A stretch of 64,000 nucleotides of DNA from Naegleria gruberi. Lineage: Eukaryota. Positions 1 through 64,000 of this stretch are shown here, one piece after another. The notes beneath the pieces were generated by a model that did no database searches, had not been told where the DNA came from, and saw only the letters and a program-made list of their open reading frames with translations. The translations under genes were made by a program, and so were the position numbers. The stretch lies in the NCBI GenBank assembly GCA_000004985.1, contig GG738856.1; one strand, 5' to 3'. The number at the start of each line of letters is the position of its first letter. Within the stretch, counting starts at the first letter, position 1.

Positions 1-698
1 TCAAAGCCTATCATTCAGCCGTGAAGAATGCTCACTTTGCCAAATTTATCACACAAGAAATTTATGAAACTTCTAAGAGTTTCTTCTTGGAAGAGATGAG
101 TAATATGGAAAAGGAAGAACAAGAGGAAATTAAGGTTGAGAATGAAAATAAGATTGCCATGGTAAATGATGACAAGACTCACTATCAAGAAAAGATGAAG
201 AGAGATATCAAGTCAAGCAAGAGAGAAACTTCCTGTGTTCAAATTATTCACATACTTTCTTATCTTATTCCTGCCACTTCTCAAGTTGAACAAAGAAGAA
301 AAGCAGTTGATTGGATTTTAGACGAATTATTGGCACCAAGACTTGTGCAATATCTCACACCAAATATTAACAATGCACTCTTGACAGCATTACTCCAATT
401 TGTAAAGTTGAGAATTGCCCTTAAGGCAGAAGATCCATCAGTTCTTGATTTGACAGAACAAAAGAGAGTCTTTGAATTGGCAATCTTCAACTTGGATCCA
501 AACAATAGACAAATTCATGTGAGACCAAATGCCTTCAATACTCTCAAGGATTTAATGACTCAGCTAGCAGATAATAATCTTTTATTAGATGAAACCAAAC
601 AATTCATTAGACAACAATTGAACGAAGATTTCTTGAAGAGAGTATTGGAACCACTTTTGCATGACCAAATTCAAAACTTTGCTAATACCAAACTTTAA
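1..698 (+). CDS. C-terminal fragment of an unidentified protein. The reading frame is open to the window edge and the 5' part lies outside the window.
   Basis: The ORF in the frame of 21..698 continues without a stop to position 1. It has no recognisable catalytic motifs. Ordinary codon usage supports it being coding. Confidence 0.4.
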   Translation, partial: KAYHSAVKNAHFAKFITQEIYETSKSFFLEEMSNMEKEEQEEIKVENENKIAMVNDDKTHYQEKMKRDIKSSKRETSCVQIIHILSYLIPATSQVEQRRKAVDWILDELLAPRLVQYLTPNINNALLTALLQFVKLRIALKAEDPSVLDLTEQKRVFELAIFNLDPNNRQIHVRPNAFNTLKDLMTQLADNNLLLDETKQFIRQQLNEDFLKRVLEPLLHDQIQNFANTKL

Positions 699-758
699 AC
701 CTTACATAAAGATGGAACTATTAAAACGTTCAAAATATAAGTAAAATAGTTAATAAAT

Positions 759-1990
759 TTATTTTTGTGGTTGTTCGAAGGATTTAACAACTCTCTTAAT
801 GATTCCAATACATTCTCTCAATTGTTCTTCAGTAATAACGAGAGGAGGAGCAAAACGAATGACATTGTCATGAGTTTGTTTGGCTAACAAACCATTTTCC
901 TTGAAAGCAGTACACAAATCATAAGAATTCTTTCCGTGCATCTTGGAGTGATTCATAACGAAGGCATTCAAGAGACCCTTTCCTCTAACTTGTTCAACAA
1001 TACCACCTTCATGAATGAGTTCACTACATTCTTGTCTGAAAATTTCACCAAGTCTAGCAGCATTTTCAATCATCTTTTCTTCTTGCAAAACTTCGAGAGC
1101 AGTCAAAGAAACAGCACAACCAAGTGGATTACCGCCATAAGTGGAACCGTGAGTACCTGGTTCAAAAACATCCATAACCTTACTATCAGCAAGAATACAA
1201 GAAACTGGGAAAACACCACCTGACAAGGCCTTACCTAAAATGACAATATCTGGCTTGTCACCATTCATTCTGTCAAATGCATAATCAGAACATAACATTT
1301 TACCAGTTCTTCCCAAACCAGTTTGAATTTCATCACAAATCAACAAGACATTGTGTTCCTTACACAATTGTTGAACTTGCTTAAGGTATCCTTCACCTGG
1401 AACACGAACACCAGCTTCACCTTGAATTGGTTCAATCAAGAATGCAGCAACATTCTTTCCAAACTTTTCCAATAATTCTCTCAAAGAATCAATATCATCA
1501 TACTTGGCAGTCAAAACACCTGGAATGAATGGACCGAAACCATCTCTAGTTTCATCAGAATCACTCAAACTGATAATACCAAGAGTTCTACCATGGAAAT
1601 TTCCAGAACAACCAATAATAATAGCTTCATTATCTGGAATACCCTTAACTTCATAACCCCACTTTCTGGCAGCCTTAAGAGCTGTTTCAACAGCTTCAGC
1701 TCCTGTATTCATTGGAAGAACCTTTTCATAACCAAATAATTTAGTGACATATTGAGCCCATTGACCGAAAACATTGTTATAGAATGCACGAGATGAGAGT
1801 GTGAGTTTTTGGGCTTGTGTAATGAGAGTTTGAATAATCTTTGGGTGACAGTGTCCTTGATTGACGGCACTGTAAGCTGAGAGGAAATCATAATATTTAC
1901 GACCTTCTGGATCTTGAACAACAACACCATCAGCCTTTTCAAAGACAACCTTCAATGGATGATAGCTGGATGTTGTGTAAGATTTTTGTT
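759..1990 (-). CDS. OAT: Ornithine aminotransferase, a class-III PLP aminotransferase. The extreme N-terminus is probably on a short upstream exon.
   Basis: The translation 'GRKYYDFLSAYSAVNQGHCHPKI...IPDNEAIIIGCSGNFHGRTLGIISLS...LICDEIQTGLGRTGKMLCSDY' matches OAT along its full length. The frame continues upstream of the track start as '...SSYHPLKVVFEK', which implies an acceptor near 1985-1990. Confidence 0.9.
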
Positions 1991-2722
1991 ATTCAATTAA
2001 TATTGCATTAATAAATATCATCATGATTCAATTCGGACATGAAACATTAAGTTAATCCAATCAATTTTAAATCCGAAAATCCGAAAATTATTGTTAATAA
2101 TTGATGAATGTAAATAATAATAATAACGAATGATGATGATGAATAACATGTTGCATAAATATAATTTAGATAAATATACTAAATTCCACCACTAATAGTA
2201 CATACTTGTGAGCAGAGAAATCGCTTTCCATCTTGATAACTTCTGCACTGTTCAACTTTTTAATATCATATTGGCATGAACGAAGGGTAGAAAATTCTCT
2301 TCTTATACTTCCGGTTGTTGTGCTCTTCAAAATTCTAAGTGCTTGTCTGTTCAACATATTTTGTGGTGGTGGAGAATTGTTTGATTTTTTTTAGAGTTTG
2401 CAGCAGTGGATTTTTTGGTCTTAATTGTGGCGTTTAATACTTGAGAGAACATAACAACAACTCAAATTCAATCTGTGTGAATGAAAAGTAAAATGTCAGA
2501 TAGAGTTGGAAAAAACACCTTGTTAGTAATGAATATTGGTTTATAACATTGTAACTGAGAGAATCATTTAGTAGAACCACGGATATTAAGTGACCTGACC
2601 AAATTGCAAAAGTTGACCTAACCATTGGAAATTAACGATCTGTTTTGAAAATGAGCGAATTATAATCTTATTGGTAATCATTTCTTTTTACATGCAATTT
2701 GGGTTTTATTGTAACTCAAAAT

Positions 2723-4816
2723 TTATTGATGTGTCGACTTGAAACTTTCCACAATCTTTTCAATTCGTTTCATCCACTCTTGTTTCTCACTTTCATTCTC
2801 AGCTCTTATAGCCCACTCTTTAATGTCATCTTCCTCAACTCTAATCTTATAAATTTTAAAACTATACTCCTTCTTTGGATAATCAACAAGTATTACATCC
2901 TTTCCAAAGTCAAATTGAGCTTCAAGCTTCTTTTTACAAATTTCATCATCCTCGAATAATAACAATTGGGTTGCAGTTAGAACAGCATACCTTCTTTTCC
3001 ATGATTTAACCTTTGTTCTTTTCGAAACAAATCCTTTCATTAATATTTGTGATTCATCGACGAGCCCATGTTGCTTGATCTTCTCTGGTTTCAGATCATT
3101 TCTCTCCTTTAACTTTTGGAAGAGAGGTTTCAACACCTCATCGTACTTTTCAATCATCAGGGCTATTATCCTTGTGCCCTTTGTTTGAAGAACAAGGTTG
3201 TTAGACAAGCTTGCTGAACCATCTTGGAATAGGTTTGGAGCAAAAATAATTGCAAGATTGTGTGCTGTCATTTGATTAACATCACTCTTTCTGTGAATAT
3301 TGTACAATAAGTGTAATAATCTATTAAGCAACAGGCAATTATAATATGGGATTATTGAAACATCAGAAAATAGTTTTGTCAGTTCTTTCATAATATCATC
3401 ATCCTTGTCCATTTGAAGCACTTTCTTGAAAACCTCAAATGATTCTGGTGTTAATAGCTTGGCTTGTCTGATATACTTTTTAGTCAGGCCAGTTATTACG
3501 TGAATGTTCAGAGTTCTTAAGTCTACAACCTTACCAGCATCCATCTTTTTAATTAATGCTTCCATTTCTTTCACATTACCTCCAATTCTGAACAATCCTT
3601 CTACGTTCATCTTTTCAGAGATTACAACCATCATTTCTTCAATGATAGCTGGAATTTCGTGTCCTAACTCACTCTTTCTCGACATTACTGTATTTAATTC
3701 CACACCAAATTCCTTACTATCTCCTCTTTTGAATAGTGTTGTGAAGAAATCCTTTGGAACTGTTCCATATCTTCCTCCTTTCATAAAATCATTTCTAATA
3801 CTTTTCTTTCGTTTAACCGAGACCCTTCTTGTGGAAGGTGATGTTGGCGATAATGTAGAATTGGAATCGAGATCACCACTGTTTTTTCTCGTATAGACAG
3901 GTGGTGAGCTGGTACTACTACTTGATTGAGTGACATTGCCTTCCTCATCGATGGTGCAAGTGATTCGTGAAGGTTCCAAAAACCTTCCCATGCTCAATCT
4001 GGCAGGTTGCTTGGTGGAATCATCTGTAGAGTTTGGAATATCTTCATACTCGGGTGTCTCCTCGTGATCACTTGCTGGAGTGGAATACTCTGGCTCACTG
4101 TCATACTCAGACATTGTACCAATAGATGATTTTGAAGGAGTTAGGATATCAAAGTTTTCATTGCCGAGATCATTGATATCTTTAGTATACTCTACTCCAC
4201 CATCTTCATCCTCTTGAAGTTCATCCATTTCTACTCCAGCTTGTTTAAGCAAATCTGAAAACTCCATCACTGAGTTACAACTCAAGTGCTTAGATCTCTT
4301 CTCAACTTTAGATAAGCTATTAGTCACCAGATCAGTGATATGGGCGTATGGTGTTTTGTGTACAAGTTGAGAAAATGGTGATAGTAATGGTGTTCCATCT
4401 TGGGGTGTTGTTTGATCTCCTTCTTGGTGTTGTTGTTCTTCTTCCACTGGCAAGGATGATTCAATATTTGGTTGAAAATCCTCTGTGCTTGTCTCTTCAT
4501 CAACAGAGGTGGTAAATTTCTCAATTTTGGCTGATTTTGGGCTTTGGATATTGGAAAAAGCTTCTTCTGAGTTGAATGATGGTACTGAAGGTGCTGATGA
4601 AGGTGTTTTTGTTGTTGTTTTTATATTGATTGAGCCATGTTTTTCTGAGAAGGAACCTCCTTGCTCATCTCGAATTAATTCATCAGGAGGTAGGGCTGTA
4701 AAGGGAGAATATCTTCTTGATCTTCTAGGCATTGAATTGAGGGCCTTCTCTTCTTCGGCATCCAGAATACTAGTATCATTATTTGTGGGAACTTCGGACA
4801 TGATGTGTTTGTACAA
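2723..4816 (-). CDS. RhoGAP-domain protein with a C-terminal PH domain and a long Ser/Thr/acidic low-complexity N-terminal region.
   Basis: RhoGAP signature 'GLFRIGGNVKEM...NQMTAHNLAIIFAPNLF'. PH-like segment 'LMKGFVSKRTKVKSWKRRYAVLTATQLLLFEDDE' at the C-terminus. Confidence 0.8.
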   Translation of the reverse strand: MYKHIMSEVPTNNDTSILDAEEEKALNSMPRRSRRYSPFTALPPDELIRDEQGGSFSEKHGSINIKTTTKTPSSAPSVPSFNSEEAFSNIQSPKSAKIEKFTTSVDEETSTEDFQPNIESSLPVEEEQQHQEGDQTTPQDGTPLLSPFSQLVHKTPYAHITDLVTNSLSKVEKRSKHLSCNSVMEFSDLLKQAGVEMDELQEDEDGGVEYTKDINDLGNENFDILTPSKSSIGTMSEYDSEPEYSTPASDHEETPEYEDIPNSTDDSTKQPARLSMGRFLEPSRITCTIDEEGNVTQSSSSTSSPPVYTRKNSGDLDSNSTLSPTSPSTRRVSVKRKKSIRNDFMKGGRYGTVPKDFFTTLFKRGDSKEFGVELNTVMSRKSELGHEIPAIIEEMMVVISEKMNVEGLFRIGGNVKEMEALIKKMDAGKVVDLRTLNIHVITGLTKKYIRQAKLLTPESFEVFKKVLQMDKDDDIMKELTKLFSDVSIIPYYNCLLLNRLLHLLYNIHRKSDVNQMTAHNLAIIFAPNLFQDGSASLSNNLVLQTKGTRIIALMIEKYDEVLKPLFQKLKERNDLKPEKIKQHGLVDESQILMKGFVSKRTKVKSWKRRYAVLTATQLLLFEDDEICKKKLEAQFDFGKDVILVDYPKKEYSFKIYKIRVEEDDIKEWAIRAENESEKQEWMKRIEKIVESFKSTHQ

Positions 4817-5160
4817 AATGATATACAGATAAGCTACAGTGCTAATGTTGATATTATCCTCAATATTTGTATTATATTAATGAATATATCCAATTATGTG
4901 AATTTTAATCTTTTTCTAATATTACAACAATGATGATTTTGTGGTGTGTTCGTTGATAAAAAACATGGACGAGTCAACAATAACGCTATTTTTTTACAGT
5001 TTGGATACCTTAATGATAAGAGTTAAGGATTGAGCAATGATGAATGCGCATTTTCATCCGAAAACGATTTTTGCCAACGTGATGTGAACAAAGCAACAAA
5101 CGGTTAGAAGTAATGTTGATTGCTATTAAAATAAAATAGAAATACAAAGGATGTGTGCAT

Positions 5161-7195
5161 TTATTCATCATCAATGAGGATGGCATCTTCATCAACGACA
5201 GCTTTGGAAACCTTAGTTGGATTAGTGTCTTCAGAGAGATTCTCTGAGACTTCTTCTCTCTTTCTCTTGAATTCGTTTCTTCTCTCTTCGAGCATTTTAC
5301 GTTGGATTTCTTGATCAGTTACACATACCAGAGCATTCTCGTCATCGTCTAAACTGATGGTTTCTGAGGATGATGTTGGGGCACTAGTAGAAGCAGCAGG
5401 AGTAGCAGCCTCTGTTGTTGATGTAGCATTATTTCCTCCATCCACACTGAAATCTTCCACTTCAATCTTTGTATTATTCTTTATAAAGACCTTCCATGTA
5501 ATGTCCTGTGAAAAATCTTCAACTAAGAGTTCAGTATTGTCAACAATACCCAACTCCTTAAGAGTCTTTTGTTGTCTCTTTTGAATACTTTCAATTTGGT
5601 TTTCCTCCAAGTCTTCACCACATTCATAAATGAGATCGTCATTGGCGAGGATAGATGGCTCAACTAGAGCAAGCTTAGATTTGAGAATATCTTCAACAAA
5701 TTTTTGTAATGACATCTTGTCACAATTTGCAACAACTGTCACCGAGTTGGATGAGCAAACATAGCAATTAGAATTTTTAGAGTCTTTTACAAGAGGGAAA
5801 ATGATGGTTTGTTTTCTGCTCTTTGTAATTGGTCTTTCCAAAATGTCAACCCACACACAATCCTTGATGTGGTTGACGTCTTCCTTTCCTTGATTTTCAA
5901 AAATACTCTTCATTGTTTTGAATGCTTCACATACCAAGAAACCTGAAACAATGGCATTGGTTGTTGCTATAGCAGGAACAATATTACCAGCCATTGACTT
6001 GATATCAAATTTGGAAGCAGGTGGGATGTGGAAATTGAAAGCTCTCAAATTAGATGCTGATGTGACCAAGACGAGTGCATCTTCATCGTCCTTATCGAAT
6101 GAAAGTGTTTGACCAGATTGATCACGTCTCTTTTTGAGAGCAATTACACTTTTCTTAAAGTTATCAACACATTCCCTGATGGTCCAAACTCTTTGTTCCT
6201 TAACACCAACCTTTTCAGTGGTGACAGTGCTTGCTGATTGTTCGAGCTTGGTAATGTATTCTTCAGTGAGTCCTTCTGGGACTTTTCCAGTACTCCACAC
6301 GTTCTTGTCCTTCATTTGTGACAATTCGATAATGTCAGAAACAAAGACCTTATTTAAAATCTTATTTTCAAAATCTTGGCTTTCCTTAAGAATTTCCTCA
6401 AATCCACTTGAAATATCATCACCTGGTGCAACAGCTCCGAACAAACGACTACAGAAATTATGAATTGAATTGTTGGAAATATCATCAGTAAGAGGATTAG
6501 AATAAATTAAATACACTTACTCGAATAACAATTTAGCCCAAACAACGCAGTGAATCATCTTTGAAGGATTGGATCTAATAGTACAAACAGCAAAAGTCTT
6601 TTCAGCATTTCTATTACCTCCACATTCATAGCATGCGGAATACCCCTTTTGATAGACCTTAGCTTGACCCAAATAACCAGCAGTACCACCATCAAAAAGT
6701 GGAACATTAGCTGCCAGACATAATCTATTGACATGTCTTCTGGCATCAATATTATCCAAAGCATTAATAACAATCTTGAATTGTTTAAAAAAGTCCAATC
6801 CATAATCTGAATGTTTGATATTTCCGTGATGGGCAATAATGTTACAGGCTGGATTAAATGTCAAGGCTGTTTCCTTGGCAATCTTTGATTTTGATTCTCC
6901 AACATGTTTTTGTCTAAAGAGGAATTGTCTGTTCAAATTACTAATATCAATAGTATCCAAATCAATCTATTTACATAGTAATAACACGAATTTTTTGGCA
7001 ATTAATTAATCAACACATCAAAATCCTTACAATTTCTATATTTTCAAATCCAGACAAGACAAGATTCTTCAATAATTCACATCCGATACCACCAGCACCA
7101 ACCACAAGAATTTTACTTGTTCTAATGAATTCAATCAAGCCTTCTCCGTAGATTAACTTGAGACCAGCATATCTATCACTAGTGTTTAGACTCAT
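5161..7195 (-). CDS. UBA2: SUMO-activating enzyme subunit 2 (UBA2/SAE2), three exons. Approximate structure: complement(join(5161..6448,6521..6966,7031..7195)), 633 aa.
   Basis: ThiF/E1 nucleotide-binding motif '[17 protein letters not shown]'. After splicing the sequence reads '[17 protein letters not shown]' and '[15 protein letters not shown]', which match human UBA2 exon for exon. Introns have GTAAGG/GTAAGT donors and 'aaatag'/'ctgtag' acceptors. The total is 1899 nt and in frame. Confidence 0.9.
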
Positions 7196-7534
7196 TTTTT
7201 GTGTAGCTGTTGTTCATCACGGAACAAGAATAATTGTATTAATAAAAAATTAAATAATTTGTGTGATGAAGAATTTTGTATGGTAGCTGGCAAGTAGAGA
7301 GTAATAAGGAGTTCATAAAGGAATACTAACAGGTATGGATAATTGGATAATGACTATTGGCTCACAATTTATCTTCTGTCCAATGAACAATAGAAATGGT
7401 TTGATTTTACGTTATTTAATTTCTTATTGAAGACACAAGAGAAAAAAATACAACCAAAAGAATTAGTGTGAGTGTTCTCATCATAATAACAATGGATTTA
7501 TTAATAGTAATATAATAATTTTAATAATAGTATC

Positions 7535-8421
7535 ATGTCCGCAACAAGCCCATTATCACCAGAACAACAACAATTGTTCCAACAATACATGAAGCAACAT
7601 AATTTGGATACCTTGTTCAATGACCTGACCAAGACTCTTGTCGAAAAACAACCTTTGGATCCTGTTCAATTCATGATTGAAGAATTGCAAAGAAAAGATC
7701 CAAAGAATCAATCTAGAAAGGTTGTCTTTGTTTTGGGTATGTGTTGGTGATTTTATTTCATTCCGAACTAACATCATTTACTCGCAAATTATTATTACCA
7801 TATTTTGTTATTCCATCATTATTTCATCTTCTTCATCATCACTGCAAAATTCAAAATAATAATAATAACAACAATAACAACAATATAGGAGGACCTGGTT
7901 CCGGTAAGGGTACTCAATGTGCCAGACTTGTTGAAAAGTATAAATTTGCTCACTTCAGTGCTGGTGATTTGTTGAGAGCTGAAACATCAAAGGATACCGA
8001 AGAAGGTAAAATGATTAGCAGTTACATCAAGGAAGGTAAAATTGTTCCTGGTGAAGTTACCATTGCTCTCTTGAAGAAGGCTATCATGAATCATGAAGAT
8101 CCAAACACTGTCTTCTTGATTGATGGTTTCCCTCGTGAAATGAAGCAAGCTGTCGATTTTGAAAGACAAATCTGCTTCTGTCAATTCGTTTTGTTCTTTG
8201 ATTGCCCAGAAGAAGTTTTGGAAAAACGTTTATTGGAAAGAGGAAAGACTAGTGGTCGTTCCGATGATAACCTCGAAAGTATCCAGAAGAGATTCCAAAC
8301 CTATATTAACCAAACTATGCCAGTTGTTACCTATTTCAGAGCATATAATAAGGTCAGAACTATTGACAGTTCCAAGTCTGTTGATTTGGTCTTTGAAGAT
8401 GTCTGCAAATTATTCGACTAG
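7535..8421 (+). CDS. UMP-CMP kinase (CMPK1-like) with an N-terminal Dpy-30/RIIa-like dimerisation-docking motif. Two exons, approximately join(7535..7736,7889..8421).
   Basis: The spliced product 'VVFVLGGPGSGKGTQC...FLIDGFPR...RGKTSGRSDDNLESIQKRFQTY' is near-identical to metazoan CMPK1. The N-terminal 60 aa ('LFNDLTKTLVEKQPLDPVQFMIEELQRKD') has the Dpy-30 motif pattern. The intron is 152 nt (GTATGT...ATATAG) and carries an (AAT/AAC)n run. Confidence 0.9.
7848..7886. repeat. (AAT/AAC)n trinucleotide microsatellite inside the UMP-CMP kinase intron.
   Basis: The sequence 'aataataataacaacaataacaacaat' lies immediately upstream of the 'atag' acceptor. Confidence 0.7.
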
Positions 8422-8474
8422 ATTTTGAGGAATATAAATTGTAATTTAAATTTTGTAATTTTAAGTACCTAGGT

Positions 8475-9834
8475 TTATTTTACAAGGAAGCTTTCTATTG
8501 GATAATCTTCTCCAGAGACAATATTGTAGTGTTTGCCTCTCGTTTGATTATGGTAAATGAATTCTAAACGTTTCACATTTTGTAAATTATTTTCATTTTG
8601 TAGAATGATATCTTTCTTTCCATGCATCTTTTCATTTAATTCAGTTCGTCCCTTTCTCTTCATTAGTGAATCATTGAAATTAGTCGAAATATTGATCGAA
8701 TCTTCAGCTGGCTTTAGTGTTACCCTCCCAAGATCTGAATTTGCCTTACTTTGGAGCACTTGACAAATAAATTATGTTATTCTATTCGAATATTTCTCCA
8801 ACAACTTACATTCTTTCCTTGTCACAGTATGCACCATAGCTCTATTTTGTTTGTCTTTCAATTGTTGACTACTTTTAGCAAATACACCATAATCATCCTC
8901 AGCATTCAATACTCCACTTCTGTATCCATTTTCAACCACTCTCATGAGCTTGAATTTTTGTCTTCGAACATCTCGACTCATCTTGAGGAATTCCTCTCTT
9001 TCTAGTTCTGCCTTATGGAGATTCTTCAATTGCCTTGGGCCAATTTGCTTGTTGAATCCTCCATCCTCATTGAAAATATTTTCTTCCTCTCCATGCAATT
9101 TGAGAGCTTTCCTCAATTCACTCTTTTCCAAATATTTCAATTCAGATTTCCTTGGCTTTCCATTCTTAAACTCTTCCCTAGAGAGGAGCATGACACTATT
9201 GTTTTTATCCCTTTCGTTCAAGGAAGAGAAAATCTTATCATCCTTACGATTCTTTTCTGAAACATCCTCTTCCTGTATTAAATAATCCTTAATGTATTGT
9301 TGGGCTGGTTTATCAAATTTCGACATTAATATTTCATTGAATGATCTTGTTATGGACGGCTTGTTCGATATCGACGACAGCATTCTCCCAGCTAATAGGA
9401 TCTCTCAGTGCCTTATTTTCCGATTTGAAATGTTTATAAAAGTCGACTCCTGATGTATCTGTTTCTAGAAGGGGTATTGGAAAATCAATATCATTCGGAG
9501 ATTGAGAAAATGGATAGGATCTTAATGGAGGAACCACCTTTGATTGATGGACTTGATGAAGAGGAGGTAGGGAATTATATACATGACCATTTTGAAAGAA
9601 CCTCATATCAGAGTTTTTTGATGCAGGCACTGCTCCAATATCATCTAAACCTGGAGAAGGAGTCTGCTGTTGTAGTTGATGTTGCAACAACGAGGGATGA
9701 TTTCCATATCGTTGAGCACTAATCACACTGTCCTTGTAATTCCTTATATTCGGAGAGATGGATCTCTTCACGAAGGCTTCAAATCCCTTTGGATTGGGTT
9801 TTGTCGTCGAGGTTTGATAGGAAGAGGGAGGCAT
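8475..9834 (-). CDS. Hypothetical Lys/Glu-rich protein, probably three exons (track ORFs 9334..9834, 8772..9383 and 8475..8759 on the same strand).
   Basis: Three consecutive same-strand ORFs with coding-like composition. The start at 9834 has an A-rich context. No recognisable domain. Exon junctions not resolved. Confidence 0.35.
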
Positions 9835-10102
9835 TCAATTTTTTTTCATATATTAAGAGATAACGTGAATAGATTTCAATAACTGCAACTGTAAATTTCC
9901 TGATTGGGACTGTTCTTGAGTGATGAGAATTGAAAAAAATTGAAATGTTAATTAAGGGATTTTCTATTCAATTGAATGAACTTAGCCTTGAAACAATTGA
10001 TTGTAATGAGTTCTTCTGTGAGTTGATGCTCATACGAATCTTTTATTAGAAGTTCTTTCACTGTGCTCTATTATTATCGATCTTCCTCAACAAGAAGAAA
10101 AA

Positions 10103-13100
10103 ATGGCCCAAGAACAAAAAGACAATCACGAAACCAATCATCATCAAGTAAATAGTGATGCAGCATCAGCAGCACAAGTATCGGGATCTTCTGAAAATAC
10201 AAGTGTGAGCAAGGCATCAGTGGCAACCACACAATTGTTCAATTCGGCTATTAATTCTTTTGTTTCTCAAATGGCAGGATCAAAGCCTTCTTCCGATCAA
10301 CAACCATCATCAAATAATAATAGTAATACTAATAGTAACATAACTGAACATTTTGTTGGTTTATCGAATCAAGGAGCGACATGTTATTTAAATTCATTGA
10401 TCCAATCATTGTACCATACACCAGAGTTTCGTCGAATGATTTTGGAGTGGAGATATAATCCTGATAAAGATCCAAGCAAGGAAAGATGTATTCCATATCA
10501 ATTACAAAGACTTTTTGCATATTTGGCTTTATCTAAACGTAAAGCAGTGCCAACTACACACTTGACTAAATCTTTTGGTACGTTATTTCAATCTAATCAG
10601 CTTGTTTTAATTATCATTTTCTTGATCAGGCTGGACACAATCGGATGCTTTCGTTCAACATGATGTACAAGAATTGAATAGAATTTTGTTCGATGCTATC
10701 GATGTATCATTAGCAACTGATAAATTATCTCAAGAAAACCCAATGGAAGGAAAACAAGAAATTGGCAAATTGGCTCACTTTGAAAATATTTTGATTAGTG
10801 AAATGTATAGTGGTATTATGATTGATTATATCGAGGCCAAGGATGAAAGAAGAGAAAATGGACAACCATACGGAAGAGTCAGAGAAGATCTCTATATGGA
10901 TTTGCAACTTGTTGTTCGTGGTATTTCATCAGTTGAAGAGGCTTTGGATTCTTATATTAAACCTGAAATTATGGATGGTGACAATCAGTGGATCTGTGAA
11001 GAATTACAAGACAAGAAAGTTGATGCAGTCAAGGGATTAAAGTTCAAGACTATTCCATACATTTTCACATTGCATCTCAAGAGATTTGACTATGACTACA
11101 CAACATGGAATAGAATCAAATTGGGTAACATGGTAACCTTCCCATTTGAACTCGATGTTTCTAAATATCTGGAGGATAACACTCAAAACGCAATATATGA
11201 ATTATTTGGAGTATTGGTGCACAGTGGTACTTCATCAGGAGGTCACTATTATGCCTACATCAAGAGTTTCTCCTCTGACAAGTGGTACAACTTTAATGAT
11301 AGTAATGTTTCTGAAATTGATAGAGAACAAGTGAAAGTAATGTTTGGTAACAATGACAGCTCTTCTACTGGTAGATTTGCCTCATCAACCAATGCCTACA
11401 TGCTTTTGTATCGTAAAAGGGATGAGAAATTGAATATTAATTCTGTTGACATGTCTATTATTCCAGAAGATTTGAAGGAAGAAGTTGAAAAAGATAATGA
11501 ACAAATTGAGGAGGAGGTCAGAAAGTCAGAGGAATTACGATCAAATATTACAATTAGAGTTAAATCAGAAAACCAACCAATCTTGAACTTGAGTGTAAAG
11601 AAGACAGATACAATGCAACAAGTTTTGGAAAAGGTGTATGAAGCCATGTCAAAAAGAGAGAATTTCTTTACTCGCTTCCATAATTGTAGATTAAGAAAGT
11701 ATGATATCATGAAACAAACCCCAACATCGTCATTCCAAAATCATGCAGATCAACCAATTTCAAGATTCTGTCATTTCAATGGAGCTTTAATTTATCTTGA
11801 GACTAAAGAATCTGACGAAGAATGGAAAGAAATTGCAGAAACCATTTCTGTTTATATCTGTCCTTTCAATCAAGATATTAATGAATTTGATCAACCAAGA
11901 TCCCTCAAAATAACAACAGTACAAACACTTGACGAAATCAAGATGAGAATAGAAGAAGAACTTCAAAGAGAAAAGTATCCTCATGAAAAAATTAATCTTG
12001 TAATTTCTAGAGGTGATGAAGTGATTATTTTCCACAATGAAGAGGAAAGATCCAAATCTATTGAATCTGGTTTGAATATTGCAAATACTGATCTTATTTA
12101 TGTGGAAGCATTGGAAGATCCACTCCAAAATGTTGAATCTAAAATCATTCAAAAATTGGAAGAAATGAAGTATTGTTTTGACATTTTGGTCAATACCATT
12201 GAAAGTCCAAACGATTATACAACCTCTGTAACTGTAGACAAGAGAACTACTGTTGGTGACTTGAAGAAGAAAATTGCAGATATGATGAAGGTAGGAGTAG
12301 ATGATTTCAGACTCTGTTCCAAGACTAGATTCCAACCAATTAAGGAGAATTTACTCATTTCTGAGTGTTCTGAAGTTTTTGAATATTGTCAGCTTCATGT
12401 TGAAAAGGGACAAGCTTTGAAGGATGGAGAATACATTATTCAACTCTATGTTCACTTACCTTGGCTTTCAGAACAACTTCCACAAGAATCTAGAACTGAA
12501 GTAGATATTAATCCTGACAAGATGGTAGCTGAGCCATCTCCAGATTGTCAAGTTATGACTTGCGAACCTCCACCATCATCAACTGCTCTTGTTTTGGCAG
12601 CAGAGAATGGACCAGTTTACAATCCATCTGTGAAGCTTTTGGATAGAATGAACAAGTTGAAGGAAGAAATGAGACTTGTCGATAAGGTTGTTATCAGTGC
12701 TCAAGAAACTTTGGGAAGTTTCAAACAAAGAATATTCGAAAAATACTTTTCCGATCCAGAATCTGACCAATTTGTCCCATTAGAGTTAATGAGATTGAGA
12801 ATGAAACTTGGAGTTTTCTTCCAAAAGATTTTGATCAATGACGAAAAGACATTGAAGGAAAATATTCCAGACCTTGCTAACAATAAGCAAATTGTTGTTC
12901 AATTTCTGGAAAAGCCAGAAAATTTGAAAGAAGGTGATTTGACTATCAAGGTTCAAAGGTGGCAACCATTATCTTGGAGTTTCTATGGAGGTTCAGATGC
13001 CAAATTTGAAGTAATTATTCCAAAGCAACAAGAACCACTCACACCTCAAGTATTCAGATCACTCATTTATAATGCCCTGAAGGATACTGTCTTGTCAGAT

Positions 13101-13574
13101 GTTCCTCCTGAAAGAGTTGACCAAATTGGTATTTCCCGTGCACCACACCAATTTGATTACTTTATCATTAAGGAATGCATTCAAGTTGCAATTTTGAATT
13201 ATGAGGAAATTGATACACTCAAGGATTTACACAAGCCACCTTTCATTTTGGCTCAAGACGATATTATGATCATTAGACTAAAGGATGAACTCGATAAGTA
13301 TGATATGACTGAACTAAAGACTAAGAGAGCATCAGCACCAAGTAGTACTGGCCGTGTTGAGAAGGCTCTCAAGATTAATGTTATTGATAAGGAAACTGAA
13401 CAAAAAGAAGAGGAAGAAAGAAAAAAGCAACAAGAGCAACAACAAGCTTCATCCACCAGTGCTAGTGGTGAACAAACTACTGTCAATGGTGGTGATAAGA
13501 TGGTTGACGATACAGCTCCAACCAGTACTGGAACTGAAGAAAATCCAAAGAAGAAAATGAAATCAGACGAATGA
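10103..13574 (+). CDS. Ubiquitin carboxyl-terminal hydrolase of the USP7/USP47 family. Two exons, approximately join(10103..10577,10630..13574), about 1139 aa.
   Basis: Cys box 'GLSNQGATCYLNSLIQSLYHTPEFR'. The spliced junction reads 'TKSFG|WTQSDAFVQHDVQELNRIL'. His box 'YELFGVLVHSGTSSGGHYYAYIK'. A long C-terminal region matches the tandem ubiquitin-like domains of USP7-type enzymes. There is no N-terminal MATH domain. The intron is GTACGT...TTGATCAG, 52 nt. Confidence 0.85.
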
Positions 13575-13634
13575 CAAACAAGCTCTACTCTTGAAGAAAA
13601 CCCAAAAAAGAAAATGAAATCAGAGTAAAATTAT

Positions 13635-14770
13635 TTAATCATCATTCAAGTATTTTCTCACATCATCGTTGGATTCGTAGGCCCAGCCTAAATTACTTGT
13701 AGCCGATTCAAGAATTGATGTGTTATCACCTTCACAAGCTCCAAACACATATCCACTTGCTCTGTCTACTGCTTTCAATACTCTCAGAACGCTCTCCTTA
13801 TCTTGAATATTCAGAGTGCAAAATGAAACGAGTGAATAATCCTCAATCACATCAGCCATTAGCTTGTTCAACCTCTTGAACCTATTTCTGTAATTTTTAA
13901 CTTTGTTTTGTGGAGTATCCTCATCATCTTGCATAATATCCTCTTCTTCCTCTTCTTCAGCGTTATTGACATTGCACTTTTCACCATGTTCATGATCTGC
14001 TTCACAAACAGGTTTCTTTCCCATATTTCTTACCAAATAGGATAAATCCTGAACCTGTGTATAAAAGTCAATATCAAAAGCCAGTTTTCCATATTGTTGA
14101 ATCAAGTCAACCTTGGACAAAACATTTACATGAGGAAGTTCCAATCTGATCATTATCGACAAGGAAACCATCAAAATTGAAATATATTTCGATGGATCTG
14201 TACAATGATGAGCATCCACTAAATTAACAGCACACAATCTGAAATGCCAGCCATTTGTTAACTTGTCACAAATATCCCTCACAACATTGTAATGTGTATA
14301 TAATTCAATTTGTCCAGGCATATCAAAAATTACATAATACGAATCATCTTCAATATATGGTTTTAACTCTGTTTTTAACCAATCATCCATATGTTCCTTT
14401 AAATATTCTATACAATAAACAAGTCCACCATTTGGTCCTAATTTTAATTCCTCCATCACAGGTTCTATCGAAACTAAATCTTGAATATCCACAGCACATT
14501 CATATTTATATCCTTCATTGGCAGGATCCAAATTTACTACAATTACTTTTCTTCCAATTCCTTTCAAAAATTGTTGCATTCCATCACAATATGTACTCTA
14601 TTAATATTAATAATTAAATCATCATTATTAATCATATGATGAGAATTACAAATATTAACGTCAATACAAAAATTATTATCATTTCATCATGGTCAATATA
14701 TTAGAATTAATCGGAATCTTCTTACCTTACCACTTCCAGGTGGTCCACAAACGATTTGACCAAAAGGCAT
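13635..14770 (-). CDS. GPN2: GPN-loop GTPase 2. Two exons, approximately complement(join(13635..14597,14726..14770)).
   Basis: Exon 1 'MPFGQIVCGPPGSGK' followed by a GTAAG donor. Exon 2 'STYCDGMQQFLKGIGRKVIVVNLDPANEGYKYECAVDIQDLV...LGPNGGLVYCIEYL' closely matches GPN2, including the GPN motif. Confidence 0.85.
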
Positions 14771-14892
14771 TTTTTTTCTATGAATGAAAAAGATGAAGTT
14801 TTGTTTTTTCGGAAGATGAGGATGAACAAATTATTTCATCATCCGAAAAATAATTTTAATTCGTGGCGTGATGACAATAGAAAGAAGAAAAA

Positions 14893-16104
14893 ATGGTTTC
14901 ATTCAATCACAAAGAGTTTCAAGAACCTGTAAAGATTATTTTGAGTGATTTCCTTGATGATTCAACAAGGAATCTTAATAGAATGCTCCGATCGAAATTA
15001 ATGATCAATTCGCAACAACGTTTGGTTGATTTTCTGTTTCGTCTCTTATCCACCGAATATCCACCGCCACCCTCTTCATCCACACCATTGTTGTTGAGTG
15101 ATAATGGTAATAGTGAATCGGAGAAGGCTTCCTTGCCATGTTGTAAATTGAGTGAGGAAGAAATTTTGCAAATTTGTTCGATGGTGAGTTGTTTTTGTAT
15201 TATGATGATCATTATATTAATTCAATATATTTAACAATATATTAATTAATTGATTATAATTAAATATATTTAATAGTCGAGTAGATATTATGAAAATGTT
15301 CCGAATGTTATTAGATTAAATTCACCTTTATCAATTTGTGGAACAATCAAGGGATCTTTTTCGAGTTTGGACAAGATTTTGGATGAATGTAAAATTGTGG
15401 ATCGAGAAAAACATACTGTAAATTATCAATGTAATGGATTATTGGTTTTGGGAGGATTTTCATTGACTCCATTCATATCAGGTCCTTACAAATTGCCAAG
15501 ATATGCCTACTTTACTGTTGAGGTCGTTTTGGTATTGTACTGTTTGAAATTGTTAATGCCTGAAAAGGTGCATCTATTGAGGGGAAGTGTGGAAAATAGG
15601 TGGGTTAACTTTGGAAATTTTCATGATGTTTGTTTGGAAAGATTTGGAAAAGAGTCTGGAAAGAGGGTTTACAATGCAATTTCAGATATATTCCTGGACT
15701 TACCATTGGTAGCAATTGTGGATAATCAAGTCATGTGTGTAAATTCTGGGCTACCTTTCGGAGGACTGAAAGAAATAGAGGATGAAGAGAGAAGAATTGG
15801 ATTGGAGAGTGCAGAATATACCAGTGCCGTGTCAGCATGTACAATGCATGAGGCTGAAGAGGTTCATGGATGGAAACTGAAACCACTGGCCAGTGAGTTA
15901 TTATTCGGCCCAGATATAACTAAAAAGTTTTTGGAGGAGGAAAATTTGAAATTGTTAATTTCTGGAAAATTGTTGTGTGATTCTACCTCTACAGCTCATG
16001 ATGGATTAGTGCTCATGGTGAGTAGCTTCCCAAGAGATGGACTACTGGGTGGTGTTATCCATCTAGAACGTAATTGCAAGTATAGAGTATTTTCATTCAA
16101 ATGA
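14893..16104 (+). CDS. PPP-family (PP1/PP2A-like) phosphatase-fold protein with all catalytic metal ligands substituted, so a predicted pseudophosphatase. Two exons, approximately join(14893..15183,15277..16104).
   Basis: The sequence aligns to the PPP core. 'ICGTIKGS' stands in place of the GDxHG motif. 'VLGGFSLTP' stands in place of GDxVDRG. 'LLRGSVEN' stands in place of LRGNHE. 'VMCVNSGLP' stands in place of the HGG motif. The flanking scaffold 'YNAISDIFLDLPLVAIVDNQ' is conserved. The intron runs GTGAGT...TTTAATAG. Confidence 0.6.
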
Positions 16105-16975
16105 AAGTTTACAATGACATGCATTTGATACAAACTAGCTGAAATTTAGATTATTTACATGAAAAGATTCGTAGATTGTAAATGAGCTTTACAATAACGA
16201 AAATTTGATACAAAACTGCAATTTTACAATCATTCATTATTGGTCACAGATCAATAGATATTTCAAGATTTCATCTTGAGTGAAAAATCTTTCCATTGCA
16301 TGATCAACAATACAACCAATATCTCCTTCTAAAAATGTAACTTATTGGATCATGAAAAACTGTACAGAAATCAACCAACCCAAATGCATGAAAGATTACA
16401 ATTTTCTAATGATAGGAGAATTAGGTCAATTTCAAATCTCCATAATTAACATTTTACATTGTAAACATTCGATTGTAAAGTCAATTTCAATTTTCGCACA
16501 GAGTATTATCTATTACCAGCTAAAGAGAAATTGAGAAGCTCGCATAGACCTTATCTTTGTACTGATCAATAATGAATCTACCCAATTTCCTTTCAATTCG
16601 TTCATCAACAAAAAAGCCAAGTCATAATTCGTGCTTTCCCAAAAAGCAAAATCATTTCTTTCTCTCGCTCAATTTTTTAAAAATAAATTACGCATAAAGC
16701 GAAAGTTACCTTGGTTTACTTTTCCCGCCAATTTTTTTACTTGTTCCTTGATCAACCAAAAACTCCCGAAAAGCAATAAATAGGGCTCGGTTTTGAGGTC
16801 ATCAGGAAAATAAAACTTTAAAAAAAAACAACGAAAACAAATCACTCGAGTTTCTCTCCAAGAAGCCTTTGTAAGATATCATACCTGTAACCAAGTTTGC
16901 TTTTTGTAATCATATTACCACCACACTCTGTGTAAATTATAACAATACCTGTATTTTAAAACAATCCTTAGAAAA

Positions 16976-17461
16976 ATGTACAAGAATTTGATCAATATTA
17001 CTTCATTTGCTATTAGAAAGTCATCGACAACAAGTGGTTGTCATAAGGCTGGAAGCTTTGTCATGCCAACAGTTCATAGCTATCATCACAGTTTTAGAAA
17101 TAGAGATTTGGAAAGAGTTGCCTCCTGTGTTGGCCATTCTCAAGATGTTACCGTCGATCAAAGCAACCTTTCGTATAGTATTCAACAATTAATTGACAAG
17201 TTGGAAAAGCTTGCCAAACTGGATCCACAATTGAAGAAGATTTTGCAAGATTATTCATCTGATGTTTCTATGACAAGAACTGCTAGAATGAACAAGTTGA
17301 CTGCCCAACGTTTATTCGAATGCAACTTAAAGGTTCAACATTACCTCAGTGCACACGTTGGCACTCAAGAATTGAGATTCTTGTCAATGGTAAACTCTGA
17401 TCTCGCTGATGAATGCTCTGTTATCAACAAGCGTTTGCAAAAACACATCTTTTCCACATAA
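16976..17461 (+). CDS. Hypothetical protein of 161 aa, possibly mitochondrial.
   Basis: A-rich start context 'gaaaaatgtac'. The N-terminus is basic/hydroxylated and presequence-like. No recognisable domain. Confidence 0.35.
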   Translation: MYKNLINITSFAIRKSSTTSGCHKAGSFVMPTVHSYHHSFRNRDLERVASCVGHSQDVTVDQSNLSYSIQQLIDKLEKLAKLDPQLKKILQDYSSDVSMTRTARMNKLTAQRLFECNLKVQHYLSAHVGTQELRFLSMVNSDLADECSVINKRLQKHIFST

Positions 17462-18197
17462 TCATTGTACTTTTACTCCAAACACCAACTTGTAAATAAT
17501 ATTACTGAATGTTTGAACATCAAGAAAACAATACAACCCTCTCTAGAGAATTAGTAGTTCGTTAAAGAATGGGAAAATAGCACAATAAAATCGCTTAAAA
17601 TGTTTGACAGTTCACTTTACATTTGACATTTTTCTAAATCCAATCCCTGACACAATCAGTCTTTTATGTTATCTTTTTCAATTATGGAATTTTATGCTTT
17701 TGAAATATTGTAATCATGTAACCATCATTTGTAGACTCGACAAGGTACATCATTTTACTGTAGAAACATTATTGTAATCTCTTCTTTGTTTGAGGTTGTT
17801 GAAAATCATAATGACATATGTTTTTGATTTCTTGTGACAGATCCACTTATCAAAACCTCAACATCTGCTAGGGGGATCTAGAGATTGTTATCGTATTATC
17901 TTGGCATGTACTTATTCGAAGACTTCTCACCCTTAGTAGAAATCTAAAAATACAATCTTTACCTTCAAAAATTACAACTGTTGAGGTTGTATGATATCCA
18001 AGAACTTGGCAGAAAAAACTACTCGAAAAAATGACTAAAGTTCAACCTGTTCATGATGACAATAAGAAGGTAAGTTTCAAAACAACTTTACTAACATTCA
18101 AATCAAGCAAAATAAAAATGAAGATTTGCTTCTCTTAGATGGTGAAAAGGAAAAGCTTTGCGAAAGAAAGAAAATCATTCTCAAATCTTGCATTTCC

Positions 18198-20537
18198 ATG
18201 AGATTAATCATTACCTTATTAATCATTCTCCTCTTGACGGCATGCTCCATCCTTACCTGGTTAGCTTCCTTCATTGGATCTATAACTGCCTTAGAAGAAT
18301 TATCCCAGAATCTTGTTTCTAGAGTTGGAGAGAAGGCCATTACTTACATTGATAGTCAACTGGATCCTGTTGTGAAACTTTCATCAAGTTTTGCAGCTGA
18401 CATTACCAACGGATCAATTTCTCTTCAACCCTCCATTAGCAACTTGTATCAAAAAGCAACAATCTACAAAGCATCAAGTGTTGGTGTTTTCTATTCACAA
18501 AGTTTGTACTCTGTTGTTTGGGCAGGTGTTTATCCGAATGAAGTATTGACCTATTCAGAGGCAATTCCTGGTCTAGTTTATTGGAAATTGGATGCTAGCA
18601 ATGGAAATGTGGTCTCAGTGTTCAAAAATACGTCTACTATTCCTTTTTCAATCACTTCTCAAGCGTTCTGGGCTGGAAGTTTTGCATTATTCAACTCAAC
18701 TGGTGCTGAAACGATTCTTGGAGCTCCGTATGTGGTAATCAATTCAGGAGTAGTGATTTATTGTTCTACAAAGATTTACGATCCAGTATTGATGGTTCAA
18801 GGAACAAAAAAAGTTATTGGAATTGCAAAAGTCAACTTGACCTTAAAGACCGTTCAGGATTTTTTACAGAAATTGTCCGTGATTGGAAATGGATACATAA
18901 TATTATCAGAAACGAATAACAATGTGATCGGAGCTTCTATTAACTCAACTGCAACTGATGGAGTGTCTAGAATTTCCTTATTTGACCTTACTGATAAAAA
19001 CGCTGGTCAACTGATGACAGATCTCAAAAATCAATATGGAGATATGAGCAAAGTTCCATCCTATAGCCAAATAACTAGTAAGGGAGTAGAATATTTCGTT
19101 TCCAAAATGGACTACCAATATCTCAATGTTCGTTGGAATCTGTATATGGTAATTTACAAATCTGATATCCAAAGAGTTACCAATATTAATACTGGTATCT
19201 CAGTTGCTGTTGCAGTTGTAGTTATTGGAGTGGGTATCATTTGTGGTGTCTTTATTGGACATATTGTAACGAAACCTCTCAGATTCCTTGAAGATCAATT
19301 TTCAAAAATCAAAACTTTTGATTTGAATTCTTGTAATTTCATTTCAAGCCAATTCAAAGAAGTTGATAGAATTTATGAGCATTTGTATGATATGGTCACT
19401 TGGCTTAATGAATTCAAGTCCTTCCTCCCAGAGAGTGTCTTTAATCAACTCAAACATATGGAACTAGTTGAAGATTCGAAACAGCACTCAGCAACTATTC
19501 GACAAAGCGTCCATGATTCACAAGCCATGATGTCCAGTGCTCAACTATCTTCCAAGCATTCTGGAAAATCAAGTAATCTCCAATCTGGCTTGGGAGGAAT
19601 TACTTCTGGAGGTTTATTTAAGGTTGGATTATCCACGAATAAGGTAACAATAGTCTGTGTTAAACTATTTGGGTTTTCTAATGAGAATTCCATGCATGAT
19701 TTATCGTTGCTATTCTCAAAGATTGCTTCCTGCCTTTCAAACTTGTCCAAAACTATGCAAGTCACTGATATGAAGATTAATTCTGTCGATGAATTTCAAT
19801 TATGTTTTACAAATGACAAGAAGAAGAAATCAGAATTTTTGGCCTTAGATGCAAGTTTGAAAATTGCAAAGGCATTGAATAATATTACTGGAAAGTCGGG
19901 TCAGAAAATTGATTATTCAATTGGTGTTTGTTCTGATTTGGCAAATATTGGAAATTTGGGAACTAGTTCACTAAGATATTTTTCAATTGTTGGTTCTGTG
20001 GTTGACAATGCCAAGATAATTGCATTATTGGGACATTCTAGTGCTAGCAGAGTTCTTGTGGATGGAAATACTCTGACTAATGTCAAGGAACAATTCGTAT
20101 ACAAACCTGTGGATCGATTGGAAATGGAACTACACTCTAAAAAGACAATTTGTTCGATTTTTGAAGTGATTAGAGAGAATGTTGTTAATCAAGATGAATG
20201 GCTATACGAATTGGATCAATCGAATAGTAATAATAAGTATTTAGAGTTACAATCTATTTTCCATCAACTATTCGAAAGTTCATCATCCATTTCATTCGAA
20301 ACTTTGAATGATTTCCGATCTAAACTTTCCCAATTCATGAATGAACATCCACAAGAAAGTTCAAACATGACCAAGACTTTAGAATTCTTAGAAATGGTTT
20401 TACAATGCTCTTCAGAATCTCAATCCCATGAAATGCTAAATAATTACAAAACTGTTTTGGAGAAACATTTGACCACTCTTTCTAAATACACCTATTCTGA
20501 TTCCGATGTTATTGTAACCAAAATTAAAATTGATTAA
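18198..20537 (+). CDS. Two-TM receptor: an extracellular sensor domain of about 330 aa (Cache-like), a HAMP-like linker, and a class-III nucleotidyl-cyclase homology domain with a divergent active site.
   Basis: TM1 'MRLIITLLIILLLTACSILTWLASFIG' and TM2 'ISVAVAVVVIGVGIICGVFIGHIV'. The cyclase-like blocks are 'VTIVCVKLFGFSN' (aligning with the F-x-D-I-x-G-F-T metal site, but K replaces the Asp) and 'IGVCSDLANIGNLGTSSLRYFSIVGSVVDNAKIIALLG' (aligning with IGxHxGxVxxGxxGxxRxxYxxxGDxVNxAxRxE). The first ATG in frame is at 18198. The ATG at 18030 belongs to a short uORF that ends in TAA. Confidence 0.55.
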   Translation: MRLIITLLIILLLTACSILTWLASFIGSITALEELSQNLVSRVGEKAITYIDSQLDPVVKLSSSFAADITNGSISLQPSISNLYQKATIYKASSVGVFYSQSLYSVVWAGVYPNEVLTYSEAIPGLVYWKLDASNGNVVSVFKNTSTIPFSITSQAFWAGSFALFNSTGAETILGAPYVVINSGVVIYCSTKIYDPVLMVQGTKKVIGIAKVNLTLKTVQDFLQKLSVIGNGYIILSETNNNVIGASINSTATDGVSRISLFDLTDKNAGQLMTDLKNQYGDMSKVPSYSQITSKGVEYFVSKMDYQYLNVRWNLYMVIYKSDIQRVTNINTGISVAVAVVVIGVGIICGVFIGHIVTKPLRFLEDQFSKIKTFDLNSCNFISSQFKEVDRIYEHLYDMVTWLNEFKSFLPESVFNQLKHMELVEDSKQHSATIRQSVHDSQAMMSSAQLSSKHSGKSSNLQSGLGGITSGGLFKVGLSTNKVTIVCVKLFGFSNENSMHDLSLLFSKIASCLSNLSKTMQVTDMKINSVDEFQLCFTNDKKKKSEFLALDASLKIAKALNNITGKSGQKIDYSIGVCSDLANIGNLGTSSLRYFSIVGSVVDNAKIIALLGHSSASRVLVDGNTLTNVKEQFVYKPVDRLEMELHSKKTICSIFEVIRENVVNQDEWLYELDQSNSNNKYLELQSIFHQLFESSSSISFETLNDFRSKLSQFMNEHPQESSNMTKTLEFLEMVLQCSSESQSHEMLNNYKTVLEKHLTTLSKYTYSDSDVIVTKIKID

Positions 20538-20597
20538 AGTAACTTTGAATATCAATATGTTAGAATTCAGTTCAGTTTTTTCTCAAATTCCAATAAT

Positions 20598-23500
20598 TTA
20601 ATTGTCCACAATCCTTTCATTCCATTCCTCAATCTTTTGTAAAATTTCATTAATGTTTGGTCTTTCCTTTGGGTCATGACTCCATGATTGTCTAATGAGT
20701 AAAGTCATTTCAAAAATGATATCCGAGTGGTAGTTCAACACTTCGTTCCTAGGTAGGAATGTTTCACACCAAGTTTGACATTCCTCTGCAGTAGAAAATG
20801 GAATGACAGGTCTCAATCCTTCTTCACAAACACTCTTATGGAATTGATATGAGCTATTAAATACATTTGGTTTGGATAATTTCAATTTTTGAAGAGCTCT
20901 TGCGTCCATACTTTGATATGGTTCTGTTATTTCGAATATTAATTGCCACATTACAATAGCCAAACTGTAAATATCAATTGATCGAGCATCATTTCTACCA
21001 ATATCTCCCGAAAAGAGTTCAGGACTGTTTCACCACCATATTATTGATATTGCACAATTATAAATCCATTCAGAAAAAAACTAACCTCATATAATTACTC
21101 GTTCCAATATGATTGGTGAGGGCTGAAATGCTGTGAGAAGACAAGACTCTTCCCAATCCAAAATCACACAACTTGGCAGTTCCATTCTTGTCTAAAAGAA
21201 TATTTGCTGGTTTCAAATCTCTGAATAATTGTGGACTAATTAAAAAATACTGAGATAGATCAAACATACCTGTGGACAATAAAGTTCGGCTCCAAACAAT
21301 GTAGATAATTGATTCCACTGGCTACATTGAGTAGAATGGACAGTTTCAGTTGAAGTGAACACTTCAATTGGTGTAATTCCAAGCTTCTAATCAAGGATTC
21401 CAAACTCTTATCCATATATTCCATTGCAATAAACCTCTTTGTGGGTGTTGATGAAATACCATAAAAATTGATAATGTTGGGATGTCTCAATTTGGACAAT
21501 AGAATGGCTTCAAATTTGAAATCATCTTCTGAAATATTAATATTATTCAAGTCAAATACTTTGACAGCAATAATAATTCCATTATATTTGGTTGAAAAGA
21601 CACTTCCCATTCCTCCTTCTCCAAGTCTCTGAGTTAAAAATGGTAAATTAGAACTAAGAATATGAATAACGTACCTTAATTGGTTTGTCCATGTGTAACA
21701 GCTCAACAGGAATAATAAAATTCTGCTCCTCCTCACTGGTTGGCTTGGATCCAGAGCCATTACTTGTATATTCCATTTCAGATTGAGATAAGAGTCTTTG
21801 ATCTAAAGTGAGGTCAGTATCATTTATCCTCTTTTGCTTTCTGTACTTCCTTGTGATGAAAATCAAGACAACTGAAATGATTGCAATGACCAATGCAAAA
21901 AATCCTATCAGTCCAAGAACAATTCCCAACATTAAATTGCTGTATTCACATCTCTCTCCACCAAAGCCTTCCTTACATTCGCACATATCATGCTTTACAC
22001 AATTTCCATTACGATTGCAAGCTTCAGATCCAGATATTCCAAAACAAATTGCAATTTGACATGAAACACCTGTATATCCAATACTACAATTACAATTATT
22101 TGGAGAAATACAAGTTCCATTAGAAGAACAAACAGACTGGCTTTCACTGGAAATCCCATTACAAATAGGATATTGACATTGAGAGCCAGAAAATCCAGCA
22201 TGGCACACACACTTGTTATATTCAACACACGTTCCATTTCCGCCATTGCACGAAGTGCTTTCATTTGAAGCAATGCCAAAGCATGTGGCTATACATTCTG
22301 TCATTGTCATACTAAGGACATACCCATCTTTGCAGTAGGGTTTCATCTTGTATATGACATTATATTTGGAATCTGAAATGTAGATTTCACCTTTTCCATC
22401 ATTGGAAAATGTAATACCTTCAGGAATTCCCAATGGAGCACTCACTGCTGACAATTCCATATTAGAATAGTATAGACCTCCATAGGATGTGTCTGTTCCA
22501 TTTCCAGCAATTGTTGTAATTATTCCATCTTTGATTCTTCTAATTCTACCATTGTTAGAATCTGAGAAAATGATATCCTCGTATGGAGGAATGAGCTTTA
22601 AAAATGTTGGACTGTTAAGTTGGGCGTTTTTAGCAGGTAGTCCATCTCCACTAAATCCCTTAATACCTGTTCCAGCCAATGTTGAAATTGTTCCATTTTT
22701 GTAAACTATTCTAATTCGGTGATTGTTTCGGTCAGAAAATATGATGTCCCCTGTGATTTTTGAATAAGCAATACCAGATGGGTAGGCCAAAGATGTTTGT
22801 AATGAATTAATATCATCTGCATAGAATCCATATCCACCATTTCCAGCGATTGTGTGCACAATTCCATTTCTAATCATCCTAATCATGTTATTCGTTACAT
22901 CAGTGAAATAAATGTCATTATTTGGTGCGATGGTCAATCCAAGACAATTTCCAATAGCATTTTCAGAAGGACCTAAATCTCCAACTCCTCCAGCAAGTAT
23001 TTCTATTGTCTTTTTCATAGTATAGACTCGAATTTTATCATTTCTAGTATCGGCCACTAGTACCATCTTCTCCTCTAAGGAATTTGCTACTGCATGAACA
23101 GACATAGGCCCATTAATTTTGGCAGTAAGTGCTGAATCGCCATCTCCCTCAAATCCAGGAAATCCTGTCTGGCTAACAACTGTTCTAATGTTGAAATCAG
23201 TTGTTGAAATGGCCCTAATCTTATTGTTAAATGTATCAGCTTCAAGAAATGTTAATTATTGAATGGATAGAAAAACAGAACTTACCAACATAAATGTCTG
23301 AATACCCATAACTGACACTGTGAGGATAAAAGAGCTGACTTCTGATAGCTGGACCTTCATCACCACTACTTCCATCAATTCCTGTTCCTGCAAGTGTTTT
23401 TACTGTTACATCTGTAATCACTCTAATTCTATGATTATTTGTATCCTTTTAGTAACTTGTTAATGTTTCCAATATGTGATAAAACTTACAGCAACAATTA

Positions 23501-25451
23501 AACCCATTTGTGCTGAAATGACACCCATTGGGTTATTGAATTGAGTTTCGAGTGGTAATTTACCATCTCCATTGTAACCTGGTTCTCCAGATCCAGCAAC
23601 TGTTGAAACTATTCCAGTAGATAACGTAATTTTACGAATAACATGATTATTAGAGTCTGCAACATAAATAGCACTATATTCAGCATGTATTCCTGAAGGG
23701 TGGTTGAAAGTGCTGTTCAATGCTATTCCATCTATATGTCCTTTAATACCTGGTTGACCAGCAATAAGTGAAACAGTTTTTGATAGCAAGTGAATACGCC
23801 ACACACAGTGATTACTATCCGAGAAGAATATATATGTTTCTCCTTCACGTCTAAGTGTAGTAATGCCAGATGGTCCACTAATTCCATGATCCTTCTTATT
23901 TGCAATTGTTGAAATAGTTCCATTTGTTGAGCTGATCATTAACACACGATCATTACTCGTATCTGACACAAAAATCAAAATATCATTTGAAGAGGCAAAA
24001 GAGGAGACTCCTGATGGTCTGTTCAGTACTGAGGATTTGACATTGGTTGGTGCATCTCTTGAAGTGGAAAATTTGTTTCCAAATAAAATGGAATGGCTAG
24101 CAGTATTTGATTTGTTGAGTTTGACAAGAAAGTTTACAGTCCAATAACTAATATCATTTGAAATTAGTAAATTTGAATTCAAGTCCAATGCTATTGAGTA
24201 TGGGTTAGAAATTATTGGTGTTGCTCGATACGGTTCATCTTGTGAGAGTGGAACTAATGTATTTTCAACTATTCCAATATTTCCATCTGAGAGTGTGTAA
24301 TTGAGTATTGATGCGGATCCAGATTCCAGAATTAATAACGATGGAGAGCCGCTACTATCTGAATAGATCAAATCTTTGGGTGACCTTAGTAAAAATGGTG
24401 CTTTCATATCTTTTGCATTCATATTAAAAACTCTCATTCCATTCTTTGAAAATAGAGATGAAATAATGCCAGTTTTCAAATCAATTTGTCTTATATGGTT
24501 AATTCCTATCAACCACAATTTACTTCCAATAACAGAAAGTGAATTCAAAAAATTAATGGAAGCGTCAGTGGCTAAACCTCCATCCCCTGAATCTCCTGAT
24601 GTTATAAAAGCACCACCTATTGATGTAGTATTCATTCCAATGATGGAAGATCCCGAGTACTTGACAGTGGTTTTAAATATTTGAAAGTCTGGAAACTTAA
24701 AATAGTAAAAAGACTCGACACTGTCAATAATTTCATTATTGTCAAGCTCAAATGTCAAAAAGTTGCTGCTGCCACTAAGTGAGATGATTGTCGTTATGTT
24801 TCCACTTGTATGATGTAATTTCCTTATAGTGTACAAAGCAGCAATGTACAAATCATTGTTTGAATTGACATGAATAGAATTAATATGTAACAAGTCGTCA
24901 AATCCTGGAATCTTTTTCACAGAGGACTGTCTCTCATCGATTTCATAAATTCTCGTATAATCTGAATAGTAAATAAGAATCAGGTCATTCTTTTTGTGAA
25001 CAGAAAGTAAACCCAACAAGCAAAATGTCATTTCACTCAATTGTGTAGTTGTTTGCGAATCACAATCACAGGATCGACCACCAGCTATAATCACAGAACT
25101 CCCACTAGTAGCATTATATTTAACTAGATTACAAACACCAGCTTCTTCCTTCATACAGTAAAATATATCATTTCCATTCTCATTGATTGGTTTAGCCAAA
25201 TATCCAACAGTTTCCAAAATTGTTTCCACACCCCCATCTGTTAAATTTAATCTCATCAATGACCACACCGATGTAGAAACATATCCACCGAGGTAGACTA
25301 TTTGTTCGGGATGTTGAAATGATTCATAAACCATCTTGACTTCATACTTGAGCCATGGTTTTGTCTTGTTGCTGGTGGCCAAGTAATGGCTTGATGGTAT
25401 ATTGGACACCAACACTAGAACCATCAGTGGGAGAGGTGTATCCACTCGCAA
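20598..25451 (-). CDS. Receptor-type Ser/Thr protein kinase: signal peptide, two blocks of NHL repeats (beta-propeller), tenascin-type EGF-like Cys repeats, a TM helix, and an intracellular kinase. At least six exons.
   Basis: The NHL repeats read 'NNHVIRKITLSTGIVSTVAG' and 'DTNNHRIRVITDVTVKTLAGTGIDG...'. These were reconstructed across GTAAGT introns at about 23.3-23.5 kb. The EGF-like runs read 'CNGGNGTCVEYNKCVCHAGFSGSQCQYPIC...'. The TM helix is 'MLGIVLGLIGFFALVIAIISVVLIF'. Kinase exons give 'GEGGMGSVF...IAVKV', 'DLKPANILLD...CDFGLGR' and 'SIDIYSLAIVMWQLI...DPKERP' at about 20.6-21.8 kb. Confidence 0.75.
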
Positions 25452-25982
25452 CCATCACCAGCATCCAAGTTATGGCAATGAGAAAATAAAGATTGTAATG
25501 GATTTGCTGTCGTCTCATTTTTTTGTGAACATTCAATCCCATTTTGATATTCGGATCAAATTCCTTGTAAAAGTTTAAATCCACATCATCATCATATGAG
25601 ACATAGATAATATTATCTAATTTCAGACAGAAAAATATTATTAATATTTTGCAAGAGTGGACCAATGATAGTACGAAAAGGTGGCATGAATTAATTGCTG
25701 GAAAACAACCAATTTATAATCCATCATGAAAATTTCTTCTACTATTTAATTCTGATTTAGCAGGGTGATGAAATCATGATGAGTAATTACCCATTGTTTT
25801 TTTTTTGTTGAATATTTAACGGTCGGAACAAACAACTTTCAGCGGTTTTGGTTGGCGCGAAATTACCCTTCCTTTATGAGTGAATGTTAGTGAACCAAGA
25901 GAATGTTGAGTCATAAGTGGATGTAGAGCAATAAATATTCAGAAATAGTATCAAAACTGATTGAATGTTAGGAAGTTTCCAT

Positions 25983-26816
25983 TTATTTGTTAAACAATGT
26001 TTTTAGAGAATAGAGAACCAAGCCAGTCAACCCAATTTTCACAATTGTTTTCAATACTTTCCAAATAATAAACAAAGTTGGAGAAAGAGTTTCCTTCAAC
26101 ATTTCATCAATATCCAACTTGGTTGGGATTTCTCTTTTAGAATTGAGATTAAAACTTCTATTTCCTTGAAGTTTTTCATCGAATAGAGATCGCAATAGGA
26201 AAGAGGCAACATCCTGACGAGTAACTTTGGATGTGCCTTTCGGATAATTATTATCCTCTCCAAATTCGAAATCTAGAGTTATTGGTGAGTCCACCAATTG
26301 AGGAGGTCTTACAATGGCATAAGTAATTTTGGAATCTTTGGTCAATTGGCACAAAGCTCTTTCAGAATTTGCCAAATCTTGATAAACATTGTGGATAATA
26401 TACTTTTTAAGGATATTATCAAAAAACCATGATTGTTTCACATCGAGAATGCCAGCCGACGTAATAATTGCAATTCTCATTGGCTTATCCTGTTTTAACA
26501 TTGCTTTAACTGTATTTGAAACTCCAGTTTCTACTAACGTTGTCTTTCCAATAGTTTTTGATCCGAGTGAACTAATCACATGAGTAACTGATGAACTAAT
26601 CAACTCTTCCACATCTTCCAAACGAGTAGCATCTCCCTTCACAATTGTCATCAATTCTCCAAAATCCTTCTTCAAATACGAAAGCATACTAGGATTCCTG
26701 GCCAACACTCTCACTTTCATTCTATTCGAAAGGAGTAGTAAGAGACATTGCTTGCCAACTCCTTGAGTAGCTCCAAGAAGTGCAATTTCACCAACAGTTG
26801 AATTAAATTGAGACAT
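25983..26816 (-). CDS. NAD(P)-binding Rossmann-fold protein, NmrA/BLVRB-like atypical SDR.
   Basis: N-terminal 'IALLGATQGVGKQCL' is a GxxGxxG-type dinucleotide-binding motif. The overall length and pattern fit the NmrA-like family. Confidence 0.6.
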   Translation of the reverse strand: MSQFNSTVGEIALLGATQGVGKQCLLLLLSNRMKVRVLARNPSMLSYLKKDFGELMTIVKGDATRLEDVEELISSSVTHVISSLGSKTIGKTTLVETGVSNTVKAMLKQDKPMRIAIITSAGILDVKQSWFFDNILKKYIIHNVYQDLANSERALCQLTKDSKITYAIVRPPQLVDSPITLDFEFGEDNNYPKGTSKVTRQDVASFLLRSLFDEKLQGNRSFNLNSKREIPTKLDIDEMLKETLSPTLFIIWKVLKTIVKIGLTGLVLYSLKTLFNK

Positions 26817-27541
26817 TTTTTAATGTTTAAGTTGGGCTGAGTTGAATAAGATTGATTTTGAATGGAATTGAAATGTGCGATCAGCGGATGTATTAGTAAA
26901 ATATCCATCTCTCAACAAGAAACATTTATTCCGCCACGCCTCTTGAATATGGTTCATCTGGTTGGTTGGACATTTTGATTCTTACGTTTACTTCCAATTA
27001 GAAAAATCTTGTTTAATTTTGAGTTGATGAAGATAGCTTAACAATTTCACTCGGAGTTTGATAAGAGTTTGAAGATTGCTCACAAATAACAACACTTTGT
27101 GTTTCTGTTTCAGTAGTTGATGACATTTCTCAAATTATTAAAAAGCTATCACTGTATTTCAAGTAATCTTAATTTTTTTTGGATAGAAATTGATAATTTC
27201 ATGCTCCTGTATATAAAGCTGTAAATTACAAAAGAAGCGCTGAATTGTGAACTCTCGGAAGTTGGCTACCTTAAAATCTTAATTCCAATTCGGATCAAGT
27301 TCAAAGATCAGAGTCATCACATTGTTGAATACACTCTTCAACTTCAATTTGAATGAATCAAAGTCCTTTGAATTTCCTTCCGTTCTGTCCACCTTATTTT
27401 ACCTTAATGATTTCTCTCTCTGAGTAAAATCCTCCAATTCTGCTGTGTTGTGGTGTTACATAGATCACAACCCAGCAGAATATTAAAACGCTAAGAATTC
27501 ATCAAATTGCCCGAACAGAGAGAATTTCAATAACAAACAAA

Positions 27542-28042
27542 ATGTTGTCATCAACATGCAAATCGTCAAGCACCTTAATCATGTTCGAAATTCTTCTCCT
27601 CATTGTTTTATTACTCAACAGAGAAAGAGTAAATGCACAGACGTGTAAAGTTGGCACCTTCCTTAATCCAACTCCTTGTACCAATTGTTCTGTTTGCTCT
27701 GGAGCTGCATCTTCTTCATGTTGCACACTTGATAATGATGCAGTGGTCAGAGGAGTATTACAATTGATTGATCCTACCAATGAGAGTTGTCTGAATAAGA
27801 TGAAGGAATATCTGTGTGCAATGTGTGATCCGAAGAATCAGAAATTTGTTGTGAATGGAAAATTAAACATGTGCCGTTCGAGATGTTTGGAGAGTAATGA
27901 TTTGTGTGGGGTTTCGGCAACCATGACTTGTTCTTCCAATTCGGATAACAATTGTTGGAGTGCAGCTGTATCGTTGAATGTTGTCAGCTATCGAATGCTA
28001 CTACCCATCTCTTTATTAATCTTCTTAATGTTTGTTCATTAA
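27542..28042 (+). CDS. Small secreted Cys-rich protein (more than 14 Cys) with a C-terminal hydrophobic tail. Candidate GPI-anchored.
   Basis: Signal peptide 'MLSSTCKSSSTLIMFEILLLIVLLLNRERVNA'. Dense Cys spacing. The sequence ends in 'SAAVSLNVVSYRMLLPISLLIFLMFVH', which is omega-site like. Confidence 0.5.
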   Translation: MLSSTCKSSSTLIMFEILLLIVLLLNRERVNAQTCKVGTFLNPTPCTNCSVCSGAASSSCCTLDNDAVVRGVLQLIDPTNESCLNKMKEYLCAMCDPKNQKFVVNGKLNMCRSRCLESNDLCGVSATMTCSSNSDNNCWSAAVSLNVVSYRMLLPISLLIFLMFVH

Positions 28043-28411
28043 AGATTTAATAAATATTACCAAATAACGAGGAAATTCCATAGACCAACGCACTCACCAA
28101 ACAGAAACAACAACAATCGTTATATTATATAGATTATTGATTTATTGGTGATGATTTCATCTCCGTGCTTGACATCATTATGGAATCAAAACGATGGGGC
28201 AGAAAAATATTGCAATTGAACAAACATCATGCCGGCTGATTCACCAAAAGATTGTCAAGTTTGAGCTAGGACTTTGAATTTAATACAATTTGATTTTATT
28301 CGAAAGTTCACTTTAGTAAATATTGTAAAGTGTTGATTAGTTTGACATGACACCGTAACTGCGCAAGATAATTACTTCTTTACTAACATGTTCAGCATCA
28401 TAATCAAAAAA

Positions 28412-29299
28412 ATGGCATCAAACAACCGAAACTTTTTCGTCTTGTTTGCTTGTGTGATGAGTTTAGTCTTCCTACAACTCGTTTCGGCCAAGTTAACCAT
28501 CCAACCAGAAAGCAATTCTTGGTGGATTCAACTTCACTCTACCGAACCAGCCAAATACATTAAAGTTTCGTATAAAACTTCTTCAGGCCAAAGAGTTTCG
28601 GTTACTGCAAAACGTCCAAGTTGGGATTCAGCACATAACTATTTCACATGCAGCGCACCAGCAGAAATTCCAAACAATGCACTCACCACCTTTACTCTTA
28701 TCAAAATGAATGGAAAGCGTCAAACCATGTCCATGAAATTCTATAATCGAAACTCTGTTTCTTCTTCTGGAGCTAGCTCTCACTCTGGTGGACACAGCCA
28801 TGGATCCAACCCTTCTAGCAGCGGCAGTGGTCATAAAATTGCCTATGCCACATGGTATGACCAAACAGCTGCTGGAACTCCAGTTTGTGGATTCAAAACT
28901 AAATATTGTGGAGCTCCCTCAGATCAATTCGAAGGTCTTGGCGAAAGAGTTGGACCATGTTCTGGTGGATCTGCCAGTTCCACATGTCAAAATTGTCAAC
29001 GTGGCTACTGTTATGGTCCTAAATGTGTAGCTCCACATTGTAAACATGGTGGTTGTAATAAGAAACTCAAAATTTGGTGTGTGGACACAGCTCAAGGAGC
29101 TTGCAAAACCACCAAACCAATCATCATGACCATTAATAATATTTGTCCGAAAAGACATCCTTGCAATACATGTAAGGGAGGTGAAAATCCGTGTGCCAGA
29201 AAGGATCACTTGGATTTGTGTGAGAGTACCTTCTTTGCCATTGCAAATCATCAACCAAGAGCTAAGGGATTGAAAATTGCCTTTGAATTGGTTCATTAA
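28412..29299 (+). CDS. Secreted protein with an N-terminal beta-sandwich-like domain, a Ser/Gly linker, and a C-terminal Cys-rich double-psi beta-barrel (RlpA/expansin/barwin-like) domain.
   Basis: Signal peptide 'MASNNRNFFVLFACVMSLVFLQLVSA'. DPBB hallmarks 'IAYATWYDQTAAGTPVCGF...' and terminal 'HLDLCESTFFAIANHQPRAKGLKIAFELV'. Confidence 0.55.
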   Translation: MASNNRNFFVLFACVMSLVFLQLVSAKLTIQPESNSWWIQLHSTEPAKYIKVSYKTSSGQRVSVTAKRPSWDSAHNYFTCSAPAEIPNNALTTFTLIKMNGKRQTMSMKFYNRNSVSSSGASSHSGGHSHGSNPSSSGSGHKIAYATWYDQTAAGTPVCGFKTKYCGAPSDQFEGLGERVGPCSGGSASSTCQNCQRGYCYGPKCVAPHCKHGGCNKKLKIWCVDTAQGACKTTKPIIMTINNICPKRHPCNTCKGGENPCARKDHLDLCESTFFAIANHQPRAKGLKIAFELVH

Positions 29300-29605
29300 A
29301 TATTTTTAATATTTATTAAAACGATGATTTTTTATACTATTGTAAGTCAATACATGTAAAATTTGATAAAAAATATAATTGCAAAAAAGAAAGGAAACTG
29401 GAATTGATTGAAAATGGAATTCGGTTGATTGTAAGATCTTTGGGATTACAATTGACAAGCTGTGTGGGTAGGAAAACTGAAGATGTGAGTGATTGACATT
29501 TAGAGAGATATAACATTTTGTTAAAGAGATAACACCTTTACAATAATAATATGGATAATAAAATTGGAAAGATTATATTAGAATCATAAATAAAATATCA
29601 AAAAA

Positions 29606-30043
29606 ATGACAACACTAACAATCAATACCAATTTCATTTTAGAGGGTTTTAAAAGCTTCCGTAAATCCCTTACTACATCACCTCTCTTTACAAAATCACC
29701 TCCCGCTAAAACTATTCGAAACCTCAATACATCCAATCATTCGAATAATGATAGAGACCACGACGATTACTTCTTTCACGAAGAAGAATTACAAAAGAGA
29801 AGAGAATTACAAGTAAAGAAAATACCGGAAAGAAAAAAGGAAGAATTCGAAAGAAGAGTAAAGAGACGAAAGGTTTCGATTGGTTCCGCCAAGTATAAAC
29901 CAGTTGTAATTGTGGAGGTAAAGAGATCAAACTTGCAAATTATTAGTTCCTTAAACTTGGAAACTCGACAAGATTTTGATGAGAAACCAAAAATGGTGAT
30001 GAGAGAAAGAAGTAGAACTGCCGCACCTTTACTTCACCTTTAG
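29606..30043 (+). CDS. Hypothetical basic protein of 145 aa.
   Basis: A-rich start context. The central segment is Lys/Arg/Glu-rich. No identifiable domain. Confidence 0.3.
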   Translation: MTTLTINTNFILEGFKSFRKSLTTSPLFTKSPPAKTIRNLNTSNHSNNDRDHDDYFFHEEELQKRRELQVKKIPERKKEEFERRVKRRKVSIGSAKYKPVVIVEVKRSNLQIISSLNLETRQDFDEKPKMVMRERSRTAAPLLHL

Positions 30044-30188
30044 ACGAAACTTGCAGAAGAAAGGTTTTGGAGCTTATTAAAATGGTTGGCCCATTTACAG
30101 AAAAACAGAATCTTTCTCTAATAAATAGAATAACTTGCGAGAATTAAAATTATTTTTGTAATTTTTGTAATTTAATAAAAAAATTTAA

Positions 30189-33100
30189 TTAAAGATCTGC
30201 ATCTTCAATCAGAGAATTTTCAATAAGAATAAACAATGCCTCCAAATCATCTTGTTTTTGTAAGAGTTCAATACTTGCAGTGTCTAATCTGAAAGATTTA
30301 TCTCTCAATCGAATAAATCTGATGGCCTTAACAAGAATGTCAAAGATGATGTGTTTGTGGGCCTTGTATGTCTTATTCCTCAATCGATCAATCATTGAAT
30401 TAATATCACAGAATAGTGAGAGAATAAAGACTGCATGCATGATGAATTTTCTCGTATCAACGTCATCGTTGGAAGAAATTGTGAGAATATAATCGAAAAG
30501 AGTGGAAACTACATTGTCGTTCACTCGTTCAGATTTGAGCATACCAATGGCCTTAATGGCATGTAAACGAAGAATGACCATTGATCTTCCTTCCTCGATG
30601 ATTCTCAATAAGAGAGATTGAACTACCTTTTCATCGTTATAATTTGCAACGTATCCTAAAGATTCGGCACAGAGAGCTCTGATTACTTCTGGAACTTCAC
30701 GATTTTCCAAACGTTCCATCAAGTGTTGGACAATGTTTTGTGCACCCCTTTCTGATTTTCTACCCAACAAACGAACTGAAACTTCCACCACACCAATGTC
30801 AGTATGTTTCAATAATTGAATAAAAGTATCAATGACTGCTTGATTGTTTGTATGACTAATCTTTTCCAAAGTTGTTGTACATGAGGTAATAACTTCCTCT
30901 GATTCTGAGAGAAGTCGCTTACAAAGAATTTCAATGATTTTCTGATCACCTTTCTTTGCAATTTGAGCAAGAGCAATGGCACTCTGTTCTCTGTTTACAT
31001 CCTTGGATGATCTGTTTGAAAATTGTTCCAAGAGTGCACAAATGACAACTTCATCCTCCTTTGGAGCTGAATATCCAAGTGCACAAATAATTCTGTCAGG
31101 TTGAGATGAGGTCTTTAACATTTGAAGGAGTTTGCTAACAAGGGCAGGATCCTTTCTTTGACTGATAGATCCCAAGGCCATTGCAACTCGGTATGCAATT
31201 GACTTTCTTTCATTTTCCAACATGTTCAATAATCTGTACTGAATAACAGGCAACAAATCAGGAATAACAACTGCAGAGAATGCTTCACTGACAATCATGT
31301 CATCAAAACTGCTTTCTTTCAAACAATCAATGAGTGTATCAATAATTTCCATGTCACCCTTTTCGGCTAATTTACCCAAGCAAATACAAGCTTCATAACA
31401 CTTGTTCGAAACCTTGGTCAATTCAGAAATAACAAGCGGATCACCATATTTTGCAACAGATCCCAATCCAATACAAGCAACCTTTCTAAAGTTGTAATCG
31501 TTCAACATTGGAATCAACATGTTAATAATTGTCGAATCTTCTTTCTCTGCAACCTTTGTAATTGCTTCAATGGCTGCTTCAATAAGAGGAACGTTGGCTT
31601 TGTTGCTTGTACCCTTTGGAGTATTGTTAATAATATTAGTTAGGGCTGAAATAACCGCCTTGTCACCTCTATCAGCCAATTTACCAATACAAATGCAAAG
31701 TCTCTTTCTAATATTGATATCCTTGGTTTCTTCCAATTTCTTAATGAGAATCGAGACGAATTTTTGTTCTCCCTTTGGCATAATAATTGAAAGTGCATGA
31801 ATAGCATATTCGTTGGTTTCTACGTGTTGTAAAAGCCCATCACCAATCTTTTCGAATAATTGATTGTACATGAACGATCTAGTAATTGCCTTATTTCTCA
31901 AATCTTCTGATTTGTGAATGAGTCCTTGCACAATCATTGAGACATTCTCATCAGTCTTTAATTGCTTCATAATCTTGGAGTATTCTTGATGCTCAGATTT
32001 TGGTCTCTCCATAATCATATTGTAAATAACACTGTCAACTGAAGTCAAATCCTTCTTGAATAATTTCATGATGAGTTTGATGAAATCATCAAAATCGTTT
32101 TTGGCCATTTCAGATGCACAGAACAAGAATGTTTCACTAATGAATTATAAGATGAAAACTATTCGAAATAACTTACGTATAGAATGGATCAACAATAAAT
32201 TGTTGAATTCTTTCCTTGAAAAATTCAAGCTTGTTCTTGGAAAATGGACCAGTTGCTCTCACTCTAAAATCACTGACAACAGATGTGTTAGCCCAGTGAC
32301 TTGCTACAAGATATTGTTGGAAAGAAGTGTGACTGAAACGATATTTACCATCTCCACATGCCATAATTAATGGGAATTTACCCGAGTCAATTCTAGGTTG
32401 AAGAACTTTCCATTGGTTTTGGAATTCTCCATTCGAAACTGCATGGAAAATCCAATCGTCACCCTTGGAAACTAAATCATTTTCTGCAGTGCTGGTAAAC
32501 AAGCCACCATCACTGGTATTATTGAGAGATAATTTTCGAGCAACTTCAATAGAATTAGTAAAATCTTGAGAACTGAACGTATGTCTTCTCAATTTGTGTA
32601 AAAAGATGGACACTTTTCTCAAGAATTCAATGAGGGTAATTTGCATTCTATTGACTTTCTGCTGATCTGACACCAACTTGGTATAGTGAAGTCTGGTAAT
32701 TGTTTGGAGAGCATTTTGATAAATCTTGGATCTGATTTCTGGAAGGGAGCCATTTGTCTTGTACTCTTGAATGATGAGTGAAAGTAAAAGTGGATTCTTT
32801 GCCAATTCTCTGTACTTTCCCTTGATTGCTGAAAAGAATAAACTATCCACAATGTTACGTTTCAGAGCAATCTTCTTTTGAATATCAAATGTTAAATTTT
32901 CCAAAGTGGCAGCAATAAAGGAGGAGAAGAATTTTCTTGTTTTAGAATCAGCTTCAATACCACCCAATCTAGTTGTAACCATAAGTCCATTAGAGTTAGA
33001 AACTTCATCTGGAGGTGGGAATTGTTCAACCAGAGATAGCAAGAGTCTCTTCTTTTGTTGAGGAGAAGCAATTTCATCAATACCATCGAAAATGAAGAGA

Positions 33101-35712
33101 ACTCGTTGTTCCTTCATGGCTGTCATCAAGTAGTGTTCCAAAAGATTGACATACCTCACACTGTTACCATTGGCACTATTTTGCATACTGGCACCAGCAC
33201 TAGCTCTAATACATTTCAAACGGAAATCAGCATCGGCATTTCTCAAACTAGCAAAAATACCAGCAGGAATGAAGAGTGGAATGAGAATTCTGTCACCAGT
33301 GACTTGAGAGGATTTACGTTGCTCAATCTTCTTCTTGATGAATCTTGTGACCACCATCTTGAGCATTGAGGTCTTTCCTGATGAAGCATTTGAAGTAAGC
33401 AAGAATCGAAGATTATTAGAAGGAAGTGAAGAAATGAATTCTGCTCCATCTTCATGGAAAATATTCTTGTACTCTTCATATTCAACTTTTTCGTCTGTTT
33501 TACCATTCGAAAGTTCTTCAGAAAAATCTTCAATAATGTGAACTCTTCTTTCATTGTCGAATTCCTTGTCATCACTGGCTTGTGTAGTGGTGGTAGTAGA
33601 TGCACTGTTTGTTGAAGAGCCAGTTCCAATCAATTCATCAACCCAGTTCTTTCCATGTTGAATCAAATGAAGAGGAACACAATGCTCATCCACATATAAA
33701 GTTTCCTGACTGATTGGCTCGACAAACAGTCTTTCATTTTGTAAAATCATGTCCAAATATTGGCTTTCTGCTGTTTCATAAGCTTGTTCAGAGAGAGGTT
33801 TCAAATATTCTTCAATATCCCAATTCGATTCTCCAATAACAAGACAATTTTGAATCAGATTGAGTACGTCCAAGTTGAAAGGAAAACCTGCCTTTCTAAC
33901 TAGATTGTTATAACTGAGAACGGTAACAATACCTGTCCTTTCATCGTCCACAATGTCTACATCAAATCCTTGATTGGCTGTAATCATCTTCTTGAAACCT
34001 CTTTCAGCATTCTTTGGAATTTTGTCAAAATCCAAGTATTCTTGGTAAGCTTGTCTAAAGTTTGCCCAGGTTACTTCTTTCATTTCTGACCAACCACTTT
34101 GTTTCCAAAATTCTCTGGCCTTGTCCAATTCAATAGATTTGAGTGGGTCTCTAATTTTCATTAATCTAGCTCTTTCCAATTGTCCTAAAAGACTTGCCAA
34201 TTCTTTAACATCATTATCTATGAATTCATCACTTTTGGATGGTGTAGAAGGTGTATTTTGATCTATTTTTGGTATCAGTTCAGAAATTTCCTTATCCAAA
34301 TCACTAATAATTTCCTTAGCTTCTGGTCTATCGACTGGGTCAATCTTTAAACATCTGTCAATAATTCTAACTAAAACTTCATCATTATTCTTCAATCTTT
34401 GCATGATATATTCTGGATTATTTCTAATTTCATTGATTAAATCAGGAATTTCACTTTGGGAATACAAACAAAGCAATTGGAATAATAAAATACCCAAAGA
34501 CCAAATATCCACTGCCTCATCATAACGCTTACTTTCAAGCATTTCTGGGGCAATATATTTCATTGTACCCATGACAGTGTTCATGAGTTTTTCATCTTTC
34601 CTAGTGAAACCAAAGTCACAAACTTTGATCATTTGCTTATTCTTTGTAAGTAAAATGTTATCTGGTTTGATATCTCTGTGTGCAATTTTCTGACTGTGCA
34701 TATATTCCATACATTTACAAATTTGTTTAGTCCAACTCTTGATTATATCAGTTTCGAATGGACGTTGTTCACGTTGTCTTCTGGAAATTTCTAATTCCAA
34801 ACTTCCATCAATACAATATTCCATAACAATATAGAAACGAGTTTGTTCAACAATTGATCCCTTCTTTTTCTCTTCAAAAATGTAGTGATGTTTCACAATA
34901 TTTTCCTGTTGCAAGGTCAATAAAAATTGTAAATCTCTTCTTGCAGTTTCTATTAAAGAATTAATTTCAAATCAATTGATTGAGGAGAAAAACTTACCAA
35001 TTTCTTCTGGATCTTCACAAACAACCAACTTGATGGCCACGTTTGCATCTTCTCCCTCGAGTGGATTTTTGAGCTCTGCAGAAAAAACTGCTCCTTCATT
35101 ACCTCCACCAATCTTTTTAACAATTTTGAAATCTTTTAATGTTCTTTGAGTACTATTCTCGATTGTTGTACTATTCACAGTGGCAATGTCTTTCTTTTCT
35201 GTTGTTGTTGTTGTACTGTCACTTTCTTCACTACTATTGGAAGGTTTAGTTTCAGATGAAACCTCTGTTTCTTCTGGTTTCTTCTCGGTTGTATTAACTG
35301 TATTATTGTTAGATATGGTATTAGATGACTCGGATGATGATTTTTCAGTTTGAATTTCCTCTTTCGTCTCGTTATTTTCAGTAGACGAAACCTTTTCCAT
35401 CCCATTATTATTGATATCGCCATTATTATTATTGATAGCAGCAAGACTTCCATTCACACTACCACCCACCAATGAAGATGATGACGATCCGGCCGAATTA
35501 TTCATAGTCGGACTGACAGCTGTCGATCGAGGTGTTGTTCCTCCAGCACTATCAGCACCACCTCCACCTCCAACACTTCCATCATTACTTCTTGGTGAAT
35601 ACAATAGACTATTACTATTCCCTCCTCGTGGTGTTGTTGGTGAGGCCTCCACTTGCACCTTGTTGGAAAAACTCTCGTGCCTCTTGAGCGCGTTAAAAAT
35701 GCTATCAGACAT
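30189..35712 (-). CDS. STAND/NLR-like signalling ATPase: a low-complexity N-terminus, a Ser/Thr protein kinase, a NACHT NTPase and C-terminal HEAT (PBS-lyase type) repeats. Three exons, approximately complement(join(30189..32136,32177..34949,34998..35712)), about 1812 aa.
   Basis: Kinase: 'IGGGNEGAVFSAEL...VAIK' then '...HRDIKPDNILL...KVCDFGF...GTMKYIAPE'. NACHT: Walker A 'NASSGKTSML', Walker B 'VLFIFDGIDE', 'MVTTRLG', 'NPLLLSLII' and 'FSHTSFQQYLVASH'. C-terminal repeats include 'ALGSISQRKDPALVSKLLQMLK' and 'AIALAQIAKKGDQKIIEILCKRL'. Introns of 40 and 48 nt (GTAAGT...TTAG/ATAG) join the three track ORFs in frame. I take the start at the second Met (35712, context aaaaaaaaaaATG). The alternative start is 35784. 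Confidence 0.8.
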
Positions 35713-35920
35713 TTTTTTTTTTTGGATGATGAAAATTGCTGTTGTTGATGGGAGGATGAGAATGAACGAATGAGGAAGGGACAAGAGACGAGATTTCAGT
35801 GATGTTTGTCTGAGGAAGTTCCCTGCAAAGAGTTTGAGAGAAGATTTTTTATGGTGGATTCGTGTGAGTTTTTTTTCGATTTGTATACAATGGTTGATTG
35901 TAATAAATTAAAGGATTTTA

Positions 35921-36949
35921 TTAAGGGGAAGCAAAATTAAATTGAAGGGAAGCATTTGGAATGGTAGGAGGGAGAGGTGGAGCCATTCCAATTGGATGTG
36001 CTGATATTCCAGATAAACTTCCAAGGGTTAACCATCTGAGCAAAAGAATGAGACCAATCATGGCCAAATAAATATAAAAGAATTTCAATGCCAAAAGTGC
36101 AATATTCAAAATAGCTTTGAAAGCAGACTCTAAAAATGTATCTTGTTGACTTGGTGTCATTGTAACAGTTCCAACTTTGAGTTGATTTTGTAATTGCATT
36201 TCAATCCAAGTTGATTTGATTAGTGAAATGTAGAGTTGTTGATTTTTGATAATTCTTGATGGAGAGGTGTTTTGTACATTGTTATTTACAGAATTTTCTC
36301 TTAGTGAGGTTGAAATTTGGTTAGTTTGATTCGAATGAGTTTCTAATAAATTATTTGAGGTATTGTTTTGAGAAATGGATGGAGGAGTGGAAATGGTAGA
36401 ATTCTCTGATAATGTTTGATTGAGGGTCACAATCGTAAACTGTTTCTTATTTGATTTGATGAGCAAAATGACTTGTTCATCAGTTTTATGGGAAAGAACG
36501 AAGAATGCAAAAACAAACAATCCAATCGTTGTAATTATCAATCCAATTCTTCTCTCATGAATCAAAACCATACTATAGTTGACAATTTTTTGGATAAAGG
36601 TGTTGCTTGATTGAGTAGTTGTTATCGTTTGATTATCATTGTCCATTTCCCTATTAGGAATTGATTTCAAAAAGGATTTTATCTTGTCCAGAACGGAAAC
36701 AAGACATAAACACAATACTAAACATAAGAGTATTGTCAGGTGATTAGGACCTGTCGCCGATGATGTTGTTTCTAAACCTGTTTCATCCACACTATTTGAC
36801 TTTCTATTACAAAAACTAAAGAATTGAAAGTTATGCGAAATTAACCAATCATACACCATTGAATGTATGGAAAATGGTGGTATGGCAGTCATTGAACAAA
36901 ACCACGACGATTCATCCATTACAATTTGATTATTACTGTTCATTTTCAA
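35921..36949 (-). CDS. Hypothetical multi-pass membrane protein with an Asn/Ser/Thr-rich loop.
   Basis: Three or four hydrophobic helices ('LTILLCLVLCLCLVSVL', 'IGLIITTIGLFVFAFFVL', 'ILNIALLALKFFYIYLAMIGLILLL'). No recognisable domain. Confidence 0.4.
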   Translation of the reverse strand: MKMNSNNQIVMDESSWFCSMTAIPPFSIHSMVYDWLISHNFQFFSFCNRKSNSVDETGLETTSSATGPNHLTILLCLVLCLCLVSVLDKIKSFLKSIPNREMDNDNQTITTTQSSNTFIQKIVNYSMVLIHERRIGLIITTIGLFVFAFFVLSHKTDEQVILLIKSNKKQFTIVTLNQTLSENSTISTPPSISQNNTSNNLLETHSNQTNQISTSLRENSVNNNVQNTSPSRIIKNQQLYISLIKSTWIEMQLQNQLKVGTVTMTPSQQDTFLESAFKAILNIALLALKFFYIYLAMIGLILLLRWLTLGSLSGISAHPIGMAPPLPPTIPNASLQFNFASP

Positions 36950-38213
36950 ATCTCAATGCTCGGAATCTATTTTTCAGTCAACTGCTAATTTGTCCTTTCG
37001 TTTTTATCAATTATTATTAATAATAAATAACCCTGAGAGAGCTCTTCAGAAGGAATGCTGTTGTTTTTTTTAAATATATCATCATGCTGGTTGTTGGCTT
37101 GGATTGATTCTTACCAAACTTCCAACATGCCTCAAAATGGCACTCCAACCAAGAATTGAAAAATTGGCGCGATAAATGGAAGATCCAAAAAGACCTCACT
37201 TGCCGAGCGCTGAAGGAGGAGAGAAATTGCTTCCGCTCTTAAGGAAAATCCACGCTTTATCTGCATCAGCAAGATGATGTTGTTTTTGAGCTTGTGTTGA
37301 GAAGGTTATGAATTGGCAGTTGACAGATATTGGAAAAAGTCCGTCTTATTGAAATATAAATTTCGCTCGTGGAAAATGAGGGTGTAATAATGTGAGAGTG
37401 TAAATTACCGATTAGTTCTGTTATCGATTCTCAATTTCATCACCCTGAATGCATCACTAGAAAATGATTGTCATTTGAGTTGATTAGTTTCGGAATTGAT
37501 TTCAAATTTTTCGAAAGGACATTAGAGAATCACCTCATGCTCACTAATCTCTCTCAGCAAATGTAACCTCATAATTAATCTGGGGATGACGCTTATTACT
37601 CAAAGTGCGATGATCAGCGCACTAAAATCGTGGCTTTTGGATTTTGATTGTTTTTTAATATATCCTTAAAGGAATGAGAAGTTTTCTTTGATAATCTCCT
37701 GTAGAATCTGTGATTTACAGTAAATTGAGAATGACAAAGCTTTTTCTGGGATTCAAACAAGGTCGATTTATAAATATTTAAAACAATTAAATCGGAACAA
37801 TTAAATAAGAGATAATATTTGTAAAATTATTTAGCAGCCAGAATGGAAGAGTCCCCTAATTATCTTTTTAATTTCCGAAATCTGTGGTTGTCGATCATAT
37901 TAATTTTTAACACGTTTATTCATCAGAAATACTGGCGTTCTCTCTATCATTTCTATAGAATTCGGGTAGCTCTTCTACGGGAATGAATGTAAGGGTATGG
38001 ATCTTCAATTCTATTGGAATAGAATTCATGAATTGAGTCAAAGTAGGTAGTGATCCCTTCTTTCCCGATGAGACTACTGTTTTAAAATCATCGATGCGAA
38101 TTTCCCATTTTTCAAAGTACTATTAATGCATAGTGATTATGTCAAAGTTCAGTGACTAGAAATTTAAGAGAAAAAGCCCAGGAAAAGATGCCAAATTACC
38201 TTAGAGTGTGAAT

Positions 38214-38984
38214 TTATTGTAACCAAGATTGACAAGTAGAAACAGCGTTAGGAGATGTAGTTCCAACTGGTGGGAATCTCAACCATTCTCTCATGGAAAC
38301 TTGTGAAACACCCAAAGTTGGATCGTGCATTGGCATGGTAGCAACACCTTGAGCCATACCAACTCCCCATTGTGGATGTTGCAAATCAAAGATAATAGTT
38401 CTGGCATAATCTAAATTTTGTTGAGCATCTCTCCAACCATCAATGAAAGTTTGTGAGCTAACTCTAATTGGAGCAGTGAATTGAGTATTATTGGATTTGT
38501 AAAAGAATGAATAATATCCGAATTGAGCAATAGCATCCTTAGGAATTGGATAATTAGTGAATGGATCAGTCTTGGATGAATCCAAAGCAACAACTGTCAA
38601 CATGTCAACATAAACCTTAACAAGTGGACTTCCAAAGAATCTACGGTTTGATGTAACAGCACCAACAACTGAATATCCTTCAAAACTACCCTTTTCTAAT
38701 CTGAAACTTGTTGGTAAATTGGAAGAATTGGTAAAATCAATGCCGAATCTTGTCTTGAAAAATTGCAAACCTTCATTCAAACGTTGAGCTGTGAATCGTT
38801 GAGTATTTAATGGATATTCTAAACGTTTAGGGATTAATTCAAAGGAAACAGCATCATCATATAAAAGTGTCAATTCAGCAATAAAATTCTTGCTTGGATC
38901 ACAAGTCACTTGTCCATATGTGAAATTTGCAAGAATTAATAATATTAATACATTAACAAGAAGAATAAACTTCATATTGTACAA
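38214..38984 (-). CDS. Secreted protein of 256 aa. It is a paralogue of the N-terminal domain of the adjacent haloperoxidase-like gene.
   Basis: Signal peptide 'MKFILLVNVLILLILANFTYG'. It aligns with residues 60-290 or so of the 39653..41593 product ('FFKTRFGIDFTNSSNLP' against 'FFRNQYGLDISADGSRLP', and 'QFGYYSFFYKSNNT' against 'LIFGFYTFFWKVNGT'). Confidence 0.5.
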   Translation of the reverse strand: MYNMKFILLVNVLILLILANFTYGQVTCDPSKNFIAELTLLYDDAVSFELIPKRLEYPLNTQRFTAQRLNEGLQFFKTRFGIDFTNSSNLPTSFRLEKGSFEGYSVVGAVTSNRRFFGSPLVKVYVDMLTVVALDSSKTDPFTNYPIPKDAIAQFGYYSFFYKSNNTQFTAPIRVSSQTFIDGWRDAQQNLDYARTIIFDLQHPQWGVGMAQGVATMPMHDPTLGVSQVSMREWLRFPPVGTTSPNAVSTCQSWLQ

Positions 38985-39652
38985 GAGGAGGAAGGAGAGG
39001 TGGTTAATAATTTACAAGAGGAAAGAAAGACCTTTCGTTTAGAATCGTTTTTTTTGTTCTGAGATTAGTTGTGTGGTGAACACTTCATTGTGACCGACAC
39101 GTTTGACAATTAAAAAGATATTTAACAACAGAATTGAGAAGTAGACTGCCTTTATTTATTTTGAAACCAATAAGAATCTTCTAATGACCAAAAGCCCTTC
39201 ATAAGATATTGTAAAGGTTACATGTTAATTATTGTAATGTCACCAATTATGAAGAAGGTACTCTTAATACATTACTTGATTGAGTTAATTGGGTAAGCAT
39301 CTCTTTTGAGGAAGGTAATATCTTGGGAAAATGTTTTACAAAAGTGCCAACTTGCCGGCTGTCATTTTTTTGAAATGGCAGTTGACAACCATTAAGAAGG
39401 TATTTAATGACCCGCTAATCTCATAGATCCTTTTTCTTTGCGCATGTTCCAACGTATTTCACAATCGAACCTTCAAAACCAGAGTCATTTCCAATAACAA
39501 AAAAAATCAAAACTAATCTCAATAACCTTTAGTTCACACTTTCTCTCTGTATCATTATTATTATCCACAAAGTGTTCAATTTACTCTAATTGATTCACTG
39601 CCCTGTACACTTCCACCTTGTAAAATATATTTCCTTGTAACAATATTAAATA

Positions 39653-41593
39653 ATGACCTCCAACAATTATTGTAAATTAACCATCATGATGTTTTTCATG
39701 ATGATATTATTCATGGCCTCTCTTTCCCATGCCTACTCTCCAACCACCGAAACTGATCCAGATGAATACGATACTCAATTCTCCCTCTCTCTAGTTTCGA
39801 ATACTTTAGGTTCTATTGAACCAGGTCCAGTAACCAGATATCCAGATGCCTACGAAAAGGCCACAAGTTTCTTCAGAAATCAATATGGTTTAGATATTTC
39901 TGCTGATGGATCTCGTCTCCCAGTTGGTGCTCAACTCGTTACTGGTTCTGCCTCAGCTTACGTTATGAATTATGCCAAAGTTCGTGGTTATCCAATTTTG
40001 GCAGGTTCACAAGATGTTGGAGTTCATGATGATACTATTAGTATTGTCCTTTCTCAACCAGCTGTTGTTCATGGAGCTTATGGTGGTAAGAATGGAACTT
40101 TTGTCGATGGAAATTCTGTTTTAATTTTTGGTTTTTATACTTTCTTTTGGAAAGTTAATGGAACTTCAGTTTTTCCAAGATCTACCTTTGCAGGAATGAT
40201 GCCAATGAAGATTGGTCCAGATGGTTCAATGGTTGTTGATTGTGAATTGACTTCTAATATATTTGGAAAGGGTATGGCTAGAGGAATTATGCTCATTAGA
40301 ATTAATCCTCTAACTGGTCAACCTTACACAACCATTGTTAGTTCACATACTTACCAAATGTCAAAGACTGATACATCTCCAAAATGTGCTGTATTGACAA
40401 CTGAAAAGGACATTCACAATGATGACTTTGTTGTCAAGTGGAATAATGTCTTGTTGAGCGTCATTCGTGATTTGAAAGTTGCTCCACCAATTGCCTCAAG
40501 ACAAATGGCCATTCTTCACACTGCCATTGATGATGCCCTTGGTAATTGCAGAAGATTGAGATATACTTCTAGAAAGTGTACTCGTGCTACTTTGGTTTCT
40601 GTTATTTCATATGCTGCTCATCGTGTCTTGTCCAATTTGTATCCAGCTCAAATTGATTGTTTCAATGGAGCTTTGAAGAGAGCTTTGGAATGTAATGAAT
40701 GTAAGACTGTTCCTAGAACTGAATTGGTTGCCATCGGTAAATCAGGTTCTTTGGCAGCTGACAGAGTTTTGAGATGTAGAGATAATGATGGTAGTACTGA
40801 TTTTGTTGATTATAATTTCTCTAATGGACCAATGTCTTATCAATCCCATGCTCCAAACTATGTCAGAGTTCCATTGTTACCTCAATGGCCAAATGTTGAA
40901 CCATTTGGTGTTCAAGATGTTGATTCTTTCGATCAAGGTCCTCCACCACAAATTGGAACTCCTGCATTCGAAAGTTCATACGATGAAGTTTTCACATATG
41001 GTAAGAATGATTCTAGTGTGAGAACATTTGAACAACGTAGAATTGCCTTGTTCTGGGCTGATAATGCTGGTACAAGTACTCCACCAGGTCACTGGAATAT
41101 CATTTTACAATCCATCATTAGAAAGATGAATATTGTTGATACTTTCAAGATTTCTGGCATGTTTAAGGTTTTGACTAGTTCATTGGCTGATGCTGCTATC
41201 GTCTGTTGGTATCATAAATACAAGTATGATGCCTTCCGTCCAGTTACTGCCATTGCCAACAGAAATAGAAATACTAATTGGTTCCCATTTTTGGCAACTC
41301 CTCCATTCCCAGAATATTCTTCAGGACACTCAACATTTTCTGCTGCAGGTGCCAGAGCTTTAAGTTTATTATTGGGAACTGATGATATTTCCTTTGAAAC
41401 CATTTCTGAAGGTTATGTTCATCATGTGAGACAGTTCAGTAAATTGTCAGATGCTGCAAAAGAAGCTGGTAAATCAAGAATCTATGGTGGTATTCACTTT
41501 GAATATGCCAACCAAGCTGGTTATACTTCAGGTGTTGCTGTTGCCAATGCTGTTTACAATCAGTTGTGTAGAAATGGTTCATGTCTCGTATAA
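39653..41593 (+). CDS. Secreted vanadium-dependent haloperoxidase / PAP2 acid-phosphatase superfamily enzyme with an N-terminal accessory domain.
   Basis: Signal peptide 'MMFFMMILFMASLSHA'. Complete PAP2/V-HPO tripartite motif: 'KYKYDAFRP' (KX6RP), 'YSSGHS' (PSGH) and 'SRIYGGIHFEYANQAG' (SRX5H..., which resembles the 'RIFLGVHWRFD' of fungal V-chloroperoxidase). The spacing between motifs is canonical. Confidence 0.75.
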   Translation: MTSNNYCKLTIMMFFMMILFMASLSHAYSPTTETDPDEYDTQFSLSLVSNTLGSIEPGPVTRYPDAYEKATSFFRNQYGLDISADGSRLPVGAQLVTGSASAYVMNYAKVRGYPILAGSQDVGVHDDTISIVLSQPAVVHGAYGGKNGTFVDGNSVLIFGFYTFFWKVNGTSVFPRSTFAGMMPMKIGPDGSMVVDCELTSNIFGKGMARGIMLIRINPLTGQPYTTIVSSHTYQMSKTDTSPKCAVLTTEKDIHNDDFVVKWNNVLLSVIRDLKVAPPIASRQMAILHTAIDDALGNCRRLRYTSRKCTRATLVSVISYAAHRVLSNLYPAQIDCFNGALKRALECNECKTVPRTELVAIGKSGSLAADRVLRCRDNDGSTDFVDYNFSNGPMSYQSHAPNYVRVPLLPQWPNVEPFGVQDVDSFDQGPPPQIGTPAFESSYDEVFTYGKNDSSVRTFEQRRIALFWADNAGTSTPPGHWNIILQSIIRKMNIVDTFKISGMFKVLTSSLADAAIVCWYHKYKYDAFRPVTAIANRNRNTNWFPFLATPPFPEYSSGHSTFSAAGARALSLLLGTDDISFETISEGYVHHVRQFSKLSDAAKEAGKSRIYGGIHFEYANQAGYTSGVAVANAVYNQLCRNGSCLV

Positions 41594-41825
41594 ATAAAAC
41601 TAATCCAATAAGAATTTTCAATAATTCTGAACAAATTATTATTCCCTATACTCAAATCAATTGAACTATGTAAATAAAATTAATAATTTCACTTCAATTC
41701 ATTGAGAATTGACTTACTTAATATTTTTCAAATATTTTTGATGGAGAATCTTACAAAGGCGGGAAAATGGAATGTAGTGCGTACGCAGAAAATAAAAATA
41801 GATTCAAAAAAAAATACCTCGAAAA

Positions 41826-42563
41826 ATGATGCAACAACTCTTGACCATTTTGAATTTGTCTGCTGAGGATGCCGAAAACACTCTTCAAACAATTAAAACT
41901 GTGATGGATAAGCAATTGGGACAATTTTATAATTCTACAAAATGTGATTTTACTAAAACCATTCCATACGGTGATCTTTCTTATGATTTTGTGATTTGTT
42001 TGGAAAAGAAAATTAGTGATGAATTTATTTTGGAATGTTTCCGAGTTTTGAAGAATGGCGGATCTATTTTCCTTGCTAATAATAATGACAATTCTGATGC
42101 ATTGATGATGAACGGATTTTTAAGTATTACACAACAAGAAAGCGTTGTCAAAGCTACTAAACCTTCTTTGAATTTGGGATCCAGTTTCTCCCTCTCAACT
42201 AAACAAGCACAAACTGCTCCAATCAACACAACTACACAACAAACCAATGTCAAGAAGTGGACTTTGACAAATCTCGATGACGATGATGTTATTGGTGATG
42301 ATGACTTGTTGGAAGATGATGATTTGAATAATGCTAGCACTAGTGATGATTGTGGAACTGGTATTGGAGGAGAAAAGAAGGCCTGTAAGAATTGTACTTG
42401 TGGTAGAAAGGAAGGTGAAATTCCAGAGCCAACCGAATATGTTAGTTCTTGTGGTAACTGTTTTAAGGGAGATGCTTTCAGATGTGGAACTTGTCCATAT
42501 CTTGGTATGCCAGCATTTGAACCTGGTGAAAAACTTCAACTTAAGAACACTATGGATATTTAA
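41826..42563 (+). CDS. CIAPIN1: Anamorsin (CIAPIN1/Dre2), an Fe-S cluster assembly protein.
   Basis: C-terminal twin Cys motifs 'CKNCTCG' and '[23 protein letters not shown]' are diagnostic. The N-terminus is methyltransferase-like. Confidence 0.85.
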
Positions 42564-42587
42564 AGCTATTTTAATTTACATATAAAC

Positions 42588-43598
42588 CTAGTTTGATTTG
42601 AGAAGCTTTCTAATACTCATCTTGATAATATCATCAACTTCCACTCTTGCTTGTCTCTTCTTATCCAATTCTTGAGTTGTGAGTTGAGCAAGGAATGGCA
42701 TAAAGTCTTGTTCAACTTGTCTATGTACAATATCGTAGAAGAAACCCTCTTCTTGCAGAGTTGTAAAAACATTGAGATCCAAATTTTCAAGATATTGATT
42801 TGCAAATTGTCTACTAGCCAATTTTCGTCTACATTCTTGTTCTCTTTGTAATCTTTGTCTTTCTTGTTCCTTACGACGCTCCTTCTCTTCAAATCTTCTC
42901 TTTTCAGCTGCTTCAAGTCTTTGAGTTTCTGCCAATTCAGCATTACGCTTTTGAGCAAATTCTTTCTTTTGTTGCTTGAGAGCTTCCATTTCTTCCTCTT
43001 CCAAAACTTCAAGCATTGATTGTTCTAATGTTTTTCCGATAATTACTTCCAATATTGGTGCAACCTCAAAGTCAAAATCAAACAAATCCTCTTCCACTTG
43101 AACACCTGTATCAACACCTGTTTTTGAGGGTATGAAAACTGGAGATTCAGGTCTGTCTTGAAAAGGATCTGTTTGCGTCCACACATCTGTTTCTTCAATT
43201 TCCTCCATATATGTTTCTGTTTGGATTTCAATATGTTTCCTACCATCAACCGGATCTAAATTTCTCTCAGCTAGTAATTGTTCTTGTAAATCTCTTTCTT
43301 GTCTTTGTTTTACTTCCAACAATTTTCTTTTTTGTAGTTGTTTTTCCCTCTTTTCTTCGAGCTCCATTTCAAGTTGTTGGTTTTGTGGTATTATTTGTTG
43401 AGCATAGGTATTACCTCTGTAAACTCTTCTATCATACATAATATTTCCAGTGTTATTCAGAGAGTTCCCTCGGCTAGATACTTCCGCAAAGGGATCTCTA
43501 TACTTGTTCTTCTTTGAGGAGTTGTTGACAGGCTTTGGCTCCTGCTGAAATGAATGAAATGCTGCTTGCATTTTTTTTACTTGTTTTAAAACTGACAA
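42588..43598 (-). CDS. Radial spoke protein 3 (RSP3/RSPH3)-like axonemal AKAP.
   Basis: Blocks 'NIMYDRRVYRGNTYA', 'DGRKHIEIQTETYMEEI', 'LFDFDFEVAPILEVIIGKTLEQSMLEVLEEEEMEA' and a charged coiled coil 'AELAETQRLEAAEKRRFEEKERR' match what I recall of the RSP3 family core. I cannot confirm this from memory. Confidence 0.5.
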   Translation of the reverse strand: MSVLKQVKKMQAAFHSFQQEPKPVNNSSKKNKYRDPFAEVSSRGNSLNNTGNIMYDRRVYRGNTYAQQIIPQNQQLEMELEEKREKQLQKRKLLEVKQRQERDLQEQLLAERNLDPVDGRKHIEIQTETYMEEIEETDVWTQTDPFQDRPESPVFIPSKTGVDTGVQVEEDLFDFDFEVAPILEVIIGKTLEQSMLEVLEEEEMEALKQQKKEFAQKRNAELAETQRLEAAEKRRFEEKERRKEQERQRLQREQECRRKLASRQFANQYLENLDLNVFTTLQEEGFFYDIVHRQVEQDFMPFLAQLTTQELDKKRQARVEVDDIIKMSIRKLLKSN

Positions 43599-43773
43599 AC
43601 TGTAAGTTTTTAGTTCAAAAATGGCGCCATTTTATTTGTTGAGAGATGATGAAAAAGGGAAACTTAATACCTATGGCAAGATGATGAAATAAGGATTACG
43701 CAAAGATTATTAAAACATAATAGAAAAATATCATGATCAAATTATAGAATTTTTGGAATTATTTTTAATGTGT

Positions 43774-44370
43774 TTAATATTCATATTCAACTTCTTCATT
43801 TATGAAGCCTCTTTCACTGACGTAAATACCGTCCAAGAACTTACGAATATCCTTGTTCTTAACGAGGGTAGCAAGATGGATAGCGGCAGCAGAGTTGGAG
43901 ACAAGTTCCAAATCATTACCAGTAATTTGAATTTCGTCCTTTTGACCAGTAACTTCAACAACACAACCTTCTCTCATGTCGACCTTTCTGACTCTCTTTT
44001 CACCCAAGAAGTTTCTGATTTCAATGTTCTTCTTGTCGTCAGAAATCTTACAGTTGACAGGGAAATGCGCATAGACGAATCTCATCTTGTACTTGTATCC
44101 CTTGGTAACACCAACAATCATGTTTTGAATGTGGGTAGCAACAGTTCTAACGAGAGATGATTCTCTTCTGTTACCGTGGAACTTTTGAACGACAACTCTA
44201 GTGAAGTTATTTTCTTCAGTTGGTTGTTCAACGAAGACGTCGAGTTGAACGTGTTGGAAGTTTCTATGCAAAGTACCTCTTGGACCAGTAACGGCGACAC
44301 GTCTAGCCTTGACAGTGATGGTAACACCCTTTGGGACCTTAACAGTTTCGACAGTGTTCAAGCTCTTCAT
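43774..44370 (-). CDS. RPL9: 60S ribosomal protein L9 (uL6).
   Basis: 'MKSLNTVETVKVPKGVTITVKARRVAVTGPRGTL...YAHFPVN...IRNFLGEK...KDIRKFLDGIYVSE' is collinear with eukaryotic RPL9. A GTAAGT motif in the leader suggests a 5'UTR intron. Confidence 0.9.
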   Translation of the reverse strand: MKSLNTVETVKVPKGVTITVKARRVAVTGPRGTLHRNFQHVQLDVFVEQPTEENNFTRVVVQKFHGNRRESSLVRTVATHIQNMIVGVTKGYKYKMRFVYAHFPVNCKISDDKKNIEIRNFLGEKRVRKVDMREGCVVEVTGQKDEIQITGNDLELVSNSAAAIHLATLVKNKDIRKFLDGIYVSERGFINEEVEYEY

Positions 44371-44757
44371 TCTTTGTGTAAGCAGGTGGTAAGTAAAAAA
44401 CCGAGAGGATGACAACTTACTTGTTTTGACGATTTTTTTTTCAACAAACTTTGTTTAATTTTTGGGTGACTAAATCTTTACAATGAAAAAGTTTGCTTGG
44501 ATTTTTGAATGGATTTTTCATTATGAAAATAAAATTGCACTTTGAAGCAGGAATGACTTCATAAATTTTCATTGTTCGTTCATCACTCTCCACCTTTTTG
44601 TGTTTGATAATTCATGATAATTTCCCAACAACAATAACTTCTCCGCATCATCAATATCTACAACAACAATATGAACATGTATTACTAACGGAATGGAGGA
44701 ACAAATAACCGACATTTGGTGTTAAATCAACTAATAACATTAAAATACAATAATAAT

Positions 44758-45828
44758 TTATTCTTCTTCACCATCATCAACAACATTACTACTACTAGCT
44801 CCGTTGTTATTATTACTATTACTATAGGCTTGTGTTTTTTGTACGAGTTGGTAAAACATGTTCAAATTGAGAGCCATGATGGATTGATTTCTCTTCGATT
44901 CATCTTCTCCTTCATCAGTAATAATCCTTGACTTTAGCTGGCCATCCTTCTTATCTAATTCCAAACTCACTTTTCCTTCCTTCACTAGAAAAGAAAAGTA
45001 GAAAATGTTTTCAATAGTGTGACAGAATGATGTTGGATCAACTACAATATCGGGCAGTGAAAGCTGTTGTTCATTTCCCTTTCGTTTCTTTAAATTACTT
45101 TTCATTGTCTTGAAAAGTTTTCCTACAGCCCTAGTGGTAGCATCCTCTTTAGATTGCTCATTAAATTCCTCTGCTTGTTTTTCTTCTGTTACTTCATCTC
45201 TTGTTCTCTTTGTACGTTCCTTCTTCTTTCTTTCCTTTCTTTCAGTTGACAAAGGTCCATGCATAAATGTCACTGTTGGTGTTCGTTTAAAGATGTGTGT
45301 AACACTACTTCCAACACTATTCCAATCGATATCATAGGTAGCATCCTCCGAATCATCACGACTTGATCTTGTTCCTCCTCGTTGTTTTCCAAACTTTTCA
45401 TCCAATTTGATCAAGAAATCTGTTGGATCCCATTCTTTTCCTAGTGTAATTGCTTTCAATTGTTGAATACTATGTTTAGATAATTGTTCAAAAAGTGCTG
45501 ATTCCAAGGCTCCTTCTCTAGCGTGTACAATGTTCTTTTCCATTGCTTTCATTTTGCCAAACATGTGAATGATTTCCTTATCACCAGGCTTTGTCAGTTT
45601 TTCAATATTCTTGTCAGCCTCGTTGACAGAGGCTATGATTTTGGCTCTCAACTCTCGTCTAAAAGCATCTGTTTTTTTAGTATCATCATCAACTTCTTCC
45701 CCTTCCACCTCCGAAGAATGATCATCTTGTTGTGATTCCTCCTCTTCTTGTTGCTCTTCTTCCTCTTCACTTTCTTCCTCCTCCGAAGAATGTTCTTCAA
45801 CAACTTGTTTCCTCTTACTTTTTTGCAT
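44758..45828 (-). CDS. Non-SMC element 4 (Nse4/NSMCE4) of the SMC5/6 complex, with an acidic N-terminal tail.
   Basis: C-terminal Nse4 block 'SFCHTIENIFYFSFLVKEGKVSL' (compare human '[23 protein letters not shown]'). The N-terminal kleisin-like helices are present. Confidence 0.7.
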   Translation of the reverse strand: MQKSKRKQVVEEHSSEEEESEEEEEQQEEEESQQDDHSSEVEGEEVDDDTKKTDAFRRELRAKIIASVNEADKNIEKLTKPGDKEIIHMFGKMKAMEKNIVHAREGALESALFEQLSKHSIQQLKAITLGKEWDPTDFLIKLDEKFGKQRGGTRSSRDDSEDATYDIDWNSVGSSVTHIFKRTPTVTFMHGPLSTERKERKKKERTKRTRDEVTEEKQAEEFNEQSKEDATTRAVGKLFKTMKSNLKKRKGNEQQLSLPDIVVDPTSFCHTIENIFYFSFLVKEGKVSLELDKKDGQLKSRIITDEGEDESKRNQSIMALNLNMFYQLVQKTQAYSNSNNNNGASSSNVVDDGEEE

Positions 45829-45952
45829 TTTTTTCTTCTAGTTTTTATTGGATTGAGAAACGGTTCCCGCCAAAAGCAAAAATTTTATGGATAAAGACAA
45901 CAAAAATTGTTGGAATTCATTCTTGCACAAGAAGAAAAATAAATTAATTATT

Positions 45953-47459
45953 TTATTTGGACCAAAGAGAAATGTTTGGGAAGGCTACACAAATTTTAGT
46001 ATTGAACTCTTCTTCTTCGTACGGAAGAGGATTTTCGTCAAGATTGACTATTGTGGCACTATTAGAAATGACTCCACTTGGTATTCTCTTGATTTGATTA
46101 TTCTTCATGGATAACAGGTTGAGTTTAGTCAATTCGCTCAAACCTTCCAAAAATCTAATCTTGTTATTATCAAGAATTAATGTTTCCAAATTCTTCAATT
46201 TTAATTGAGGAATAAAAAGAATATCATTGTTAGAAAGATCAATAACTTTCAAATTGTCACACAAATTTGGAATAGCATTGAGGATATTAATTCGAGAAAT
46301 ATTCATGGAAGGAATGGCCAATTTTTCAACATCATCCTTATTGGTATGTTTGAGTAAAAAGTCACTTCCTAATAAAAAGATTAATCACAATTTCTTTCAA
46401 TAATACATACTAATGTCATTATAGTAACCCTTGTGGGTAGGATCGATTTGAATTAATTTCTCAAGATGAGTCAAAACAGTAGTCTTTTCCGATTCTTCAA
46501 GCTTGTGTTCATCCAACATGTTCAATACAATAGTAACAAGACACCCTAAATAATAATTAGTAAATTCAACTAATTGTGAAAAACTCACATTTTTCATCTA
46601 ATGGATTCTTCAAATCAGTCATCATTTCCAATAAATCATTACAAGTTTCCAAATCCTTTGATTTAAGTTGTTTTCCTTCGGCTATTTACAATATTAAAAA
46701 ATCAAATTCAACTCGTTTCAAACTTACATGTTGACAATAACCAACGGTGATAAATCCAAGCACTCTGATTGGATGGTTCTGTATAGAATGCATTTGTACA
46801 AAGATCATATTCTTGATTGATGACTTCACTGAGGGGAATGCCTTCCTGTTCAGAATATTCCACAAGGAGAGAGGATCTATTATGCCAAGCAGAGTAATTT
46901 TGTACATCATCCAACATGCCATATAAATATTCCAATTCTGATGATGGCTTTCTTTCAAGTAAATGTAAAATAAATCTTCTATAATTCCAACAGTGGACTA
47001 AATTGATCAATCAACAATTCCGAAATAAATTATTCACTTACAATTTCTATTATCATATTTCAGTAATTGTGATGTCAAATCCAAATCAGTTTCCCAATAA
47101 GTCTTGTCAAGCTTTTTCATAACCCATGAACGATGATGCCAAGTACCATATGACTTCATGTGATGCTTACTAAGAATTGTAGCAGTTAATTTTAATTCAT
47201 TTTCATAAACTTCCTTGATTTTTTCTGGGGCAGTTTCAATCAAATGTGTAATAATTTCCTTTCTATAATTCCACAAACTATAAAATTCCGGGGAAATACA
47301 AAGAGCAGTTTCAATATTTGCCAACAATTCCTGAGCATAATTTGCTTCCTTCTTATTCTGCAAAATATTCTTTCTGAGTGATGAAAAGACTTGAATTTTC
47401 TCCTTCAGAATGAGTGCCTTCTTCTCATCAAGGGTTTGATTTCTTGGTCTTCCGTGCAT
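45953..47459 (-). CDS. RABGGTA: Rab geranylgeranyltransferase alpha subunit (PPTA repeats plus a C-terminal LRR domain), at least four exons.
   Basis: N-terminus 'MHGRPRNQTLDEKKA...' parallels RABGGTA 'MHGRLKV...'. PPTA repeats 'EFYSLWNYRKEI', 'HCWNYRRFILHLL' and 'YSAWHNRSSLL'. LRRs 'LDLSNNDILFIPQLKLKNLETLILDNNKIRFLEGL'. Exons are joined by GTAAGT introns near 47040 and in the 46.3-46.7 kb region. Confidence 0.8.
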
Positions 47460-48913
47460 TTTGGGGTTGTTGATTGTCAAAGATGAAGAGAAAAAAATCC
47501 AAAAGATGTGATGCTCCTATTTTTTTGATGATTTTTGTAAACGTTGGTGATGACGATTTTCATAAGGTTTACATACGTGTTGATTGCAAAGTTATTATTG
47601 TTATATGAAGTGATCAATAATATTATCAAACATAAGCGTATTGGTTGTCAATTTTTTCAAAATTAGATCTCATTCTGAAGTTGCCATGAAAATGGCGTTC
47701 GATCACGAGGGAAATTTGAATCAGAAGGAAATCCATTCCAATACTCTCTGGATTTTGGTTGACTTTGAAGGAATCAATTTCTCCAGATTCAAAACAGTAC
47801 TGTTAAATAAGAATCCAATCATTCTCTATTTGAAAGATTGAGTGAAAAAACCGTAAACTGTTATCCAGATGTTCGTTTGGTAAAATTCACCTCTTTTGTT
47901 AATAGATCTAATTTAAACAAGTTAGTTTACATTGATGAAGATTGACCATTTTAATACCATGCAACATTTATACAATCATTGAAGTTAATGAGCAGTGTTA
48001 ATTTAATTTTCTCTTTCCAAAAACATGGAAATGAATCAAAACTACAAAAAAGGTAAAAAGTTAAAAATATACGCGAAAAAGTACTTATTTGAAATTGTCC
48101 CCACCATCTTACAAAACGGTTACAATTTAATCAATGATTGAGACAGAACAATATTCAATAGTATTTATTTGATATTTTGTGAGGGGTTTATACAATTGCA
48201 TACAATAACTTCCATCATTATCAATTCAGATCTACATTCGGTTGTATTTCCATCAGTCAATATTAGAGAGTTAACAACACTCACACTATTCGAAATGCTT
48301 TCAATGATTGAGAGAACATTGGTCAATGAATAATTGTAAGAGTGTGTAGATGCATTTCATTGTGAATCATTCGATTTCACAACACATCAGTTTTAGGCAT
48401 TCCATCATACTTGCAAAAGAAAACTACCAAACTGATCAAACAATATTCTTCACAGATGATAACTCGATATAAATAGGATTGTATTTCTCTTTAATCTTTT
48501 AAAAAACCATTCTCAATCTATCAACAATCTTGCCCAAACATCAACGCATTGTAGTTTGAAAAAGGCGCCATCACATCACAAAAACGATTCACTGGTTGAC
48601 GTTGTAGGAAGCAAAACAAGCCTTACATCAAAAGCGCGATCCAAGCAGCTTCTTTTGTAGTCACATCTTCAACACTGGCACGATTGTGTCTTTTTATATA
48701 AATACACTGAGGTTTGTAGCAGCGATACAAACATCAAGATACATTAAAAAAAAGACAGAACAAGATTGTCTCTCAACAAGAAGAATAACATCAGACTGCA
48801 ACAATACTAAACAACAAATATTTTGAGACAAGACAATTTGATAACATCCGATCAAACTCAATTACAACAACAACAATACAACAACAAGAAGAAACTCAAC
48901 AAGAAACTCAAAG

Positions 48914-50268
48914 ATGGTGCACAAAACAGTGATAACCGAACAAAGTAAGTATCCAAATACACTACTGATATCAACAAGCCTTTTTCAGAATGGTTCAAAG
49001 ATTCGCCAACAGGTGGCCCTTGTGGAAGATATGGTCACAGATGTGTAGTATATGAAGATACAATGTATTTGAATGGAGGATATAATGGAAAGGAAAGAAT
49101 GAAAGATACATTTGCATATAATTTAGGTAAGTGAATCAAGCCTTCAAATTCTAATTGACTTGTAACAGAAAAGAAAGTATGGAGAGAAATTGAAAATAAG
49201 GGAGAAGTGCCTTCCGAAAGAGATTGTCATTCAGCAGTACTTTACAAACACTATATGGTTATATTTGGTGGAGGTGATGGTTTCAATTGGTTAAATGATA
49301 TGTACATGTTCGATATTAAGAACGAAGCATGGAAGAAGATTGAACCAAAAGGACAAGTACCAAGTGGAAGAGCTGGTCACTCTGCTAATGTTTACAAAGA
49401 TAAGATGTACGTATTTGGAGGATGGAATGGTAGAAGAACTTTGAATTGTCTCTATTGTTTCGATTTCCTCTCAGGATATTGGAGCAGAGTTGAAACAAGT
49501 GGTGTTCCTCCTCAAAGCAGAGACTCTCATACTTGTAATCTGGTTGGTGATAAGCTCATTGTTATTGGTGGTGGTGATGGTAAACAAAGACTCAATGATT
49601 TACACGAACATGATATCATTTCTGGTAAATGGAGAAGACTTTCATACATTGGTGAGGTGAATGCTGGTAGAGCTGGTCATGTGAGTGTAGTATTTGATGG
49701 TAAAATCTACATCTTTGCAGGTGGTGATGGTTCTAATTGGCTCACAGATGTCTATGAATGTGATACAACTTGTATGAAGTGGACTCTGATAGAAACAGCT
49801 GGTACTAATAATGAATCGAATATTGCCCCAGGTTGCTATGGTTTGTCTGCAGTTCTCTACAAGACAAGTATGGTAATCTTTGGCGGTGGTGATGGTAAAT
49901 CGTGGCACAATAAGATTTACGAATTCAAATTGGGTGATGATAAGAGAAAGAGAGAAACTAAGTCAAAGCTCTTCAATGAGGCTAGATATAACAAGCTGAC
50001 AGATATTTGCATTGTTTGTGGTGATGAAGTTTCATCCACAATAACAACTAGCTCAATGATGTCTGCCAAAGTTGATGACGCCTCATACTTCAAGCCAAAG
50101 AGAGCTCTCAAAGAACCATCTGTCTCCTCACTCCTTAGTACAAGTACAGTGACGAGGAGCTCGTTAGATATTGCTTCGATTATTAGAGAAAGCGATATTG
50201 GTTTTAGAGAATTCTTAGAATTTGAGAATGCTCTTATTCAAAACTCTAGAATGGAAGATGACAACTAA
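48914..50268 (+). CDS. Kelch-repeat (six-blade beta-propeller) protein with a C-terminal Ser/Thr-rich tail. Three exons, approximately join(48914..48944,48989..49126,49169..50268).
   Basis: Spliced N-terminus 'MVHKTVITEQKWFKDSPTGGPCGRYGHRCVVYEDTMYLNGGYNGKERMKDTFAYNL|E...'. Repeated 'G..P..R..HSA....DKMYVFGG' kelch units. Introns run GTAAGT...TTTTTCAG and GTAAGT...TGTAACAG. Confidence 0.7.
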
Positions 50269-51014
50269 TGTAAATAACAAACAACAATAACAACTGTATA
50301 ACCTTAATCGCCAAATACTAAGATCATTTGGTGATTATTTCGAGAGCTTTAAAATTTTCCCTTCAATAATAAAAGTGAAAATGTACATAATTTACGAGTT
50401 GTTTACTTGTATGGAATTTAATCAATTTGGAAGCAACTTGTGTTGATTGATAAATAACAAGTGTGCTCGTTTATCATGCATTGCCATATGCCAGTAGTAT
50501 TAGAAACAAATGAGAATAATAAATTTAATTAGGAACTCCACTTCATCCAAAATTACAATAACAATTCCATTATTCATAATAATCCCAAACCGCTTCTATG
50601 TGAAGGAAAGATGACAATTTTAATGGACTTCCACCAATTTCATTTTGTTAATGGCATTTCTGCTGATGAATAATGTCAAAATTGGAAGGATCATTAACTG
50701 TTAATGGGATTGTGAGCAGATATGTTTTTGATCTATTGAATATTCCATACTGTGCACTACTGTTACTTGATGATTCAAGCTCATGATGACTAGAGACTCA
50801 CTAATAAATTAATGGAAGAGTTTCCATACTGATTTCAAATCTCCAATAATTTAGAGATCATAATTCGGAAGATGATTACTCTTCCAAATAACCTTTGGTC
50901 TTTTGGTTAGTCTTGTGCATTTTCTTAAATAATCATCATATTAAATATTATAATTAAATATATTATTAATAAATTATTATACCAAATATCAACAAATAGC
51001 AACAAAATATTAGA

Positions 51015-51224
51015 TCAAGATTTGCCGATAATAATACTCACATCGATGAAACTCTCCAAATCAGCCAAATACAAATCCATAAATTTGACTTGTCTTTCCA
51101 AGTCTTTCGCAATTTCTGTGGCTAGTCTGGTAGGAATATCAACCAACAGTTCGCATCTCTTCTTCAGGTATTCAATTTCCGAAGAGGATGGATTTGTAGG
51201 ATTTAATGATGGATTTTCGCTCAT
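51015..51224 (-). CDS. Small hypothetical protein of 69 aa.
   Basis: Strong A-rich start context (aaaaaaaATG). Helical, charged sequence. No assignment possible. Confidence 0.3.
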   Translation of the reverse strand: MSENPSLNPTNPSSSEIEYLKKRCELLVDIPTRLATEIAKDLERQVKFMDLYLADLESFIDVSIIIGKS

Positions 51225-51285
51225 TTTTTTTAAATATTTTTATTATAATATTTTTTAAATATTTTAAATAGTTTACAAAGTAGTA

Positions 51286-52934
51286 TTATACACCAATGTA
51301 TTTCGCAATACTTTTTGGATTGGCTCCCATTTTCAATAGGTCATCCACAACTTGTTCGAGATTCCAAGGATTTTTCCTTTTAAAAGATTCTCTCTTAACA
51401 TGCTCTAAAGCATTTCTCTCCAAATGCAGAATCCAAGATTCACTGTCACAATTCAATGCATATTTGTACAATTCAAATATTTCCTCTCCATTAAATCGAC
51501 TTTTAAATAAAAAATCATCACATTGCTTTACAAGAGATGGCATTCCAAATAATTCACCCAAAGTGAGGAATTCTACAAAGTTTCCCTTATTCAACTCAAT
51601 TTTTTCACAATAGATAAAGTTTAGAATGAGAATGAGAGTTTCCTTTGGTAGAGATTGATATAATTCAATGATGGGAAGCTCTTTTCTTGCTTCTTGTTCT
51701 CTGAATTTGTTTCCCTCCTCAAATTGACAATTGATAATGACCTTGAAGAATTCACTTCTATCCATGATGAAATTCTTGTGGCAAGGAATGAATATTTCCT
51801 GCGGATTTTCAATTAAAGTAATGCCCATGTTACAGGTCACTCTAAAATTCAAGTTGAGTTGTGAAAATTGTAATGAAATACTAACCTTCTTATCTTGGTA
51901 AAAATGTCCATCTTTTCAAAAGGTTCAATTAATGGTAATATTGATAAATCGCTTGGTGATTGATTATTTACAAGAATGGGTTCTTTTTTCAAATAACCAA
52001 AAATAGTATTAAACAACTTTTCAATTTTGAATCTTAATGCCACACTAGCAAGGATTGACTGTTCTTCTAATTGTTGAGGAACATGTCCTGTATAGATCCA
52101 CGTCAAAATACTTTCAAATAGAGACTTTCCTAAGGGAACCTGTCCGAAATCAATGAATGTTAGATTAGTTTGAATGTATTCCTTTAAACCTTCCATATCT
52201 GTAGGAATACCTTCAATGTACTCATCAATTGGAGTGTTCATATTAAAAAGAGAGTAACTTTCTTTCAATTTCTGAACTTTCTGCTTTTCCTTCTTTACAA
52301 TACTGTACAATTGCTTTGGTGTTTCTTTTGGATATTTTTGTTTCATTTCATCTTCAATTTTCTTATTACTTTTCAAAGTAAGAAGATAATCTTCACATGA
52401 AAATATAGGAAAAACTCGTGTATCAATCTTATTCTTCACAAAATATACAATTTCAGGCCATTTTGCCAAAATAATCCACAAATGACACTTGTACTCAATT
52501 GGTGCTTGTTGATCTGCAAATTTCAATTTGAGAATCAAATCATAATCTTCATTATTTTGCGATTGATAAATAATTCTCTTCAAATATCGATCCAACAGTC
52601 CATTCAATGAATAATCATCCTTCTTTTTTGGTTTCGTATTTGCTTCCTCATTCGTCTTGTATGAATTATACAATTTGAGAGCATTTCTAACTTCCAATGA
52701 GAGACTATTCCACCAACATCGATGATATTTACAATCCCTAAGTCCCAAAGCACTTAAATAATGAACAATATCCAATGATCCACAAACACATGCATAATAC
52801 AAGAGTGAATTTCCATGAAAATCAATTACGTTTTGCTTGACTCGTCCAGAAAGAATTAAATTTCGAAGTTCTCCCAATTTACCAGTTTTACAGAGAGAAA
52901 TGGCAGTGTCCAGGTCTGGATCTTTGTTTTCCAT
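51286..52934 (-). CDS. Ankyrin-repeat plus BTB/POZ domain protein. Two exons, approximately complement(join(51286..51841,51886..52934)), about 535 aa.
   Basis: Ankyrin repeats 'GKLGELRNLILSGRVKQNVIDFHGNSLLYYACVCGSLDIVHYLSALG'. BTB-like exon 2 'VTCNMGITLIENPQEIFIPCHKNFIMDRSEFFKVIINCQFEEG...'. The intron is 44 nt, GTTAGT...TTTTAG. Confidence 0.65.
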
Positions 52935-53457
52935 TTTTTTTCTAATTTTTTAAAAATTTAAAATTTCTCTCTCTAGCTCAAATCAAATTCTAGATTGAAA
53001 ATCAATTTCAAATTGTTCATATGAATTGGATAAATCCTCCCTCTGTGTTGTAAAGTTAATTTTTGGAAATATTTCATCTAGAGTATTTAAATTATTGTTA
53101 TTGGAATTCTTACAAGCAAAATTGTTGAATGAGAGAGAAACTTTACAAAACATAGGGAGGACCACAATTCATTCGCGCGTTCCATTTCGAGCAATAAATA
53201 TAAAATAATAAGCAACAGATATCAAACTTACTATCCGGAACAGCAAATTTCATTCCACACATTTCTAATATTTTCCTTTTGAGGAACACTTCTAGGACGG
53301 ATGATAGACTAATACGAAAGAAAAATAATATCCAACAACAAGCAGAAAAACTTGAAGCGAGCTTTCAATTACCCGTAGAGCAACTTTCTCGAATATTGTT
53401 GGCGTTTTCGAATAGCAAACAATTCGACAAGGCGAAACAAAGAGCAGTTCTAAAAAA

Positions 53458-56400
53458 ATGCAGACATTACCTAATACCCAATACAAAACATGTCAGAGAG
53501 CATGTTTAGTCATGTTTATAATGCTATTCATATTATCTGCATGTATTGTCGAATGCTTTCTAACAGTAAACATTACTTATTCGATTTCCACACTTGTTGG
53601 AAATGATGATAATAGCAAAACAATGGACGGATTGCCAGGTGTTGGCACTTTTGTAGATGGACCTACTGGATTATTCTGGCAAAATGGAATCTTGTTCTAT
53701 GCAGGTAAGTTTCTTGTTGCATGTTGTGTGAAAAATTAAATTGAAATCGAATAGAAAGAAAACACATTAGAAAGTTGGAGAATGGAACAGTAACTACACT
53801 GGCAAGTGGTTTGTCTACACCAAATGGATTATTTGCTCTTAATAACACTATTTACTTTGCCGAAACTTCAGCTAATAGAATTAAGAGAATCAACAGTGAT
53901 TTGACAATTGACATTGTGAGTGCAAACAATACTTCAGGAGGATATAATGGTGATGGCATGCTTTTTAACGCAACATTCTTTGATCAACCAGTCAGTTTAT
54001 GTATTGGTAGTGAAAATATAATTTACATTACTGATTCGAATAATTACAGAATTAGAAAGGTAGATACAGATGGAAAGGTTAAAACAATTGTTGGTGCAGG
54101 ACTGAATGGTTTTAATGGTGATGGTCTCGGTGTTGCCACATACATAACGTAAGTTTTCACATGCACTTTTCATTGTTAACTTTCGAATAGTTGGGCAACT
54201 TCTATTAAATACTGGACGAATGGCTTGAAATCACTATTATACTTTGTACAGTTGAATGAAGGAACCATCAGAACACTAGATCTGAGCACTAACTTGATTA
54301 CAACCATTGCTGGAATTAGGGCAGCTGGAACTTTTGATGGAGATGGAAAATCAGCTTTACAAACTTCATTCTTTCGAATGACTGATGTTACAATATCAAA
54401 AAAGAATGGAAATATTTATGTTACTGATAAGAGCAATCAAAGGATTCGTAAAATTAGCAGTTCTACCAATTTGGTTTCGACAATTGCAGGAAATGGATCC
54501 ATTGGATTTGTTGACTCAATGTCAAATGCCATCAATGCTTCATTGTTTAATCCAATGTATTTAGTTTTGACTGATAATGATGAAATAATCTTCTCAGAGT
54601 TTGGAAATAATAGAATTAGAAAATTAACTCCAACCTGTCCAGAAGGTTACATGTTAGATCTTTACAATGACACTTGTAAAATGTCTTGTTATGGAAAGGC
54701 GTATAATGATCCCAATGTTTGTAGTTCAAGAGGCATTTGTGGTTCTCCTGATAATTGTATTTGCTCTGGTGATTATTTTGGACTGGAATGTGGATCTCAA
54801 TGTGATGCTTTTTCACTGCCAACTGTCAGGTCTGGATCTAAATGTTTGCCATTTTGTTACTCATTGATGGGAAAGGTAGATTTGATATTATCAAGAGCTA
54901 AAGCTATGGTCAATTCAAATGTTACTCTACATGCGAGTATCAATGATAATTGCCTTTCAGAAGTCAAGCAATTTTTGAATATTTCTTACATGATTACAAA
55001 ACCAGATAATAGTACAGACACAATTAGTACCAACGATATGATGATCATCTTGAGTATGAATCAAATAGGCGTCTATACTGCTTCGGTTAAAATCGAATTG
55101 AATTCAACCATCATTTTCATTTCGAATAACTCAATTTCAGTAACTTGTAAAACAAAGGAAGATTATCTTTCAGGTGACTTGACCAAGATTCCAGTTGATG
55201 AACTAATTGATTTAGCTAACTCCCCAGATACTTATCAACAAATTGGAAACTTGACTGTTCAGTCAATTATGAAATCACTTGCTTCATCACTTTCTACTCA
55301 AATTAACCAGCAATTAGATTTACCTTCTCTTGCCAAGTTGACCAATGCGTTAGTTACTGTTTCTACAAAAAAAACATATATTTCAGAGGATGTTATTGTT
55401 GACTTGAATAATGCAATGTATAATGTTTCATTCTCAGTTGACAAGTTTAGTTCTAATTCGTCTAATTTCCAAGTTTTAGAGAGAATTGTGACCTCAATAG
55501 TTGAAGGTTTCACCAATTGTTATTCAACATCAAACCAAACATCACCTTCAACTGTCAACAATTTGCTCAATCGAGTTGTTTCTATGGTTTCCAAAACATC
55601 CAACAAGTCAGACGATGAATTTACAACAAAATCATCAGAATTTACAATTAATGTGAAAAGAAACATTTTAACTCAATTTTTCAATTCCACACACGTCAAC
55701 TTGTACTCACCAAAGAATCTAAGAGATTCCACTATTTCAGTTGCAACCATTTCATTCACAAATCCTCTCAAAATGGTCAACTCATCAAAGGATGCAGAAA
55801 ATATTTTAACATCAATTCCAATTACAGAGCAACTCTTCAATCAGTCGAATGTAAATATTAGTTTCAGTATTTCACCAATTGTTGAAATTCACTATCTCAA
55901 AAATGGTCAAGTAATCAAGCTGGTCAACCTTGCCGATCCAATTATCTTCCAATTTATCACTCAAAATATTTCAACACTTAACATGACTAACTACAAGGTG
56001 AAATGTATGTATCTACATGAGGAAACAAACAAATGGTTGTCAGATGGCTGTCAATCTTCATTTGATTCAATGTCATCAGTTGTGACCTGCTCTTGCAATC
56101 ACACGACTAAATTTTCAAGTTTCGTAATGAGAGAAACTAATCTCACCTTATACTCTGAACATCAATTAGAAACTGATATTTCCTTAGCAGTTTCTGGAAT
56201 AACAGTCTCGTCAATATTCATCTTATGGATTATATTGATTATTATTGGCTTAATCTTTACAAGAAATACGAATCCAAGAAAGTCAAGATGGATTATTCCT
56301 TATCTTTGCCTTACTTCACTCTTAATTGACCTCAGTTTCTCAGATATTGTTTCGAATGCCCTCTTCCTCTCCAAGGAAATCAAATCTTCCGATATTATCA

Positions 56401-57533
56401 GATCAGTTTCTGTTATAGTGACATCAGTTTTCTACATTCTGGCCATTTTCAATTATCTCATTCTCCATTTGAGATATATCCTATTCAGATACACATACGA
56501 AATTATGTTTTCTATTGCAGTCAAGAATGAACAGCAAAAGATTGGTAAATGGATCAAAATTGTAAATAGCAAAGTGGCAGTTTTTGTGGTCAACTTGATT
56601 GGAGCTGTTGTCATTGTGATTTACTTTGTAATTTTCACTGCTTTGGTTAATACTGGATATATTCAAAAAGAATACTCAAAGATAATGTCAGCATCTTTCT
56701 TTGTGGTGGTTTCTTTAATTTATTTAATACTTTTAATGCTTGCCATATTTGATTTCTATATGGAAAATAGACATGTCAGTAAGGAGGAGAAATCGACAAG
56801 TGACAAGAAGAAGATTAGCTTATTTTTGGATATCTACAAGTTTATATTTGTGAATGATGTGTTGGTATTCAGAAAGGAGTTGATTTTTTCATTCATTTCG
56901 TATTTATTCTTTGTTTTGAACTTTGCTTTGGGTTTCTCCTCATTGGATAATCCGACTGTGACTTCATTTGCTGAGGCATCCTATGCATTTGGTGTTGTAT
57001 ACGAGTTCTTTAACATTCTGGCGTTTGGAGGTTTCGTATTCCTTGTGAATTTTTGCTCAATTAATTGGAAACGTAGAAACTATTCTAATCAAGATGATGA
57101 GAATGAAAATAGAGAACTAGATATTGTACTTTCCAATCCACAACTTTTGAAAATATTTGAAGAATATTGCATGAGAGAATTTTCTTTGGAAAATATTTTG
57201 ATTTTCAAGAAACTTGAATCTTTACAAAAAAGTGAACTTTCACCAATTGACAACGAGTCACTTTTTGAAGAAATGAAAAAGGATTACTTTATTAATGGAG
57301 CAGAATTTGAAGTCAACCTTTCCTCCTCCATGAAAAAGCAATTTATTCAACTTTGTTCCGATCTGAAACATGTAGAAAGGACTCAAGTGGATGAAATATT
57401 GGAACGTTTGAGGGATGACATTTATATGAACTTGAGTGATACATTTTCTAGATTTATTTTCACCAACGAATATGCATCTATTAATGAGTGTATAGAATTG
57501 AAAGAAAAAACAGGCCAGTCCTTTACAAAATAA
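53458..57533 (+). CDS. Adhesion-GPCR-like receptor fused to an RGS domain: signal peptide, NHL repeats, EGF-like Cys module, Ser/Asn-rich stalk, GPS-like motif, 7TM and a C-terminal RGS domain. Three exons, approximately join(53458..53704,53755..54148,54191..57533).
   Basis: NHL repeats 'NNYRIRKVDTDGKVKTIVGAGLNGFNGDG' and 'SNQRIRKISSSTNLVSTIAGNGS'. EGF-like 'CPEGYMLDLYNDTCKMSCYGKAYNDPNVCSSRGICGSPDNCICSGDYFGLEC'. GPS-like 'CMYLHEETNKWLSDGCQSSFDSMSSVVTCSCNHTTKFSSFVM'. Seven hydrophobic helices between about 56.18 and 57.05 kb. RGS 'LLKIFEEYCMREFSLENILIFKKLESLQ...EVNL...'. The exons were joined across GTAAGT introns with 'cgaatag' acceptors, with frames checked. Confidence 0.75.
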
Positions 57534-57648
57534 ATCAATTTACAAATTATCACGTGAATTAAGTGCTGTCTGTGTCTTTGTAATTTTATGATAAAAATTC
57601 CAGATATCCAAACTCCAAATCATCAGTACTAAAGTACAATCTGCAATT

Positions 57649-57975
57649 TTACTTTCTTGACTTGGAAGAAAATTCATCATAAATTACATCAAGTTCAATT
57701 TCAGAAGAATCCTTAAAAACAATCTTTTGAACTCGACCTTGATGAATGAGCTTTTCAATGGGTTTCTCAATAATTTGTATTCCATTTTTAACATGCACTA
57801 AATGTTGTTGCTCTGGAGTGAGAGTACAAGGGCCATCAGTCAGCAATATTAAAGCCTTTGCCCAATTACTGATCATTACACATAAATCAAAGGTCTTTTC
57901 ACTATTCGAAATGGGGGCTGTTTTTTTTTCAACCCATTGAAATGCAAACCTTGAAATCCATTGAAATCCATTCAT
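57649..57975 (-). CDS. Hypothetical small protein of 108 aa.
   Basis: ORF with ordinary codon usage. No domain recognised. It may have an upstream exon. Confidence 0.3.
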   Translation of the reverse strand: MNGFQWISRFAFQWVEKKTAPISNSEKTFDLCVMISNWAKALILLTDGPCTLTPEQQHLVHVKNGIQIIEKPIEKLIHQGRVQKIVFKDSSEIELDVIYDEFSSKSRK

Positions 57976-58013
57976 ATTCTTAGAATTACTCGTTATCTCT
58001 CCTCATCATCTCT

Positions 58014-58783
58014 ATGTTTTTTACATTTATTTTATTTTTAAAAAAAATGTCTCTATTCCTTAATGAAAAACCATCAAAGAAGACTTTCCTCAATCCCGAG
58101 GTGTTTGAAGTGTTGGTACATTATTCGGAGAGTTGTGATGAGATTATTGGGATGTTTGAAGAGATTTTGAATGATTTGGATCCGAATTGCTTTATGAGAA
58201 AATTGAATTGGTATAAGAGTGTGGTGGAGAAGGAGACCATGTTGAATGGAGTAATTGATTATAGGATGGGATTTGACTGTTGCTATGGAAATGTTTGTGT
58301 TTTTCATTATAAGAGAAGAGAAAGATATTGTAGAGTATTTGAGGAACCATTTGGGAGGGAAGAAATTATGGAATGGTTCAAGTCGATTGAGGAAGGATCA
58401 GCTCAAAAACTTGAGATTAGTGAGGAACCATATGTAAATAATGAGCAAATGATTGTATACAAGAATTTTAAAGAAAAGATTTCTATTCCTGATAAGGATG
58501 TTTTTGTCATTCTTACTCAAGGTTAGTACAAAATATTAATACTAATTATATCATCGAATTTAGAACATAGTTTTTCGAAAAAGAAAGTCACCAAGCTCTT
58601 AGAAATGCTTAAAGATGACAATAATTTGATATGCTATCAAATGTGGAGACTTATTNGAAAAGAGTGTTGGTGCTAACCCAGAAAAGTTGAAAGGTTTGGT
58701 TTTTTCTCTGAGAGAATACAAATTGGACTGATTTCTCCTCTTTACTCTACCACAGGATTTCATATTCTAACAAACGATGAATA
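58014..58783 (+). CDS. Hypothetical protein, two exons. Exon 1 is 58014..about 58523 and the terminal exon ends '...FSERIQIGLISPLYSTTGFHILTNDE*' at 58783.
   Basis: A GTTAGT donor follows 'VILTQG'. The terminal-exon frame is confirmed by the duplicated copy, which the track reports as 63138..63386. A single 'n' lies at 58657. Confidence 0.4.
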
Positions 58784-59363
58784 AACAACTGATTTTTAAG
58801 CTTTTTGATGGGCATTTTACAATTAATCTTATAGGCAAATCATAAAATCACAGCATTTATCTCACTTTATTAAGCAAAAATTCCAAAATTTCAAAATTGT
58901 GAATTTTCTTCTAGTTGTAAAAAATTGAGTCGTCTTTGCTTATTTACGCTTGTAAACATCAACTCTCTTATTGTGTTTTCTATTCTTTCTATTCTTTCTG
59001 TGTTTTCTACCATGTTTTCTATTCTTTCTATGCTTCTTTCCATAAGTGTCGATTCTTCTCTTCTTATTGAATCTTCTCTTCTTTCCATAGACGTCAATCT
59101 TCTTTCTGATAATTCTCTTCTTACCATGTCTCTTCAAACCTCTTCTCTTTCTTCCGTAGGTATCCAAATATTTGTGAACTTTCTTATTGTTTCTTCTCTT
59201 CTTGTGGGAAACCTTCTTGAGTCTTCTTTGTTTGTTGTTCTTCTTGGCAATGTACAAGGACATGGTTTGTTCCTCTGCATTAACGTCAGAAGTCATGGAA
59301 AGAGCAAGAACTGCCAAAGTTAAGGCAATCAATAGAATTGAAATGAATCTTTTCATTTTGTTT
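58702..59363. repeat. Copy A of a duplicated block of at least 662 bp (about 99.8% identical to 63304..63965, offset 4602 bp).
   Basis: Direct comparison of the two stretches. The only difference I saw is a synonymous A/G at about 58772 against 63374 ('ctaacaaacg' against 'ctaacgaacg'). Both copies abut N positions. Confidence 0.8.
58940..59356 (-). CDS. Secreted, extremely basic Lys/Arg-rich repeat protein of 138 aa, copy 1.
   Basis: Signal peptide 'MKRFISILLIALTLAVLALSMTSDVNA'. The mature part is about 45% K+R with four repeats of 'D[TV]YG(K/R)KRR...'. This is an ATG-initiated subset of track ORF 58940..59389. Confidence 0.55.
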   Translation of the reverse strand: MKRFISILLIALTLAVLALSMTSDVNAEEQTMSLYIAKKNNKQRRLKKVSHKKRRNNKKVHKYLDTYGRKRRGLKRHGKKRIIRKKIDVYGKKRRFNKKRRIDTYGKKHRKNRKHGRKHRKNRKNRKHNKRVDVYKRK

Positions 59364-59781
59364 TTTTTTGTTGAGTGAGTTTGAAACAATGTTTAGTTTG
59401 AATTTATTGGTTTCGAATAGTGAATAGTAATTTAGTTCTTGTATTTATAAGGAGAGAAATCAGACGAGTTTGTTTACTTGTTTGGATTCTGTTGGATATT
59501 TAGATAGGTATTTATATGGATTTTGTTCAGAGTTTCGAATAAAAACAGAACATTCGCATAGAACTTCTCAACTCTGGACAATCCACCTTGTAATTTTCAA
59601 GATTGTTTCCAATGACCATTAAGAAGAATCCTCTTAATAACAATTTAAGAAAATAATAAGGCTGTTACCCACAAGTATTCTTTTTGTGGTTTTACAAAAG
59701 TTGTAAAGTTCAAGTTCCAGATTGAGGCTAAAAATATTCCAAAAAAAAAAAGTTCCAACTGCCAAACCGCACATAACAATC

Positions 59782-60726
59782 ATGTCCTCATCATCACTTA
59801 GATTACACTGCTTTAGAAACGGAGACTGGGAAAGAAGAGATGGTTTCATTCTCCTCATTGAAAAATCATTAAATAATTCATTGATGGAAAATTTGAAGAA
59901 TAGAGCAAGTAGGATATTGTTTCCCTTCTTGTTTGAGAATGTAAATAACGAGTCTGAATGTTTATCTGTTGAATACTTGCCGAAAATTAGAATATTTTCA
60001 AAATATGGATCCGAAATTAAGAAAGAGGAAGAATTGAGAGATGATGATGTCTTGTTCCTTTCATGTTTTAATGAGGATTTTATAAATTCTATTGCCAAGA
60101 TGAATTATCAAATCAAACAGCTAAGTGGATTGGAAAGCAATTTGAAGAGACAAACTACTCCTTGTTGTGGGGAAACTCAAACTGGAATGATTACTTCTTG
60201 TTTGGGATTCTCTGTTACAATTAATAGTTTATCAACAAAGAAGGAAGTTACATTGGATAATTTGAATGGTAGTTTGACCATTGATGAGATTAAGAGGATG
60301 TTATTAAATAGTGGCACCAACAAGGAACGATTATTGGGAAAGAGTGATTATCCACTCAAATTCACTGAAGATTTCATTCTAGTTCACAAAGGGAAGGAAC
60401 TTAAAGATAATGATGAAGTTGAGAAGCTCTTCTCTCAAAATCCTAATCCAACCAAACTAACTGTGTTCATGGTGTTGAAGAAACCTGTGTATTATGTAAA
60501 GATTGTCATGGAAGGAGGAAGAATGGTAATTATTGACAATGATTCCATTAATTTCACATCTCATGTTTCTGATTTAAAATATTATATGGAAAAACGTTTG
60601 AGAATGAATCTCAATGCCAGCAATAAGGAATTGATATTAATGTGGAATCAAGAAAAGATGATGGGCTCTGAATGTTTAGGAAATGCCTTCCCTTCAAAGT
60701 CAACTCTAAGCTTGACATTTATTTAA
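59782..60726 (+). CDS. Hypothetical protein of about 314 aa.
   Basis: Start 'MSSSSLRLHCF' with poly-A context. No recognisable domain. The C-terminal segments are beta-grasp-like ('KLTVFMVLKKP'). Confidence 0.4.
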   Translation: MSSSSLRLHCFRNGDWERRDGFILLIEKSLNNSLMENLKNRASRILFPFLFENVNNESECLSVEYLPKIRIFSKYGSEIKKEEELRDDDVLFLSCFNEDFINSIAKMNYQIKQLSGLESNLKRQTTPCCGETQTGMITSCLGFSVTINSLSTKKEVTLDNLNGSLTIDEIKRMLLNSGTNKERLLGKSDYPLKFTEDFILVHKGKELKDNDEVEKLFSQNPNPTKLTVFMVLKKPVYYVKIVMEGGRMVIIDNDSINFTSHVSDLKYYMEKRLRMNLNASNKELILMWNQEKMMGSECLGNAFPSKSTLSLTFI

Positions 60727-61632
60727 ACAACATTCTCATATTTACTTTCTAATAATGTGTATCGTACACTCCCTACAAATGCTGTATCAGAAAATCTTCT
60801 ACCTTCCTGTAACTCCTTTCCAGCAAAAATAAATCGAAATTTATCCCATGATTCTCCCAATTTACTTTCCAATAATTGTTTCATTTCCTTAATAAAATAA
60901 TAATAGCCATATTGATATGTGTAAACAGCTGTAGAGTTATCGTGGTTCCAAACTTGTGTGAAAGGAGATGCTTAAAAATAAGTCAAGTCCATCAACAAGA
61001 TCAATTTTGAAATTTCCTTCTCCAGTTCTCTTTTCAATATTCTGGGCTTGATTTGATTAATGTGTATTCTTATAGAATTCAACTTGGTAATTTTACTCAA
61101 ATCTAAATCCTTAATTCTCTTGCACTTTACAACTGAAATACTCTCCAAACATTTCAAATTTTCACAAATTTTCTATTCACTCTGTTTCAAAAAGTACCAT
61201 CCATCGAGATTTAACTTTCTCACATTAGAAAATCAACTTGACAAATCGACCTGATAATTACCAAAGTACAAGCATAATTTAGAGAGAATGATCGTTCTCT
61301 GATTTGATGTGTGACACCAACCTTCTAATAATATTTTTTAAAATAATTGGTTGGATTCAACATCTTGCATTGTAATTTCTTCTGATTTCAATTTTCCACA
61401 TTTTCTGACCCATTCATTTACCTTTTCAATATTCAAAAATCCATAAATAATGGAACAGCAGGTATGAAAGTTCCCCAGTCTAAATGATGGTTAATGATTC
61501 AGCCTATTCAGGTGACATTCCGTTTCCGCAAGCATCCACACATGGGACCAGAAAAACAAGTAATCAAATTATCTCCAAGATAACAAAGTAAAAATTTACG
61601 ATAATTTTCACTCTTGTTGATTCGGCCTTGGT

Positions 61633-62151
61633 TTAATTGTCATTTCTCAATTCATTTGATGCGTATTCCAGTGCCTCACCCTCTTGTTTGACAGCTTCCA
61701 GAACAATTTCATGATCATTTCTCAATTCATTCGATGCATATTGAAGTGTTGAACCATCTTGTTTGACAGCTTCCAAAACAACTTCCCTATCATTCTTCAA
61801 TTCATCAGATGCAAAGGTAAGCAAACAGCCGAGATTTCTAACTACTTCCTTGATGACTTGTTTGTCATTCTTGAATTCATCGGCTACACTCTCGAAATTG
61901 TGAGGGAATTTTTTGAAGTAATCCACTACGAAGGATCTATCGTGCATGAATTCGATTGGAAGAAATCTATCGTCCACTCTATCACGATTATTCATCCATT
62001 TGATCAAATCTTTTTGATAATTGTGGAACTTGTTTTGTAGATTTGAATAACATGTTCCAATTCCGAAATCTATTAACTCAATTATGACAGAACAAGTTTT
62101 GCAGTCATCATTGTGTTGTTGTTGGGACATTTTTTCGGATCTTAATTCCAA
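61633..62151 (-). CDS. DUF4116-repeat protein.
   Basis: Four tandem repeats of about 30 aa: 'ADEFKNDKQVIKEVVRNLGCLLTFASDELKNDREVVLEAVKQDGSTLQYASNELRNDHEIVLEAVKQEGEALEYASNELRNDN'. This is the DUF4116 consensus pattern 'vvlaAvkqnG.aLqyAs.elrnD'. Confidence 0.55.
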   Translation of the reverse strand: MELRSEKMSQQQHNDDCKTCSVIIELIDFGIGTCYSNLQNKFHNYQKDLIKWMNNRDRVDDRFLPIEFMHDRSFVVDYFKKFPHNFESVADEFKNDKQVIKEVVRNLGCLLTFASDELKNDREVVLEAVKQDGSTLQYASNELRNDHEIVLEAVKQEGEALEYASNELRNDN

Positions 62152-62455
62152 GTTTCGGCAGGATTACAAAACGAATGAGACCAATGGCCCAGTTCAATAA
62201 CAGGTTTGACAATTACATCCACCTTTTCTTGAATCCACCAGACAAGGGAATAATAAGTTAAATATTTAAAGTTGGTGCAATTCGAGATGCATTTCTCTAC
62301 ATCAAAAAATCCAACAGATCTGAAACACTACTCTCCAGCAACCATTTGATAATTCTCCAATCACTCAGGACTCATCTAAAGGAAGTTAATACCGATCAGG
62401 TTCCTTTAAATTTTCAAAGTTCAAACTAAACAATTCGAAACTTCACATAAAAAAA

Positions 62456-63007
62456 ATGCCTCATCACAATCCAAATAAATACATTAAATTCAACTCTCTA
62501 GCAGCCTGCATTCAGGACGACTATTATCCCATTGACGAAAGGGATGCCTATGAAGGATATGAGGACATTGATAGATTTCAGGTTTTTAAAAGAATAATTC
62601 CTTTCGCCTTGATTCTCTATTCAGAGGAGGAAAAGAAATTTATATTCCAGACAAATTTGAAAGATGTGTGTCCACAGAATACATCTCCAAAGTATTTACT
62701 TGTTCAACTTCAAGATTATTGCGATTTTAAACTTGCATTGATCAAGTTAGGTCAATTGGGGTTTTTTATGGATCGATCAAAGTTTATTATTTTGAAATAT
62801 GTTTCTGAGAGAAGTGAAATACGTAAGAAATTTTATTCTTACCGCTCTTCTTTGCTATCTATTCAGGAATATTCCAATTCTGGCATTGAGTTATATATTT
62901 CTGATTGTGAGAAAATTTCAAAAGTGAAAATTGACTTGTGTCAAGAAGATATTCTGAAAACAGAGATCAAATATAGCTATTGGAAAGGATCATCCTTAAT
63001 TCCTTAG
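62456..63007 (+). CDS. Hypothetical protein of 183 aa.
   Basis: A-rich start context (aaaaaaaATG). No recognisable domain. Confidence 0.35.
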   Translation: MPHHNPNKYIKFNSLAACIQDDYYPIDERDAYEGYEDIDRFQVFKRIIPFALILYSEEEKKFIFQTNLKDVCPQNTSPKYLLVQLQDYCDFKLALIKLGQLGFFMDRSKFIILKYVSERSEIRKKFYSYRSSLLSIQEYSNSGIELYISDCEKISKVKIDLCQEDILKTEIKYSYWKGSSLIP

Positions 63008-63254
63008 CCATTTCTCATTTGACCACTCTGTTTCATTTTCATCTCAAATTATTAGAAATGGCCAAAGAGAGAATATTTATTTAGATTTTGATATCTCTCT
63101 GTTTCATTACGAAAATGCTACTCAACATATTGAATTTATGTGTGAACACCATTTTGAAACCAAATATAGTTTACTAGTCAATCAGGAAAACAATGAAATA
63201 TTTATAATGAGCTTTCTTCATAATTTAGAATTTCACAAAATGGAATTTCACCAN

Positions 63255-63303
63255 NNNNNNNNNNNNNNNNNNNNNNNNNNNNNNNNNNNNNNNNNNNNNN
63301 NNN
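63255..63303. other. Assembly gap (N run). A second gap spans 63966-64000 and an isolated N sits at 58657.
   Basis: Literal n characters in the sequence. Confidence 0.99.
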
Positions 63304-63965
63304 TTTTCTCTGAGAGAATACAAATTGGACTGATTTCTCCTCTTTACTCTACCACAGGATTTCATATTCTAACGAACGATGAATAAACAACTGATTTTTA
63401 AGCTTTTTGATGGGCATTTTACAATTAATCTTATAGGCAAATCATAAAATCACAGCATTTATCTCACTTTATTAAGCAAAAATTCCAAAATTTCAAAATT
63501 GTGAATTTTCTTCTAGTTGTAAAAAATTGAGTCGTCTTTGCTTATTTACGCTTGTAAACATCAACTCTCTTATTGTGTTTTCTATTCTTTCTATTCTTTC
63601 TGTGTTTTCTACCATGTTTTCTATTCTTTCTATGCTTCTTTCCATAAGTGTCGATTCTTCTCTTCTTATTGAATCTTCTCTTCTTTCCATAGACGTCAAT
63701 CTTCTTTCTGATAATTCTCTTCTTACCATGTCTCTTCAAACCTCTTCTCTTTCTTCCGTAGGTATCCAAATATTTGTGAACTTTCTTATTGTTTCTTCTC
63801 TTCTTGTGGGAAACCTTCTTGAGTCTTCTTTGTTTGTTGTTCTTCTTGGCAATGTACAAGGACATGGTTTGTTCCTCTGCATTAACGTCAGAAGTCATGG
63901 AAAGAGCAAGAACTGCCAAAGTTAAGGCAATCAATAGAATTGAAATGAATCTTTTCATTTTGTTT
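63304..63965. repeat. Copy B of the duplicated block. It is bounded by N runs at 63255-63303 and 63966-64000.
   Basis: Same as copy A. Confidence 0.8.
63542..63958 (-). CDS. Secreted Lys/Arg-rich repeat protein, copy 2. The protein is identical to copy 1.
   Basis: The 138 aa product is identical to that of 58940..59356. It lies inside the duplicated block and is flanked by N runs. Confidence 0.5.
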   Translation of the reverse strand: MKRFISILLIALTLAVLALSMTSDVNAEEQTMSLYIAKKNNKQRRLKKVSHKKRRNNKKVHKYLDTYGRKRRGLKRHGKKRIIRKKIDVYGKKRRFNKKRRIDTYGKKHRKNRKHGRKHRKNRKNRKHNKRVDVYKRK

Positions 63966-64000
63966 NNNNNNNNNNNNNNNNNNNNNNNNNNNNNNNNNNN

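Follow-up and report, generated by a model that had tools for sequence, protein, structure and literature searches.

PfPPP8 has been described as the first pseudophosphatase of the PPP family to be characterized experimentally (Morano et al. 2023; PMC10317984). This large protein of the basal complex combines an N-terminal EF-hand region with a C-terminal PPP domain that is degenerate in motif 2 only (GNLINRG), with N1311 and N1314 as the mutated residues (PMC10317984). In addition, kinetoplastid-specific PPP pseudophosphatases (kPPP, second PP2B cluster) have been predicted (Brenchley et al. 2007; PMC2175518), and PPP-like cases of the Ppn2 type have been catalogued in fungi (PMC13216928). 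Here we describe a gene of Naegleria gruberi, located in a 64,000-nucleotide stretch of genomic DNA (the window), that encodes a more thoroughly degenerate member of the family. As with PfPPP8 and EFPP, selection appears to have kept, in a protist lineage, a PPP catalytic domain that is predicted or shown to be inactive. Compared with PfPPP8 on the basis of its published description, however, the N. gruberi protein is a stand-alone polypeptide of 372 residues in which every catalytic motif is destroyed, and we find no EF-hand or other Pfam domain besides Metallophos in these 372 residues. Heterolobosea and kinetoplastids are both members of Discoba. Like the kPPPs (PMC2175518), the N. gruberi gene is a lineage-specific, long-branch PPP paralogue of that group with substituted catalytic residues and is predicted to be inactive. 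It differs from the kinetoplastid kPPPs in that its only orthologue is heterolobosean, and no kinetoplastid proteins are present among its close relatives in a HMMER search of 1.84 billion representative proteins. We regard it as a dead PPP gene of an already known kind, which stands out mainly because its active site is so completely erased and because a second heterolobosean has kept the gene.

The DNA around the gene is compact, AT-rich (34% GC) and poor in introns, and the gene itself has the following structure.
14893-16104, plus strand: pseudophosphatase gene of Naegleria gruberi, two exons, 372 residues, ATG at 14893 and a TGA stop
14893-15183, plus strand: exon 1, 97 codons, encoding an extension at the N-terminus together with the first PPP helix (…KLSEEEILQICSM)
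15184-15276, plus strand: intron, 93 nt, phase 0, GTGAGT…AATAG
15277-16104, plus strand: exon 2, 275 codons and the TGA, encoding the entire degenerate PPP catalytic domain
The exon 1 reading frame opens at the first ATG downstream of an in-frame stop, and reading through the unspliced intron leads to an in-frame TAA after 17 codons. A sequence-only reading of this DNA had proposed a gene model with a 93-nt intron at about 15184-15276, and our own reading of the sequence gave the same exon and intron boundaries. The public N. gruberi model at this position, a "predicted protein, partial" of 80 residues on a 602-kb scaffold (XP_002679671.1 / EFC46927.1), was recovered by HMMER among the 1.84 billion representative proteins and is 100% identical to residues 176-255 of the 372 (window 15511-15750). 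An exact look-up of the full spliced sequence in a collection of 15 billion proteins gave no match. The public gene model needs correcting, from an 80-residue partial fragment to a two-exon gene of 372 residues.

Upstream of the gene are found the following features.
14771-14892, no strand: intergenic spacer of 122 bp between the pseudophosphatase gene and a divergent GPN-loop GTPase gene
13635-14770, minus strand: GPN-loop GTPase gene, with Pfam ATP_bind_1 at 13635-14579 (E 3e-65)
14726-14770, minus strand: first exon of the GPN-loop GTPase gene, ATG at 14770, MPFGQIVCGPPGSGK, followed by an intron of ~125 nt
10103-10663 and 10674-13574, plus strand: pair of open reading frames for a ubiquitin hydrolase (USP-type), matching Pfam UCH positions 1-82 and then 117-254
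The 122-bp spacer is presumably a bidirectional promoter. The USP-type gene sits further upstream, beyond that of the GTPase, and its two reading frames are probably a single gene, split near 10663-10674 either by a very short intron or by a shift of frame.

The homology of the protein to PPP phosphatases is far above chance. In a phmmer search of all PDB chains, residues 82-369 of the 372-residue protein match human PP2A-C with an E-value of 1.1e-21, the next matches being PP1, PP5, calcineurin and BSU1, and a tblastn search of the 64-kb window with PP2Ac as the query returns 15304-16098 as the sole match (E 2.6e-23). The profile alignment to Pfam Metallophos (PF00149), which the sequence-only reading had put forward as a check, scores 25.1 bits relative to a gathering cut-off of 21.5 (E 2.8e-5), although the match covers residues 179-327 only and is thus confined to the C-terminal two thirds of the domain. 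An AlphaFold2 model of exon 2 computed from a 40-sequence alignment has a pLDDT of 88.5 and a pTM of 0.89, and Foldseek superimposes it on PP2Ac (8twi_C) with a TM-score of 0.83 and an E-value of 7e-23, and on PP1 (TM-score also 0.83) and PP5 with similar scores (0.80-0.85 overall); the alignment consists almost entirely of active PPPs, however, so that the likeness of the model to active PPPs is partly built in. Prediction from the single sequence gives an uninformative pLDDT of 32, and the good model therefore depends on the alignment. Its only disordered part is the insert after motif 2 (pLDDT <50, exon-2 residues 61-68). With this proviso, the model suggests that the PPP alpha/beta-sandwich scaffold is kept. 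The protein resembles active PPPs (PP2A-C, PP1, PP5, PPKL/BSU1) in its predicted fold and order of secondary-structure elements, at 20-26% identity and the same range of TM-scores, but differs from them by an extra N-terminal extension and an insert of ~10 residues after motif 2. The extension matches no Pfam domain, and the orthologue described below is the only other protein in which a related segment was found. A possible lead to the Chlamydomonas central-apparatus PPP chain 7n6g_4D ("FAP15") was dropped, our search of the literature having found only the ordinary central-apparatus PP1c and nothing about this chain.

Alignment to PP2A-C places the former catalytic residues as follows, with PP2A numbering for the active enzyme.
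15337-15354, plus strand: motif 1 remnant, CGTIKG for CGDVHG (orthologue CGCMAG); D57 is replaced by T120 (C in the orthologue) and H59 by K122 (A in the orthologue)
15448-15492, plus strand: motif 2 remnant, LGGFS for MGDYV (orthologue LGNFS), and the ~10-residue insert that comes after it; D85 is replaced by G157 (N in the orthologue), D88 by P (T in the orthologue), and R89 is matched by an R whose alignment within the insert is ambiguous (M in the orthologue)
15580-15597, plus strand: motif 3 remnant, RGSVEN for RGNHES (orthologue RGSYEN); N117 is replaced by S201 (also S in the orthologue) and the catalytic H118 by V202 (Y in the orthologue)
15742-15750, plus strand: HGG remnant, NSG, in the context CVNSG for CLHGG (orthologue SSG); H167 is replaced by N253 (S in the orthologue)
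15886-15888, plus strand: position of the phosphate-binding Arg214, occupied by L301 (Ser in the orthologue)
15961-15969, plus strand: sixth metal ligand, SGK for RAH; H241 is replaced by K328 (Asp in the orthologue)
Neither protein retains any of the six metal ligands (D57, H59, D85, N117, H167 and H241), the residues at these positions being T, K, G, S, N and K in N. gruberi and C, A, N, S, S and D in the orthologue. The wider alignments pair ICGTIKGS with VCGDVHGQ in motif 1 and LVLGGFS with LFMGDYV in motif 2. The insert (LTPFISGPYK) follows LGGFS, and the orthologue has one of similar length. The arginine that might be aligned with R89 belongs to the sequence KLPRY, which falls within this insert where disorder is predicted, and is Met in the orthologue. 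The replacements CGTIKGS, GGFSLTP, GSVEN and NSG listed in the sequence-only reading are all present where it had placed them, and its claim that every metal ligand has been replaced is borne out and extends to the sixth ligand, which was missing from its list. The list also lacked the substitution of Arg214 by L301, the ~10-residue insert, the loss of the SAPNYC (beta12-13) loop, at which SAPNYCYRCGN has become SSFPRDG, and the absence of the PP2A tail TPDYFL, the protein ending with CKYRVFSFK right behind the last strand. PP2A Tyr265 and the C-terminal residue likewise have no counterpart. In contrast to active PPPs, then, the N. gruberi protein has no metal ligands, catalytic His, Arg214 or SAPNYC toxin-binding loop, and no PP2A C-terminal tail.

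A different splicing or reading frame that restores the ligands, the possibility that the sequence-only reading had raised against itself, was also examined. None of the strings GDxHG, GDxxDRG, GNHE, HGG and SAPNY occurs in the six frames of 14500-16500, and alternative splicing cannot restore the motifs because all of the degenerate ones lie in one uninterrupted exon. Without metal ligands, the general-acid His or Arg214, the N. gruberi protein should therefore be unable to work by the PPP mechanism. From its sequence, this is a PPP-fold protein that has been stripped of its catalytic machinery and is predicted to be inactive.

Only one protein among the 1.84 billion representative proteins searched with HMMER is clearly closer to the N. 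gruberi protein than are generic PPPs (P0003/P0151; E 4.5e-22, about 32-33% identity). This orthologue is carried by two metagenome contigs that are 99.8% identical, L001 (ENA) and L002 (JGI), and its open reading frame of about 360 codons is intact. It has an upstream exon and a 38-nt intron (GTACGT…ATAG) that interrupts the gene at the homologous codon boundary, EEICDM/ASRYYESVPNV in one protein corresponding to LQICSM/SSRYYENVPNV in the other, and the N-terminal block ILxDxL…RxLxxMLR and the helix LSxxExxxICxM are kept. The last ~30-40 residues of the domain are absent from the orthologue, and hence the fold may not be fully conserved in it. The neighboring gene on the contig is the following.
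L001 927-3449, minus strand: BUB1-like kinase, 840 residues
This kinase is 52% identical to its counterpart in N. fowleri, 47% to that in N. gruberi and 44% to that in Willaertia magna, and these identities indicate that the host is an uncultured vahlkampfiid heterolobosean resembling Naegleria and Willaertia. The N. gruberi locus is not syntenic with contigs L001 and L002, the BUB1-like kinase of N. gruberi being on another scaffold (1.56 Mb). No orthologue was found in the annotated proteomes of N. fowleri and W. magna, in which the gene has either been lost, and is perhaps dispensable, or is present but unannotated. A scan of metagenome contigs with a profile built from the two orthologues detected no further loci.

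Several observations bear on whether this gene is maintained or is instead a pseudogene in decay, or a relic that drifts neutrally with its frame still open. Extreme divergence (about 26% identity to any active PPP), an official annotation that consists only of the 80-residue partial model, and the lack of an annotated orthologue in N. fowleri and W. magna all count in favor of a relic. Nevertheless, the probability that a 372-codon frame is open by chance at the base composition of the window is ~1e-12, and frames of 372 and about 360 codons have both stayed intact, as have the position of the intron and its splice signals in the two lineages, despite about 67% amino-acid divergence, for which the chance in the absence of selection is negligible. 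Moreover, nucleotide identity between the two genes is 0.42, 0.61 and 0.38 at codon positions 1, 2 and 3, respectively, with position 2 being much more conserved than position 3 (chi-square 33, p 9e-9), although alignment at the protein level in itself raises identity at positions 1 and 2. For the dN/dS comparison that the sequence-only reading had proposed as a check, the NG86 estimates are 0.79 for dN and ~1.9 for dS, but pS (0.69) is saturated, so that the ratio of ~0.4 is only indicative. Contigs L001 and L002 differ by very few SNPs, and 3 of these 3 are synonymous. The blocks that are conserved between N. gruberi and the orthologue (LCLKLLxPExxHLxRGSxENxW, FLDLP, ExLFGPxxTxxFL, SRYYExVPNV and the N-terminal extension) coincide with structural elements. 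By contrast, of the 8 old active-site positions compared (the six ligands, His118 and Arg214), 7 carry different residues in the two orthologues; N117 alone has the same replacement, Ser, in both. The intact 372-codon frame in AT-rich DNA, the spliced intron and the intron at the same position in the orthologue suggest that the gene is maintained rather than being debris, in keeping with its ordinary, compact chromosomal setting, and we consider a pseudogene or drifting relic unlikely. Selection thus seems to preserve the protein but not its former active site.

The subfamily from which the protein derives is less clear than its membership of the PPP family. Group HMMs built from subgroups of the database hits, in which the "long" class comprises Kelch-PPKL and PPPs with N-terminal EF-hands, give 114 bits for the long class, 109 for PP1-like and 102 for PP2A-like proteins when scored against the N. 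gruberi protein, and 74, 76 and 71 bits, respectively, for the orthologue. Two indel characters are common to the N. gruberi protein and this EF-hand/Kelch class: the spacer from motif 1 to motif 2 is long, and the GNHE helix is followed by a +3 loop. Neighbor-joining bootstrapping pairs the two orthologues in 100 of 100 replicates and places as their sister group PP5 in 42, PP1-like proteins in 19, the long class in 10, PP2A-like proteins in 2 and a mixed group in 27. A local block, FGPDITKKFLEEENL, is close to FGPDVTKAFLEENNL, which we take to be the corresponding segment of PP5; similarly, 13 of 19 residues in the block FGPDITKKFLEEENLKLLI (window 15880-15945) are the same as in what is presumably the PP5 segment FGPDVTKAFLEENNLDYII, whereas the rest of the domain is far less alike. 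PP5-type proteins (TPR/PPP5 domains) are also among the top matches behind the orthologue when the two-orthologue profile is used. The label "PP2A-like", suggested by the best single-sequence matches, was dropped in view of the near-tie in HMM scores and the bootstrap value of 2/100. The "PP1/PP2A signature" of the sequence-only reading consequently holds at the level of the PPP family but not at that of the subfamily, and descent from PP2A is not supported by these sequence comparisons.

These data are relevant to the idea that the protein is a specific decoy for PP2A-type partners (the A/PR65 scaffold, alpha4/Tap42, PTPA or TIPRL), in which it would mimic the metal-free, latent form of PP2Ac. 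Although PP2A-C provides the best single-sequence matches, the HMM scores rank the PP2A-like group below both the PP1-like and long groups, PP2A-like proteins are rarely recovered as the sister group, and the TPDYFL tail, which governs holoenzyme assembly, is absent. Glu42 of PP2Ac is needed for alpha4 binding, and the equivalent position is Val in both orthologues. A decoy with this particular specificity therefore seems quite unlikely to us.

On balance, we think that the gene probably encodes a catalytically dead PPP paralogue, restricted to vahlkampfiid heteroloboseans and maintained by selection, for which the most likely role is that of a non-catalytic protein-protein binding module. In such a module constraint would fall on the core helices and strands, on SRYYExVPNV in the first helix, on E-x-LFGPxxTxxFL and on ILxDxL…RxLxxMLR in the N-terminal extension, while the old pocket drifts freely, and the protein might act as a scaffold, or as a decoy that occupies the partners of active PPPs, through surfaces located off the old catalytic pocket. 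Because the scaffold and some surfaces are constrained and the pocket is not, a binding or scaffolding role is favored over a trap for phosphosubstrates. The sequence-only reading had offered a dead-enzyme regulator and a substrate trap side by side; its dead PPP fold, which is probably functional, stands, but the trap fits poorly with pocket residues that are gone and that have been replaced differently in the two orthologues. PPPs bind phosphate through the two metals, Asn117, His118, Arg89 and Arg214. A trap would require the dead domain still to bind phospho-Ser/Thr substrates in the old pocket, so as to shield or sequester them, and there is precedent for this among pseudophosphatases, trapping having been suggested for STYX-type proteins and speculated upon for PfPPP8 (PMC10317984). 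PfPPP8 retains most of its motifs, however (PMC10317984), whereas the N. gruberi protein has lost the metal site together with Asn117, His118 and Arg214. Even if the KLPRY arginine were aligned with Arg89, this assignment is doubtful given its location in the disordered insert and the Met in the orthologue, and the divergence of the pocket between orthologues implies that it is not conserved as a binding site. We therefore regard a phosphosubstrate trap as very unlikely. That the protein is still an enzyme, with some other chemistry or substrate, is highly improbable, since yeast Ppn2, which is active though classed as a pseudophosphatase by motif (PMC13216928), is altered in part of one motif only, while here none of the Asp, His and Asn ligands is left at the six positions in the N. 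gruberi protein and the two orthologues do not agree in what has replaced them.

The preferred reading, a dead PPP domain that serves as a binding module, can be extended to a more specific proposal, which we put forward tentatively and consider rather unlikely as it stands. The stand-alone domain might be a dedicated regulator or structural component specific to heteroloboseans, the conserved N-terminal extension and non-catalytic surfaces of which titrate or localize regulatory subunits that belong to active PPPs, as could happen during the switch of Naegleria from amoeba to flagellate.

As part of placing the protein among its relatives, we counted ligand losses in its 130 best database relatives with coverage of 5 or more ligand positions, a sample biased toward degenerate proteins because the query is itself degenerate. 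At least two ligands are lost in 32 of the 130 and at least four in 15, and all six in a single protein, CAI2376964.1 of Euplotes crassus. The degenerate protist PPPs, from Euplotes crassus and metagenomic contigs, resemble the Naegleria protein in being single domains of ~300 residues with 4-6 of 6 ligands replaced, but they lack its insert and its extension at the N-terminus, and their scores against it are no better than those of active PPPs. On this sequence evidence they look like independent losses rather than one family. Many of the HMMER matches (P0004, P0005, P0010, P0066 and P0028) are single-domain PPPs with 4-6 of 6 ligands lost, each alone on a contig of ~1.1-1.3 kb, a size that suggests ciliate nanochromosomes. 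The degenerate single-domain proteins of the P0004 group, including CAI2376964.1 of E. crassus, are not annotated as pseudophosphatases. Another relative, a 574-residue "PP2A" from Lutzomyia longipalpis (P0002; UniRef100_A0A7G3B0U1), has two near-complete PP2Ac copies fused in tandem, head to tail, probably through an error of assembly or annotation, and the doubled domain raised its search score. The view in the sequence-only reading that PPP pseudophosphatases are rare is accurate for the experimental literature, in which PfPPP8 was called the first to be characterized in 2023 (PMC10317984), but does not hold for sequence space, where roughly a quarter of the nearest relatives (32/130) have lost two or more ligands.

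Judging from the census, protists commonly have degenerate PPP paralogues, which are annotated as ordinary phosphatases or not annotated at all, and this has a bearing on phosphatome counts, which take PPPs as always being active. N. gruberi is free-living, tractable and related to the pathogen N. fowleri. If functional, its protein would be a second PPP pseudophosphatase, independently evolved and more radically gutted, beside PfPPP8, the sole experimentally studied member. Should the proposal of a dedicated regulator prove to be true, it would define the second functionally important family of PPP-type pseudophosphatases after PfPPP8, and the first in which the entire active site has been erased.

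What the first reader, a model, noticed from the sequence alone, without database searches (positions are those of the whole stretch)
18030..20537. Sensor-HAMP receptor with a degenerate class-III cyclase homology domain and a 5' uORF
The protein has a TM helix, an extracellular domain of about 330 aa, a second TM helix and a HAMP-like linker. It ends in a domain matching the class-III adenylyl/guanylyl cyclase core. The first metal-binding Asp is replaced ('VCVKLFGFSN' instead of FADIVGFT). The transition-state Asn-x-x-x-Arg region reads 'DNAKI'. It may be a catalytically inactive cyclase used as a dimerisation or regulatory module, or an unusual active variant. Upstream, the ATG at 18030 opens an 11-codon uORF (MTKVQPVHDDK*) that overlaps a GTAAGT motif. 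This suggests translational control or a 5'UTR intron.
Basis: partly seen in the sequence, partly recalled or inferred. Interest (0 to 1): 0.6.

Follow-up and report, generated by a model that had tools for sequence, protein, structure and literature searches.

The report
Receptor with a dead cyclase domain
This Naegleria gruberi gene encodes a membrane receptor with a bacterial-type double-Cache sensor outside the cell and, inside, a domain with the fold of a cAMP/cGMP-making enzyme that has lost nearly every catalytic residue; the supposed upstream mini-ORF is really the gene's first coding exon.

Summary
The window is Naegleria gruberi DNA, and the gene is real.

Of eight canonical catalytic positions, only the second metal Asp survives. 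The first Asp is Lys, the transition-state Asn is Asp, and the Arg is Ile. Across 139 relatives, these are among the least conserved columns of the domain. Only one relative (P0079) is canonical.

The family also shares:
- a ~58-aa disordered Ser-rich linker;
- a DEW[ML]YEL motif;
- a ~90-aa helical tail.

The best reading is therefore a receptor pseudo-cyclase.

The uORF claim is wrong. The ATG is at 18031, and there is no stop after 11 codons. MTKVQPV matches a family-wide N-terminal motif, so this is coding exon 1. It is most likely joined by a 38-nt intron (18070-18107). The public 779-aa model is N-terminally truncated.

The parts
18031..18069 (+). Coding exon 1 (MTKVQPVHDDNKK).
   Evidence: The motif sits at the extreme N-terminus of at least 33 relatives; P0042 starts MTKVQPVLGEE.
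18070..18107 (+). Proposed 38-nt phase-0 intron: GTAAGT donor, TACTAAC branch-like site at 18089-18095, AG acceptor at 18106-18107.
   Evidence: With the GTAAGT donor, this is the only GT-AG pairing that restores the frame and keeps the conserved acidic/LL block encoded at 18117-18137. There is no RNA evidence, so it is inferred.
18108..20537 (+). Exon 2, including the TAA stop. The public model P0001 starts only at the ATG at 18198.
18201..18278 (+). Transmembrane helix 1 (RLIITLLIILLLTACSILTWLASFIG).
   Evidence: Kyte-Doolittle scan; helix in the AF2 model.
18279..19193 (+). Extracellular double-Cache (dCache) sensor domain, about 305 aa.
19194..19268 (+). Transmembrane helix 2 (GISVAVAVVVIGVGIICGVFIGHIV).
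19269..19451 (+). HAMP-like two-helix linker (TKPLRFLE...EVDRIYEHLYDM...), ending in the cyclase-type 'FLPESVFNQL' helix.
   Evidence: hhalign pairs it, in register, only with the Pfam-annotated HAMP of the canonical dCache-HAMP-cyclase P0163 (E 0.0033, probability 9.7%). Af1503 HAMP hits are sub-threshold at E about 1. The evidence is weak.
19452..19610 (+). Ser-rich, low-complexity, predicted-disordered linker inserted between the FLPE helix and the cyclase-like core.
   Evidence: pLDDT is below 50 for aa 406-476. The family median length is about 58 aa. The linker is absent from the canonical relative P0079.
19611..20177 (+). Degenerate class III cyclase homology domain (pseudo-CHD).
   Evidence: for fold and homology; for the loss of catalytic residues.
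19659..19661 (+). Lys488, at the position of the first metal-binding Asp (the K in VCVKLFGF).
   Evidence: hmmalign against CyaB plus six canonical controls.
20004..20018 (+). 'DNAKI', in place of canonical N-x-A-x-R: Asn to Asp603, Arg to Ile607.
   Evidence: (HMMER alignment to ADCY10).
20193..20213 (+). DEWLYEL, the family signature motif just after the last CHD strand.
   Evidence: A DEW-like motif occurs in 101 of 140 family sequences. E667 and W668 are at least 90% conserved.
20214..20534 (+). C-terminal helical tail of about 100 aa; four helices, possibly TPR-like.
   Evidence: AF2 helices at 668-765. Only weak repeat-protein matches.

Best explanation
The gene encodes a bitopic-loop receptor, which I infer to be homodimeric.

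Domain order:
1. A short cytoplasmic N-terminus of about 43 aa carrying a conserved M-x-K-V-x-P start.
2. TM1.
3. An extracellular dCache ligand-binding domain.
4. TM2.
5. A HAMP-like linker ending in the cyclase-type 'FLPE' helix.
6. A disordered Ser-rich linker of about 55 aa.
7. A class III cyclase homology domain that keeps the fold but has lost the catalytic machinery.
8. A DEWLYEL motif.
9. A helical tail of about 100 aa.

Shown: the domain identities, and the absence of seven of the eight canonical catalytic residues. Those positions are also evolutionarily unconstrained across the family.

Inferred:
- The protein does not make cAMP or cGMP.
- It cannot complement a canonical partner in either half-site role.
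- It descends from an active dCache-HAMP-cyclase receptor of the P0079 type.
- Ligand binding at the dCache domain is relayed through TM2 and the HAMP-like linker.
- The dead CHD, DEW motif and tail act as a non-catalytic output, through dimer rearrangement, partner recruitment, or possibly nucleotide binding. The Ser-rich linker is a likely site of regulation.

The ATG at 18031 is the true start codon, and a short intron lies within the coding sequence.
For: Organism and family.

CHD homology:
- The profile of the 10 closest C-terminal domains hits only class III cyclases in the PDB (30 of 30, best E 3.9e-6).
- The broader-family profile hits CyaB 3r5g at E 1.2e-24 over the whole domain.
- PF00211 is detected in 30 of 68 broader members, best E 2.5e-10.
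- Foldseek gives TM 0.7-0.83 at E about 1e-10.

Loss of catalysis:
- In an alignment where CyaB and six Pfam-positive cyclases show D/K/D/[RK]/[TD]/N/R, this protein shows K/S/D/L/S/D/I, with Glu at the Lys1065-equivalent position.
- 125 of 139 relatives keep at most 1 of 6 key residues; only P0079 keeps all.
- The catalytic columns rank 75-163 of 179 by conservation, whereas the structural glycines (GNxG) are about 99% conserved.
- The residue roles come from Table 1 of PMC6005667.

dCache.

The conserved cassette is attached to different sensors (ankyrin+dCache, NIT, PBP-like, PDC), as expected of an output module.

The canonical relative P0079 shares the N-terminal motif, dCache, HAMP and helical tail, but lacks the linker and the DEW motif.

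Start codon and intron.
Against: - No biochemical data exist. Inactivity is inferred from sequence alone, and some pseudoenzymes have relocated catalytic residues.
- The second metal Asp is retained in about 39% of the family.
- A conserved Arg (R593) sits one residue after the canonical phosphate-Arg column and could be its shifted equivalent.
- About half the family has Lys, Arg or His at the first metal position. This could be a functional replacement rather than decay.
- The HAMP assignment is statistically weak.
- The tail has no significant fold assignment.
- A disordered linker argues against rigid HAMP-to-CHD coupling, so the signalling route is unclear.
- The 38-nt intron is shorter than the two neighbouring introns (49 and 62 nt) and has no transcript support.
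Confidence: 0.7

Rival explanations
1. It is an unusual but active nucleotidyl cyclase or related nucleotidyl transferase. The site would be rebuilt from non-canonical residues, for example Lys488 replacing metal A, with the retained Asp531 and Arg593.
For: - The fold is intact and under selection.
- The second Asp is retained here and in about 39% of relatives.
- Basic residues are frequent at the first metal position.
- A conserved Arg lies next to the phosphate-Arg column.
- Several databases name relatives 'adenylate cyclase'.
Against: - No alternative residue is conserved at any catalytic column. Each column is highly variable: the top residue reaches only 17-38%, and information content is 0.56-1.45 bits against a median of 1.19.
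- The phosphate-binding loop (F-x-D-I-x-G-F-T) is not conserved in the family.
- The transition-state Asn and Arg are both lost.
Confidence: 0.08
2. It is a regulatory partner that heterodimerises with catalytically competent cyclase receptors. It would either poison them as a dominant negative or tune them through a pseudo-symmetric site.
For: - CHDs are obligate dimers, and heterodimers with one degenerate site are the rule in tmAC, sGC and sAC (Table 1 of PMC6005667).
- The closest-family profile ranks the sAC C2 domain first.
- A canonical relative with the same sensor and tail exists (P0079).
Against: - The protein supplies neither half-site. It lacks the first Asp and also Lys, Asn and Arg, so any heterodimer would have no functional site.
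- The pseudo-form vastly outnumbers the single canonical relative among the best 150 hits.
- P0079 comes from a metagenome contig, not demonstrably from Naegleria.
- The family has its own conserved additions (DEW motif, linker), which points to an autonomous role.
Confidence: 0.12
3. The ATG at 18031 opens a regulatory uORF in the leader, and the protein starts at Met 18198. If the 69-nt intron 18070-18138 is used, the spliced uORF (33 codons) ends at a TGA overlapping the main ATG (ATGA at 18198-18201), a termination-reinitiation arrangement.
For: - The acceptor TTTGCTTCTCTTAG at 18138 has the best pyrimidine tract.
- A length of 69 nt is closer to the neighbouring introns of 49 and 62 nt.
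- That splice leaves the 18031 ORF out of frame, with its stop overlapping the ATG at 18198.
- The public model starts at 18198.
Against: - The exon-1 peptide carries the family's conserved N-terminal motif.
- The main frame is open from 18066 and encodes the conserved acidic-LL and basic juxtamembrane blocks upstream of Met 18198.
- The 69-nt intron would delete the LL block.
- The N. lovaniensis orthologue encodes the same N-terminus without interruption.
- The 11-codon uORF as described does not exist.
Confidence: 0.1

Closest known systems
Canonical dCache-HAMP-class III adenylyl cyclase receptors. Examples: metagenomic P0163 (Pfam HAMP + dCache_1 + Guanylate_cyc) and M. tuberculosis Rv2435c, cited in PMC4822843.
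   Same: Same order of parts: TM, dCache sensor, TM, HAMP, cyclase homology domain. Same folds.
   Different: Those proteins keep D/K/D/[RK]/T/N/R and pass Pfam thresholds. They have no Ser-rich linker, no DEW motif and no M-x-K-V-x-P start. This protein has lost seven of eight catalytic residues.
P0079, an unnamed 752-aa protein from a metagenome contig. It is the only canonical cyclase among the 139 relatives analysed.
   Same: N-terminal motif (MQLKNITPV), TM, dCache, TM, HAMP, 'VPAEV' helix, CHD, and a helical tail with the same pattern.
   Different: It has a full catalytic set (DKDRTNR). The CHD follows the VPAEV helix after about 20 aa with no disordered linker, and it lacks the DEWMYEL motif. 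It looks like the active ancestral form.
Degenerate halves of heterodimeric cyclases: sAC/ADCY10 C2, tmAC C2, sGC beta.
   Same: A CHD fold lacking the metal-binding aspartates. sAC C2 is the top sequence hit of the closest-family profile.
   Different: Those domains retain the complementary Lys/Glu, Asn and Arg, and pair with a domain that supplies the aspartates (Table 1 of PMC6005667). This protein lacks both sets.
Class III adenylyl cyclase-like ATP-binding protein of P. aeruginosa (PDB 6yii).
   Different: It is a soluble bacterial transcriptional regulator, with no receptor architecture. [quoted passage not shown] Whether the Naegleria domain binds ATP is untested.
Receptor pseudokinases such as HER3 and PTK7 (analogy only).
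   Same: A ligand-binding ectodomain coupled to an enzyme-fold domain that has lost catalytic residues and signals by interaction.
   Different: An unrelated fold and unrelated lineage. The comparison concerns how the protein may work, not family membership.

Membership tests
Class III nucleotidyl cyclase catalytic domain (PF00211 / CHD) | CHD fold (beta-alpha-alpha-beta-beta-alpha-beta core with dimerisation arm) | tested here: met
Class III nucleotidyl cyclase catalytic domain (PF00211 / CHD) | Sequence match to the Pfam model at the curated threshold | tested here: not met
   No PF00211 hit at E<=1 for this protein. Homology is shown only through family profiles and through relatives that do hit PF00211.
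Class III nucleotidyl cyclase catalytic domain (PF00211 / CHD) | Two metal-binding aspartates (AC-V Asp396 and Asp440) | tested here: not met
   Lys488 and Asp531: the first is lost and the second kept.
Class III nucleotidyl cyclase catalytic domain (PF00211 / CHD) | Base-specifying pair (Lys938/Asp1018, or Glu/Cys in guanylyl cyclases) | tested here: not met
   Ser (or the neighbouring Ile) and Ser596. The family columns are variable.
Class III nucleotidyl cyclase catalytic domain (PF00211 / CHD) | Transition-state and phosphate residues Asn1025, Arg1029, Arg484, Lys1065 | tested here: not met
   Asp603, Ile607, Leu592 (with Arg593 adjacent) and Glu.
Class III nucleotidyl cyclase catalytic domain (PF00211 / CHD) | Cyclase activity (NTP to cNMP + PPi) | not testable with these tools
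   Needs an enzyme assay.
dCache_1 extracellular sensor (PF02743) | Long N-terminal helix plus two stacked PAS-like modules, located between two TM helices | tested here: met
dCache_1 extracellular sensor (PF02743) | Pfam gathering score | tested here: not met
   17.5 bits against a cut-off of 45, E 0.003. Seven of the 12 closest relatives give weak hits, best 8.9e-5.
dCache_1 extracellular sensor (PF02743) | Defined ligand-pocket motif (for example the amino-acid-binding motif) | not tested
   No residue-level pocket comparison was made. The ligand is unknown.
HAMP domain (PF00672) | Two amphipathic helices and a connector directly after TM2, with a conserved Pro at the start of helix 1 and Glu at the start of helix 2 | tested here: inconclusive
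   Pro360 and Glu388 are at least 90% conserved. hhalign aligns the region only to the annotated HAMP of P0163, E 0.0033 but probability 9.7%. PDB Af1503 hits have E 0.7-1.4. Pfam HAMP is found in 2 of 68 relatives. AF2 confidence is low here.
Upstream ORF (uORF) in a 5' leader | A short ORF separate from, and not contributing residues to, the main protein | tested here: not met
   The peptide matches the conserved family N-terminus. An in-frame GT-AG splice joins it to the main ORF. The described 11-codon ORF does not exist.

The most novel reading that the evidence does not exclude
The cassette 'HAMP-like linker, disordered Ser-rich linker, dead CHD, DEW[ML]YEL, helical tail' is a distinct receptor output module that does not make cyclic nucleotides. 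It would be used with many different sensors across Heterolobosea, Euglenozoa and Rhizaria, and would signal by partner recruitment or nucleotide binding. A substantial part of what is annotated as the large 'cyclase' repertoire of Naegleria would then be non-catalytic, and dCache receptors in Naegleria would be far more numerous than the single one reported.
Probability: 0.3. Interest if true: 0.7.

Novelty: new variant of a known kind. Interest (0 to 1): 0.5.

Why it matters
- Naegleria is repeatedly cited for an unusually large cyclase repertoire. One pangenome paper reports at least 81 cyclases (PMC9928731). If a whole subfamily is catalytically dead, that repertoire and the inferred reliance on cAMP/cGMP sensing need re-reading.
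- A previous survey found Cache in only one Naegleria protein (PMC4822843). This family shows that divergent dCache receptors are present in several copies per species.
- The family gives a clean natural series, from active (P0079-like) to dead, for studying how an enzyme output domain becomes a non-catalytic signalling module.
- The relatives in N. fowleri are surface receptors of a lethal pathogen.
- The public gene model for this locus needs a corrected 5' end.

Tried and rejected
- Single-sequence Pfam for PF00211 found nothing, so I moved to profiles.
It breaks the frame and removes a conserved block.
- A second GTAAGT...ACTAAC...AG at 40323-40354 on the minus strand was checked as possible support for very short introns. 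It lies antisense to a 646-aa ORF, so it is a chance match.
- Look-ups of the N. gruberi paralogues P0002, P0013 and P0117, meant for comparing intron positions, returned no record.
- A literature search on Naegleria splice signals found nothing usable. A search for described pseudo-cyclases also found nothing relevant.
- A second word-indexed homologue search with the 131-sequence alignment gave no family census. It did provide canonical control cyclases.
- The tail profile against the PDB gave no significant fold.
- The HAMP profile against the PDB gave only sub-threshold hits.
- The AFDB Foldseek library was unavailable.
- No other CHD-like ORF exists in the window.
- A decaying pseudogene is rejected. 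The ORF is intact for 2.4 kb, and conservation to orthologues and paralogues is 34-48% identity.
Full report
**Origin and gene.**
The window is AT-rich (about 34% GC) and eukaryotic. The 2.4-kb + strand ORF ending at 20537 is 100% identical to a 779-aa 'predicted protein' of Naegleria gruberi. Its closest relatives are 11 proteins from N. gruberi, N. fowleri, N. lovaniensis and Willaertia magna, at 34-48% identity. UniRef labels some of them 'Guanylate cyclase domain-containing'. Neighbouring genes are ordinary eukaryotic genes: a UCH protease, a GPN-type ATP-binding protein, a metallophosphatase and, tail-to-tail, an NHL/EGF/TM/kinase receptor.

**Checking the observation.**
- A hydropathy scan gives exactly two TM segments about 305 aa apart.
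- The 5' details are inaccurate. The ATG is at 18031, the peptide is MTKVQPVHDDNKK..., and there is no stop after 11 codons. Unspliced, the ORF runs 35 codons. GTAAGT is at 18070.

**Is the C-terminal domain a cyclase homology domain?**
Pfam on this protein alone finds no PF00211 match, even at E<=1. Three independent lines overturn it.
1. A profile of the 10 closest C-terminal domains, searched against all PDB sequences, returns 30 hits. All are class III cyclases, with best E 3.9e-6.
2. An exhaustive profile search of 1.84 billion representatives finds 4659 relatives at E<=1e-3 and 99 at E<=1e-30. The profile of 67 of the more distant ones plus this protein hits P. aeruginosa CyaB at E 1.2e-24 over the whole domain. 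Thirty of those 68 sequences hit PF00211 individually, best 2.5e-10.

Homology to class III cyclases is therefore secure.

**Catalytic residues.**
I aligned all 139 family sequences, CyaB and six Pfam-positive control cyclases to one family HMM. The controls read D/K/D/[RK]/[TD]/N/R at the seven classical positions. A seventh sequence in that alignment, P0168 (also PF00211-positive), lacks both aspartates but keeps Asn and Arg, as a C2-type half-site does. The residue roles follow Table 1 of PMC6005667.

| Position | Canonical | This protein |
|---|---|---|
| First metal | Asp | Lys |
| Base | Lys | Ser |
| Second metal | Asp | Asp |
| Phosphate | Arg | Leu (an Arg follows) |
| Base | Thr/Asp | Ser |
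| Ribose | Asn | Asp |
| Phosphate | Arg | Ile |
| Lys1065 equivalent | Lys | Glu |

Across the family, 125 of 139 members keep at most one of six key residues, and only P0079 keeps all. The eight catalytic columns rank 75th to 163rd of 179 CHD columns by conservation. The structural GNxG glycines are about 99% conserved. This is the pattern expected when the fold is retained and the active site is released from selection. Because the protein lacks both the aspartate half-site and the Lys/Asn/Arg half-site, it could not complete a site in a heterodimer either.

**The rest of the protein.**
- *After TM2.* The segment has the HAMP hallmarks, with Pro and Glu at least 90% conserved. hhalign pairs it, in register, only with the annotated HAMP of a canonical dCache-HAMP-cyclase (E 0.0033). 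The probability is low at 9.7%, and the PDB hits are sub-threshold. I therefore call it HAMP-like.
- *FLPESVFNQL helix.* This resembles the helix that precedes the catalytic core in cyclases.
- *Linker.* In this family that helix is separated from the core by a disordered Ser-rich linker. pLDDT is below 50 and the median length is about 58 aa.
- *After the core.* A DEW[ML]YEL motif occurs in 101 of 140 sequences. A helical tail of about 90-100 aa follows, with only weak TPR-like or repeat-like similarity.

**Family context.**
The cassette from the HAMP-like linker to the tail is found behind different N-terminal sensors: dCache, ankyrin+dCache, NIT, PBP-like and PDC. It occurs in Naegleria, Willaertia, Entosiphon, Apiculatamorpha, a transcriptome tagged 'Hpha', and eukaryote-like metagenome contigs. 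That distribution is typical of an output module.

P0079, the one canonical member, has the same N-terminal motif, sensor, HAMP and tail. It has an intact active site, no linker and no DEW motif. It looks like the active ancestral state.

**The 5' end.**
- Homologues begin M-x(0-3)-[KR]-[IVLT]-x-P. At least 33 fit a strict pattern, and P0042 begins MTKVQPVLGEE. The window's ATG-18031 peptide MTKVQPVHDDNKK is therefore the conserved N-terminus, not a uORF.
- The main frame is open from 18066. Upstream of Met 18198 it encodes the conserved acidic-LL and basic juxtamembrane blocks.
- I enumerated all in-frame GT-AG pairs. Only GTAAGT(18070)...AG(18107) uses the strong donor and keeps all conserved blocks. 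It is 38 nt long and contains TACTAAC at 18089-18095.
- The resulting 822-aa N-terminus aligns along its length with orthologues. The N. lovaniensis orthologue has no intron there.
- The intron is short compared with the neighbouring introns of 49 and 62 nt and lacks RNA support. Alternatives remain possible: 65 nt with a weak donor, or 80-101 nt. The 69-nt version breaks the frame.

**Mechanism.**
- *Shown:* domain identities, loss of catalytic residues, and family-wide relaxation at those sites.

**Comparison and novelty.**
The architecture matches canonical dCache-HAMP-cyclases such as P0163, and Rv2435c as cited in PMC4822843. The differences are the dead site, the linker, the DEW motif and the N-terminal motif. 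I found no description of such a receptor pseudo-cyclase family. Existing annotations call relatives 'adenylate cyclase' or leave them unnamed. I rate it a new variant of a known kind, of moderate interest.

Noticed in passing
window 18031-18197: The public N. gruberi gene model (779 aa, starting at 18198) appears N-terminally truncated. It omits exon 1 and about 30 in-frame codons that are conserved in orthologues.
   Followed up: yes
N-termini of P0003, P0005, P0012, P0042, P0072, P0117, P0079 and about 30 others: An extreme N-terminal motif, M-x(0-3)-[KR]-[IVLT]-x-P, is shared by the whole family, including the one canonical cyclase. Its function (sorting, processing or stability signal) is unknown.
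   Followed up: partly
window 20598-23105, minus strand: A convergent neighbour gene encodes an NHL-repeat + EGF + TM + protein kinase receptor. It has two short introns: 49 nt (GTATGT...CAG, about 21220-21268) and 62 nt (GTTAGT...CAG, about 21025-21086).
   Followed up: partly
P0006 (N. gruberi, 1272 aa): This family member is annotated as a fusion with a GT10 fucosyltransferase domain (PF00852). It is probably two adjacent genes merged by the gene caller.
   Followed up: no
window 40323-40354, minus strand: GTAAGTATGTGAACTAAC...AG looks like a tiny intron, but it lies antisense to a 646-aa + strand ORF (39653-41593). It is a chance match, and shows that such signal triplets occur about once per 128 kb of sequence scanned.
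   Followed up: yes
P0117 (N. gruberi NAEGRDRAFT_65007): A distant paralogue of the same pseudo-cyclase family sits on a contig of the same length (602,266 bp) as this gene's scaffold, so probably the same scaffold. It lies outside this window, since no second CHD-like ORF is found in the window.
   Followed up: partly
window 17991-18038: A 15-codon ATG ORF (MISKNLAEKTTRKND*) lies just upstream of, and overlaps, the true start at 18031. If it is transcribed, it would be a genuine small uORF candidate.
   Followed up: no
P0168 (metagenome, 1509 aa): This cyclase-NTPase-TPR protein lacks both metal aspartates (Asn, Ser) but keeps Asn and Arg. That is a C2-like half-site pattern, unlike the complete loss seen in the Naegleria family.
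   Followed up: no

What the first reader, a model, noticed from the sequence alone, without database searches (positions are those of the whole stretch)
20598..25665. Receptor Ser/Thr kinase with a double NHL-propeller plus EGF ectodomain, paralogous to the GPCR-RGS ectodomain
A multi-exon minus-strand gene encodes a signal peptide, two NHL-repeat blocks, EGF-like Cys repeats, one TM helix and a cytoplasmic kinase (HRD-type 'DLKPAN', DFG). Its EGF/NHL module shares the same Cys spacing and NHL consensus as the ectodomain of the 7TM-RGS gene at 53.5-57.5 kb. One example is 'C.DGY.L....C...C.G......C...G.C.....C.C..G..G..C'. The same ligand-binding cassette therefore appears shuffled onto two different output modules, a kinase and a GPCR-RGS, within 30 kb. 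Receptor kinases with NHL propellers are not a standard metazoan or plant class.
Basis: partly seen in the sequence, partly recalled or inferred. Interest (0 to 1): 0.68.

Follow-up and report, generated by a model that had tools for sequence, protein, structure and literature searches.

The report
Naegleria NHL-propeller receptor kinase gene
This is an intact gene of the amoeba Naegleria gruberi, apparently missing from its public annotation, for a single-pass receptor kinase with an NHL beta-propeller and EGF outer part; it belongs to an undescribed receptor family specific to Naegleria and its relatives, and is interesting but not revolutionary.

Summary
The gene is real. Six GT-AG-spliced exons on the minus strand (25334..20598) give one 1496-codon frame: about 17-18 beta-propeller blades (ten clear NHL repeats), a Cys-rich junction, four teneurin-type EGF repeats, one TM helix and an intact TKL-like Ser/Thr kinase.

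The window is Naegleria gruberi NEG-M, because neighbouring genes match its proteins exactly. No public protein matches this gene, so it looks unannotated.

Collinear relatives exist in N. lovaniensis and in Naegleria-like metagenome contigs. One relative carries NHL, EGF, TM and kinase in a single uninterrupted ORF, so these parts belong to one polypeptide.

The comparison with the 7TM-RGS gene at 53458-57533 (XP_002679679.1) is half right. Both share the NHL-junction-EGF order and near-identical Cys spacing. This junction occurred only in Naegleria-type proteins, never in about 350 bacterial NHL proteins. However, their propellers are only 27-30% identical, further apart than each is from bacterial NHL proteins. 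They are distant members of a cassette family, not recent duplicates.

The cassette also occurs on bare membrane anchors. The kinase module also occurs with EGF-only and RCC1-like outer domains.

Unresolved: how the signal-peptide exon is joined, the ligand, and expression. "Double propeller" is probably triple.

The parts
25414..25518 (-). Candidate 5' exon for the signal peptide (MRRQQIHYNLYFLIAITWMLVMVASGYTSPTDGSS). An alternative ATG lies at 25542. Joining is unverified.
   Evidence: The ORF 25342-25665 is in a different frame from the main ORF. Hydrophobic segment at aa 6-28. Splice options are enumerated.
25365..25413 (-). Best-guess 49-nt intron joining the signal-peptide exon to the main frame. 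The donor GTTGGT is non-consensus. Unverified.
   Evidence: The other seven introns read in this window start GT[AT][AC]GTT.
23490..25364 (-). Exon 1, certain from ATG 25334. It encodes 615 aa of all-beta blades. The N-terminal blades are degenerate and the first clear NHL repeats start at aa 440.
   Evidence: AF2 gives 41 strands, about 10 four-stranded blades, at mean pLDDT 66.9. The top Foldseek hits are tandem propellers.
23286..23445 (-). Exon 2 (one NHL blade), flanked by introns 23446-23489 (44 nt) and 23240-23285 (46 nt).
   Evidence: The reading frame restores DTNNHRIRVITD / ADTFNNKIRAI NHL motifs.
21675..23239 (-). Exon 3: the last five NHL blades, the Cys junction, four EGF repeats, the TM helix and the juxtamembrane segment up to ...HMDKPIK.
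   Evidence: Continuous ORF 21654-23105.
22335..24017 (-). Ten clear NHL blades (aa 440-970 of the ATG-25334 model), spanning introns 1 and 2.
   Evidence: Blade HMM hits with E from 4e-13 to 2e-19 for nine blades and 9e-4 for the tenth. Pfam NHL at 54.6 bits. Best PDB relative is teneurin-like protein 9ifo, E=5e-48.
21945..22334 (-). Junction (C-x2-GY-x9-C-x3-CFG) plus four teneurin-type EGF repeats (aa 971-1100).
21852..21935 (-). Single transmembrane helix LMLGIVLGLIGFFALVIAIISVVLIFIT, followed by the positive-inside RKYRKQKR.
   Evidence: Hydropathy peak of 3.25.
20634..21680 (-). Kinase domain (aa 1189-1485) on exons 3 (its last two codons), 4, 5 and 6. Exon 4 is 21270-21628, exon 5 is 21086-21220 and exon 6 is 20598-21024. 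The introns are 21629-21674, 21221-21269 and 21025-21085. Stop TAA at 20598-20600.
   Evidence: Pfam Pkinase E=3.8e-45. Catalytic motifs aligned with the family. Best PDB hits are CTR1, TAK1, TNNI3K, SOBIR1 and IRAK4.
53458..57533 (+). Comparison gene: NHL propeller, junction/EGF, GPS, 7TM and RGS receptor (NAEGRDRAFT_64936, XP_002679679.1). Exons are 53458-53704, 53755-54148 and 54191-57533. Features: NHL 53575-54635, junction+EGF 54636-54791, GPS 56001-56117, 7TM 56199-57062, RGS 57117-57473.

Best explanation
The locus is one intact gene of Naegleria gruberi NEG-M that appears to be unannotated. It encodes a type I single-pass receptor-like Ser/Thr kinase.

Shown:
- From the outside in, the protein has about 17-18 beta-propeller blades. 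The membrane-distal 7-8 are degenerate. The ten membrane-proximal ones are clear teneurin-type NHL repeats.
- Next come a short disulfide-rich junction, four teneurin-type EGF repeats, one TM helix and a 59-aa juxtamembrane segment.
- The last module is an RD-type kinase of the TKL kind with every catalytic motif intact.
- It belongs to a receptor-kinase family found only in Heterolobosea (Naegleria and its relatives) among the named hits.
- In that family the same EGF-stalk/TM/kinase module is combined with different sensors: NHL propellers, EGF only, EGF+NHL+REJ, or RCC1-like propellers.
- The NHL-junction-EGF sensor cassette is also found on GPS-7TM-RGS receptors and on bare membrane anchors.

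Inferred mechanism:
- The propeller stack binds an extracellular ligand or surface, such as prey, substrate or another cell.
- The EGF repeats act as a rigid stalk.
- Ligand-driven clustering brings the kinase domains together for trans-autophosphorylation of the Ser/Thr-rich activation loop (DFGLGRVLSSHSISALTNHIGTSNYMSPE).
- This switches on cytoplasmic signalling.

The ligand and the substrates are unknown.
For: Gene model: all five introns are GT..AG, 44-61 nt long, and preserve the frame. The public model of the neighbouring 7TM-RGS gene uses the same kind of introns that I inferred for it (100% identity).

One polypeptide: P0123 and its contig L001 (ENA metagenome, 34% GC, 46- and 49-nt introns) carry NHL, EGF, TM and kinase in one ORF. 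The whole L001 protein is collinear with the RK (32% identity over 1194 aa, E=4e-155). N. lovaniensis XP_044551476.1 is collinear over 1112 aa. It has a signal peptide, one TM and the Pfam domains NHL, TEN_NHL and Pkinase.

Organism: exact matches to NAEGRDRAFT_47369, 47370, 78941 and 64936, all on the 602,266-bp scaffold.

Unannotated: there is no identical or near-identical protein among 5.8 billion clusters. None appears in the top hits of the 1.8-billion-representative library, where it would have ranked in the upper part of the list. One candidate full-length model (start at ATG 25424) is not in the collection.

Kinase class and integrity: best PDB hits are CTR1 (2.6e-31), TAK1, TNNI3K, SOBIR1 and IRAK4. 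All motifs are conserved across nine family members.

Propellers.

Topology: a single TM with positive-inside residues, plus an upstream signal-like ORF.

Family modularity.
Against: The signal peptide is not in frame with exon 1. The only way I found to join it uses a non-consensus donor. Without it the ectodomain would not be exported.

There is no expression evidence for this gene, and it is absent from the public gene set. That absence could mean the annotators saw no support.

No close orthologue was found. The best full-length relatives are 32% identical, so selection on this copy could not be measured.

The mechanism (ligand-induced clustering) is inferred by analogy only.

The AF2 model is of moderate confidence (mean pLDDT 66.9, and below 35 for aa 1-50). 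It covers exon 1 only, so the three-propeller count is an estimate.
Confidence: 0.75

Rival explanations
1. The locus is a decaying or silent copy (pseudogene) of the receptor-kinase family. The frame break between the signal-peptide ORF and exon 1 would be a real lesion, which would explain why the locus has no public gene model.
For: The signal-peptide ORF and the main ORF overlap in different frames. No consensus-type intron joins them. No matching protein exists in public collections.
Against: About 4.5 kb of coding sequence over six exons has no stop or frameshift. All splice sites and all catalytic residues are intact. A paralogue (XP_002679619.1) is annotated only as a kinase fragment starting at the same exon boundary (MDKPIK), so poor gene modelling of this family is a sufficient explanation.
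Confidence: 0.1
2. There are two genes. One is a membrane-anchored NHL-EGF adhesion protein that ends after the TM helix. The other is a separate cytoplasmic kinase gene downstream.
For: NHL-EGF proteins with only a TM anchor and a short tail do exist, such as N. lovaniensis XP_044543576.1. N. gruberi has a kinase-only model for a paralogue.
Against: The exon 3 frame stays open up to a consensus GTACGT donor. The 46-nt intron is in phase. The next exon begins at RLGEGGMG. Relatives have both parts in one ORF or in one curated model.
Confidence: 0.03
3. It is the same protein, but it acts mainly as a homophilic or heterophilic adhesion and recognition molecule, in the manner of teneurins. The kinase would report contact rather than a soluble ligand.
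For: The best solved-structure relatives of the propeller are teneurin-like proteins (E=5e-48). The EGF repeats match the teneurin EGF models. The same cassette sits on GPS-bearing adhesion-GPCR-like 7TM-RGS receptors. Bosch et al. 2022 (PMC9283941) argue that Naegleria fowleri 7TM-RGS proteins with GPS and EGF resemble adhesion GPCRs.
Against: There is no direct evidence. NHL propellers bind very different partners in different proteins. This is a sub-variant of the main explanation rather than a true alternative.
Confidence: 0.25
4. The two NHL-EGF ectodomains in this window arose by a recent local duplication, and exon shuffling then placed them on two different output modules.
For: Both genes lie within 33 kb. 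They share domain order and Cys spacing.
Against: They are only 27-31% identical. Each ranks near the bottom of the other's hit list (237th and 223rd of 240), below bacterial NHL proteins and below Naegleria and Willaertia proteins encoded elsewhere. The NJ tree of cassettes is star-like, and the two genes are not sisters in it. They lie on opposite strands.
Confidence: 0.05

Closest known systems
Uncharacterised Naegleria receptor kinases: N. lovaniensis XP_044551476.1 and XP_044553469.1, N. gruberi XP_002678784.1, XP_002681046.1 and XP_002679619.1, plus the metagenome proteins P0123 and P0494
   Same: They share the kinase subfamily (49-59% identity in the closest members, and a shared C-lobe insert with LRP-IPF...EC..WC). 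They share teneurin-type EGF repeats next to the TM helix. Several have NHL propellers and the same NHL-EGF junction.
   Different: None is an orthologue. Full-length identity is about 32%. The number of blades and of EGF repeats differs. Some members lack NHL altogether. All are annotated only as hypothetical or protein-kinase-domain proteins. I found no paper that describes the family.
Mycobacterium tuberculosis PknD, a receptor Ser/Thr kinase with an NHL beta-propeller sensor (Good et al. 2004, cited in PMC6107167)
   Same: It uses the same logic: an extracellular NHL propeller, a single TM helix and a Hanks-type Ser/Thr kinase.
   Different: The orientation is opposite, with the kinase N-terminal and the propeller C-terminal (from my own knowledge). 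PknD has one six-bladed propeller and no EGF stalk. phmmer found no sequence match to PknD at E<=1e-3. The kinase here is closest to eukaryotic TKL kinases.
Teneurins and teneurin-like proteins
   Same: The NHL propeller is of the TEN_NHL type and the EGF repeats are of the teneurin type. In both, the EGF repeats are membrane-proximal and the NHL domain is distal. The best PDB relative is teneurin-like protein 9ifo/9pt5.
   Different: No Pfam match to a YD/RHS shell or toxin domain was found. The topology is type I rather than type II, and the output is a cytoplasmic kinase. The EGF_TEN score of 39 bits is below its 65-bit cut-off.
Naegleria 7TM-RGS receptors (Bosch et al. 2022, PMC9283941)
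   Same: The comparison gene at 53458-57533 is one of these. It has GPS, 7TM and a C-terminal RGS domain with an EGF-containing ectodomain, and it shares the NHL-junction-EGF cassette with the kinase.
   Different: The output module is different: a GTPase-accelerating RGS domain on a 7TM core versus a kinase on a single TM. That paper mentions EGF and lectin domains but not NHL propellers.
TKL-group kinases: CTR1/Raf-like MAP3Ks, TAK1, IRAK4 and plant receptor kinases such as SOBIR1 and CERK1
   Same: These are the best solved-structure matches of the kinase domain. HRDLKxxN, DFG and a C-terminal W..DP..RP motif are shared.
   Different: Only about 30% identity. No phylogeny places it inside any named TKL family. 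The ectodomain type is unrelated to plant LRR or LysM receptors.
Propeller-EGF ectodomains of LRP5/6 and Hedgehog-interacting protein
   Same: They have tandem six-bladed propellers followed by EGF modules. LRP6 P3E3P4E4 is the top fold match for exon 1 (E=2.5e-13). HHIP aligns across the last blade, the junction and the EGF repeats (E=3e-5).
   Different: The LRP propellers are YWTD-type, not NHL. The TM-scores are low (0.32). This is a structural analogy only.

Membership tests
Eukaryotic protein kinase superfamily (active enzyme) | Kinase-domain profile match above the curated threshold | tested here: met
   Pfam Pkinase at 154.8 bits (cut-off 31.7), E=3.8e-45, aa 1189-1485.
Eukaryotic protein kinase superfamily (active enzyme) | Catalytic motifs: Gly-rich loop, VAIK Lys, alpha-C Glu, HRD, DFG and APE | tested here: met
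   GEGGMG, IIAVK, FEAILL, HRDLKPAN, DFG and SPE are all present and align with eight relatives.
TKL group of kinases | Closest to TKL families in a kinome-wide classification | tested here: inconclusive
   The best PDB hits are TKL kinases: CTR1 2.6e-31, TAK1, TNNI3K and IRAK4. No kinome HMM library or phylogeny was available.
Type I single-pass receptor kinase | Exactly one internal TM helix between the ectodomain and the kinase | tested here: met
   One hydropathy peak (3.25) at LIGFFALVIAIISVVLIFI, followed by RKYRKQKR.
Type I single-pass receptor kinase | Cleavable N-terminal signal peptide in frame | tested here: inconclusive
   A signal-like ORF lies upstream in another frame. It can be joined only by an unverified 49-nt intron. 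The relatives L001 and XP_044551476.1 do have N-terminal signal-like segments.
NHL-repeat beta-propeller | NHL profile match above threshold, in multiple tandem copies | tested here: met
   Pfam NHL at 54.6 bits (cut-off 20). Ten blades are matched by a blade HMM. Collinear alignments of 590-815 aa to bacterial NHL proteins.
NHL-repeat beta-propeller | Four-stranded blades closing into six-bladed propellers | tested here: inconclusive
   AF2 of exon 1 gives 41 strands in groups of four and matches tandem propellers. Confidence is moderate. The spliced full ectodomain could not be submitted.
Teneurin | Type II topology with a YD-repeat shell and a C-terminal toxin-like domain | tested here: not met
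   No YD/RHS or toxin Pfam hit. The topology is type I. EGF_TEN at 39.1 bits is below its 65-bit cut-off.
PknD-like bacterial NHL sensor kinase | N-terminal kinase, TM, C-terminal single NHL propeller, and sequence relatedness to PknD | tested here: not met
   The domain order is reversed. No PknD chain appears among the PDB matches at E<=1e-3.
7TM-RGS receptor (applies to the comparison gene at 53458-57533) | Seven TM segments followed by an RGS domain | tested here: met
   RGS at 25.2 bits (cut-off 23.9) and GPS at 30 bits (cut-off 22.5). Six strong hydrophobic segments; a seventh weak stretch seen only by eye would make seven. Identical to XP_002679679.1.
NHL-junction-EGF cassette of Naegleria-type receptors (proposed here) | Last NHL blade followed by C-x2-G[YH]-x7-10-C-x3-C[FY]G and an EGF repeat | tested here: met
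   The regex matches the RK, the 7TM-RGS gene (as my model and as P0241), L001/P0123, XP_044551476.1 and XP_044543576.1. That is 7 of 514 sequences, or 5 distinct proteins. None of about 350 bacterial NHL proteins matches.

The most novel reading that the evidence does not exclude
Heterolobosea may have built their own receptor Ser/Thr-kinase system independently of plants and animals. In this reading, one teneurin-type NHL-EGF sensor cassette, perhaps ultimately of bacterial origin, is plugged interchangeably onto a TKL-like kinase, a GPS-7TM-RGS G-protein regulator and a bare anchor. The same extracellular cue would then be read in parallel by phosphorylation and by G-protein pathways.
Probability: 0.2. 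Interest if true: 0.6.

Novelty: new variant of a known kind. Interest (0 to 1): 0.42.

Why it matters
Receptor kinases are thought to have been assembled independently in several eukaryotic lineages. A Heterolobosea-specific family that joins a TKL-like kinase to NHL propellers would add an example from Discoba.

Its sensor cassette is shared with the 7TM-RGS receptors that Bosch et al. (2022) showed act on Naegleria G-alpha subunits. This gives a concrete case of sensor-module swapping between two signalling systems.

Practically, the gene appears to be missing from the N. gruberi protein set, and a paralogue is annotated as a kinase fragment. Domain-architecture surveys of Naegleria have therefore probably undercounted receptor kinases.

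Relatives in the pathogen N. fowleri, if present, would be surface-exposed kinases. I did not examine them here.

Tried and rejected
1. A whole-protein homology search was swamped by bacterial multi-NHL proteins. No kinase-bearing hit appeared in the top 120. The C-terminal part had to be searched separately.

2. The look-up of encoding contigs failed for three single-exon window ORFs and for the N. gruberi protein P0122. N. gruberi seems not to be in that index. The organism was identified instead.

Only exon 1 was modelled.

4. The representative-library search with the EGF+TM+kinase part of P0123 was largely swamped by giant EGF-repeat proteins. Family members were recovered by re-BLASTing the hits against the RK.

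5. I enumerated all GT..AG options for the 5' end. Many are frame-compatible and none has the consensus donor, so the N-terminus stays open.

6. An NJ tree of NHL-junction-EGF cassettes is star-like and has no support values. I use it only to say that the two window genes are not sisters.

7. Literature searches for Naegleria with NHL, kinome, TKL or receptor kinase found nothing on this family.

8. I considered and rejected membership of the teneurin and PknD families (see the membership tests).

Full report
WHAT IS IN THE SEQUENCE

The region is gene-dense eukaryotic DNA with about 34% GC. On the minus strand, long ORFs at 23460-25451, 23242-23421, 21654-23105, 21260-21760, 21070-21318 and 20598-20963 are linked by five short introns. 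Each intron has GT..AG ends and a GT[AT][AC]GTT donor. They lie at 23489-23446 (44 nt), 23285-23240 (46 nt), 21674-21629 (46 nt), 21269-21221 (49 nt) and 21085-21025 (61 nt). Splicing them gives one uninterrupted frame of 1496 codons from ATG 25334 to TAA 20600-20598.

Pfam finds Pkinase (E=3.8e-45, aa 1189-1485), NHL (54.6 bits), EGF_Teneurin and EGF_2 above their cut-offs, and EGF_TEN below its cut-off. A hydropathy scan finds exactly one internal TM segment (LIGFFALVIAIISVVLIFI, followed by RKYRKQKR). The kinase has GEGGMG, AVK, the alpha-C Glu, HRDLKPAN, DFG and SPE. It is therefore predicted to be an active RD-type Ser/Thr kinase.

THE 5' END

A convincing signal-peptide-like ORF (MRRQQIHYNLYFLIAITWMLVMVASG, ATG 25518) lies just upstream, but in another frame. 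I enumerated every GT..AG pair. The most plausible join is a 49-nt intron at 25413-25365. Its donor (GTTGGT) departs from the consensus seen in the seven other introns I read in this window. In-frame starts at 25424 or 25334 would give no signal peptide. This point needs transcript data.

ONE GENE, NOT TWO

Exon 3 is a continuous frame from NHL blades through the EGF repeats, the TM helix and the juxtamembrane segment to the donor after ...HMDKPIK. The next exon starts at RLGEGGMG, the first kinase subdomain.

A relative found with the C-terminal part of the protein, P0123 (ENA metagenome), carries NHL blades, five EGF repeats, a TM helix and the kinase in a single uninterrupted ORF. Its contig L001 has 34% GC and introns of 50 and 46 nt. 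After splicing it encodes a signal peptide followed by a protein collinear with this one (32% identity over 1194 aa, E=4e-155).

N. lovaniensis XP_044551476.1 (P0496) is collinear over 1112 aa. It has a signal-like N-terminus, one TM helix and the domains NHL, TEN_NHL and Pkinase.

ORGANISM AND ANNOTATION STATUS

My three-exon model of the 7TM-RGS gene at 53458-57533 is 100% identical to N. gruberi XP_002679679.1 (NAEGRDRAFT_64936). The ORFs at 25983-26816, 28388-29299 and 44758-45828 are exact matches to NAEGRDRAFT_47369, 47370 and 78941. All of these lie on the same 602,266-bp scaffold. The window is therefore N. gruberi NEG-M.

In contrast, neither the whole receptor kinase nor its C-terminal half finds any identical or near-identical protein among 5.8 billion clusters. 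None of the best 150 representatives from the 1.8-billion library is more than 37% identical to it. One candidate full-length model (start at ATG 25424) is not in the collection.

The closest N. gruberi protein, XP_002679619.1 (58% identity), is a 303-aa kinase-only model that starts at the equivalent MDKPIK exon boundary. I conclude that this gene is unannotated and that its paralogue is truncated. This is an inference from absence, but a fairly strong one.

THE ECTODOMAIN

A blade HMM finds ten clear NHL units between aa 440 and 979 of the ATG-25334 model. Bacterial NHL proteins align collinearly over 590-815 aa, some starting as early as aa 154.

AlphaFold2 of exon 1 (615 aa, shallow alignment, mean pLDDT 66.9) gives 41 beta-strands in groups of four. 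That is about ten blades between aa 57 and 580, plus the start of an eleventh. Foldseek's best matches are tandem-propeller ectodomains: LRP6 P3E3P4E4 (E=2.5e-13) and the Bacteroides BT4663 sensor.

Seven NHL units lie from aa 598 to 968. The total is therefore 17-18 blades, enough for three six-bladed propellers rather than two. This is an estimate, because the spliced ectodomain could not be submitted for modelling.

The best solved-structure relatives of the clear NHL part are teneurin-like proteins (9ifo and 9pt5, E about 5e-48). Hedgehog-interacting protein aligns across the last blade, the junction and the EGF repeats (E=3e-5).

COMPARISON WITH THE 7TM-RGS GENE

That gene encodes a signal-like segment, six NHL blades, the junction and one EGF repeat. 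Next come a long Ser/Asn-rich region, a GPS motif, and six strong hydrophobic segments with a seventh weak stretch seen only by eye. It ends in an RGS domain.

The two ectodomains align significantly (85.9 bits, E=3e-22, 27% identity over 359 aa), and the alignment runs through the junction into EGF1. Their Cys spacing is almost identical: 12, 3, 10, 6 or 5, 5, 1, 8.

A pattern for 'last blade - C-x2-G[YH]-x7-10-C-x3-C[FY]G - EGF' matched 7 of 514 collected sequences. These represent five distinct proteins, all from Naegleria or Naegleria-like contigs:
- this kinase;
- the 7TM-RGS gene (matched twice, as my model and as P0241);
- L001 and P0123, which are the same protein;
- N. lovaniensis XP_044551476.1, a kinase;
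- N. lovaniensis XP_044543576.1, an NHL-EGF protein with only a TM anchor.

None of about 350 bacterial NHL proteins matched. So a composite NHL-junction-EGF module really is shared across receptor classes.

The two window copies, however, are not close. With the last six blades plus EGF1 of the kinase as query, the 7TM-RGS gene ranks 237th of 240 (85 bits). It falls behind bacterial NHL proteins (150-162 bits), N. gruberi XP_002670673.1 (168 bits) and the Willaertia magna 7TM-RGS protein KAL9647059.1 (155 bits, aligned across the junction). In the reciprocal search the kinase ranks 223rd. An NJ tree is star-like and does not pair them.

The 30-kb proximity is therefore probably not the trace of a recent shuffle. 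I could not calculate how unlikely the proximity is without a genome-wide count of NHL genes.

THE FAMILY

Re-analysis of the library hits shows a family of 'sensor - teneurin-type EGF - TM - kinase' proteins. Its named members are all heterolobosean. The sensors vary:
- NHL: this gene, XP_044551476.1, XP_044553469.1, P0494 and P0123.
- EGF only: N. gruberi XP_002681046.1 and N. lovaniensis XP_044551181.1.
- EGF+NHL+REJ: N. gruberi XP_002678784.1.
- RCC1-like propellers: Percolomonas MMETSP transcripts.

The kinase domains share the catalytic motifs. The closest members also share a C-lobe insert (LRP-IPF...EC..WC).

The best solved-structure matches of the kinase are TKL kinases: CTR1, TAK1, TNNI3K, SOBIR1 and IRAK4.

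WHAT IS KNOWN

Naegleria 7TM-RGS receptors are described. N. fowleri has 28, several with GPS motifs, EGF repeats and lectin domains, and their RGS domains accelerate GTP hydrolysis on Naegleria G-alpha subunits (Bosch et al. 2022, PMC9283941). NHL propellers are not mentioned there.

I found no paper on Naegleria receptor kinases or on NHL-kinase fusions in eukaryotes.

The nearest functional analogue is bacterial PknD, whose sensor domain is an NHL propeller (Good et al. 2004, as cited in PMC6107167). PknD has the opposite domain order and shows no detectable sequence match here.

The gene is not a teneurin: it has no YD shell and is type I.

MECHANISM

The domain order, the topology elements and the intact catalytic site are shown. 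The rest is inferred by analogy with other single-pass receptor kinases. In that scheme the propeller stack binds a ligand or surface, the EGF repeats form a stalk, and clustering leads to activation-loop autophosphorylation of an RD kinase and then to downstream signalling. An adhesion or recognition role, as for teneurins and adhesion GPCRs, is an equally plausible flavour of this. The ligand, the substrates and expression are unknown.

VERDICT

It is a new variant of a known kind, namely a eukaryotic receptor Ser/Thr kinase with an NHL-propeller sensor. The family is present but unnamed in databases, and this copy seems unannotated.

Interest is moderate (0.42).

Noticed in passing
window 18126-20537 (+): This is the convergent neighbour of the kinase gene, with only a 60-nt gap. 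It is an 803-aa ORF with an N-terminal hydrophobic anchor, an extracellular part of about 330 aa and a second TM segment. By eye, the C-terminal region resembles a degenerate class III nucleotide cyclase. Pfam gives no hit at E<1e-3.
   Followed up: partly
window 32173-35784 (-): A second kinase gene. It has a Pkinase domain (E=7e-46) followed by a weak NACHT-like match (23.5 bits, below the 26.7-bit cut-off). It is unrelated to the receptor family.
   Followed up: partly
window 53458-53622 (+): The public model of the 7TM-RGS gene (XP_002679679.1) starts at an internal Met. It omits 55 upstream codons that encode a signal-like hydrophobic segment (aa 17-35), so the public model probably lacks its signal peptide.
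   Followed up: partly
window 56001-56117 (+): The GPS motif of the 7TM-RGS gene reads CSCNHTTKF. The usual HL|T/S autoproteolysis triplet is HT|T here, so the receptor may not be cleaved.
   Followed up: no
L001 (ENA ERZ929261, 4860 bp) and JGI metagenome proteins P0389, P0505-P0507: Naegleria-like eukaryotic contigs in metagenomes were gene-called as prokaryotes. Their receptor kinases are split at introns or labelled 'tRNA A-37 threonylcarbamoyl transferase component Bud32'.
   Followed up: partly
window 23446-23489, 23240-23285 and 53705-53754; L001 2828-2873: Introns inside NHL blades of three different genes all fall within 0-3 residues after the '..Y[VI]A' strand, just before the D-x-x-N-x-[IV]-R motif. 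They differ in phase and in which blade they interrupt. I cannot say whether this reflects common descent or a preferred insertion site.
   Followed up: no
window 21221-21269 (-): Intron 4 of the kinase gene splits the Arg codon of the catalytic HRD motif.
   Followed up: no
window 39653-41593 (+): A 646-aa ORF has weak PAP2 and vanadium-chloroperoxidase-like matches (PAP2 at 28.6 bits). Its exact sequence is not in the public collection, so the public model, if there is one, differs from the simple ORF.
   Followed up: no

Follow-up and report, generated by a model that had tools for sequence, protein, structure and literature searches.

A conserved kinase–NACHT–HEAT protein of the STAND/NLR kind in Naegleria gruberi and its heterolobosean relatives

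Overview

The minus strand of Naegleria gruberi contig GG738856.1 encodes an 1,811-aa protein that comprises, from the N- to the C-terminus, a disordered head, an RD-type protein kinase, a long helix with a Cbl-like EF-hand-like pair, a NAIP-like NACHT module and a HEAT solenoid. The catalytic and nucleotide-binding motifs of these four folded modules are intact, and the module order is the same throughout the family. We consider it a conserved heterolobosean protein of the STAND/NLR kind, and we favor with moderate confidence, as its most likely mechanism, a nucleotide-gated oligomerizing switch that would activate its own kinase. The gene lies within an analyzed stretch of 64 kb (the window), and all features described below are on the minus strand.

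Gene structure

The joined coding sequence of 5,436 nt (1,811 codons plus stop, where about 1812 aa had been claimed) is composed of three exons. Exon 1 (34998..35712) opens with the ATG at 35712-35710, preceded by an A-run, and encodes residues 1-238 and the first base of codon 239. Exon 2 (32177..34949; residues 239-1163) carries the C-terminal part of the kinase, the EF-hand-like module and NACHT, while exon 3 (30189..32136) encodes residues 1163-1811 and the stop codon at 30189-30191. The initial annotation gave a span of 30189-35784; its upper limit is an ORF boundary, whereas the earliest ATG lies at 35712, in agreement with the exon join of the same annotation.

Intron 1 (34950..34997; 48 nt, GTAAGT...AATAG, phase 1) and intron 2 (32137..32176; 40 nt, GTAAGT...ATTAG, phase 2) both conform to GTAAGT...TAG, and removal of each restores the frame; without splicing, a stop inside the intron ends each upstream ORF. 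Since intron 1 separates VAIK on exon 1 from the alpha-C helix and HRD on exon 2, its retention would cut the kinase between these elements. The orthologs in Naegleria fowleri (XP_044561468.1) and Willaertia magna (KAL9652529.1) are single annotated, colinear proteins, and the spliced protein aligns to both with no gaps at junction residues 239 and 1163. For instance, 'VDPFY-T-ETFLFC' at the intron 2 junction is contiguous with N. fowleri 'VDPFYKETFLFC'. In-frame 3-nt indels in a second strain are consistent with the coding status of exon 1. The in-frame join and the gap-free alignments uphold the reading of the three ORFs as one spliced gene. Prokaryote-style gene callers do split the ORFs on a metagenome contig, but the idea of three separate genes (a kinase N-lobe fragment, a kinase-C/NACHT protein and a HEAT protein) with coincidental introns is practically negligible given the canonical junctions and the colinear orthologs, and a kinase divided between VAIK and the alpha-C helix would be unable to fold alone.

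Domain architecture

The N-terminal residues 1-195 (35128..35712) form a low-complexity, S/T/N/G-rich region that is poorly conserved (24% identity to N. fowleri, 5% to W. magna). It is followed by the Ser/Thr protein kinase domain (34297..35127, across intron 1; residues 196-456), which matches Pfam Pkinase far over the Pfam cut-offs (E=1.9e-52, 178.7 bits). The motifs GGGNEG (35092-35109), VAIK with K228 (35029-35040), HRDIKPDN of the RD type (34657-34680), DFG (34609-34617) and APE (34543-34551) were all located in the sequence, those quoted in the initial annotation among them, in keeping with its claim of a complete kinase. Judged from these residues, the catalytic motifs of the predicted kinase are intact. 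In a phmmer search of PDB, PKA, NEK1, Aurora, MST and PKR matched about equally well (all ~1e-27 to 1e-25), so the kinase belongs to no specific subfamily. It is the best-conserved module (identity 79% with N. fowleri, 66% with W. magna).

A fourth conserved module, absent from the initial annotation, was found between the kinase and the NOD, where a long helix and a Cbl-type EF-hand-like pair (33829..34227; residues ~480-612) constitute a conserved rigid spacer. The Pfam score for the Cbl-like EF-hand is under threshold, and the loops, as read from the sequence, lack the canonical Ca2+ ligands. The tyrosine-kinase-binding domain of Cbl consists of a 4H bundle, an EF-hand and SH2; here the EF-hand-like pair is followed by NACHT and there is no SH2. 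The EF-hand-like linker of STATs provides a further comparison.

The NACHT module (NBD-HD1-WHD; 32275..33429, residues 746-1130) has an N-terminal extension made of a pre-P-loop helix and a beta-hairpin 'YLDMILQNERLFVEPISQETLYVDEHCVPLHL' (33649..33789; residues ~626-672). This extension is conserved in the family and is paired by profile alignment with NLRP3 'KYRKYVRSRFQCIEDR..SVSLNKRYTRLRLI'. Walker A NASSGKTS (33367-33390), Walker B LFIFDGIDE (33073-33099), sensor-1 MVTTR (32968-32982) and the WHD motif FSHTSFQQYLVASH / FSHTSFQQYLVA (32296-32337) are all in the places previously assigned to them, and NPLLLSL is present as well. The description of this module as a textbook NACHT is correct as to NACHT but not as to textbook. 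The single sequence scores 22.6-23.9 bits with Pfam NACHT (E about 1e-4 to 4e-5, profile positions 78-154 only), under the gathering score of 26.7 bits, and membership therefore required profile and fold evidence. A family-only profile matches NLRP5 and NLRP3, comparison with annotated NACHT proteins in HHalign reaches 99.94%, and NOD2 and NLRP3 have the folds nearest to that of a structure model that reaches residue 1162. Family members vary little or not at all in GKT of Walker A, hhhhDGhDE of Walker B, the sensor-1 R and the His of the WHD. The first position of Walker A is S rather than the usual G (SNASSGKT), while W. magna has the canonical GQASFGKT. By count, the WHD motif of the family, FSHTSFQ[QE]YLVA, agrees with the NAIP-like consensus, FhHxxhQE[YF]hxA (PMC12258605), with Q at the consensus E position in the N. 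gruberi motif. On motif and model evidence, we assign the module as a genuine, divergent member of the NACHT-clade STAND proteins and a predicted NTPase.

A helical HD2-like linker (31725..32274, across intron 2; residues 1131-1300), with 64% identity to N. fowleri and 52% to W. magna, connects the WHD to a HEAT solenoid of the PBS-lyase/EZ type (30525..31724; residues 1301-1700). A motif scan detected ~10-11 clear '..A..ALG.IA.KGD...I..L...L' units plus degenerate units at the flanks, about 10 or more in place of the at least eight repeats claimed before. Pfam HEAT_2 matches far over cut-offs (E=7.9e-21 to 6.9e-24), and HEAT_EZ, HEAT and Arm match as well. The family profile matches alphaRep designed HEAT proteins (E 1e-31) and also resembles the scaffolds AP-1/AP-2 beta, CAND1 and importins. 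The protein ends with a conserved helical tail (30192..30524; residues 1701-1811; 63% and 45% identity to the same orthologs). Altogether, the proposed NLR-like order of N-terminal kinase, NACHT and HEAT stands in all its domain calls.

Conservation and family content

Over the whole protein, identity is 68% to N. fowleri and 53% to W. magna. The HEAT arm (65% and 53%) is conserved to nearly the level of NACHT (69% and 55%), with only 3-5 gap positions in 400 against the orthologs and a fixed number of repeats. No paralog was found within the 64-kb window. In these comparisons, the pattern is that of a conserved 1:1 (single-copy) ortholog across Naegleria and Willaertia. Two strains that are 99.2% identical differ by 13 synonymous and 6 non-synonymous changes and 2 in-frame indels; half of the non-synonymous changes and both indels fall in the low-complexity N-terminus, leaving 12 synonymous and 3 non-synonymous changes elsewhere. 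At the sequence level, the strain comparison demonstrates purifying selection on the gene.

Proteins with the kinase–EF–NACHT–HEAT architecture form a small family on eukaryote-type contigs, and this order is kept in all close members. On two paralog contigs with eukaryote-type neighbors, Pkinase mini-ORFs occur just upstream of a NACHT-HEAT ORF. Of 150 NACHT relatives retrieved as the nearest, none outside this family has a clear kinase.

Comparison with known systems

Pkinase is listed among the N-terminal domains of fungal NLRs (PMC4986451), in fungal NACHT proteins and NLRs (PMC12258605) and, for NACHT proteins at large, as an effector domain (Kibby et al. preprint), in each case a fusion of kinase and NACHT as observed here. 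NAIP-like NACHT with HEAT is likewise a recognized architecture in fungi and Rickettsiales (PMC12258605). Each pairing of domains is thus already known in fungi and bacteria, and the combination is uncommon only as a whole: we found no literature description of the full kinase–EF–NACHT–HEAT chain or of its presence in Heterolobosea.

The fungal N-NACHT/HEAT NLRs (for instance, the sesB-like/NACHT/HEAT protein Pa_6_7270 of Podospora) and the Rickettsiales NACHT-HEAT proteins have in common with the Naegleria protein a NAIP-like NACHT and a C-terminal HEAT region (PMC12258605, PMC4986451). The likeness is one of architecture and motifs, including Walker B hhhhDGhDE and a WHD of the type FhHxxhQE[YF]hxA. 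In contrast to the sesB-like, HeLo or similar N-termini of the fungal proteins, the N-terminus here is a kinase with a Cbl-like EF-hand pair; the host is a discoban amoeba rather than an opisthokont or bacterium, and a single conserved ortholog is found instead of the variable, clustered fungal repertoire. In Sordariales, nine of the 12 NLR kinase domains lie at the C-terminus, resemble CHK2 and are interpreted as possible decoys (PMC12258605). The kinase described here is N-terminal, generic and family-wide.

NOD2 and NLRP3 have the closest NACHT fold and would share with the Naegleria protein the logic of a NOD switch coupled to a kinase. In the NOD1/NOD2-RIPK2 and NLRP3-NEK7 pairs, the NOD switch controls or needs a Ser/Thr kinase. 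However, that kinase is a separate protein recruited via CARD-CARD or LRR contacts, and LRRs serve as the sensor, whereas the Naegleria protein carries its kinase in the same chain, has HEAT repeats as its putative sensor and lacks a death-fold domain. LRRK2/ROCO proteins are likewise large multi-domain chains whose own Ser/Thr kinase is controlled by a nucleotide switch together with helical or repeat scaffolds, as proposed here; ROCO kinases are expanded in amoebae. Their switch is a Roc GTPase with COR in another domain order instead of a STAND NACHT, and a Pfam search of the Naegleria protein gave no Roc or COR matches.

Proposed mechanism

At rest, NACHT would hold ADP in a closed, autoinhibited NBD-HD1-WHD, and the HEAT arm, assumed to pack on the NOD, is probably folded back. 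Binding of a conserved ligand or partner protein to the arm would release this lock, allowing exchange of ADP for ATP and oligomerization of the NACHT modules. The kinase domains thereby gathered may be activated by proximity through trans-autophosphorylation of their activation loops (DFG...TVMGTMKYIAPE) and would then phosphorylate downstream targets. Such a scheme would place the logic of NOD2 plus RIPK2 in a single chain. Because the HEAT sensor arm is conserved like the rest of the protein, the signal is expected to be endogenous or invariant (stress, a metabolite or a conserved partner), and a fast-evolving pathogen effector is not expected.

Alternative interpretations

The initial annotation proposed a candidate innate-immunity switch. 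In its strictest form, this would be an NLR-type immune or cell-death receptor whose HEAT arm senses a component of an intracellular bacterium or a Naegleria giant virus and whose kinase triggers defense or suicide. The tripartite effector-NOD-repeat layout suggests it, as does the fact that the nearest solved relatives of the NAIP-like NACHT are all immune NLRs; bacterial NACHT proteins with HEAT or kinase effectors appear in an antiphage-defense study (Kibby et al. preprint), and the HEAT region weakly matches the PADLOC HEAT-ARM_XIII and OloA models. Naegleria and Willaertia are also hosts to Legionella and other intracellular bacteria. However, the NOD has no PADLOC match, and the conserved sensor arm of constant repeat number in a 1:1 ortholog, the lack of a tandem paralog or cluster within 64 kb and the mostly synonymous strain differences under purifying selection are not what an arms-race receptor would be expected to show. 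The protein may have an immune role, although the data lend this no support, and a strict receptor of this kind is unlikely. The conservation data would still agree with recognition of a conserved microbial pattern.

Less probable still is an LRRK2/ROCO-like kinase scaffold, in which NACHT would tune the kinase in cis in a monomer or dimer, with no ligand-triggered high-order oligomer, and constitutive cytoskeleton, trafficking or cell-cycle partners would dock on the HEAT arm. Its well-conserved single-copy ortholog, adaptor- and importin-like HEAT profile, rigid spacer and kinase equally similar to NEK, Aurora and MST all agree with such a role, and cis and trans activation give the same picture in the present sequence data. 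On the other hand, the Roc-COR module is missing, and signaling through oligomerization is the rule among NACHT-clade STAND proteins investigated to date, as in the switch that we favor.

Finally, it is highly improbable that the kinase functions as bait or as an integrated decoy of the type proposed for fungal CHK2-like kinases, as in the Sordariales study, and for plant NLR kinase domains: the PDB search returned generic matches only, with no near-identical stand-alone kinase to mimic, and the domain occupies the effector position with all catalytic residues intact, is present throughout the family and is conserved above every other module.

Gene structure and coding evidence

Three long ORFs on the minus strand (30189-35784) are separated by two short introns, each of which starts with GTAAGT and ends with TAG: intron 1 at 34997..34950 (48 nt) and intron 2 at 32176..32137 (40 nt). 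The corresponding exons (35712..34998, 34949..32177 and 32136..30189, minus strand) join into 5,436 nt, a length divisible by three, and the spliced CDS encodes 1,811 residues followed by a stop codon. The first ATG is located at 35712 and is preceded by an A-run. In unspliced form, ORF 1 ends within intron 1 and ORF 2 ends at the first codon of intron 2; the absence of splicing would therefore sever the kinase between the VAIK lysine and the alpha-C helix.

An exhaustive search identified orthologues in N. fowleri (XP_044561468.1, retrieved as P0002/P0152; 1,948 aa, 68% identity) and W. magna (KAL9652529.1, retrieved as P0003; 1,738 aa, 53% identity). Both are colinear with the spliced product and align to it with zero gaps at either junction. 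As sequence evidence, these alignments across the junctions give decisive support to the single-gene model, and the proposal of one spliced gene made in the initial annotation is borne out by the in-frame join together with the gap-free orthologue alignment. The reading as separate genes is essentially excluded, since the orthologues are colinear single proteins without junction gaps. Their public labels are merely 'hypothetical' and 'protein kinase domain-containing'.

A metagenome contig carrying the same gene (ENA ERZ929261, contig k127_597297) is 99.2% identical to window positions 29377-37371, so the sample apparently contained the same or a sister strain. Within the CDS, the two sequences differ by 13 synonymous and 6 non-synonymous changes and by two 3-nt indels. 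Half of the non-synonymous changes (3 of 6) and both indels fall into the low-complexity N-terminus, which leaves 12 synonymous and three non-synonymous changes in the folded part. Since the strain differences are mostly synonymous, they indicate that the CDS region is coding and under purifying selection. The database entry of this contig lacks the full architecture because prokaryote-style gene calling cut the gene into three ORFs.

Kinase and EF-hand-like modules

The kinase module matches Pfam Pkinase over residues 196-454 (E=1.9e-52; 178.7 bits versus a cut-off of 31.7), and the full motif set (GGGNEG, VAIK, HRDIKPDN, DFG and APE) was verified in the protein. With the Pfam score far above the cut-off and all motifs in place, the initial call of a complete protein kinase was correct, and the sequence assigns the module to the eukaryotic Ser/Thr protein kinase superfamily. 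No specific subfamily could be singled out, as PKA, NEK1, Aurora, MST and PKR all match at ~1e-27 to 1e-25. By its HRD motif the kinase is of the RD type, for which activation-loop phosphorylation is the general on-switch. It is also the best-conserved module of the protein, 79% identical to that of the N. fowleri orthologue and 66% to that of W. magna.

The kinase is followed by an EF-hand-like module (residues ~480-612), overlooked in the initial annotation, that resembles in fold the EF-hand region of the Cbl TKB domain. The module scores 14 bits against Pfam Cbl_N2 (PF02761; cut-off 22), six of 11 family members match Cbl_N2 (best E 1.1e-4), and the family profile of the module retrieves CBL from the PDB at E 0.1. 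The Cbl context, with a 4H bundle before and an SH2 domain after the EF-hand, was not found, and the protein contains no SH2 domain. Instead, the module is flanked by one long helix before it and by the NACHT pre-P-loop motif after it.

NACHT module

The NACHT/NOD module (residues 746-1130) contains the expected series of motifs. Walker A, NASSGKTS at residues 759-766, includes the GK[ST] core, whose G, K and T are invariant within the close family; W. magna has the leading Gly of GxxxxGK, and Naegleria a Ser in its place. Walker B, LFIFDGIDE at residues 856-864, fits the NACHT consensus hhhhD[GAS]hDE (Leipe et al. 2004, as given in PMC12258605), and all 40 aligned relatives share its D, G, D and E. 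The sensor-1 MVTTR, the HD1 motif NPLLLSL and the winged-helix FSHTSFQQYLVA are also present; the sensor-1 Arg, the PLLL Pro and the winged-helix His correspond to near-invariant columns of the 40-sequence alignment (R440, P499 and H653). The consensus of this alignment reads ILGxPGSGKTTLL ... LFDGLDE ... IVTSR ... ELAxNPLLLT ... GxYxFxHLTFQEYLxA.

The initial annotation described this module as a textbook NACHT NTPase, a wording that does not hold for its Pfam score. The match to PF05729 stays below the gathering threshold of 26.7 bits (the full protein scores 22.6 and the exon-2 part 23.9) and spans profile positions 78-154 only; AAA_16 and NPHP3_N give weak matches, and phmmer of the single NOD sequence against the PDB returned nothing but a spurious PPR match. 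A paralogue (P0005) clears the PF05729 cut-off at 31.1 bits. Because the NACHT falls short of the Pfam cut-off, NLR censuses of protists miss proteins of this kind.

Membership in the NACHT clade of STAND proteins is nevertheless firmly supported by profile and fold comparisons. The exhaustive representative search with the exon-2 sequence (residues 460-1162) retrieved 186 relatives at E<=1e-3. Four distant relatives that were scanned (P0019, P0022, P0026 and P0027) are bona fide NACHT proteins, including one with a NACHT score of 58 bits (P0019) and one that combines NACHT with HEAT_2 (P0026). Of two word-indexed searches, the first matched solely the protein itself, from a metagenome, and the second, run with the family profile, found seven NACHT proteins; all distant NACHT relatives retrieved were metagenome proteins. 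Because the full-length family profile was swamped by HEAT matches in the PDB, it was trimmed to the NOD. The resulting profile of the 11 closest family members matched NLRP5 in the PDB at E 3.7e-5 over 338 positions, with almost all of the next 20 matches being NLRPs. The same profile aligned to a profile of Pfam-annotated NACHT proteins with an HHalign probability of 99.94% (E 9e-37, 313 columns) and retrieved PF05729 proteins at E 9e-22.

The AlphaFold2 model of residues 460-1162, a confident one (pLDDT 83.1, pTM 0.80), has the NBD-HD1-WHD fold of solved NLRs, and its best Foldseek matches in the PDB are autoinhibited NLRC4, ADP-bound NOD2, NLRP2/3/7 and NAIP5. The predicted conformation is nearest to that of ADP-bound NOD2. 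Upstream of the P-loop, a conserved hairpin and helix motif, YLDMILQNERLFVEPISQETLYVDEHCVPLHL, matches by profile alignment the NLRP3 segment located just upstream of the NLRP3 NACHT.

Compared with the NAIP-like consensus FhHxxhQE[YF]hxA, the winged-helix FSHTSFQQYLVA departs at a single residue, with Q in place of E. Full agreement with this consensus, provided that any residue is accepted at its second position, is seen in the N. fowleri orthologue and in most paralogues; the total is 29 matching sequences among 40 aligned relatives. Judged by this motif, the module is likely to be of the NAIP-like (N-NACHT) subtype. No PADLOC family, the Avs and bNACHT models of prokaryotic defence NLRs included, matched residues 460-1162 at E<=0.1.

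HEAT arm

The part encoded by exon 3 matches Pfam HEAT_2 (E=7.9e-21 to 6.9e-24; 74.6-84.4 bits), HEAT_EZ (30.3-39.8 bits), HEAT and Arm, which identifies ~31-residue helical hairpin repeats of the PBS-lyase/EZ type. The family profile retrieved designed alphaRep proteins at E=1e-31, and the HEAT part weakly matched the PADLOC models HEAT-ARM_XIII and OloA. A scan with the motif '..A..ALG.IA.KGD...I..L...L' returned 13 windows, about 10-11 of which, lying within residues 1306-1680, are clear units, so the original estimate of at least eight PBS-type repeats was sound and conservative. The arm is 65% and 53% identical to those of the N. fowleri and W. magna orthologues, as compared to 69% and 55% for the NACHT module, with gaps at only 3-5 of 400 positions. 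The repeat number is constant across the 1:1 orthologues.

Distribution of the family

Domain mapping of all retrieved proteins showed that the order kinase, EF-hand-like module, NACHT and HEAT is kept in every close relative; those seemingly without a kinase start at a truncated kinase C-lobe. At two paralogue loci on further metagenome contigs (L002, positions 5657-9876, and L003, positions 461-5111), mini-ORFs matching Pkinase lie directly upstream of the EF-NACHT-HEAT ORF, and the neighbouring genes are of eukaryotic type (Ras, WD40, PPR and SIR2). These paralogues are intron-split genes of the same type, and their loci extend the family beyond Naegleria and Willaertia. W. magna contains at least one further member (KAL9646116.1). 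A clear kinase is absent from the ~125 more distant NACHT relatives, and no paralogue of the query was found in the 64-kb window.

Comparison with known NACHT proteins

Pkinase has already been listed among the N-terminal domains of fungal NLRs (PMC4986451) and among the effector domains of NACHT proteins in general (Kibby et al. preprint). In fungi and Rickettsiales, the combination of a NAIP-like NACHT with HEAT is already an established architecture; a recent fungal survey proposed that it reached opisthokonts through a single transfer from Proteobacteria (PMC12258605). The earlier description of an uncommon combination was therefore overstated, as both the kinase-NACHT and the NACHT-HEAT pairings are in the literature. 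In Sordariales, NLR-associated Pkinase domains are rare, mostly C-terminal and read as decoys (PMC12258605), whereas the heterolobosean kinase is N-terminal and family-wide. A decoy role is essentially excluded for this kinase, given that it is the best-conserved module and that the Sordariales kinase domains read as decoys are mostly C-terminal.

Our literature search brought up nothing on Naegleria NACHT proteins. Among the pattern-recognition receptors identified in W. magna, one study listed proteins of the NB-ARC-TPR and NBS-LRR types; the kinase-EF-NACHT-HEAT family was not included. Taken with the known pairings, this makes the protein a new domain arrangement, in a new lineage, of a known kind of protein; in view of the notorious modularity of NLR-type proteins, it is not new in category. 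The occurrence of a probably NAIP-like NACHT with HEAT in Heterolobosea (Naegleria and Willaertia) bears directly on the single-transfer hypothesis.

Proposed mechanism and functional class

The protein has the tripartite effector-NOD-repeat architecture of NLR immune receptors. It contains four folded modules in NLR order with intact kinase and NTPase motifs, conserved across the family and under purifying selection. By analogy with solved NACHT proteins, the resting state would be locked by ADP and stabilised by the repeat arm. Binding of a ligand or partner to the HEAT arm would free this lock and permit ATP-dependent oligomerisation, after which proximity-driven trans-autophosphorylation would switch on the RD-type kinase. 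Induced-proximity kinase activation is the concept underlying NOD2-RIPK2, and a NOD switch fused to an intact RD-type kinase offers a compact test of whether STAND oligomerisation leads to it. The HEAT arm matches the NACHT module in conservation, and from this sequence comparison we expect the arm to respond to a conserved cue rather than to a rapidly evolving pathogen effector.

The same conservation pattern makes a strict immune-receptor role, suggested by the effector-NOD-repeat layout, rather doubtful. Neither expansion or clustering within the 64-kb window nor hypervariable or diversifying sensor repeats were seen: the orthologues are 1:1, with a HEAT arm 65%/53% identical and constant in repeat number, no paralogue lies in the window, and the folded part differs between strains by 12 synonymous versus 3 non-synonymous changes. 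Of the initial interpretation as an uncommon combination and a candidate innate-immunity switch, the architecture stands, the rarity was exaggerated, and an immune role, in particular that of a classical arms-race receptor, is not favoured by the conservation pattern. A cis-regulated scaffold similar to LRRK2 was a further alternative, against which Pfam detected neither Roc nor COR and the nucleotide-binding module is a NACHT rather than that of a ROCO protein.

A bolder reading, in which the family is a genuine heterolobosean NLR-type surveillance receptor with the NOD2-RIPK2 relationship hard-wired in one chain, appears unlikely. If true, it would extend NAIP-like NACHT/HEAT receptors to Discoba, a lineage far removed from both opisthokonts and Rickettsiales, and would be evidence against a lone proteobacterium-to-opisthokont transfer as the origin of the architecture. 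It would also provide a tractable one-protein model of NOD-driven kinase activation and the first instance of a Cbl-type EF-hand module in use outside the SH2 context.

Genomic neighbourhood

The window has a G+C content of 31-37%, and its genes and introns are eukaryotic. An ornithine aminotransferase (OAT) gene at 759-2200 (minus strand) is interrupted by a GTATGT...CAG intron of ~270 nt between SAHN and YHPL, so introns in this genome vary in length from about 40 to several hundred nt. Its product is 86% identical to that of N. lovaniensis and 79% to that of W. magna, with 100% identity to metagenome contigs only, which places the source among the heteroloboseans of the Naegleria clade but apart from N. 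fowleri and N. lovaniensis. In W. magna, OAT and the kinase-NACHT-HEAT orthologue share one 366-kb contig (ABK040_000053 and ABK040_000099), which hints at loose synteny of the two genes.

The sole other kinase-like match of the query within the window is a multi-exon receptor-like kinase gene at 20598-23105 (minus strand). Its ORF at 21654-23105 encodes NHL repeats, EGF-like Cys-rich repeats and a TM segment, and the kinase exons lie, on the same strand, in ORFs at 21260-21760 ('GEGGMGSVF..AVKV'), 21070-21318 ('RDLKPANILL..CDFG') and 20598-20963 ('SHDPKERP'). In the large ORF at 54225-57533 (plus strand), a GPS motif (GPCR proteolysis site) is combined with an NHL repeat, a putative multi-pass membrane region as read from the sequence, and an RGS domain at the C-terminus, a layout that resembles a fusion of an adhesion-GPCR-like protein with RGS. 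The ORF at 18126-20537 (plus strand) encodes a membrane protein that matches dCache_1 weakly (E 0.003, score well under the threshold) and has a long C-terminal half that carries no domain assignment. Finally, the ORF at 39653-41593 (plus strand) combines a hydrophobic, signal-peptide-like N-terminus with PAP2 / vanadium chloroperoxidase-like domains, and its opposite-strand neighbour at 38214-38984 (minus strand) has a similar hydrophobic N-terminus.

What the first reader, a model, noticed from the sequence alone, without database searches (positions are those of the whole stretch)
38214..41593. Secreted vanadium-haloperoxidase/PAP2-like enzyme next to a divergently transcribed paralogue of its own N-terminal domain
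The gene at 39653..41593 carries the full KX6RP, PSGH and SRX5H active-site triad with canonical spacing. Its third motif is closer to fungal or bacterial vanadium chloroperoxidases ('SRIYGGIHFEYANQAG' against 'RIFLGVHWRFD') than to ordinary lipid phosphatases. It also has a signal peptide. Its first 230 aa or so form a separate domain. The neighbouring minus-strand gene 38214..38984 encodes just that domain, also with a signal peptide. This is a local duplication followed by domain loss or gain. V-haloperoxidase-like enzymes are patchy in eukaryotes, so horizontal acquisition is plausible. A secreted halogenating or phosphatase activity could serve antimicrobial defence or prey processing.
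Basis: partly seen in the sequence, partly recalled or inferred. Interest (0 to 1): 0.62.

Follow-up and report, generated by a model that had tools for sequence, protein, structure and literature searches.

The report
Amoeba haloperoxidase-like enzyme with barrel partner
A Naegleria gruberi gene encodes a secreted enzyme of the bacterial vanadium-haloperoxidase type fused to an uncharacterised beta-barrel domain, and an old, free-standing relative of that barrel sits head-to-head next to it in several Naegleria species; the enzyme class is already annotated, but the barrel family and the conserved pairing are undescribed.

Summary
The window is the Naegleria gruberi NEG-M reference genome. 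Gene A (39653/39686..41593, +) is XP_002679676.1, already annotated "PAP2_haloperoxidase domain-containing protein".

**Gene A, C-terminal 390 aa.** This part has the two-bundle vanadium-haloperoxidase fold. The predicted model aligns with 409 of 415 columns of Zobellia iodoperoxidase. All seven vanadate/phosphate-binding residues are present, as are the Trp and Phe that line the active-site pocket. Its closest relatives are bacterial (about 40% identity, at least 583 species). No other eukaryote appears among the top 120 hits.

**Gene A, N-terminal ~230 aa.** This is a separate beta-barrel domain.

**Gene B (38214..38975, -).** It encodes a secreted stand-alone barrel homologous to A's N-terminal domain (hhalign 97%, E 3.5e-11, 22% identity).

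**Not a recent local duplication.** Both barrels belong to a wider family with no Pfam model: 126 cluster representatives, mostly stand-alone proteins of about 250 aa. The two lineages split before the genus arose.

**Conserved pairing.** The divergent A/B pair is found at four Naegleria loci.

**Function.** A most likely makes hypohalous acid from H2O2 and halide outside the cell or in the phagosome. The barrel probably acts as a binding module. This is inferred, not shown, and phosphatase activity remains a real rival.

**Horizontal transfer.** Acquisition from bacteria is plausible but ancient. The donor is unresolved and there is no compositional trace.

The parts
38214..38975 (-). Gene B: 253-aa secreted stand-alone beta-barrel protein (N. 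gruberi 'predicted protein'). It has one N-terminal and one C-terminal Cys (C25, C248).
   Evidence: ORF. Nine orthologues/paralogues, all in Naegleria, 53-99% identical with 83 invariant columns. AF2 model: pLDDT 80.4, pTM 0.74, a helix plus a long-stranded antiparallel barrel. No Pfam or NCBIfam hit.
38913..38975 (-). Predicted signal peptide of B (MKFILLVNVLILLILANFTYG)
   Evidence: Hydrophobic N-terminus; no other hydrophobic 19-mer. Inference only, as no signal-peptide predictor was available.
38976..39652 (.). Divergent intergenic region between B and A; presumed shared promoter region
   Evidence: Sequence read. The head-to-head arrangement recurs, with 438-577 bp spacers, in L001, L002 and L005. 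No k-mer of 9 or more is shared among the four spacers.
39653..41593 (+). Gene A: barrel-VHPO fusion protein. It is 646 aa from the first ATG. RefSeq XP_002679676.1 starts at 39686 and gives 635 aa.
   Evidence: ORF. 100% identity to XP_002679676.1 / EFC46932.1 / D2V7U7. Full-length orthologues occur only in Naegleria-like sequences.
39653..39733 (+). Predicted signal peptide of A (…MMFFMMILFMASLSHA)
   Evidence: Hydrophobic N-terminus and low-pLDDT helix. The longer N-terminus MTSNNYCKLTI resembles that of paralogue P0004, MLSHYSKLSI. Inference.
39767..40357 (+). N-terminal beta-barrel domain of A (aa 28-224 in 635-aa numbering), a member of the same family as B
   Evidence: AF2 strands 28-224. 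hhalign against the B family: 97.2%, E 3.5e-11. The family profile finds 126 representatives.
40358..40426 (+). Interdomain linker (aa 225-247), containing conserved Cys234
   Evidence: pLDDT 53-73. Cys234 is conserved in 8 of 8 Naegleria sequences.
40427..41569 (+). Vanadium-haloperoxidase-type domain made of two helical bundles (aa 248-628)
   Evidence: Foldseek against 4usz/4cit: E 8e-17, TM 0.78, 409 of 415 columns. phmmer against 4cit: E 1.4e-29. Pfam PAP2 at 28.6 bits (cut-off 27.2), with VCPO_2nd, VCPO_N and DUF6851 below their cut-offs.
41204..41242 (+). Motif 1: C-W-Y-H-K-Y-K-Y-D-A-F-R-P. Trp508 corresponds to CiVCPO W350 / ZgVIPO W321, Lys511 to K353/K324, and Arg518 to R360/R331.
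   Evidence: Alignments to 4cit and 1idq. Residue mapping. Invariant in 80 sequences.
41300..41332 (+). Motif 2: PPFPEYSSGHS. Phe541 corresponds to F397/F353, and Ser546-Gly547-His548 to S402-G403-H404.
41474..41512 (+). Motif 3: SRIYGGIHFEYAN. Arg598 corresponds to R490/R410, and His604 to the vanadate-binding H496/H416. The residue at H+4 is Ala, not Asp.

Best explanation
**What it is**

Gene A encodes a soluble protein that enters the secretory pathway. It joins two parts with different histories.

1. The C-terminal 390 aa is a complete vanadium-haloperoxidase-family catalytic domain of the monomeric bacterial (Zobellia VIPO-like) type. An ancestor of Naegleria most likely acquired it from bacteria long ago. 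It has since been adapted to the host, with host-like codon composition and Naegleria-specific disulfide cysteines.
2. The N-terminal ~200 aa is a beta-barrel from a widespread, uncharacterised family of secreted proteins of about 250 aa.

Gene B is a free-standing, anciently diverged member of the same barrel family. It is kept head-to-head with A across Naegleria species.

**Proposed mechanism (inferred, not shown)**

- Vanadate is held by His604 with Lys511, Arg518, Ser546, Gly547 and Arg598.
- The bound vanadate binds H2O2 and oxidises a halide to hypohalous acid. His548 acts as acid/base, and Trp508 and Phe541 line the halide pocket.
- The reaction takes place outside the cell or in the phagosome or food vacuole.
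- The barrel acts as a ligand- or target-binding module that places the oxidant source next to its substrate.
- B is co-expressed from the shared spacer, as a partner or as a related binder.

**Confidence by step**

- Family and domain identity: about 0.9.
- Halide oxidation as the native activity: about 0.5.
- A functional link between the barrel or B and the enzyme: about 0.3.
For: **Identity**
- Gene A is 100% identical to the N. gruberi RefSeq protein annotated PAP2_haloperoxidase.

**Fold**
- The AF2 model (pLDDT 87.4) matches Zobellia VIPO at E 8e-17 and TM 0.78 over 409 of 415 columns.
- The next matches are NapH1, NapH3, XhnO11 and CiVCPO.
- Acid phosphatases match only one bundle.

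**Active site**
- Ten of eleven ZgVIPO1 active-site and second-sphere residues are identical.
- The catalytic set is invariant in 80 homologues.

**Bacterial affinity**
- Identity to Planctomycetota, Cyanobacteria, Acidobacteriota and Verrucomicrobiota is 40-43%.
- The match always covers only aa ~240-630.
- Naegleria sequences are monophyletic in 100 of 100 bootstraps.

**Barrel family**
- The profile search finds 126 representatives. Nearly all are single-domain proteins of 240-290 aa.
- No Pfam, PDB-sequence or NCBIfam relative was found.

**Homology of A's N-domain and B**
-.

**Pair conservation**
- The divergent pair is present in the window, N. lovaniensis L001, L002 and L005.

**Secretory adaptation**
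- Hydrophobic N-termini, N-x-S/T sequons and conserved cysteine pairs present only in Naegleria.

**Related experimental work**
- A VHPO from Rhodopirellula (RhobaVHPO), which clusters with the iodoperoxidases on the phylogenetic tree, showed chlorination activity with a preference for bromide in the monochlorodimedone assay (PMC13519999).
Against: - No activity data exist for any Naegleria member, or for the nearest bacterial clade at about 40% identity.
- The active site of V-haloperoxidases and PAP2 acid phosphatases is shared, and apo-VCPO dephosphorylates substrates (PDB 3bb0 title). Sequence alone therefore cannot separate the two activities.
- Some VHPO homologues do not halogenate, for example NapH3 (PMC13519999).
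- ZgVIPO1 Tyr263 aligns with Gly here.
- Pfam VCPO_2nd and VCPO_N score below their gathering cut-offs in my scan.
- The orientation of the barrel relative to the active site is uncertain: pTM is 0.67, the linker has low pLDDT, and I could not read the coordinates.
- None of 80 bacterial loci has a barrel-family gene within 3 kb, so the barrel-enzyme link has no independent support outside Naegleria.
- One B-type gene is unpaired in L007/L008.
- The four intergenic spacers share no motif.
Confidence: 0.5

Rival explanations
1. A is a secreted or lysosomal acid phosphatase that uses the PAP2 catalytic His604 as nucleophile to scavenge phosphate from prey or the medium. Under this reading the haloperoxidase-like fold is only ancestry.
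For: - The Pfam PAP2 model passes its cut-off, at 28.6 against 27.2 bits.
- JGI names many bacterial homologues 'membrane-associated phospholipid phosphatase' or 'PAP2 superfamily'.
- The catalytic residues are the same in both enzyme classes.
- Apo-chloroperoxidase traps a phosphate intermediate (3bb0).
Against: - The whole two-bundle VHPO architecture is present, and every top solved-structure match is a V-haloperoxidase or a VHPO homologue. Acid phosphatases align only over about 220 columns at E 3e-5 or worse.
- Motif 3 lacks the Asp at H+4 (HFEYA, as in ZgVIPO HYRAA). That Asp is part of the PAP2 phosphatase signature SRx5Hx3D (established knowledge: Stukey & Carman 1997). It is present in the ordinary Naegleria PAP2 in L007.
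- The pocket residues Trp508 and Phe541 are conserved.
Confidence: 0.25
2. A is a VHPO-fold enzyme with a non-halogenating chemistry, comparable to NapH3 (alpha-hydroxyketone rearrangement). The chemistry would act on a small molecule held by the barrel. On this reading the barrel is an AOC/dirigent/Diels-Alderase-like pocket, and the pair forms a small secreted specialised-metabolite module.
For: - NapH3 is among the top structural matches.
- The top Foldseek hit is also a Diels-Alderase, AbmU.
Against: - No Foldseek match is significant; the best has E 0.017 and TM about 0.3.
- There is no sequence-profile link to the Dirigent or AOC families.
- The full halogenating residue set is intact.
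- No biosynthetic genes flank the pair.
Confidence: 0.1
3. One reading: B arose by a recent local duplication of the 5' part of A (or A arose from B plus a catalytic domain) at this locus.
For: - The two genes are adjacent and homologous.
- In the NJ tree the A-N and B lineages, each with its non-Naegleria relative, form one group in 38 of 100 bootstraps. An ancient tandem duplication is therefore not excluded.
Against: - Identity is only 22-24%.
- A-N has at least 40 better matches outside Naegleria than to B.
- B groups with P0131 in 97 of 100 bootstraps. A-N plus B alone are monophyletic in 0 of 100.
- The pair already exists in species whose A proteins are only 56-60% identical to this one.
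Confidence: 0.08
4. The haloperoxidase-like gene is bacterial contamination or an assembly artefact.
For: The nearest non-Naegleria relatives are all bacterial.
Against: - The gene is one ORF fused to a barrel domain that is absent from the bacterial loci examined.
- It lies between anamorsin, RSP3 and other eukaryotic genes.
- Its GC3 matches its neighbours.
- The same fusion occurs in at least four independent Naegleria assemblies or metagenomes.
Confidence: 0.01

Closest known systems
Zobellia galactanivorans vanadium iodoperoxidase Zg-VIPO1 (PDB 4cit/4usz)
   Same: - Monomeric two-helical-bundle fold, matched over 409 of 415 columns at TM 0.78.
- 36.6% identity over 243 aa.
- Identical Cys-Trp-x-x-Lys, Arg, Phe, Ser-Gly-His, Arg and His residues.
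- No Asp at H+4 in motif 3.
   Different: - A carries an extra ~230-aa N-terminal beta-barrel, a eukaryotic signal peptide and Naegleria-specific cysteine pairs.
- ZgVIPO1 Tyr263 aligns with Gly.
- Halide specificity and activity are untested.
Uncharacterised bacterial 'PAP2_haloperoxidase' proteins of ~420 aa (Planctomycetota, Cyanobacteria, Acidobacteriota, Verrucomicrobiota)
   Same: They are the closest sequence relatives of the catalytic domain, at 40-43% identity over aa ~240-630. Many also carry extracellular modules such as PEP-CTERM, HemolysinCabind, dockerin or PPC (Pfam columns).
   Different: None has the barrel domain, and none has a barrel-family gene within 3 kb. The family itself has not been characterised biochemically, as far as the library searched shows.
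Curvularia inaequalis vanadium chloroperoxidase (1vnc/1idq)
   Same: The catalytic residues and the Trp350 and Phe397 equivalents are shared. The N-terminal bundle aligns from residue 14 of CiVCPO. CiVCPO is a fungal enzyme that acts mainly as a monomer (PMC11871015).
   Different: Identity in the structural alignment is only 17%. The sequence match is weak (E 2e-7) and covers only two short stretches.
Class A non-specific acid phosphatases and membrane PAP2 lipid phosphatases
   Same: They belong to the same superfamily and share the K-x6-RP, SGH and R-x5-H active site.
   Different: They have a single bundle of about 220 aa or a multi-pass membrane topology, and they carry the Asp at H+4. 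A has two bundles, no membrane segment and Ala at H+4.
AOC-barrel-like / dirigent / beta-barrel Diels-Alderase proteins (for the barrel domain only)
   Different: - There is no sequence relationship.
- Foldseek matches are not significant.
- The barrel here is larger, at about 200 aa with 17-19-residue strands plus an N-terminal helix.

Membership tests
Vanadium-dependent haloperoxidase family (PAP2_haloperoxidase) | Two helical-bundle domains (VCPO_N-type plus VCPO_2nd/PAP2-type) | tested here: met
   AF2 model against 4usz/4cit: E 8e-17, TM 0.78, 409 of 415 columns. NapH1 and CiVCPO also match over 450-550 columns.
Vanadium-dependent haloperoxidase family (PAP2_haloperoxidase) | Vanadate-binding set Lys, Arg, Ser-Gly-His, Arg and the axial His | tested here: met
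   K511, R518, S546, G547, H548, R598 and H604 align with ZgVIPO1 and CiVCPO residues. They are invariant in 80 homologues.
Vanadium-dependent haloperoxidase family (PAP2_haloperoxidase) | Second-sphere pocket residues (CiVCPO Trp350 and Phe397 equivalents) | tested here: met
   Trp508 at K-3 and Phe541 in PPFPEY. W508 is invariant and F541 is conserved in at least 90% of sequences.
Vanadium-dependent haloperoxidase family (PAP2_haloperoxidase) | Pfam VCPO-specific models above their gathering score | tested here: inconclusive
   In my scan VCPO_2nd scored 23.0 against 27, and VCPO_N 17.8 against 29.3. PAP2 passed at 28.6 against 27.2. The precomputed table lists PF22778 for this protein.
Vanadium-dependent haloperoxidase family (PAP2_haloperoxidase) | Vanadate-dependent oxidation of halide by H2O2 | not testable with these tools
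   Needs an enzyme assay.
PAP2 acid / lipid phosphatases | Single PAP2 bundle (about 220 aa, soluble) or six-pass membrane topology | tested here: not met
   No hydrophobic 19-mer beyond the signal peptide. Acid phosphatases cover only 217-261 columns of the model.
PAP2 acid / lipid phosphatases | Motif 3 SR-x5-H-x3-D with the charge-relay Asp | tested here: not met
   The sequence is SRIYGGIHFEYA, with Ala at H+4. The ordinary Naegleria PAP2 in L007 has SRTLDYHHNFSD. The definition of the signature comes from established knowledge.
PAP2 acid / lipid phosphatases | Phosphomonoesterase activity | not testable with these tools
   Needs an enzyme assay.
AOC-barrel-like / dirigent superfamily (barrel domain and gene B) | Eight-stranded antiparallel barrel of that topology | tested here: inconclusive
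AOC-barrel-like / dirigent superfamily (barrel domain and gene B) | Sequence-profile match to the Dirigent, Allene_ox_cyc or AOC_like families | tested here: not met
   No such Pfam hit for A, B or 42 family members at E up to 10. The family profile finds nothing among PDB sequences.

The most novel reading that the evidence does not exclude
The barrel is a substrate-holding, dirigent/Diels-Alderase-like pocket that gives an otherwise freely diffusing hypohalous-acid generator its selectivity. A would then be a natural fusion of a 'dirigent' with a haloperoxidase, and B a free dirigent that works with it. Together they would make a two-gene secreted halogenation or cyclisation module in a bacterivorous amoeba. 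This would also give the first functional handle on a protein family of 126 cluster representatives that has no Pfam model and occurs in eukaryotes and at least one archaeon.
Probability: 0.1. Interest if true: 0.75.

Novelty: new variant of a known kind. Interest (0 to 1): 0.42.

Why it matters
- Vanadium haloperoxidases are known from algae, fungi and bacteria. How they achieve substrate selectivity is still debated (PMC11871015).
- A heterolobosean amoeba that keeps three copies of a bacterial-type enzyme, each fused to a binding-type barrel, would be a natural experiment in coupling oxidant production to a binding module. The barrel's free relative is kept next door.
- If the enzyme makes hypohalous acid in the phagosome, it would be a metal-oxoanion analogue of neutrophil myeloperoxidase in a free-living phagocyte.
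- Separately, the barrel defines an undescribed, widespread secreted protein family.
- The practical weight is limited. The gene is already annotated as PAP2_haloperoxidase, nothing here is experimentally shown, and the horizontal-transfer inference is ordinary for Naegleria.

Tried and rejected
1. **Pfam, NCBIfam and PDB-sequence searches for the barrel family.** They found nothing.
2. **Word-index search with the family profile, to get taxon names.** It returned only Naegleria and one unnamed protein, so the taxonomic spread rests on a few named clusters: Flabellula baltica, Methanothrix sp. and multi-Mb eukaryote-like contigs.
3. **A combined alignment for the full-length model.** MAFFT misplaced the stand-alone barrels onto the catalytic domain, so they were dropped. 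The N-domain in that model therefore rests on 8 sequences.
4. **The afdb50 fold library.** It was unavailable.
5. **Conserved promoter motif.** The four divergent spacers share nothing of 9 bases or more.
6. **Barrel genes next to bacterial VHPO-like genes.** None was found in 80 loci.
7. **Extra copies in the window.** None was found.
8. **Literature.** No paper links Naegleria with this gene, its accessions, or dirigent-haloperoxidase pairs. Fournier et al. 2014 was not held, so ZgVIPO1 residue numbers come from memory. They were checked against the 4cit sequence using a constant +8 offset.
9. **N. gruberi paralogue loci.** They could not be fetched. Adjacency of P0003 and P0122 is therefore only suggested by their shared contig length.
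10. **First NJ attempts.** One timed out and one was corrupted by NaN distances. Only one search is used.
11. **The 262-aa PAP2 near an unpaired B-type gene in L007.** It is an ordinary membrane lipid phosphatase and its position is a coincidence.

Full report
**Source and gene models**

The window has about 35% GC throughout. Around the finding it carries typical eukaryotic genes without long introns:
- anamorsin/CIAPIN1, 41826-42563
- radial spoke protein 3, 42588-43598
- a ribosomal-protein-like ORF, 43774-44415

The long ORF 39653..41593 is 100% identical over 635 aa to Naegleria gruberi XP_002679676.1 / EFC46932.1 / UniProt D2V7U7. The window is therefore the NEG-M reference genome. The gene is already annotated there as "PAP2_haloperoxidase domain-containing protein".

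RefSeq starts the protein at M12 (39686). The upstream ATG at 39653 adds MTSNNYCKLTI, which resembles the N-terminus of paralogue P0004 (MLSHYSKLSI), so the longer model may be correct.

Gene B is 38214..38975 on the minus strand and encodes 253 aa. The TTG start at 38984 in the mechanical ORF list is an artefact.

**Check of the observation**

All three active-site motifs are present with canonical spacing:
- KYKYDAFRP at 41216-41242
- SGH at 41321-41329
- SRIYGGIH at 41474-41497

The AlphaFold2 model of the 635-aa protein (pLDDT 87.4, pTM 0.67) shows three parts. There is a strand-only domain (aa 28-224), a low-confidence linker (225-247) and an all-helical domain (248-628).

The N-terminal domain and gene B are homologous:
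- BLASTP gives 24% identity over 150 aa, E 4e-7.
- Profile-profile comparison of eight A-type N-domains with nine B-type proteins gives 97.2% probability, E 3.5e-11, over 165 columns.
- The joint alignment shows shared motifs along the whole domain.

Both proteins begin with a hydrophobic segment and have no other membrane-like stretch. Both carry N-glycosylation sequons. A has cysteine pairs (186/234, 288/298, 325/336-339, 628/633) conserved in Naegleria but absent from 72 bacterial homologues. That pattern is what an enzyme adapted to the eukaryotic secretory pathway would show. No signal-peptide predictor was available, so secretion remains an inference.

**The catalytic domain**

By sequence, the best solved structures are all vanadium haloperoxidases or VHPO homologues:

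| Structure | E-value |
|---|---|
| Zobellia galactanivorans iodoperoxidase 4cit | 1.4e-29 |
| 9ptr | 2e-12 |
| 9l8x | 6e-9 |
| Curvularia chloroperoxidase | 2e-7 |
| NapH1 | 6e-4 |
| NapH3 | 1e-3 |

By fold, the model aligns with 409 of 415 columns of the Zobellia enzyme (E 8e-17, TM 0.78). It aligns with 440-550 columns of NapH1, NapH3, XhnO11 and CiVCPO. Class A acid phosphatases match only about 220 columns, at E 3e-5 or worse.

I mapped the ZgVIPO1 residues recalled from Fournier et al. 2014 onto the 4cit chain. A constant +8 offset reproduced all eleven residue types. Ten of the eleven are identical in A: Cys320, Trp321, Lys324, Arg331, Phe353, Ser358, Gly359, His360, Arg410 and His416. 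Tyr263 aligns with Gly.

The Trp at K-3 and the Phe in PPFPEY correspond to CiVCPO Trp350 and Phe397. The catalytic set is invariant in 80 homologues.

Motif 3 lacks the Asp at H+4 of the phosphatase signature, as does ZgVIPO1. An ordinary Naegleria membrane PAP2 found by chance in locus L007 has that Asp and has transmembrane segments. It shows no BLAST similarity to A.

That condition is therefore not met.

**Origin of the catalytic domain**

Full-length matches (at least 94% coverage) are limited to eight Naegleria-type proteins. These include two further N. gruberi paralogues (P0003 at 71%, P0004 at 62%) and N. lovaniensis C9374_007298. Every other hit among the best 120 covers only about 59% of the query at 36-43% identity. 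Where those hits are named, they are bacterial.

A scan of one genome per prokaryotic species found at least 583 relatives. All cover only aa ~240-630. The best are in Cyanobacteria, Planctomycetota, Acidobacteriota and Verrucomicrobiota.

In a neighbour-joining tree the Naegleria sequences are monophyletic (100 of 100). They are not nested in any one phylum.

GC and GC3 of A (0.38 and 0.244) and B (0.35 and 0.22) match neighbouring genes.

Acquisition from bacteria is the simplest reading of this distribution. It must predate the divergence of the Naegleria species sampled. The donor is unresolved, and the tree method is too weak to count as proof.

**The barrel domain and gene B**

B has only Naegleria homologues in the word-indexed search. 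A profile of the joint alignment, run against 1.84 billion representatives, found 126 proteins at E below 1e-3, of which 32 were below 1e-10. Nearly all are single-domain proteins of 240-290 aa. The members I read or aligned begin with a hydrophobic N-terminus. The aligned set shows these conserved elements:
- a Cys near each end
- FF..FG.DFS
- G.YGG..G
- C.L....WG.G.A.G
- RN..TFP

No member matches any Pfam family. The family profile matches no PDB sequence.

Named or placeable members are few:
- A 1178-aa Flabellula baltica (Amoebozoa) protein with a beta-helix region and two barrel copies.
- A cluster containing Methanothrix sp. WP_348305290.1, and members on contigs of up to 10 Mb.
- One member on a 452-kb eukaryote-like contig.

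The fusion to a haloperoxidase domain appears only in Naegleria.

**Is B a local duplicate of A's N-domain?**

It is not a recent one.
- A's barrel has at least 40 better BLASTP matches among non-Naegleria family members than it has to B. Examples are P0130 at 36% identity (E 1e-34) and P0134 at 31% (E 2e-14).
- B has its own outside relative, P0131, at 33% identity (E 1e-33).
- In a bootstrapped NJ tree B groups with P0131 in 97 of 100 replicates. A-N plus B alone are never monophyletic. The four lineages together group in only 38 of 100.

An ancient tandem duplication is not excluded. The split nevertheless predates the genus.

**The pairing is conserved**

The same head-to-head arrangement, with spacers of 438-710 bp, is seen at four loci:
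- the window
- N. lovaniensis, where the genes carry adjacent locus tags C9374_007298 and C9374_007299 (L001)
- assembly GCA_006365135.1 (L002)
- an ENA metagenome contig (L005)

These species have A proteins only 56-60% identical to the window's. Flanking genes differ between N. gruberi and N. lovaniensis.

One B-type gene is unpaired (L007/L008). The N. gruberi paralogues P0004 and P0123 lie on different contigs. P0003 and P0122 share a contig length of 250,472, but adjacency could not be checked.

The spacers share no motif. None of 80 bacterial loci has a barrel gene within 3 kb of the enzyme gene.

**Mechanism**

Shown:
- the family and fold
- an intact active site
- the domain fusion
- homology of the two barrels and their ancient split
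- the conserved pairing

Inferred:
- secretion
- vanadate loading
- oxidation of halide by H2O2 to hypohalous acid, outside the cell or in the phagosome
- a binding role for the barrel
- co-regulation of A and B from the shared spacer

The main rival is a secreted acid phosphatase. Sequence cannot exclude it, because the two enzyme classes share their catalytic residues. Non-halogenating VHPO homologues such as NapH3 also exist (PMC13519999). A VHPO from Rhodopirellula that clusters with the iodoperoxidases on the phylogenetic tree was recently shown to halogenate (PMC13519999). I could not measure how close it is to A.

**Verdict**

Its enzyme-class call is also correct, though it is already in the public annotation.

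The undescribed elements are:
- the barrel family
- its fusion to a bacterial-type haloperoxidase domain
- the conserved divergent pairing with a free barrel gene

This is a new variant of a known kind of enzyme. Interest is moderate, and no function has been demonstrated.

Noticed in passing
window 39653-39685: RefSeq XP_002679676.1 starts at M12 (39686). The upstream in-frame ATG at 39653 adds MTSNNYCKLTI, which resembles the N-terminus of paralogue P0004 (MLSHYSKLSI). The public model may be 11 aa short.
   Followed up: partly
P0130-P0253; L004 8001-8807: The barrel domain defines a secreted protein family with no Pfam model. It has 126 cluster representatives, mostly 240-290 aa, with a Cys near each end and the motifs FGxDFS, GxYGG and WGxGxAxG. 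Members lie on eukaryote-like contigs of up to 10 Mb, and one cluster contains Methanothrix sp. WP_348305290.1.
   Followed up: partly
P0182 (Flabellula baltica, 1178 aa), residues 713-932 and 1042-1177: This is the only other multidomain member found. It has two barrel copies C-terminal to a region with a weak right-handed beta-helix match. The barrel therefore looks like a mobile extracellular module.
   Followed up: partly
L007 5238-5987 and 7653-8441: An unpaired B-type barrel gene lies two genes from an ordinary 262-aa membrane PAP2 lipid phosphatase (KVGAGRLRP, PSGHS, SRTLDYHHNFSD). That phosphatase has no similarity to gene A beyond the superfamily motifs, so the proximity looks coincidental.
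   Followed up: yes
window 41826-42563 (+) and 42588-43598 (-): The anamorsin/CIAPIN1 and radial-spoke-protein-3 genes converge with only 24 bp between their stop codons. This shows very tight gene packing.
   Followed up: no
window 36950-38213: This 1.26-kb stretch lies between the stop of gene B and the start of the 342-aa ORF 35921-36949. It contains no ORF longer than 60 aa. It could be long UTRs, an unannotated RNA or an intron-containing gene.
   Followed up: no
window 35921-36949 (-): A 342-aa ORF with no Pfam hit. It is rich in Ser, Asn and Thr and has hydrophobic segments, so it may be a membrane or surface protein.
   Followed up: no
gene A aa 186/234, 288/298, 325/336/339, 628/633 (635-aa numbering): Cysteines conserved in 6-8 of 8 Naegleria A-type proteins are absent from 72 bacterial homologues. 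They are likely disulfides acquired after the enzyme entered the eukaryotic secretory pathway.
   Followed up: partly
N. gruberi paralogues P0003, P0004, P0122, P0123: N. gruberi has three A-type and three B-type genes. The window copies have similar identities to the second copies (A 71%, B 73%), and P0003 and P0122 share a contig length. This hints that the pair was duplicated as a unit.
   Followed up: partly
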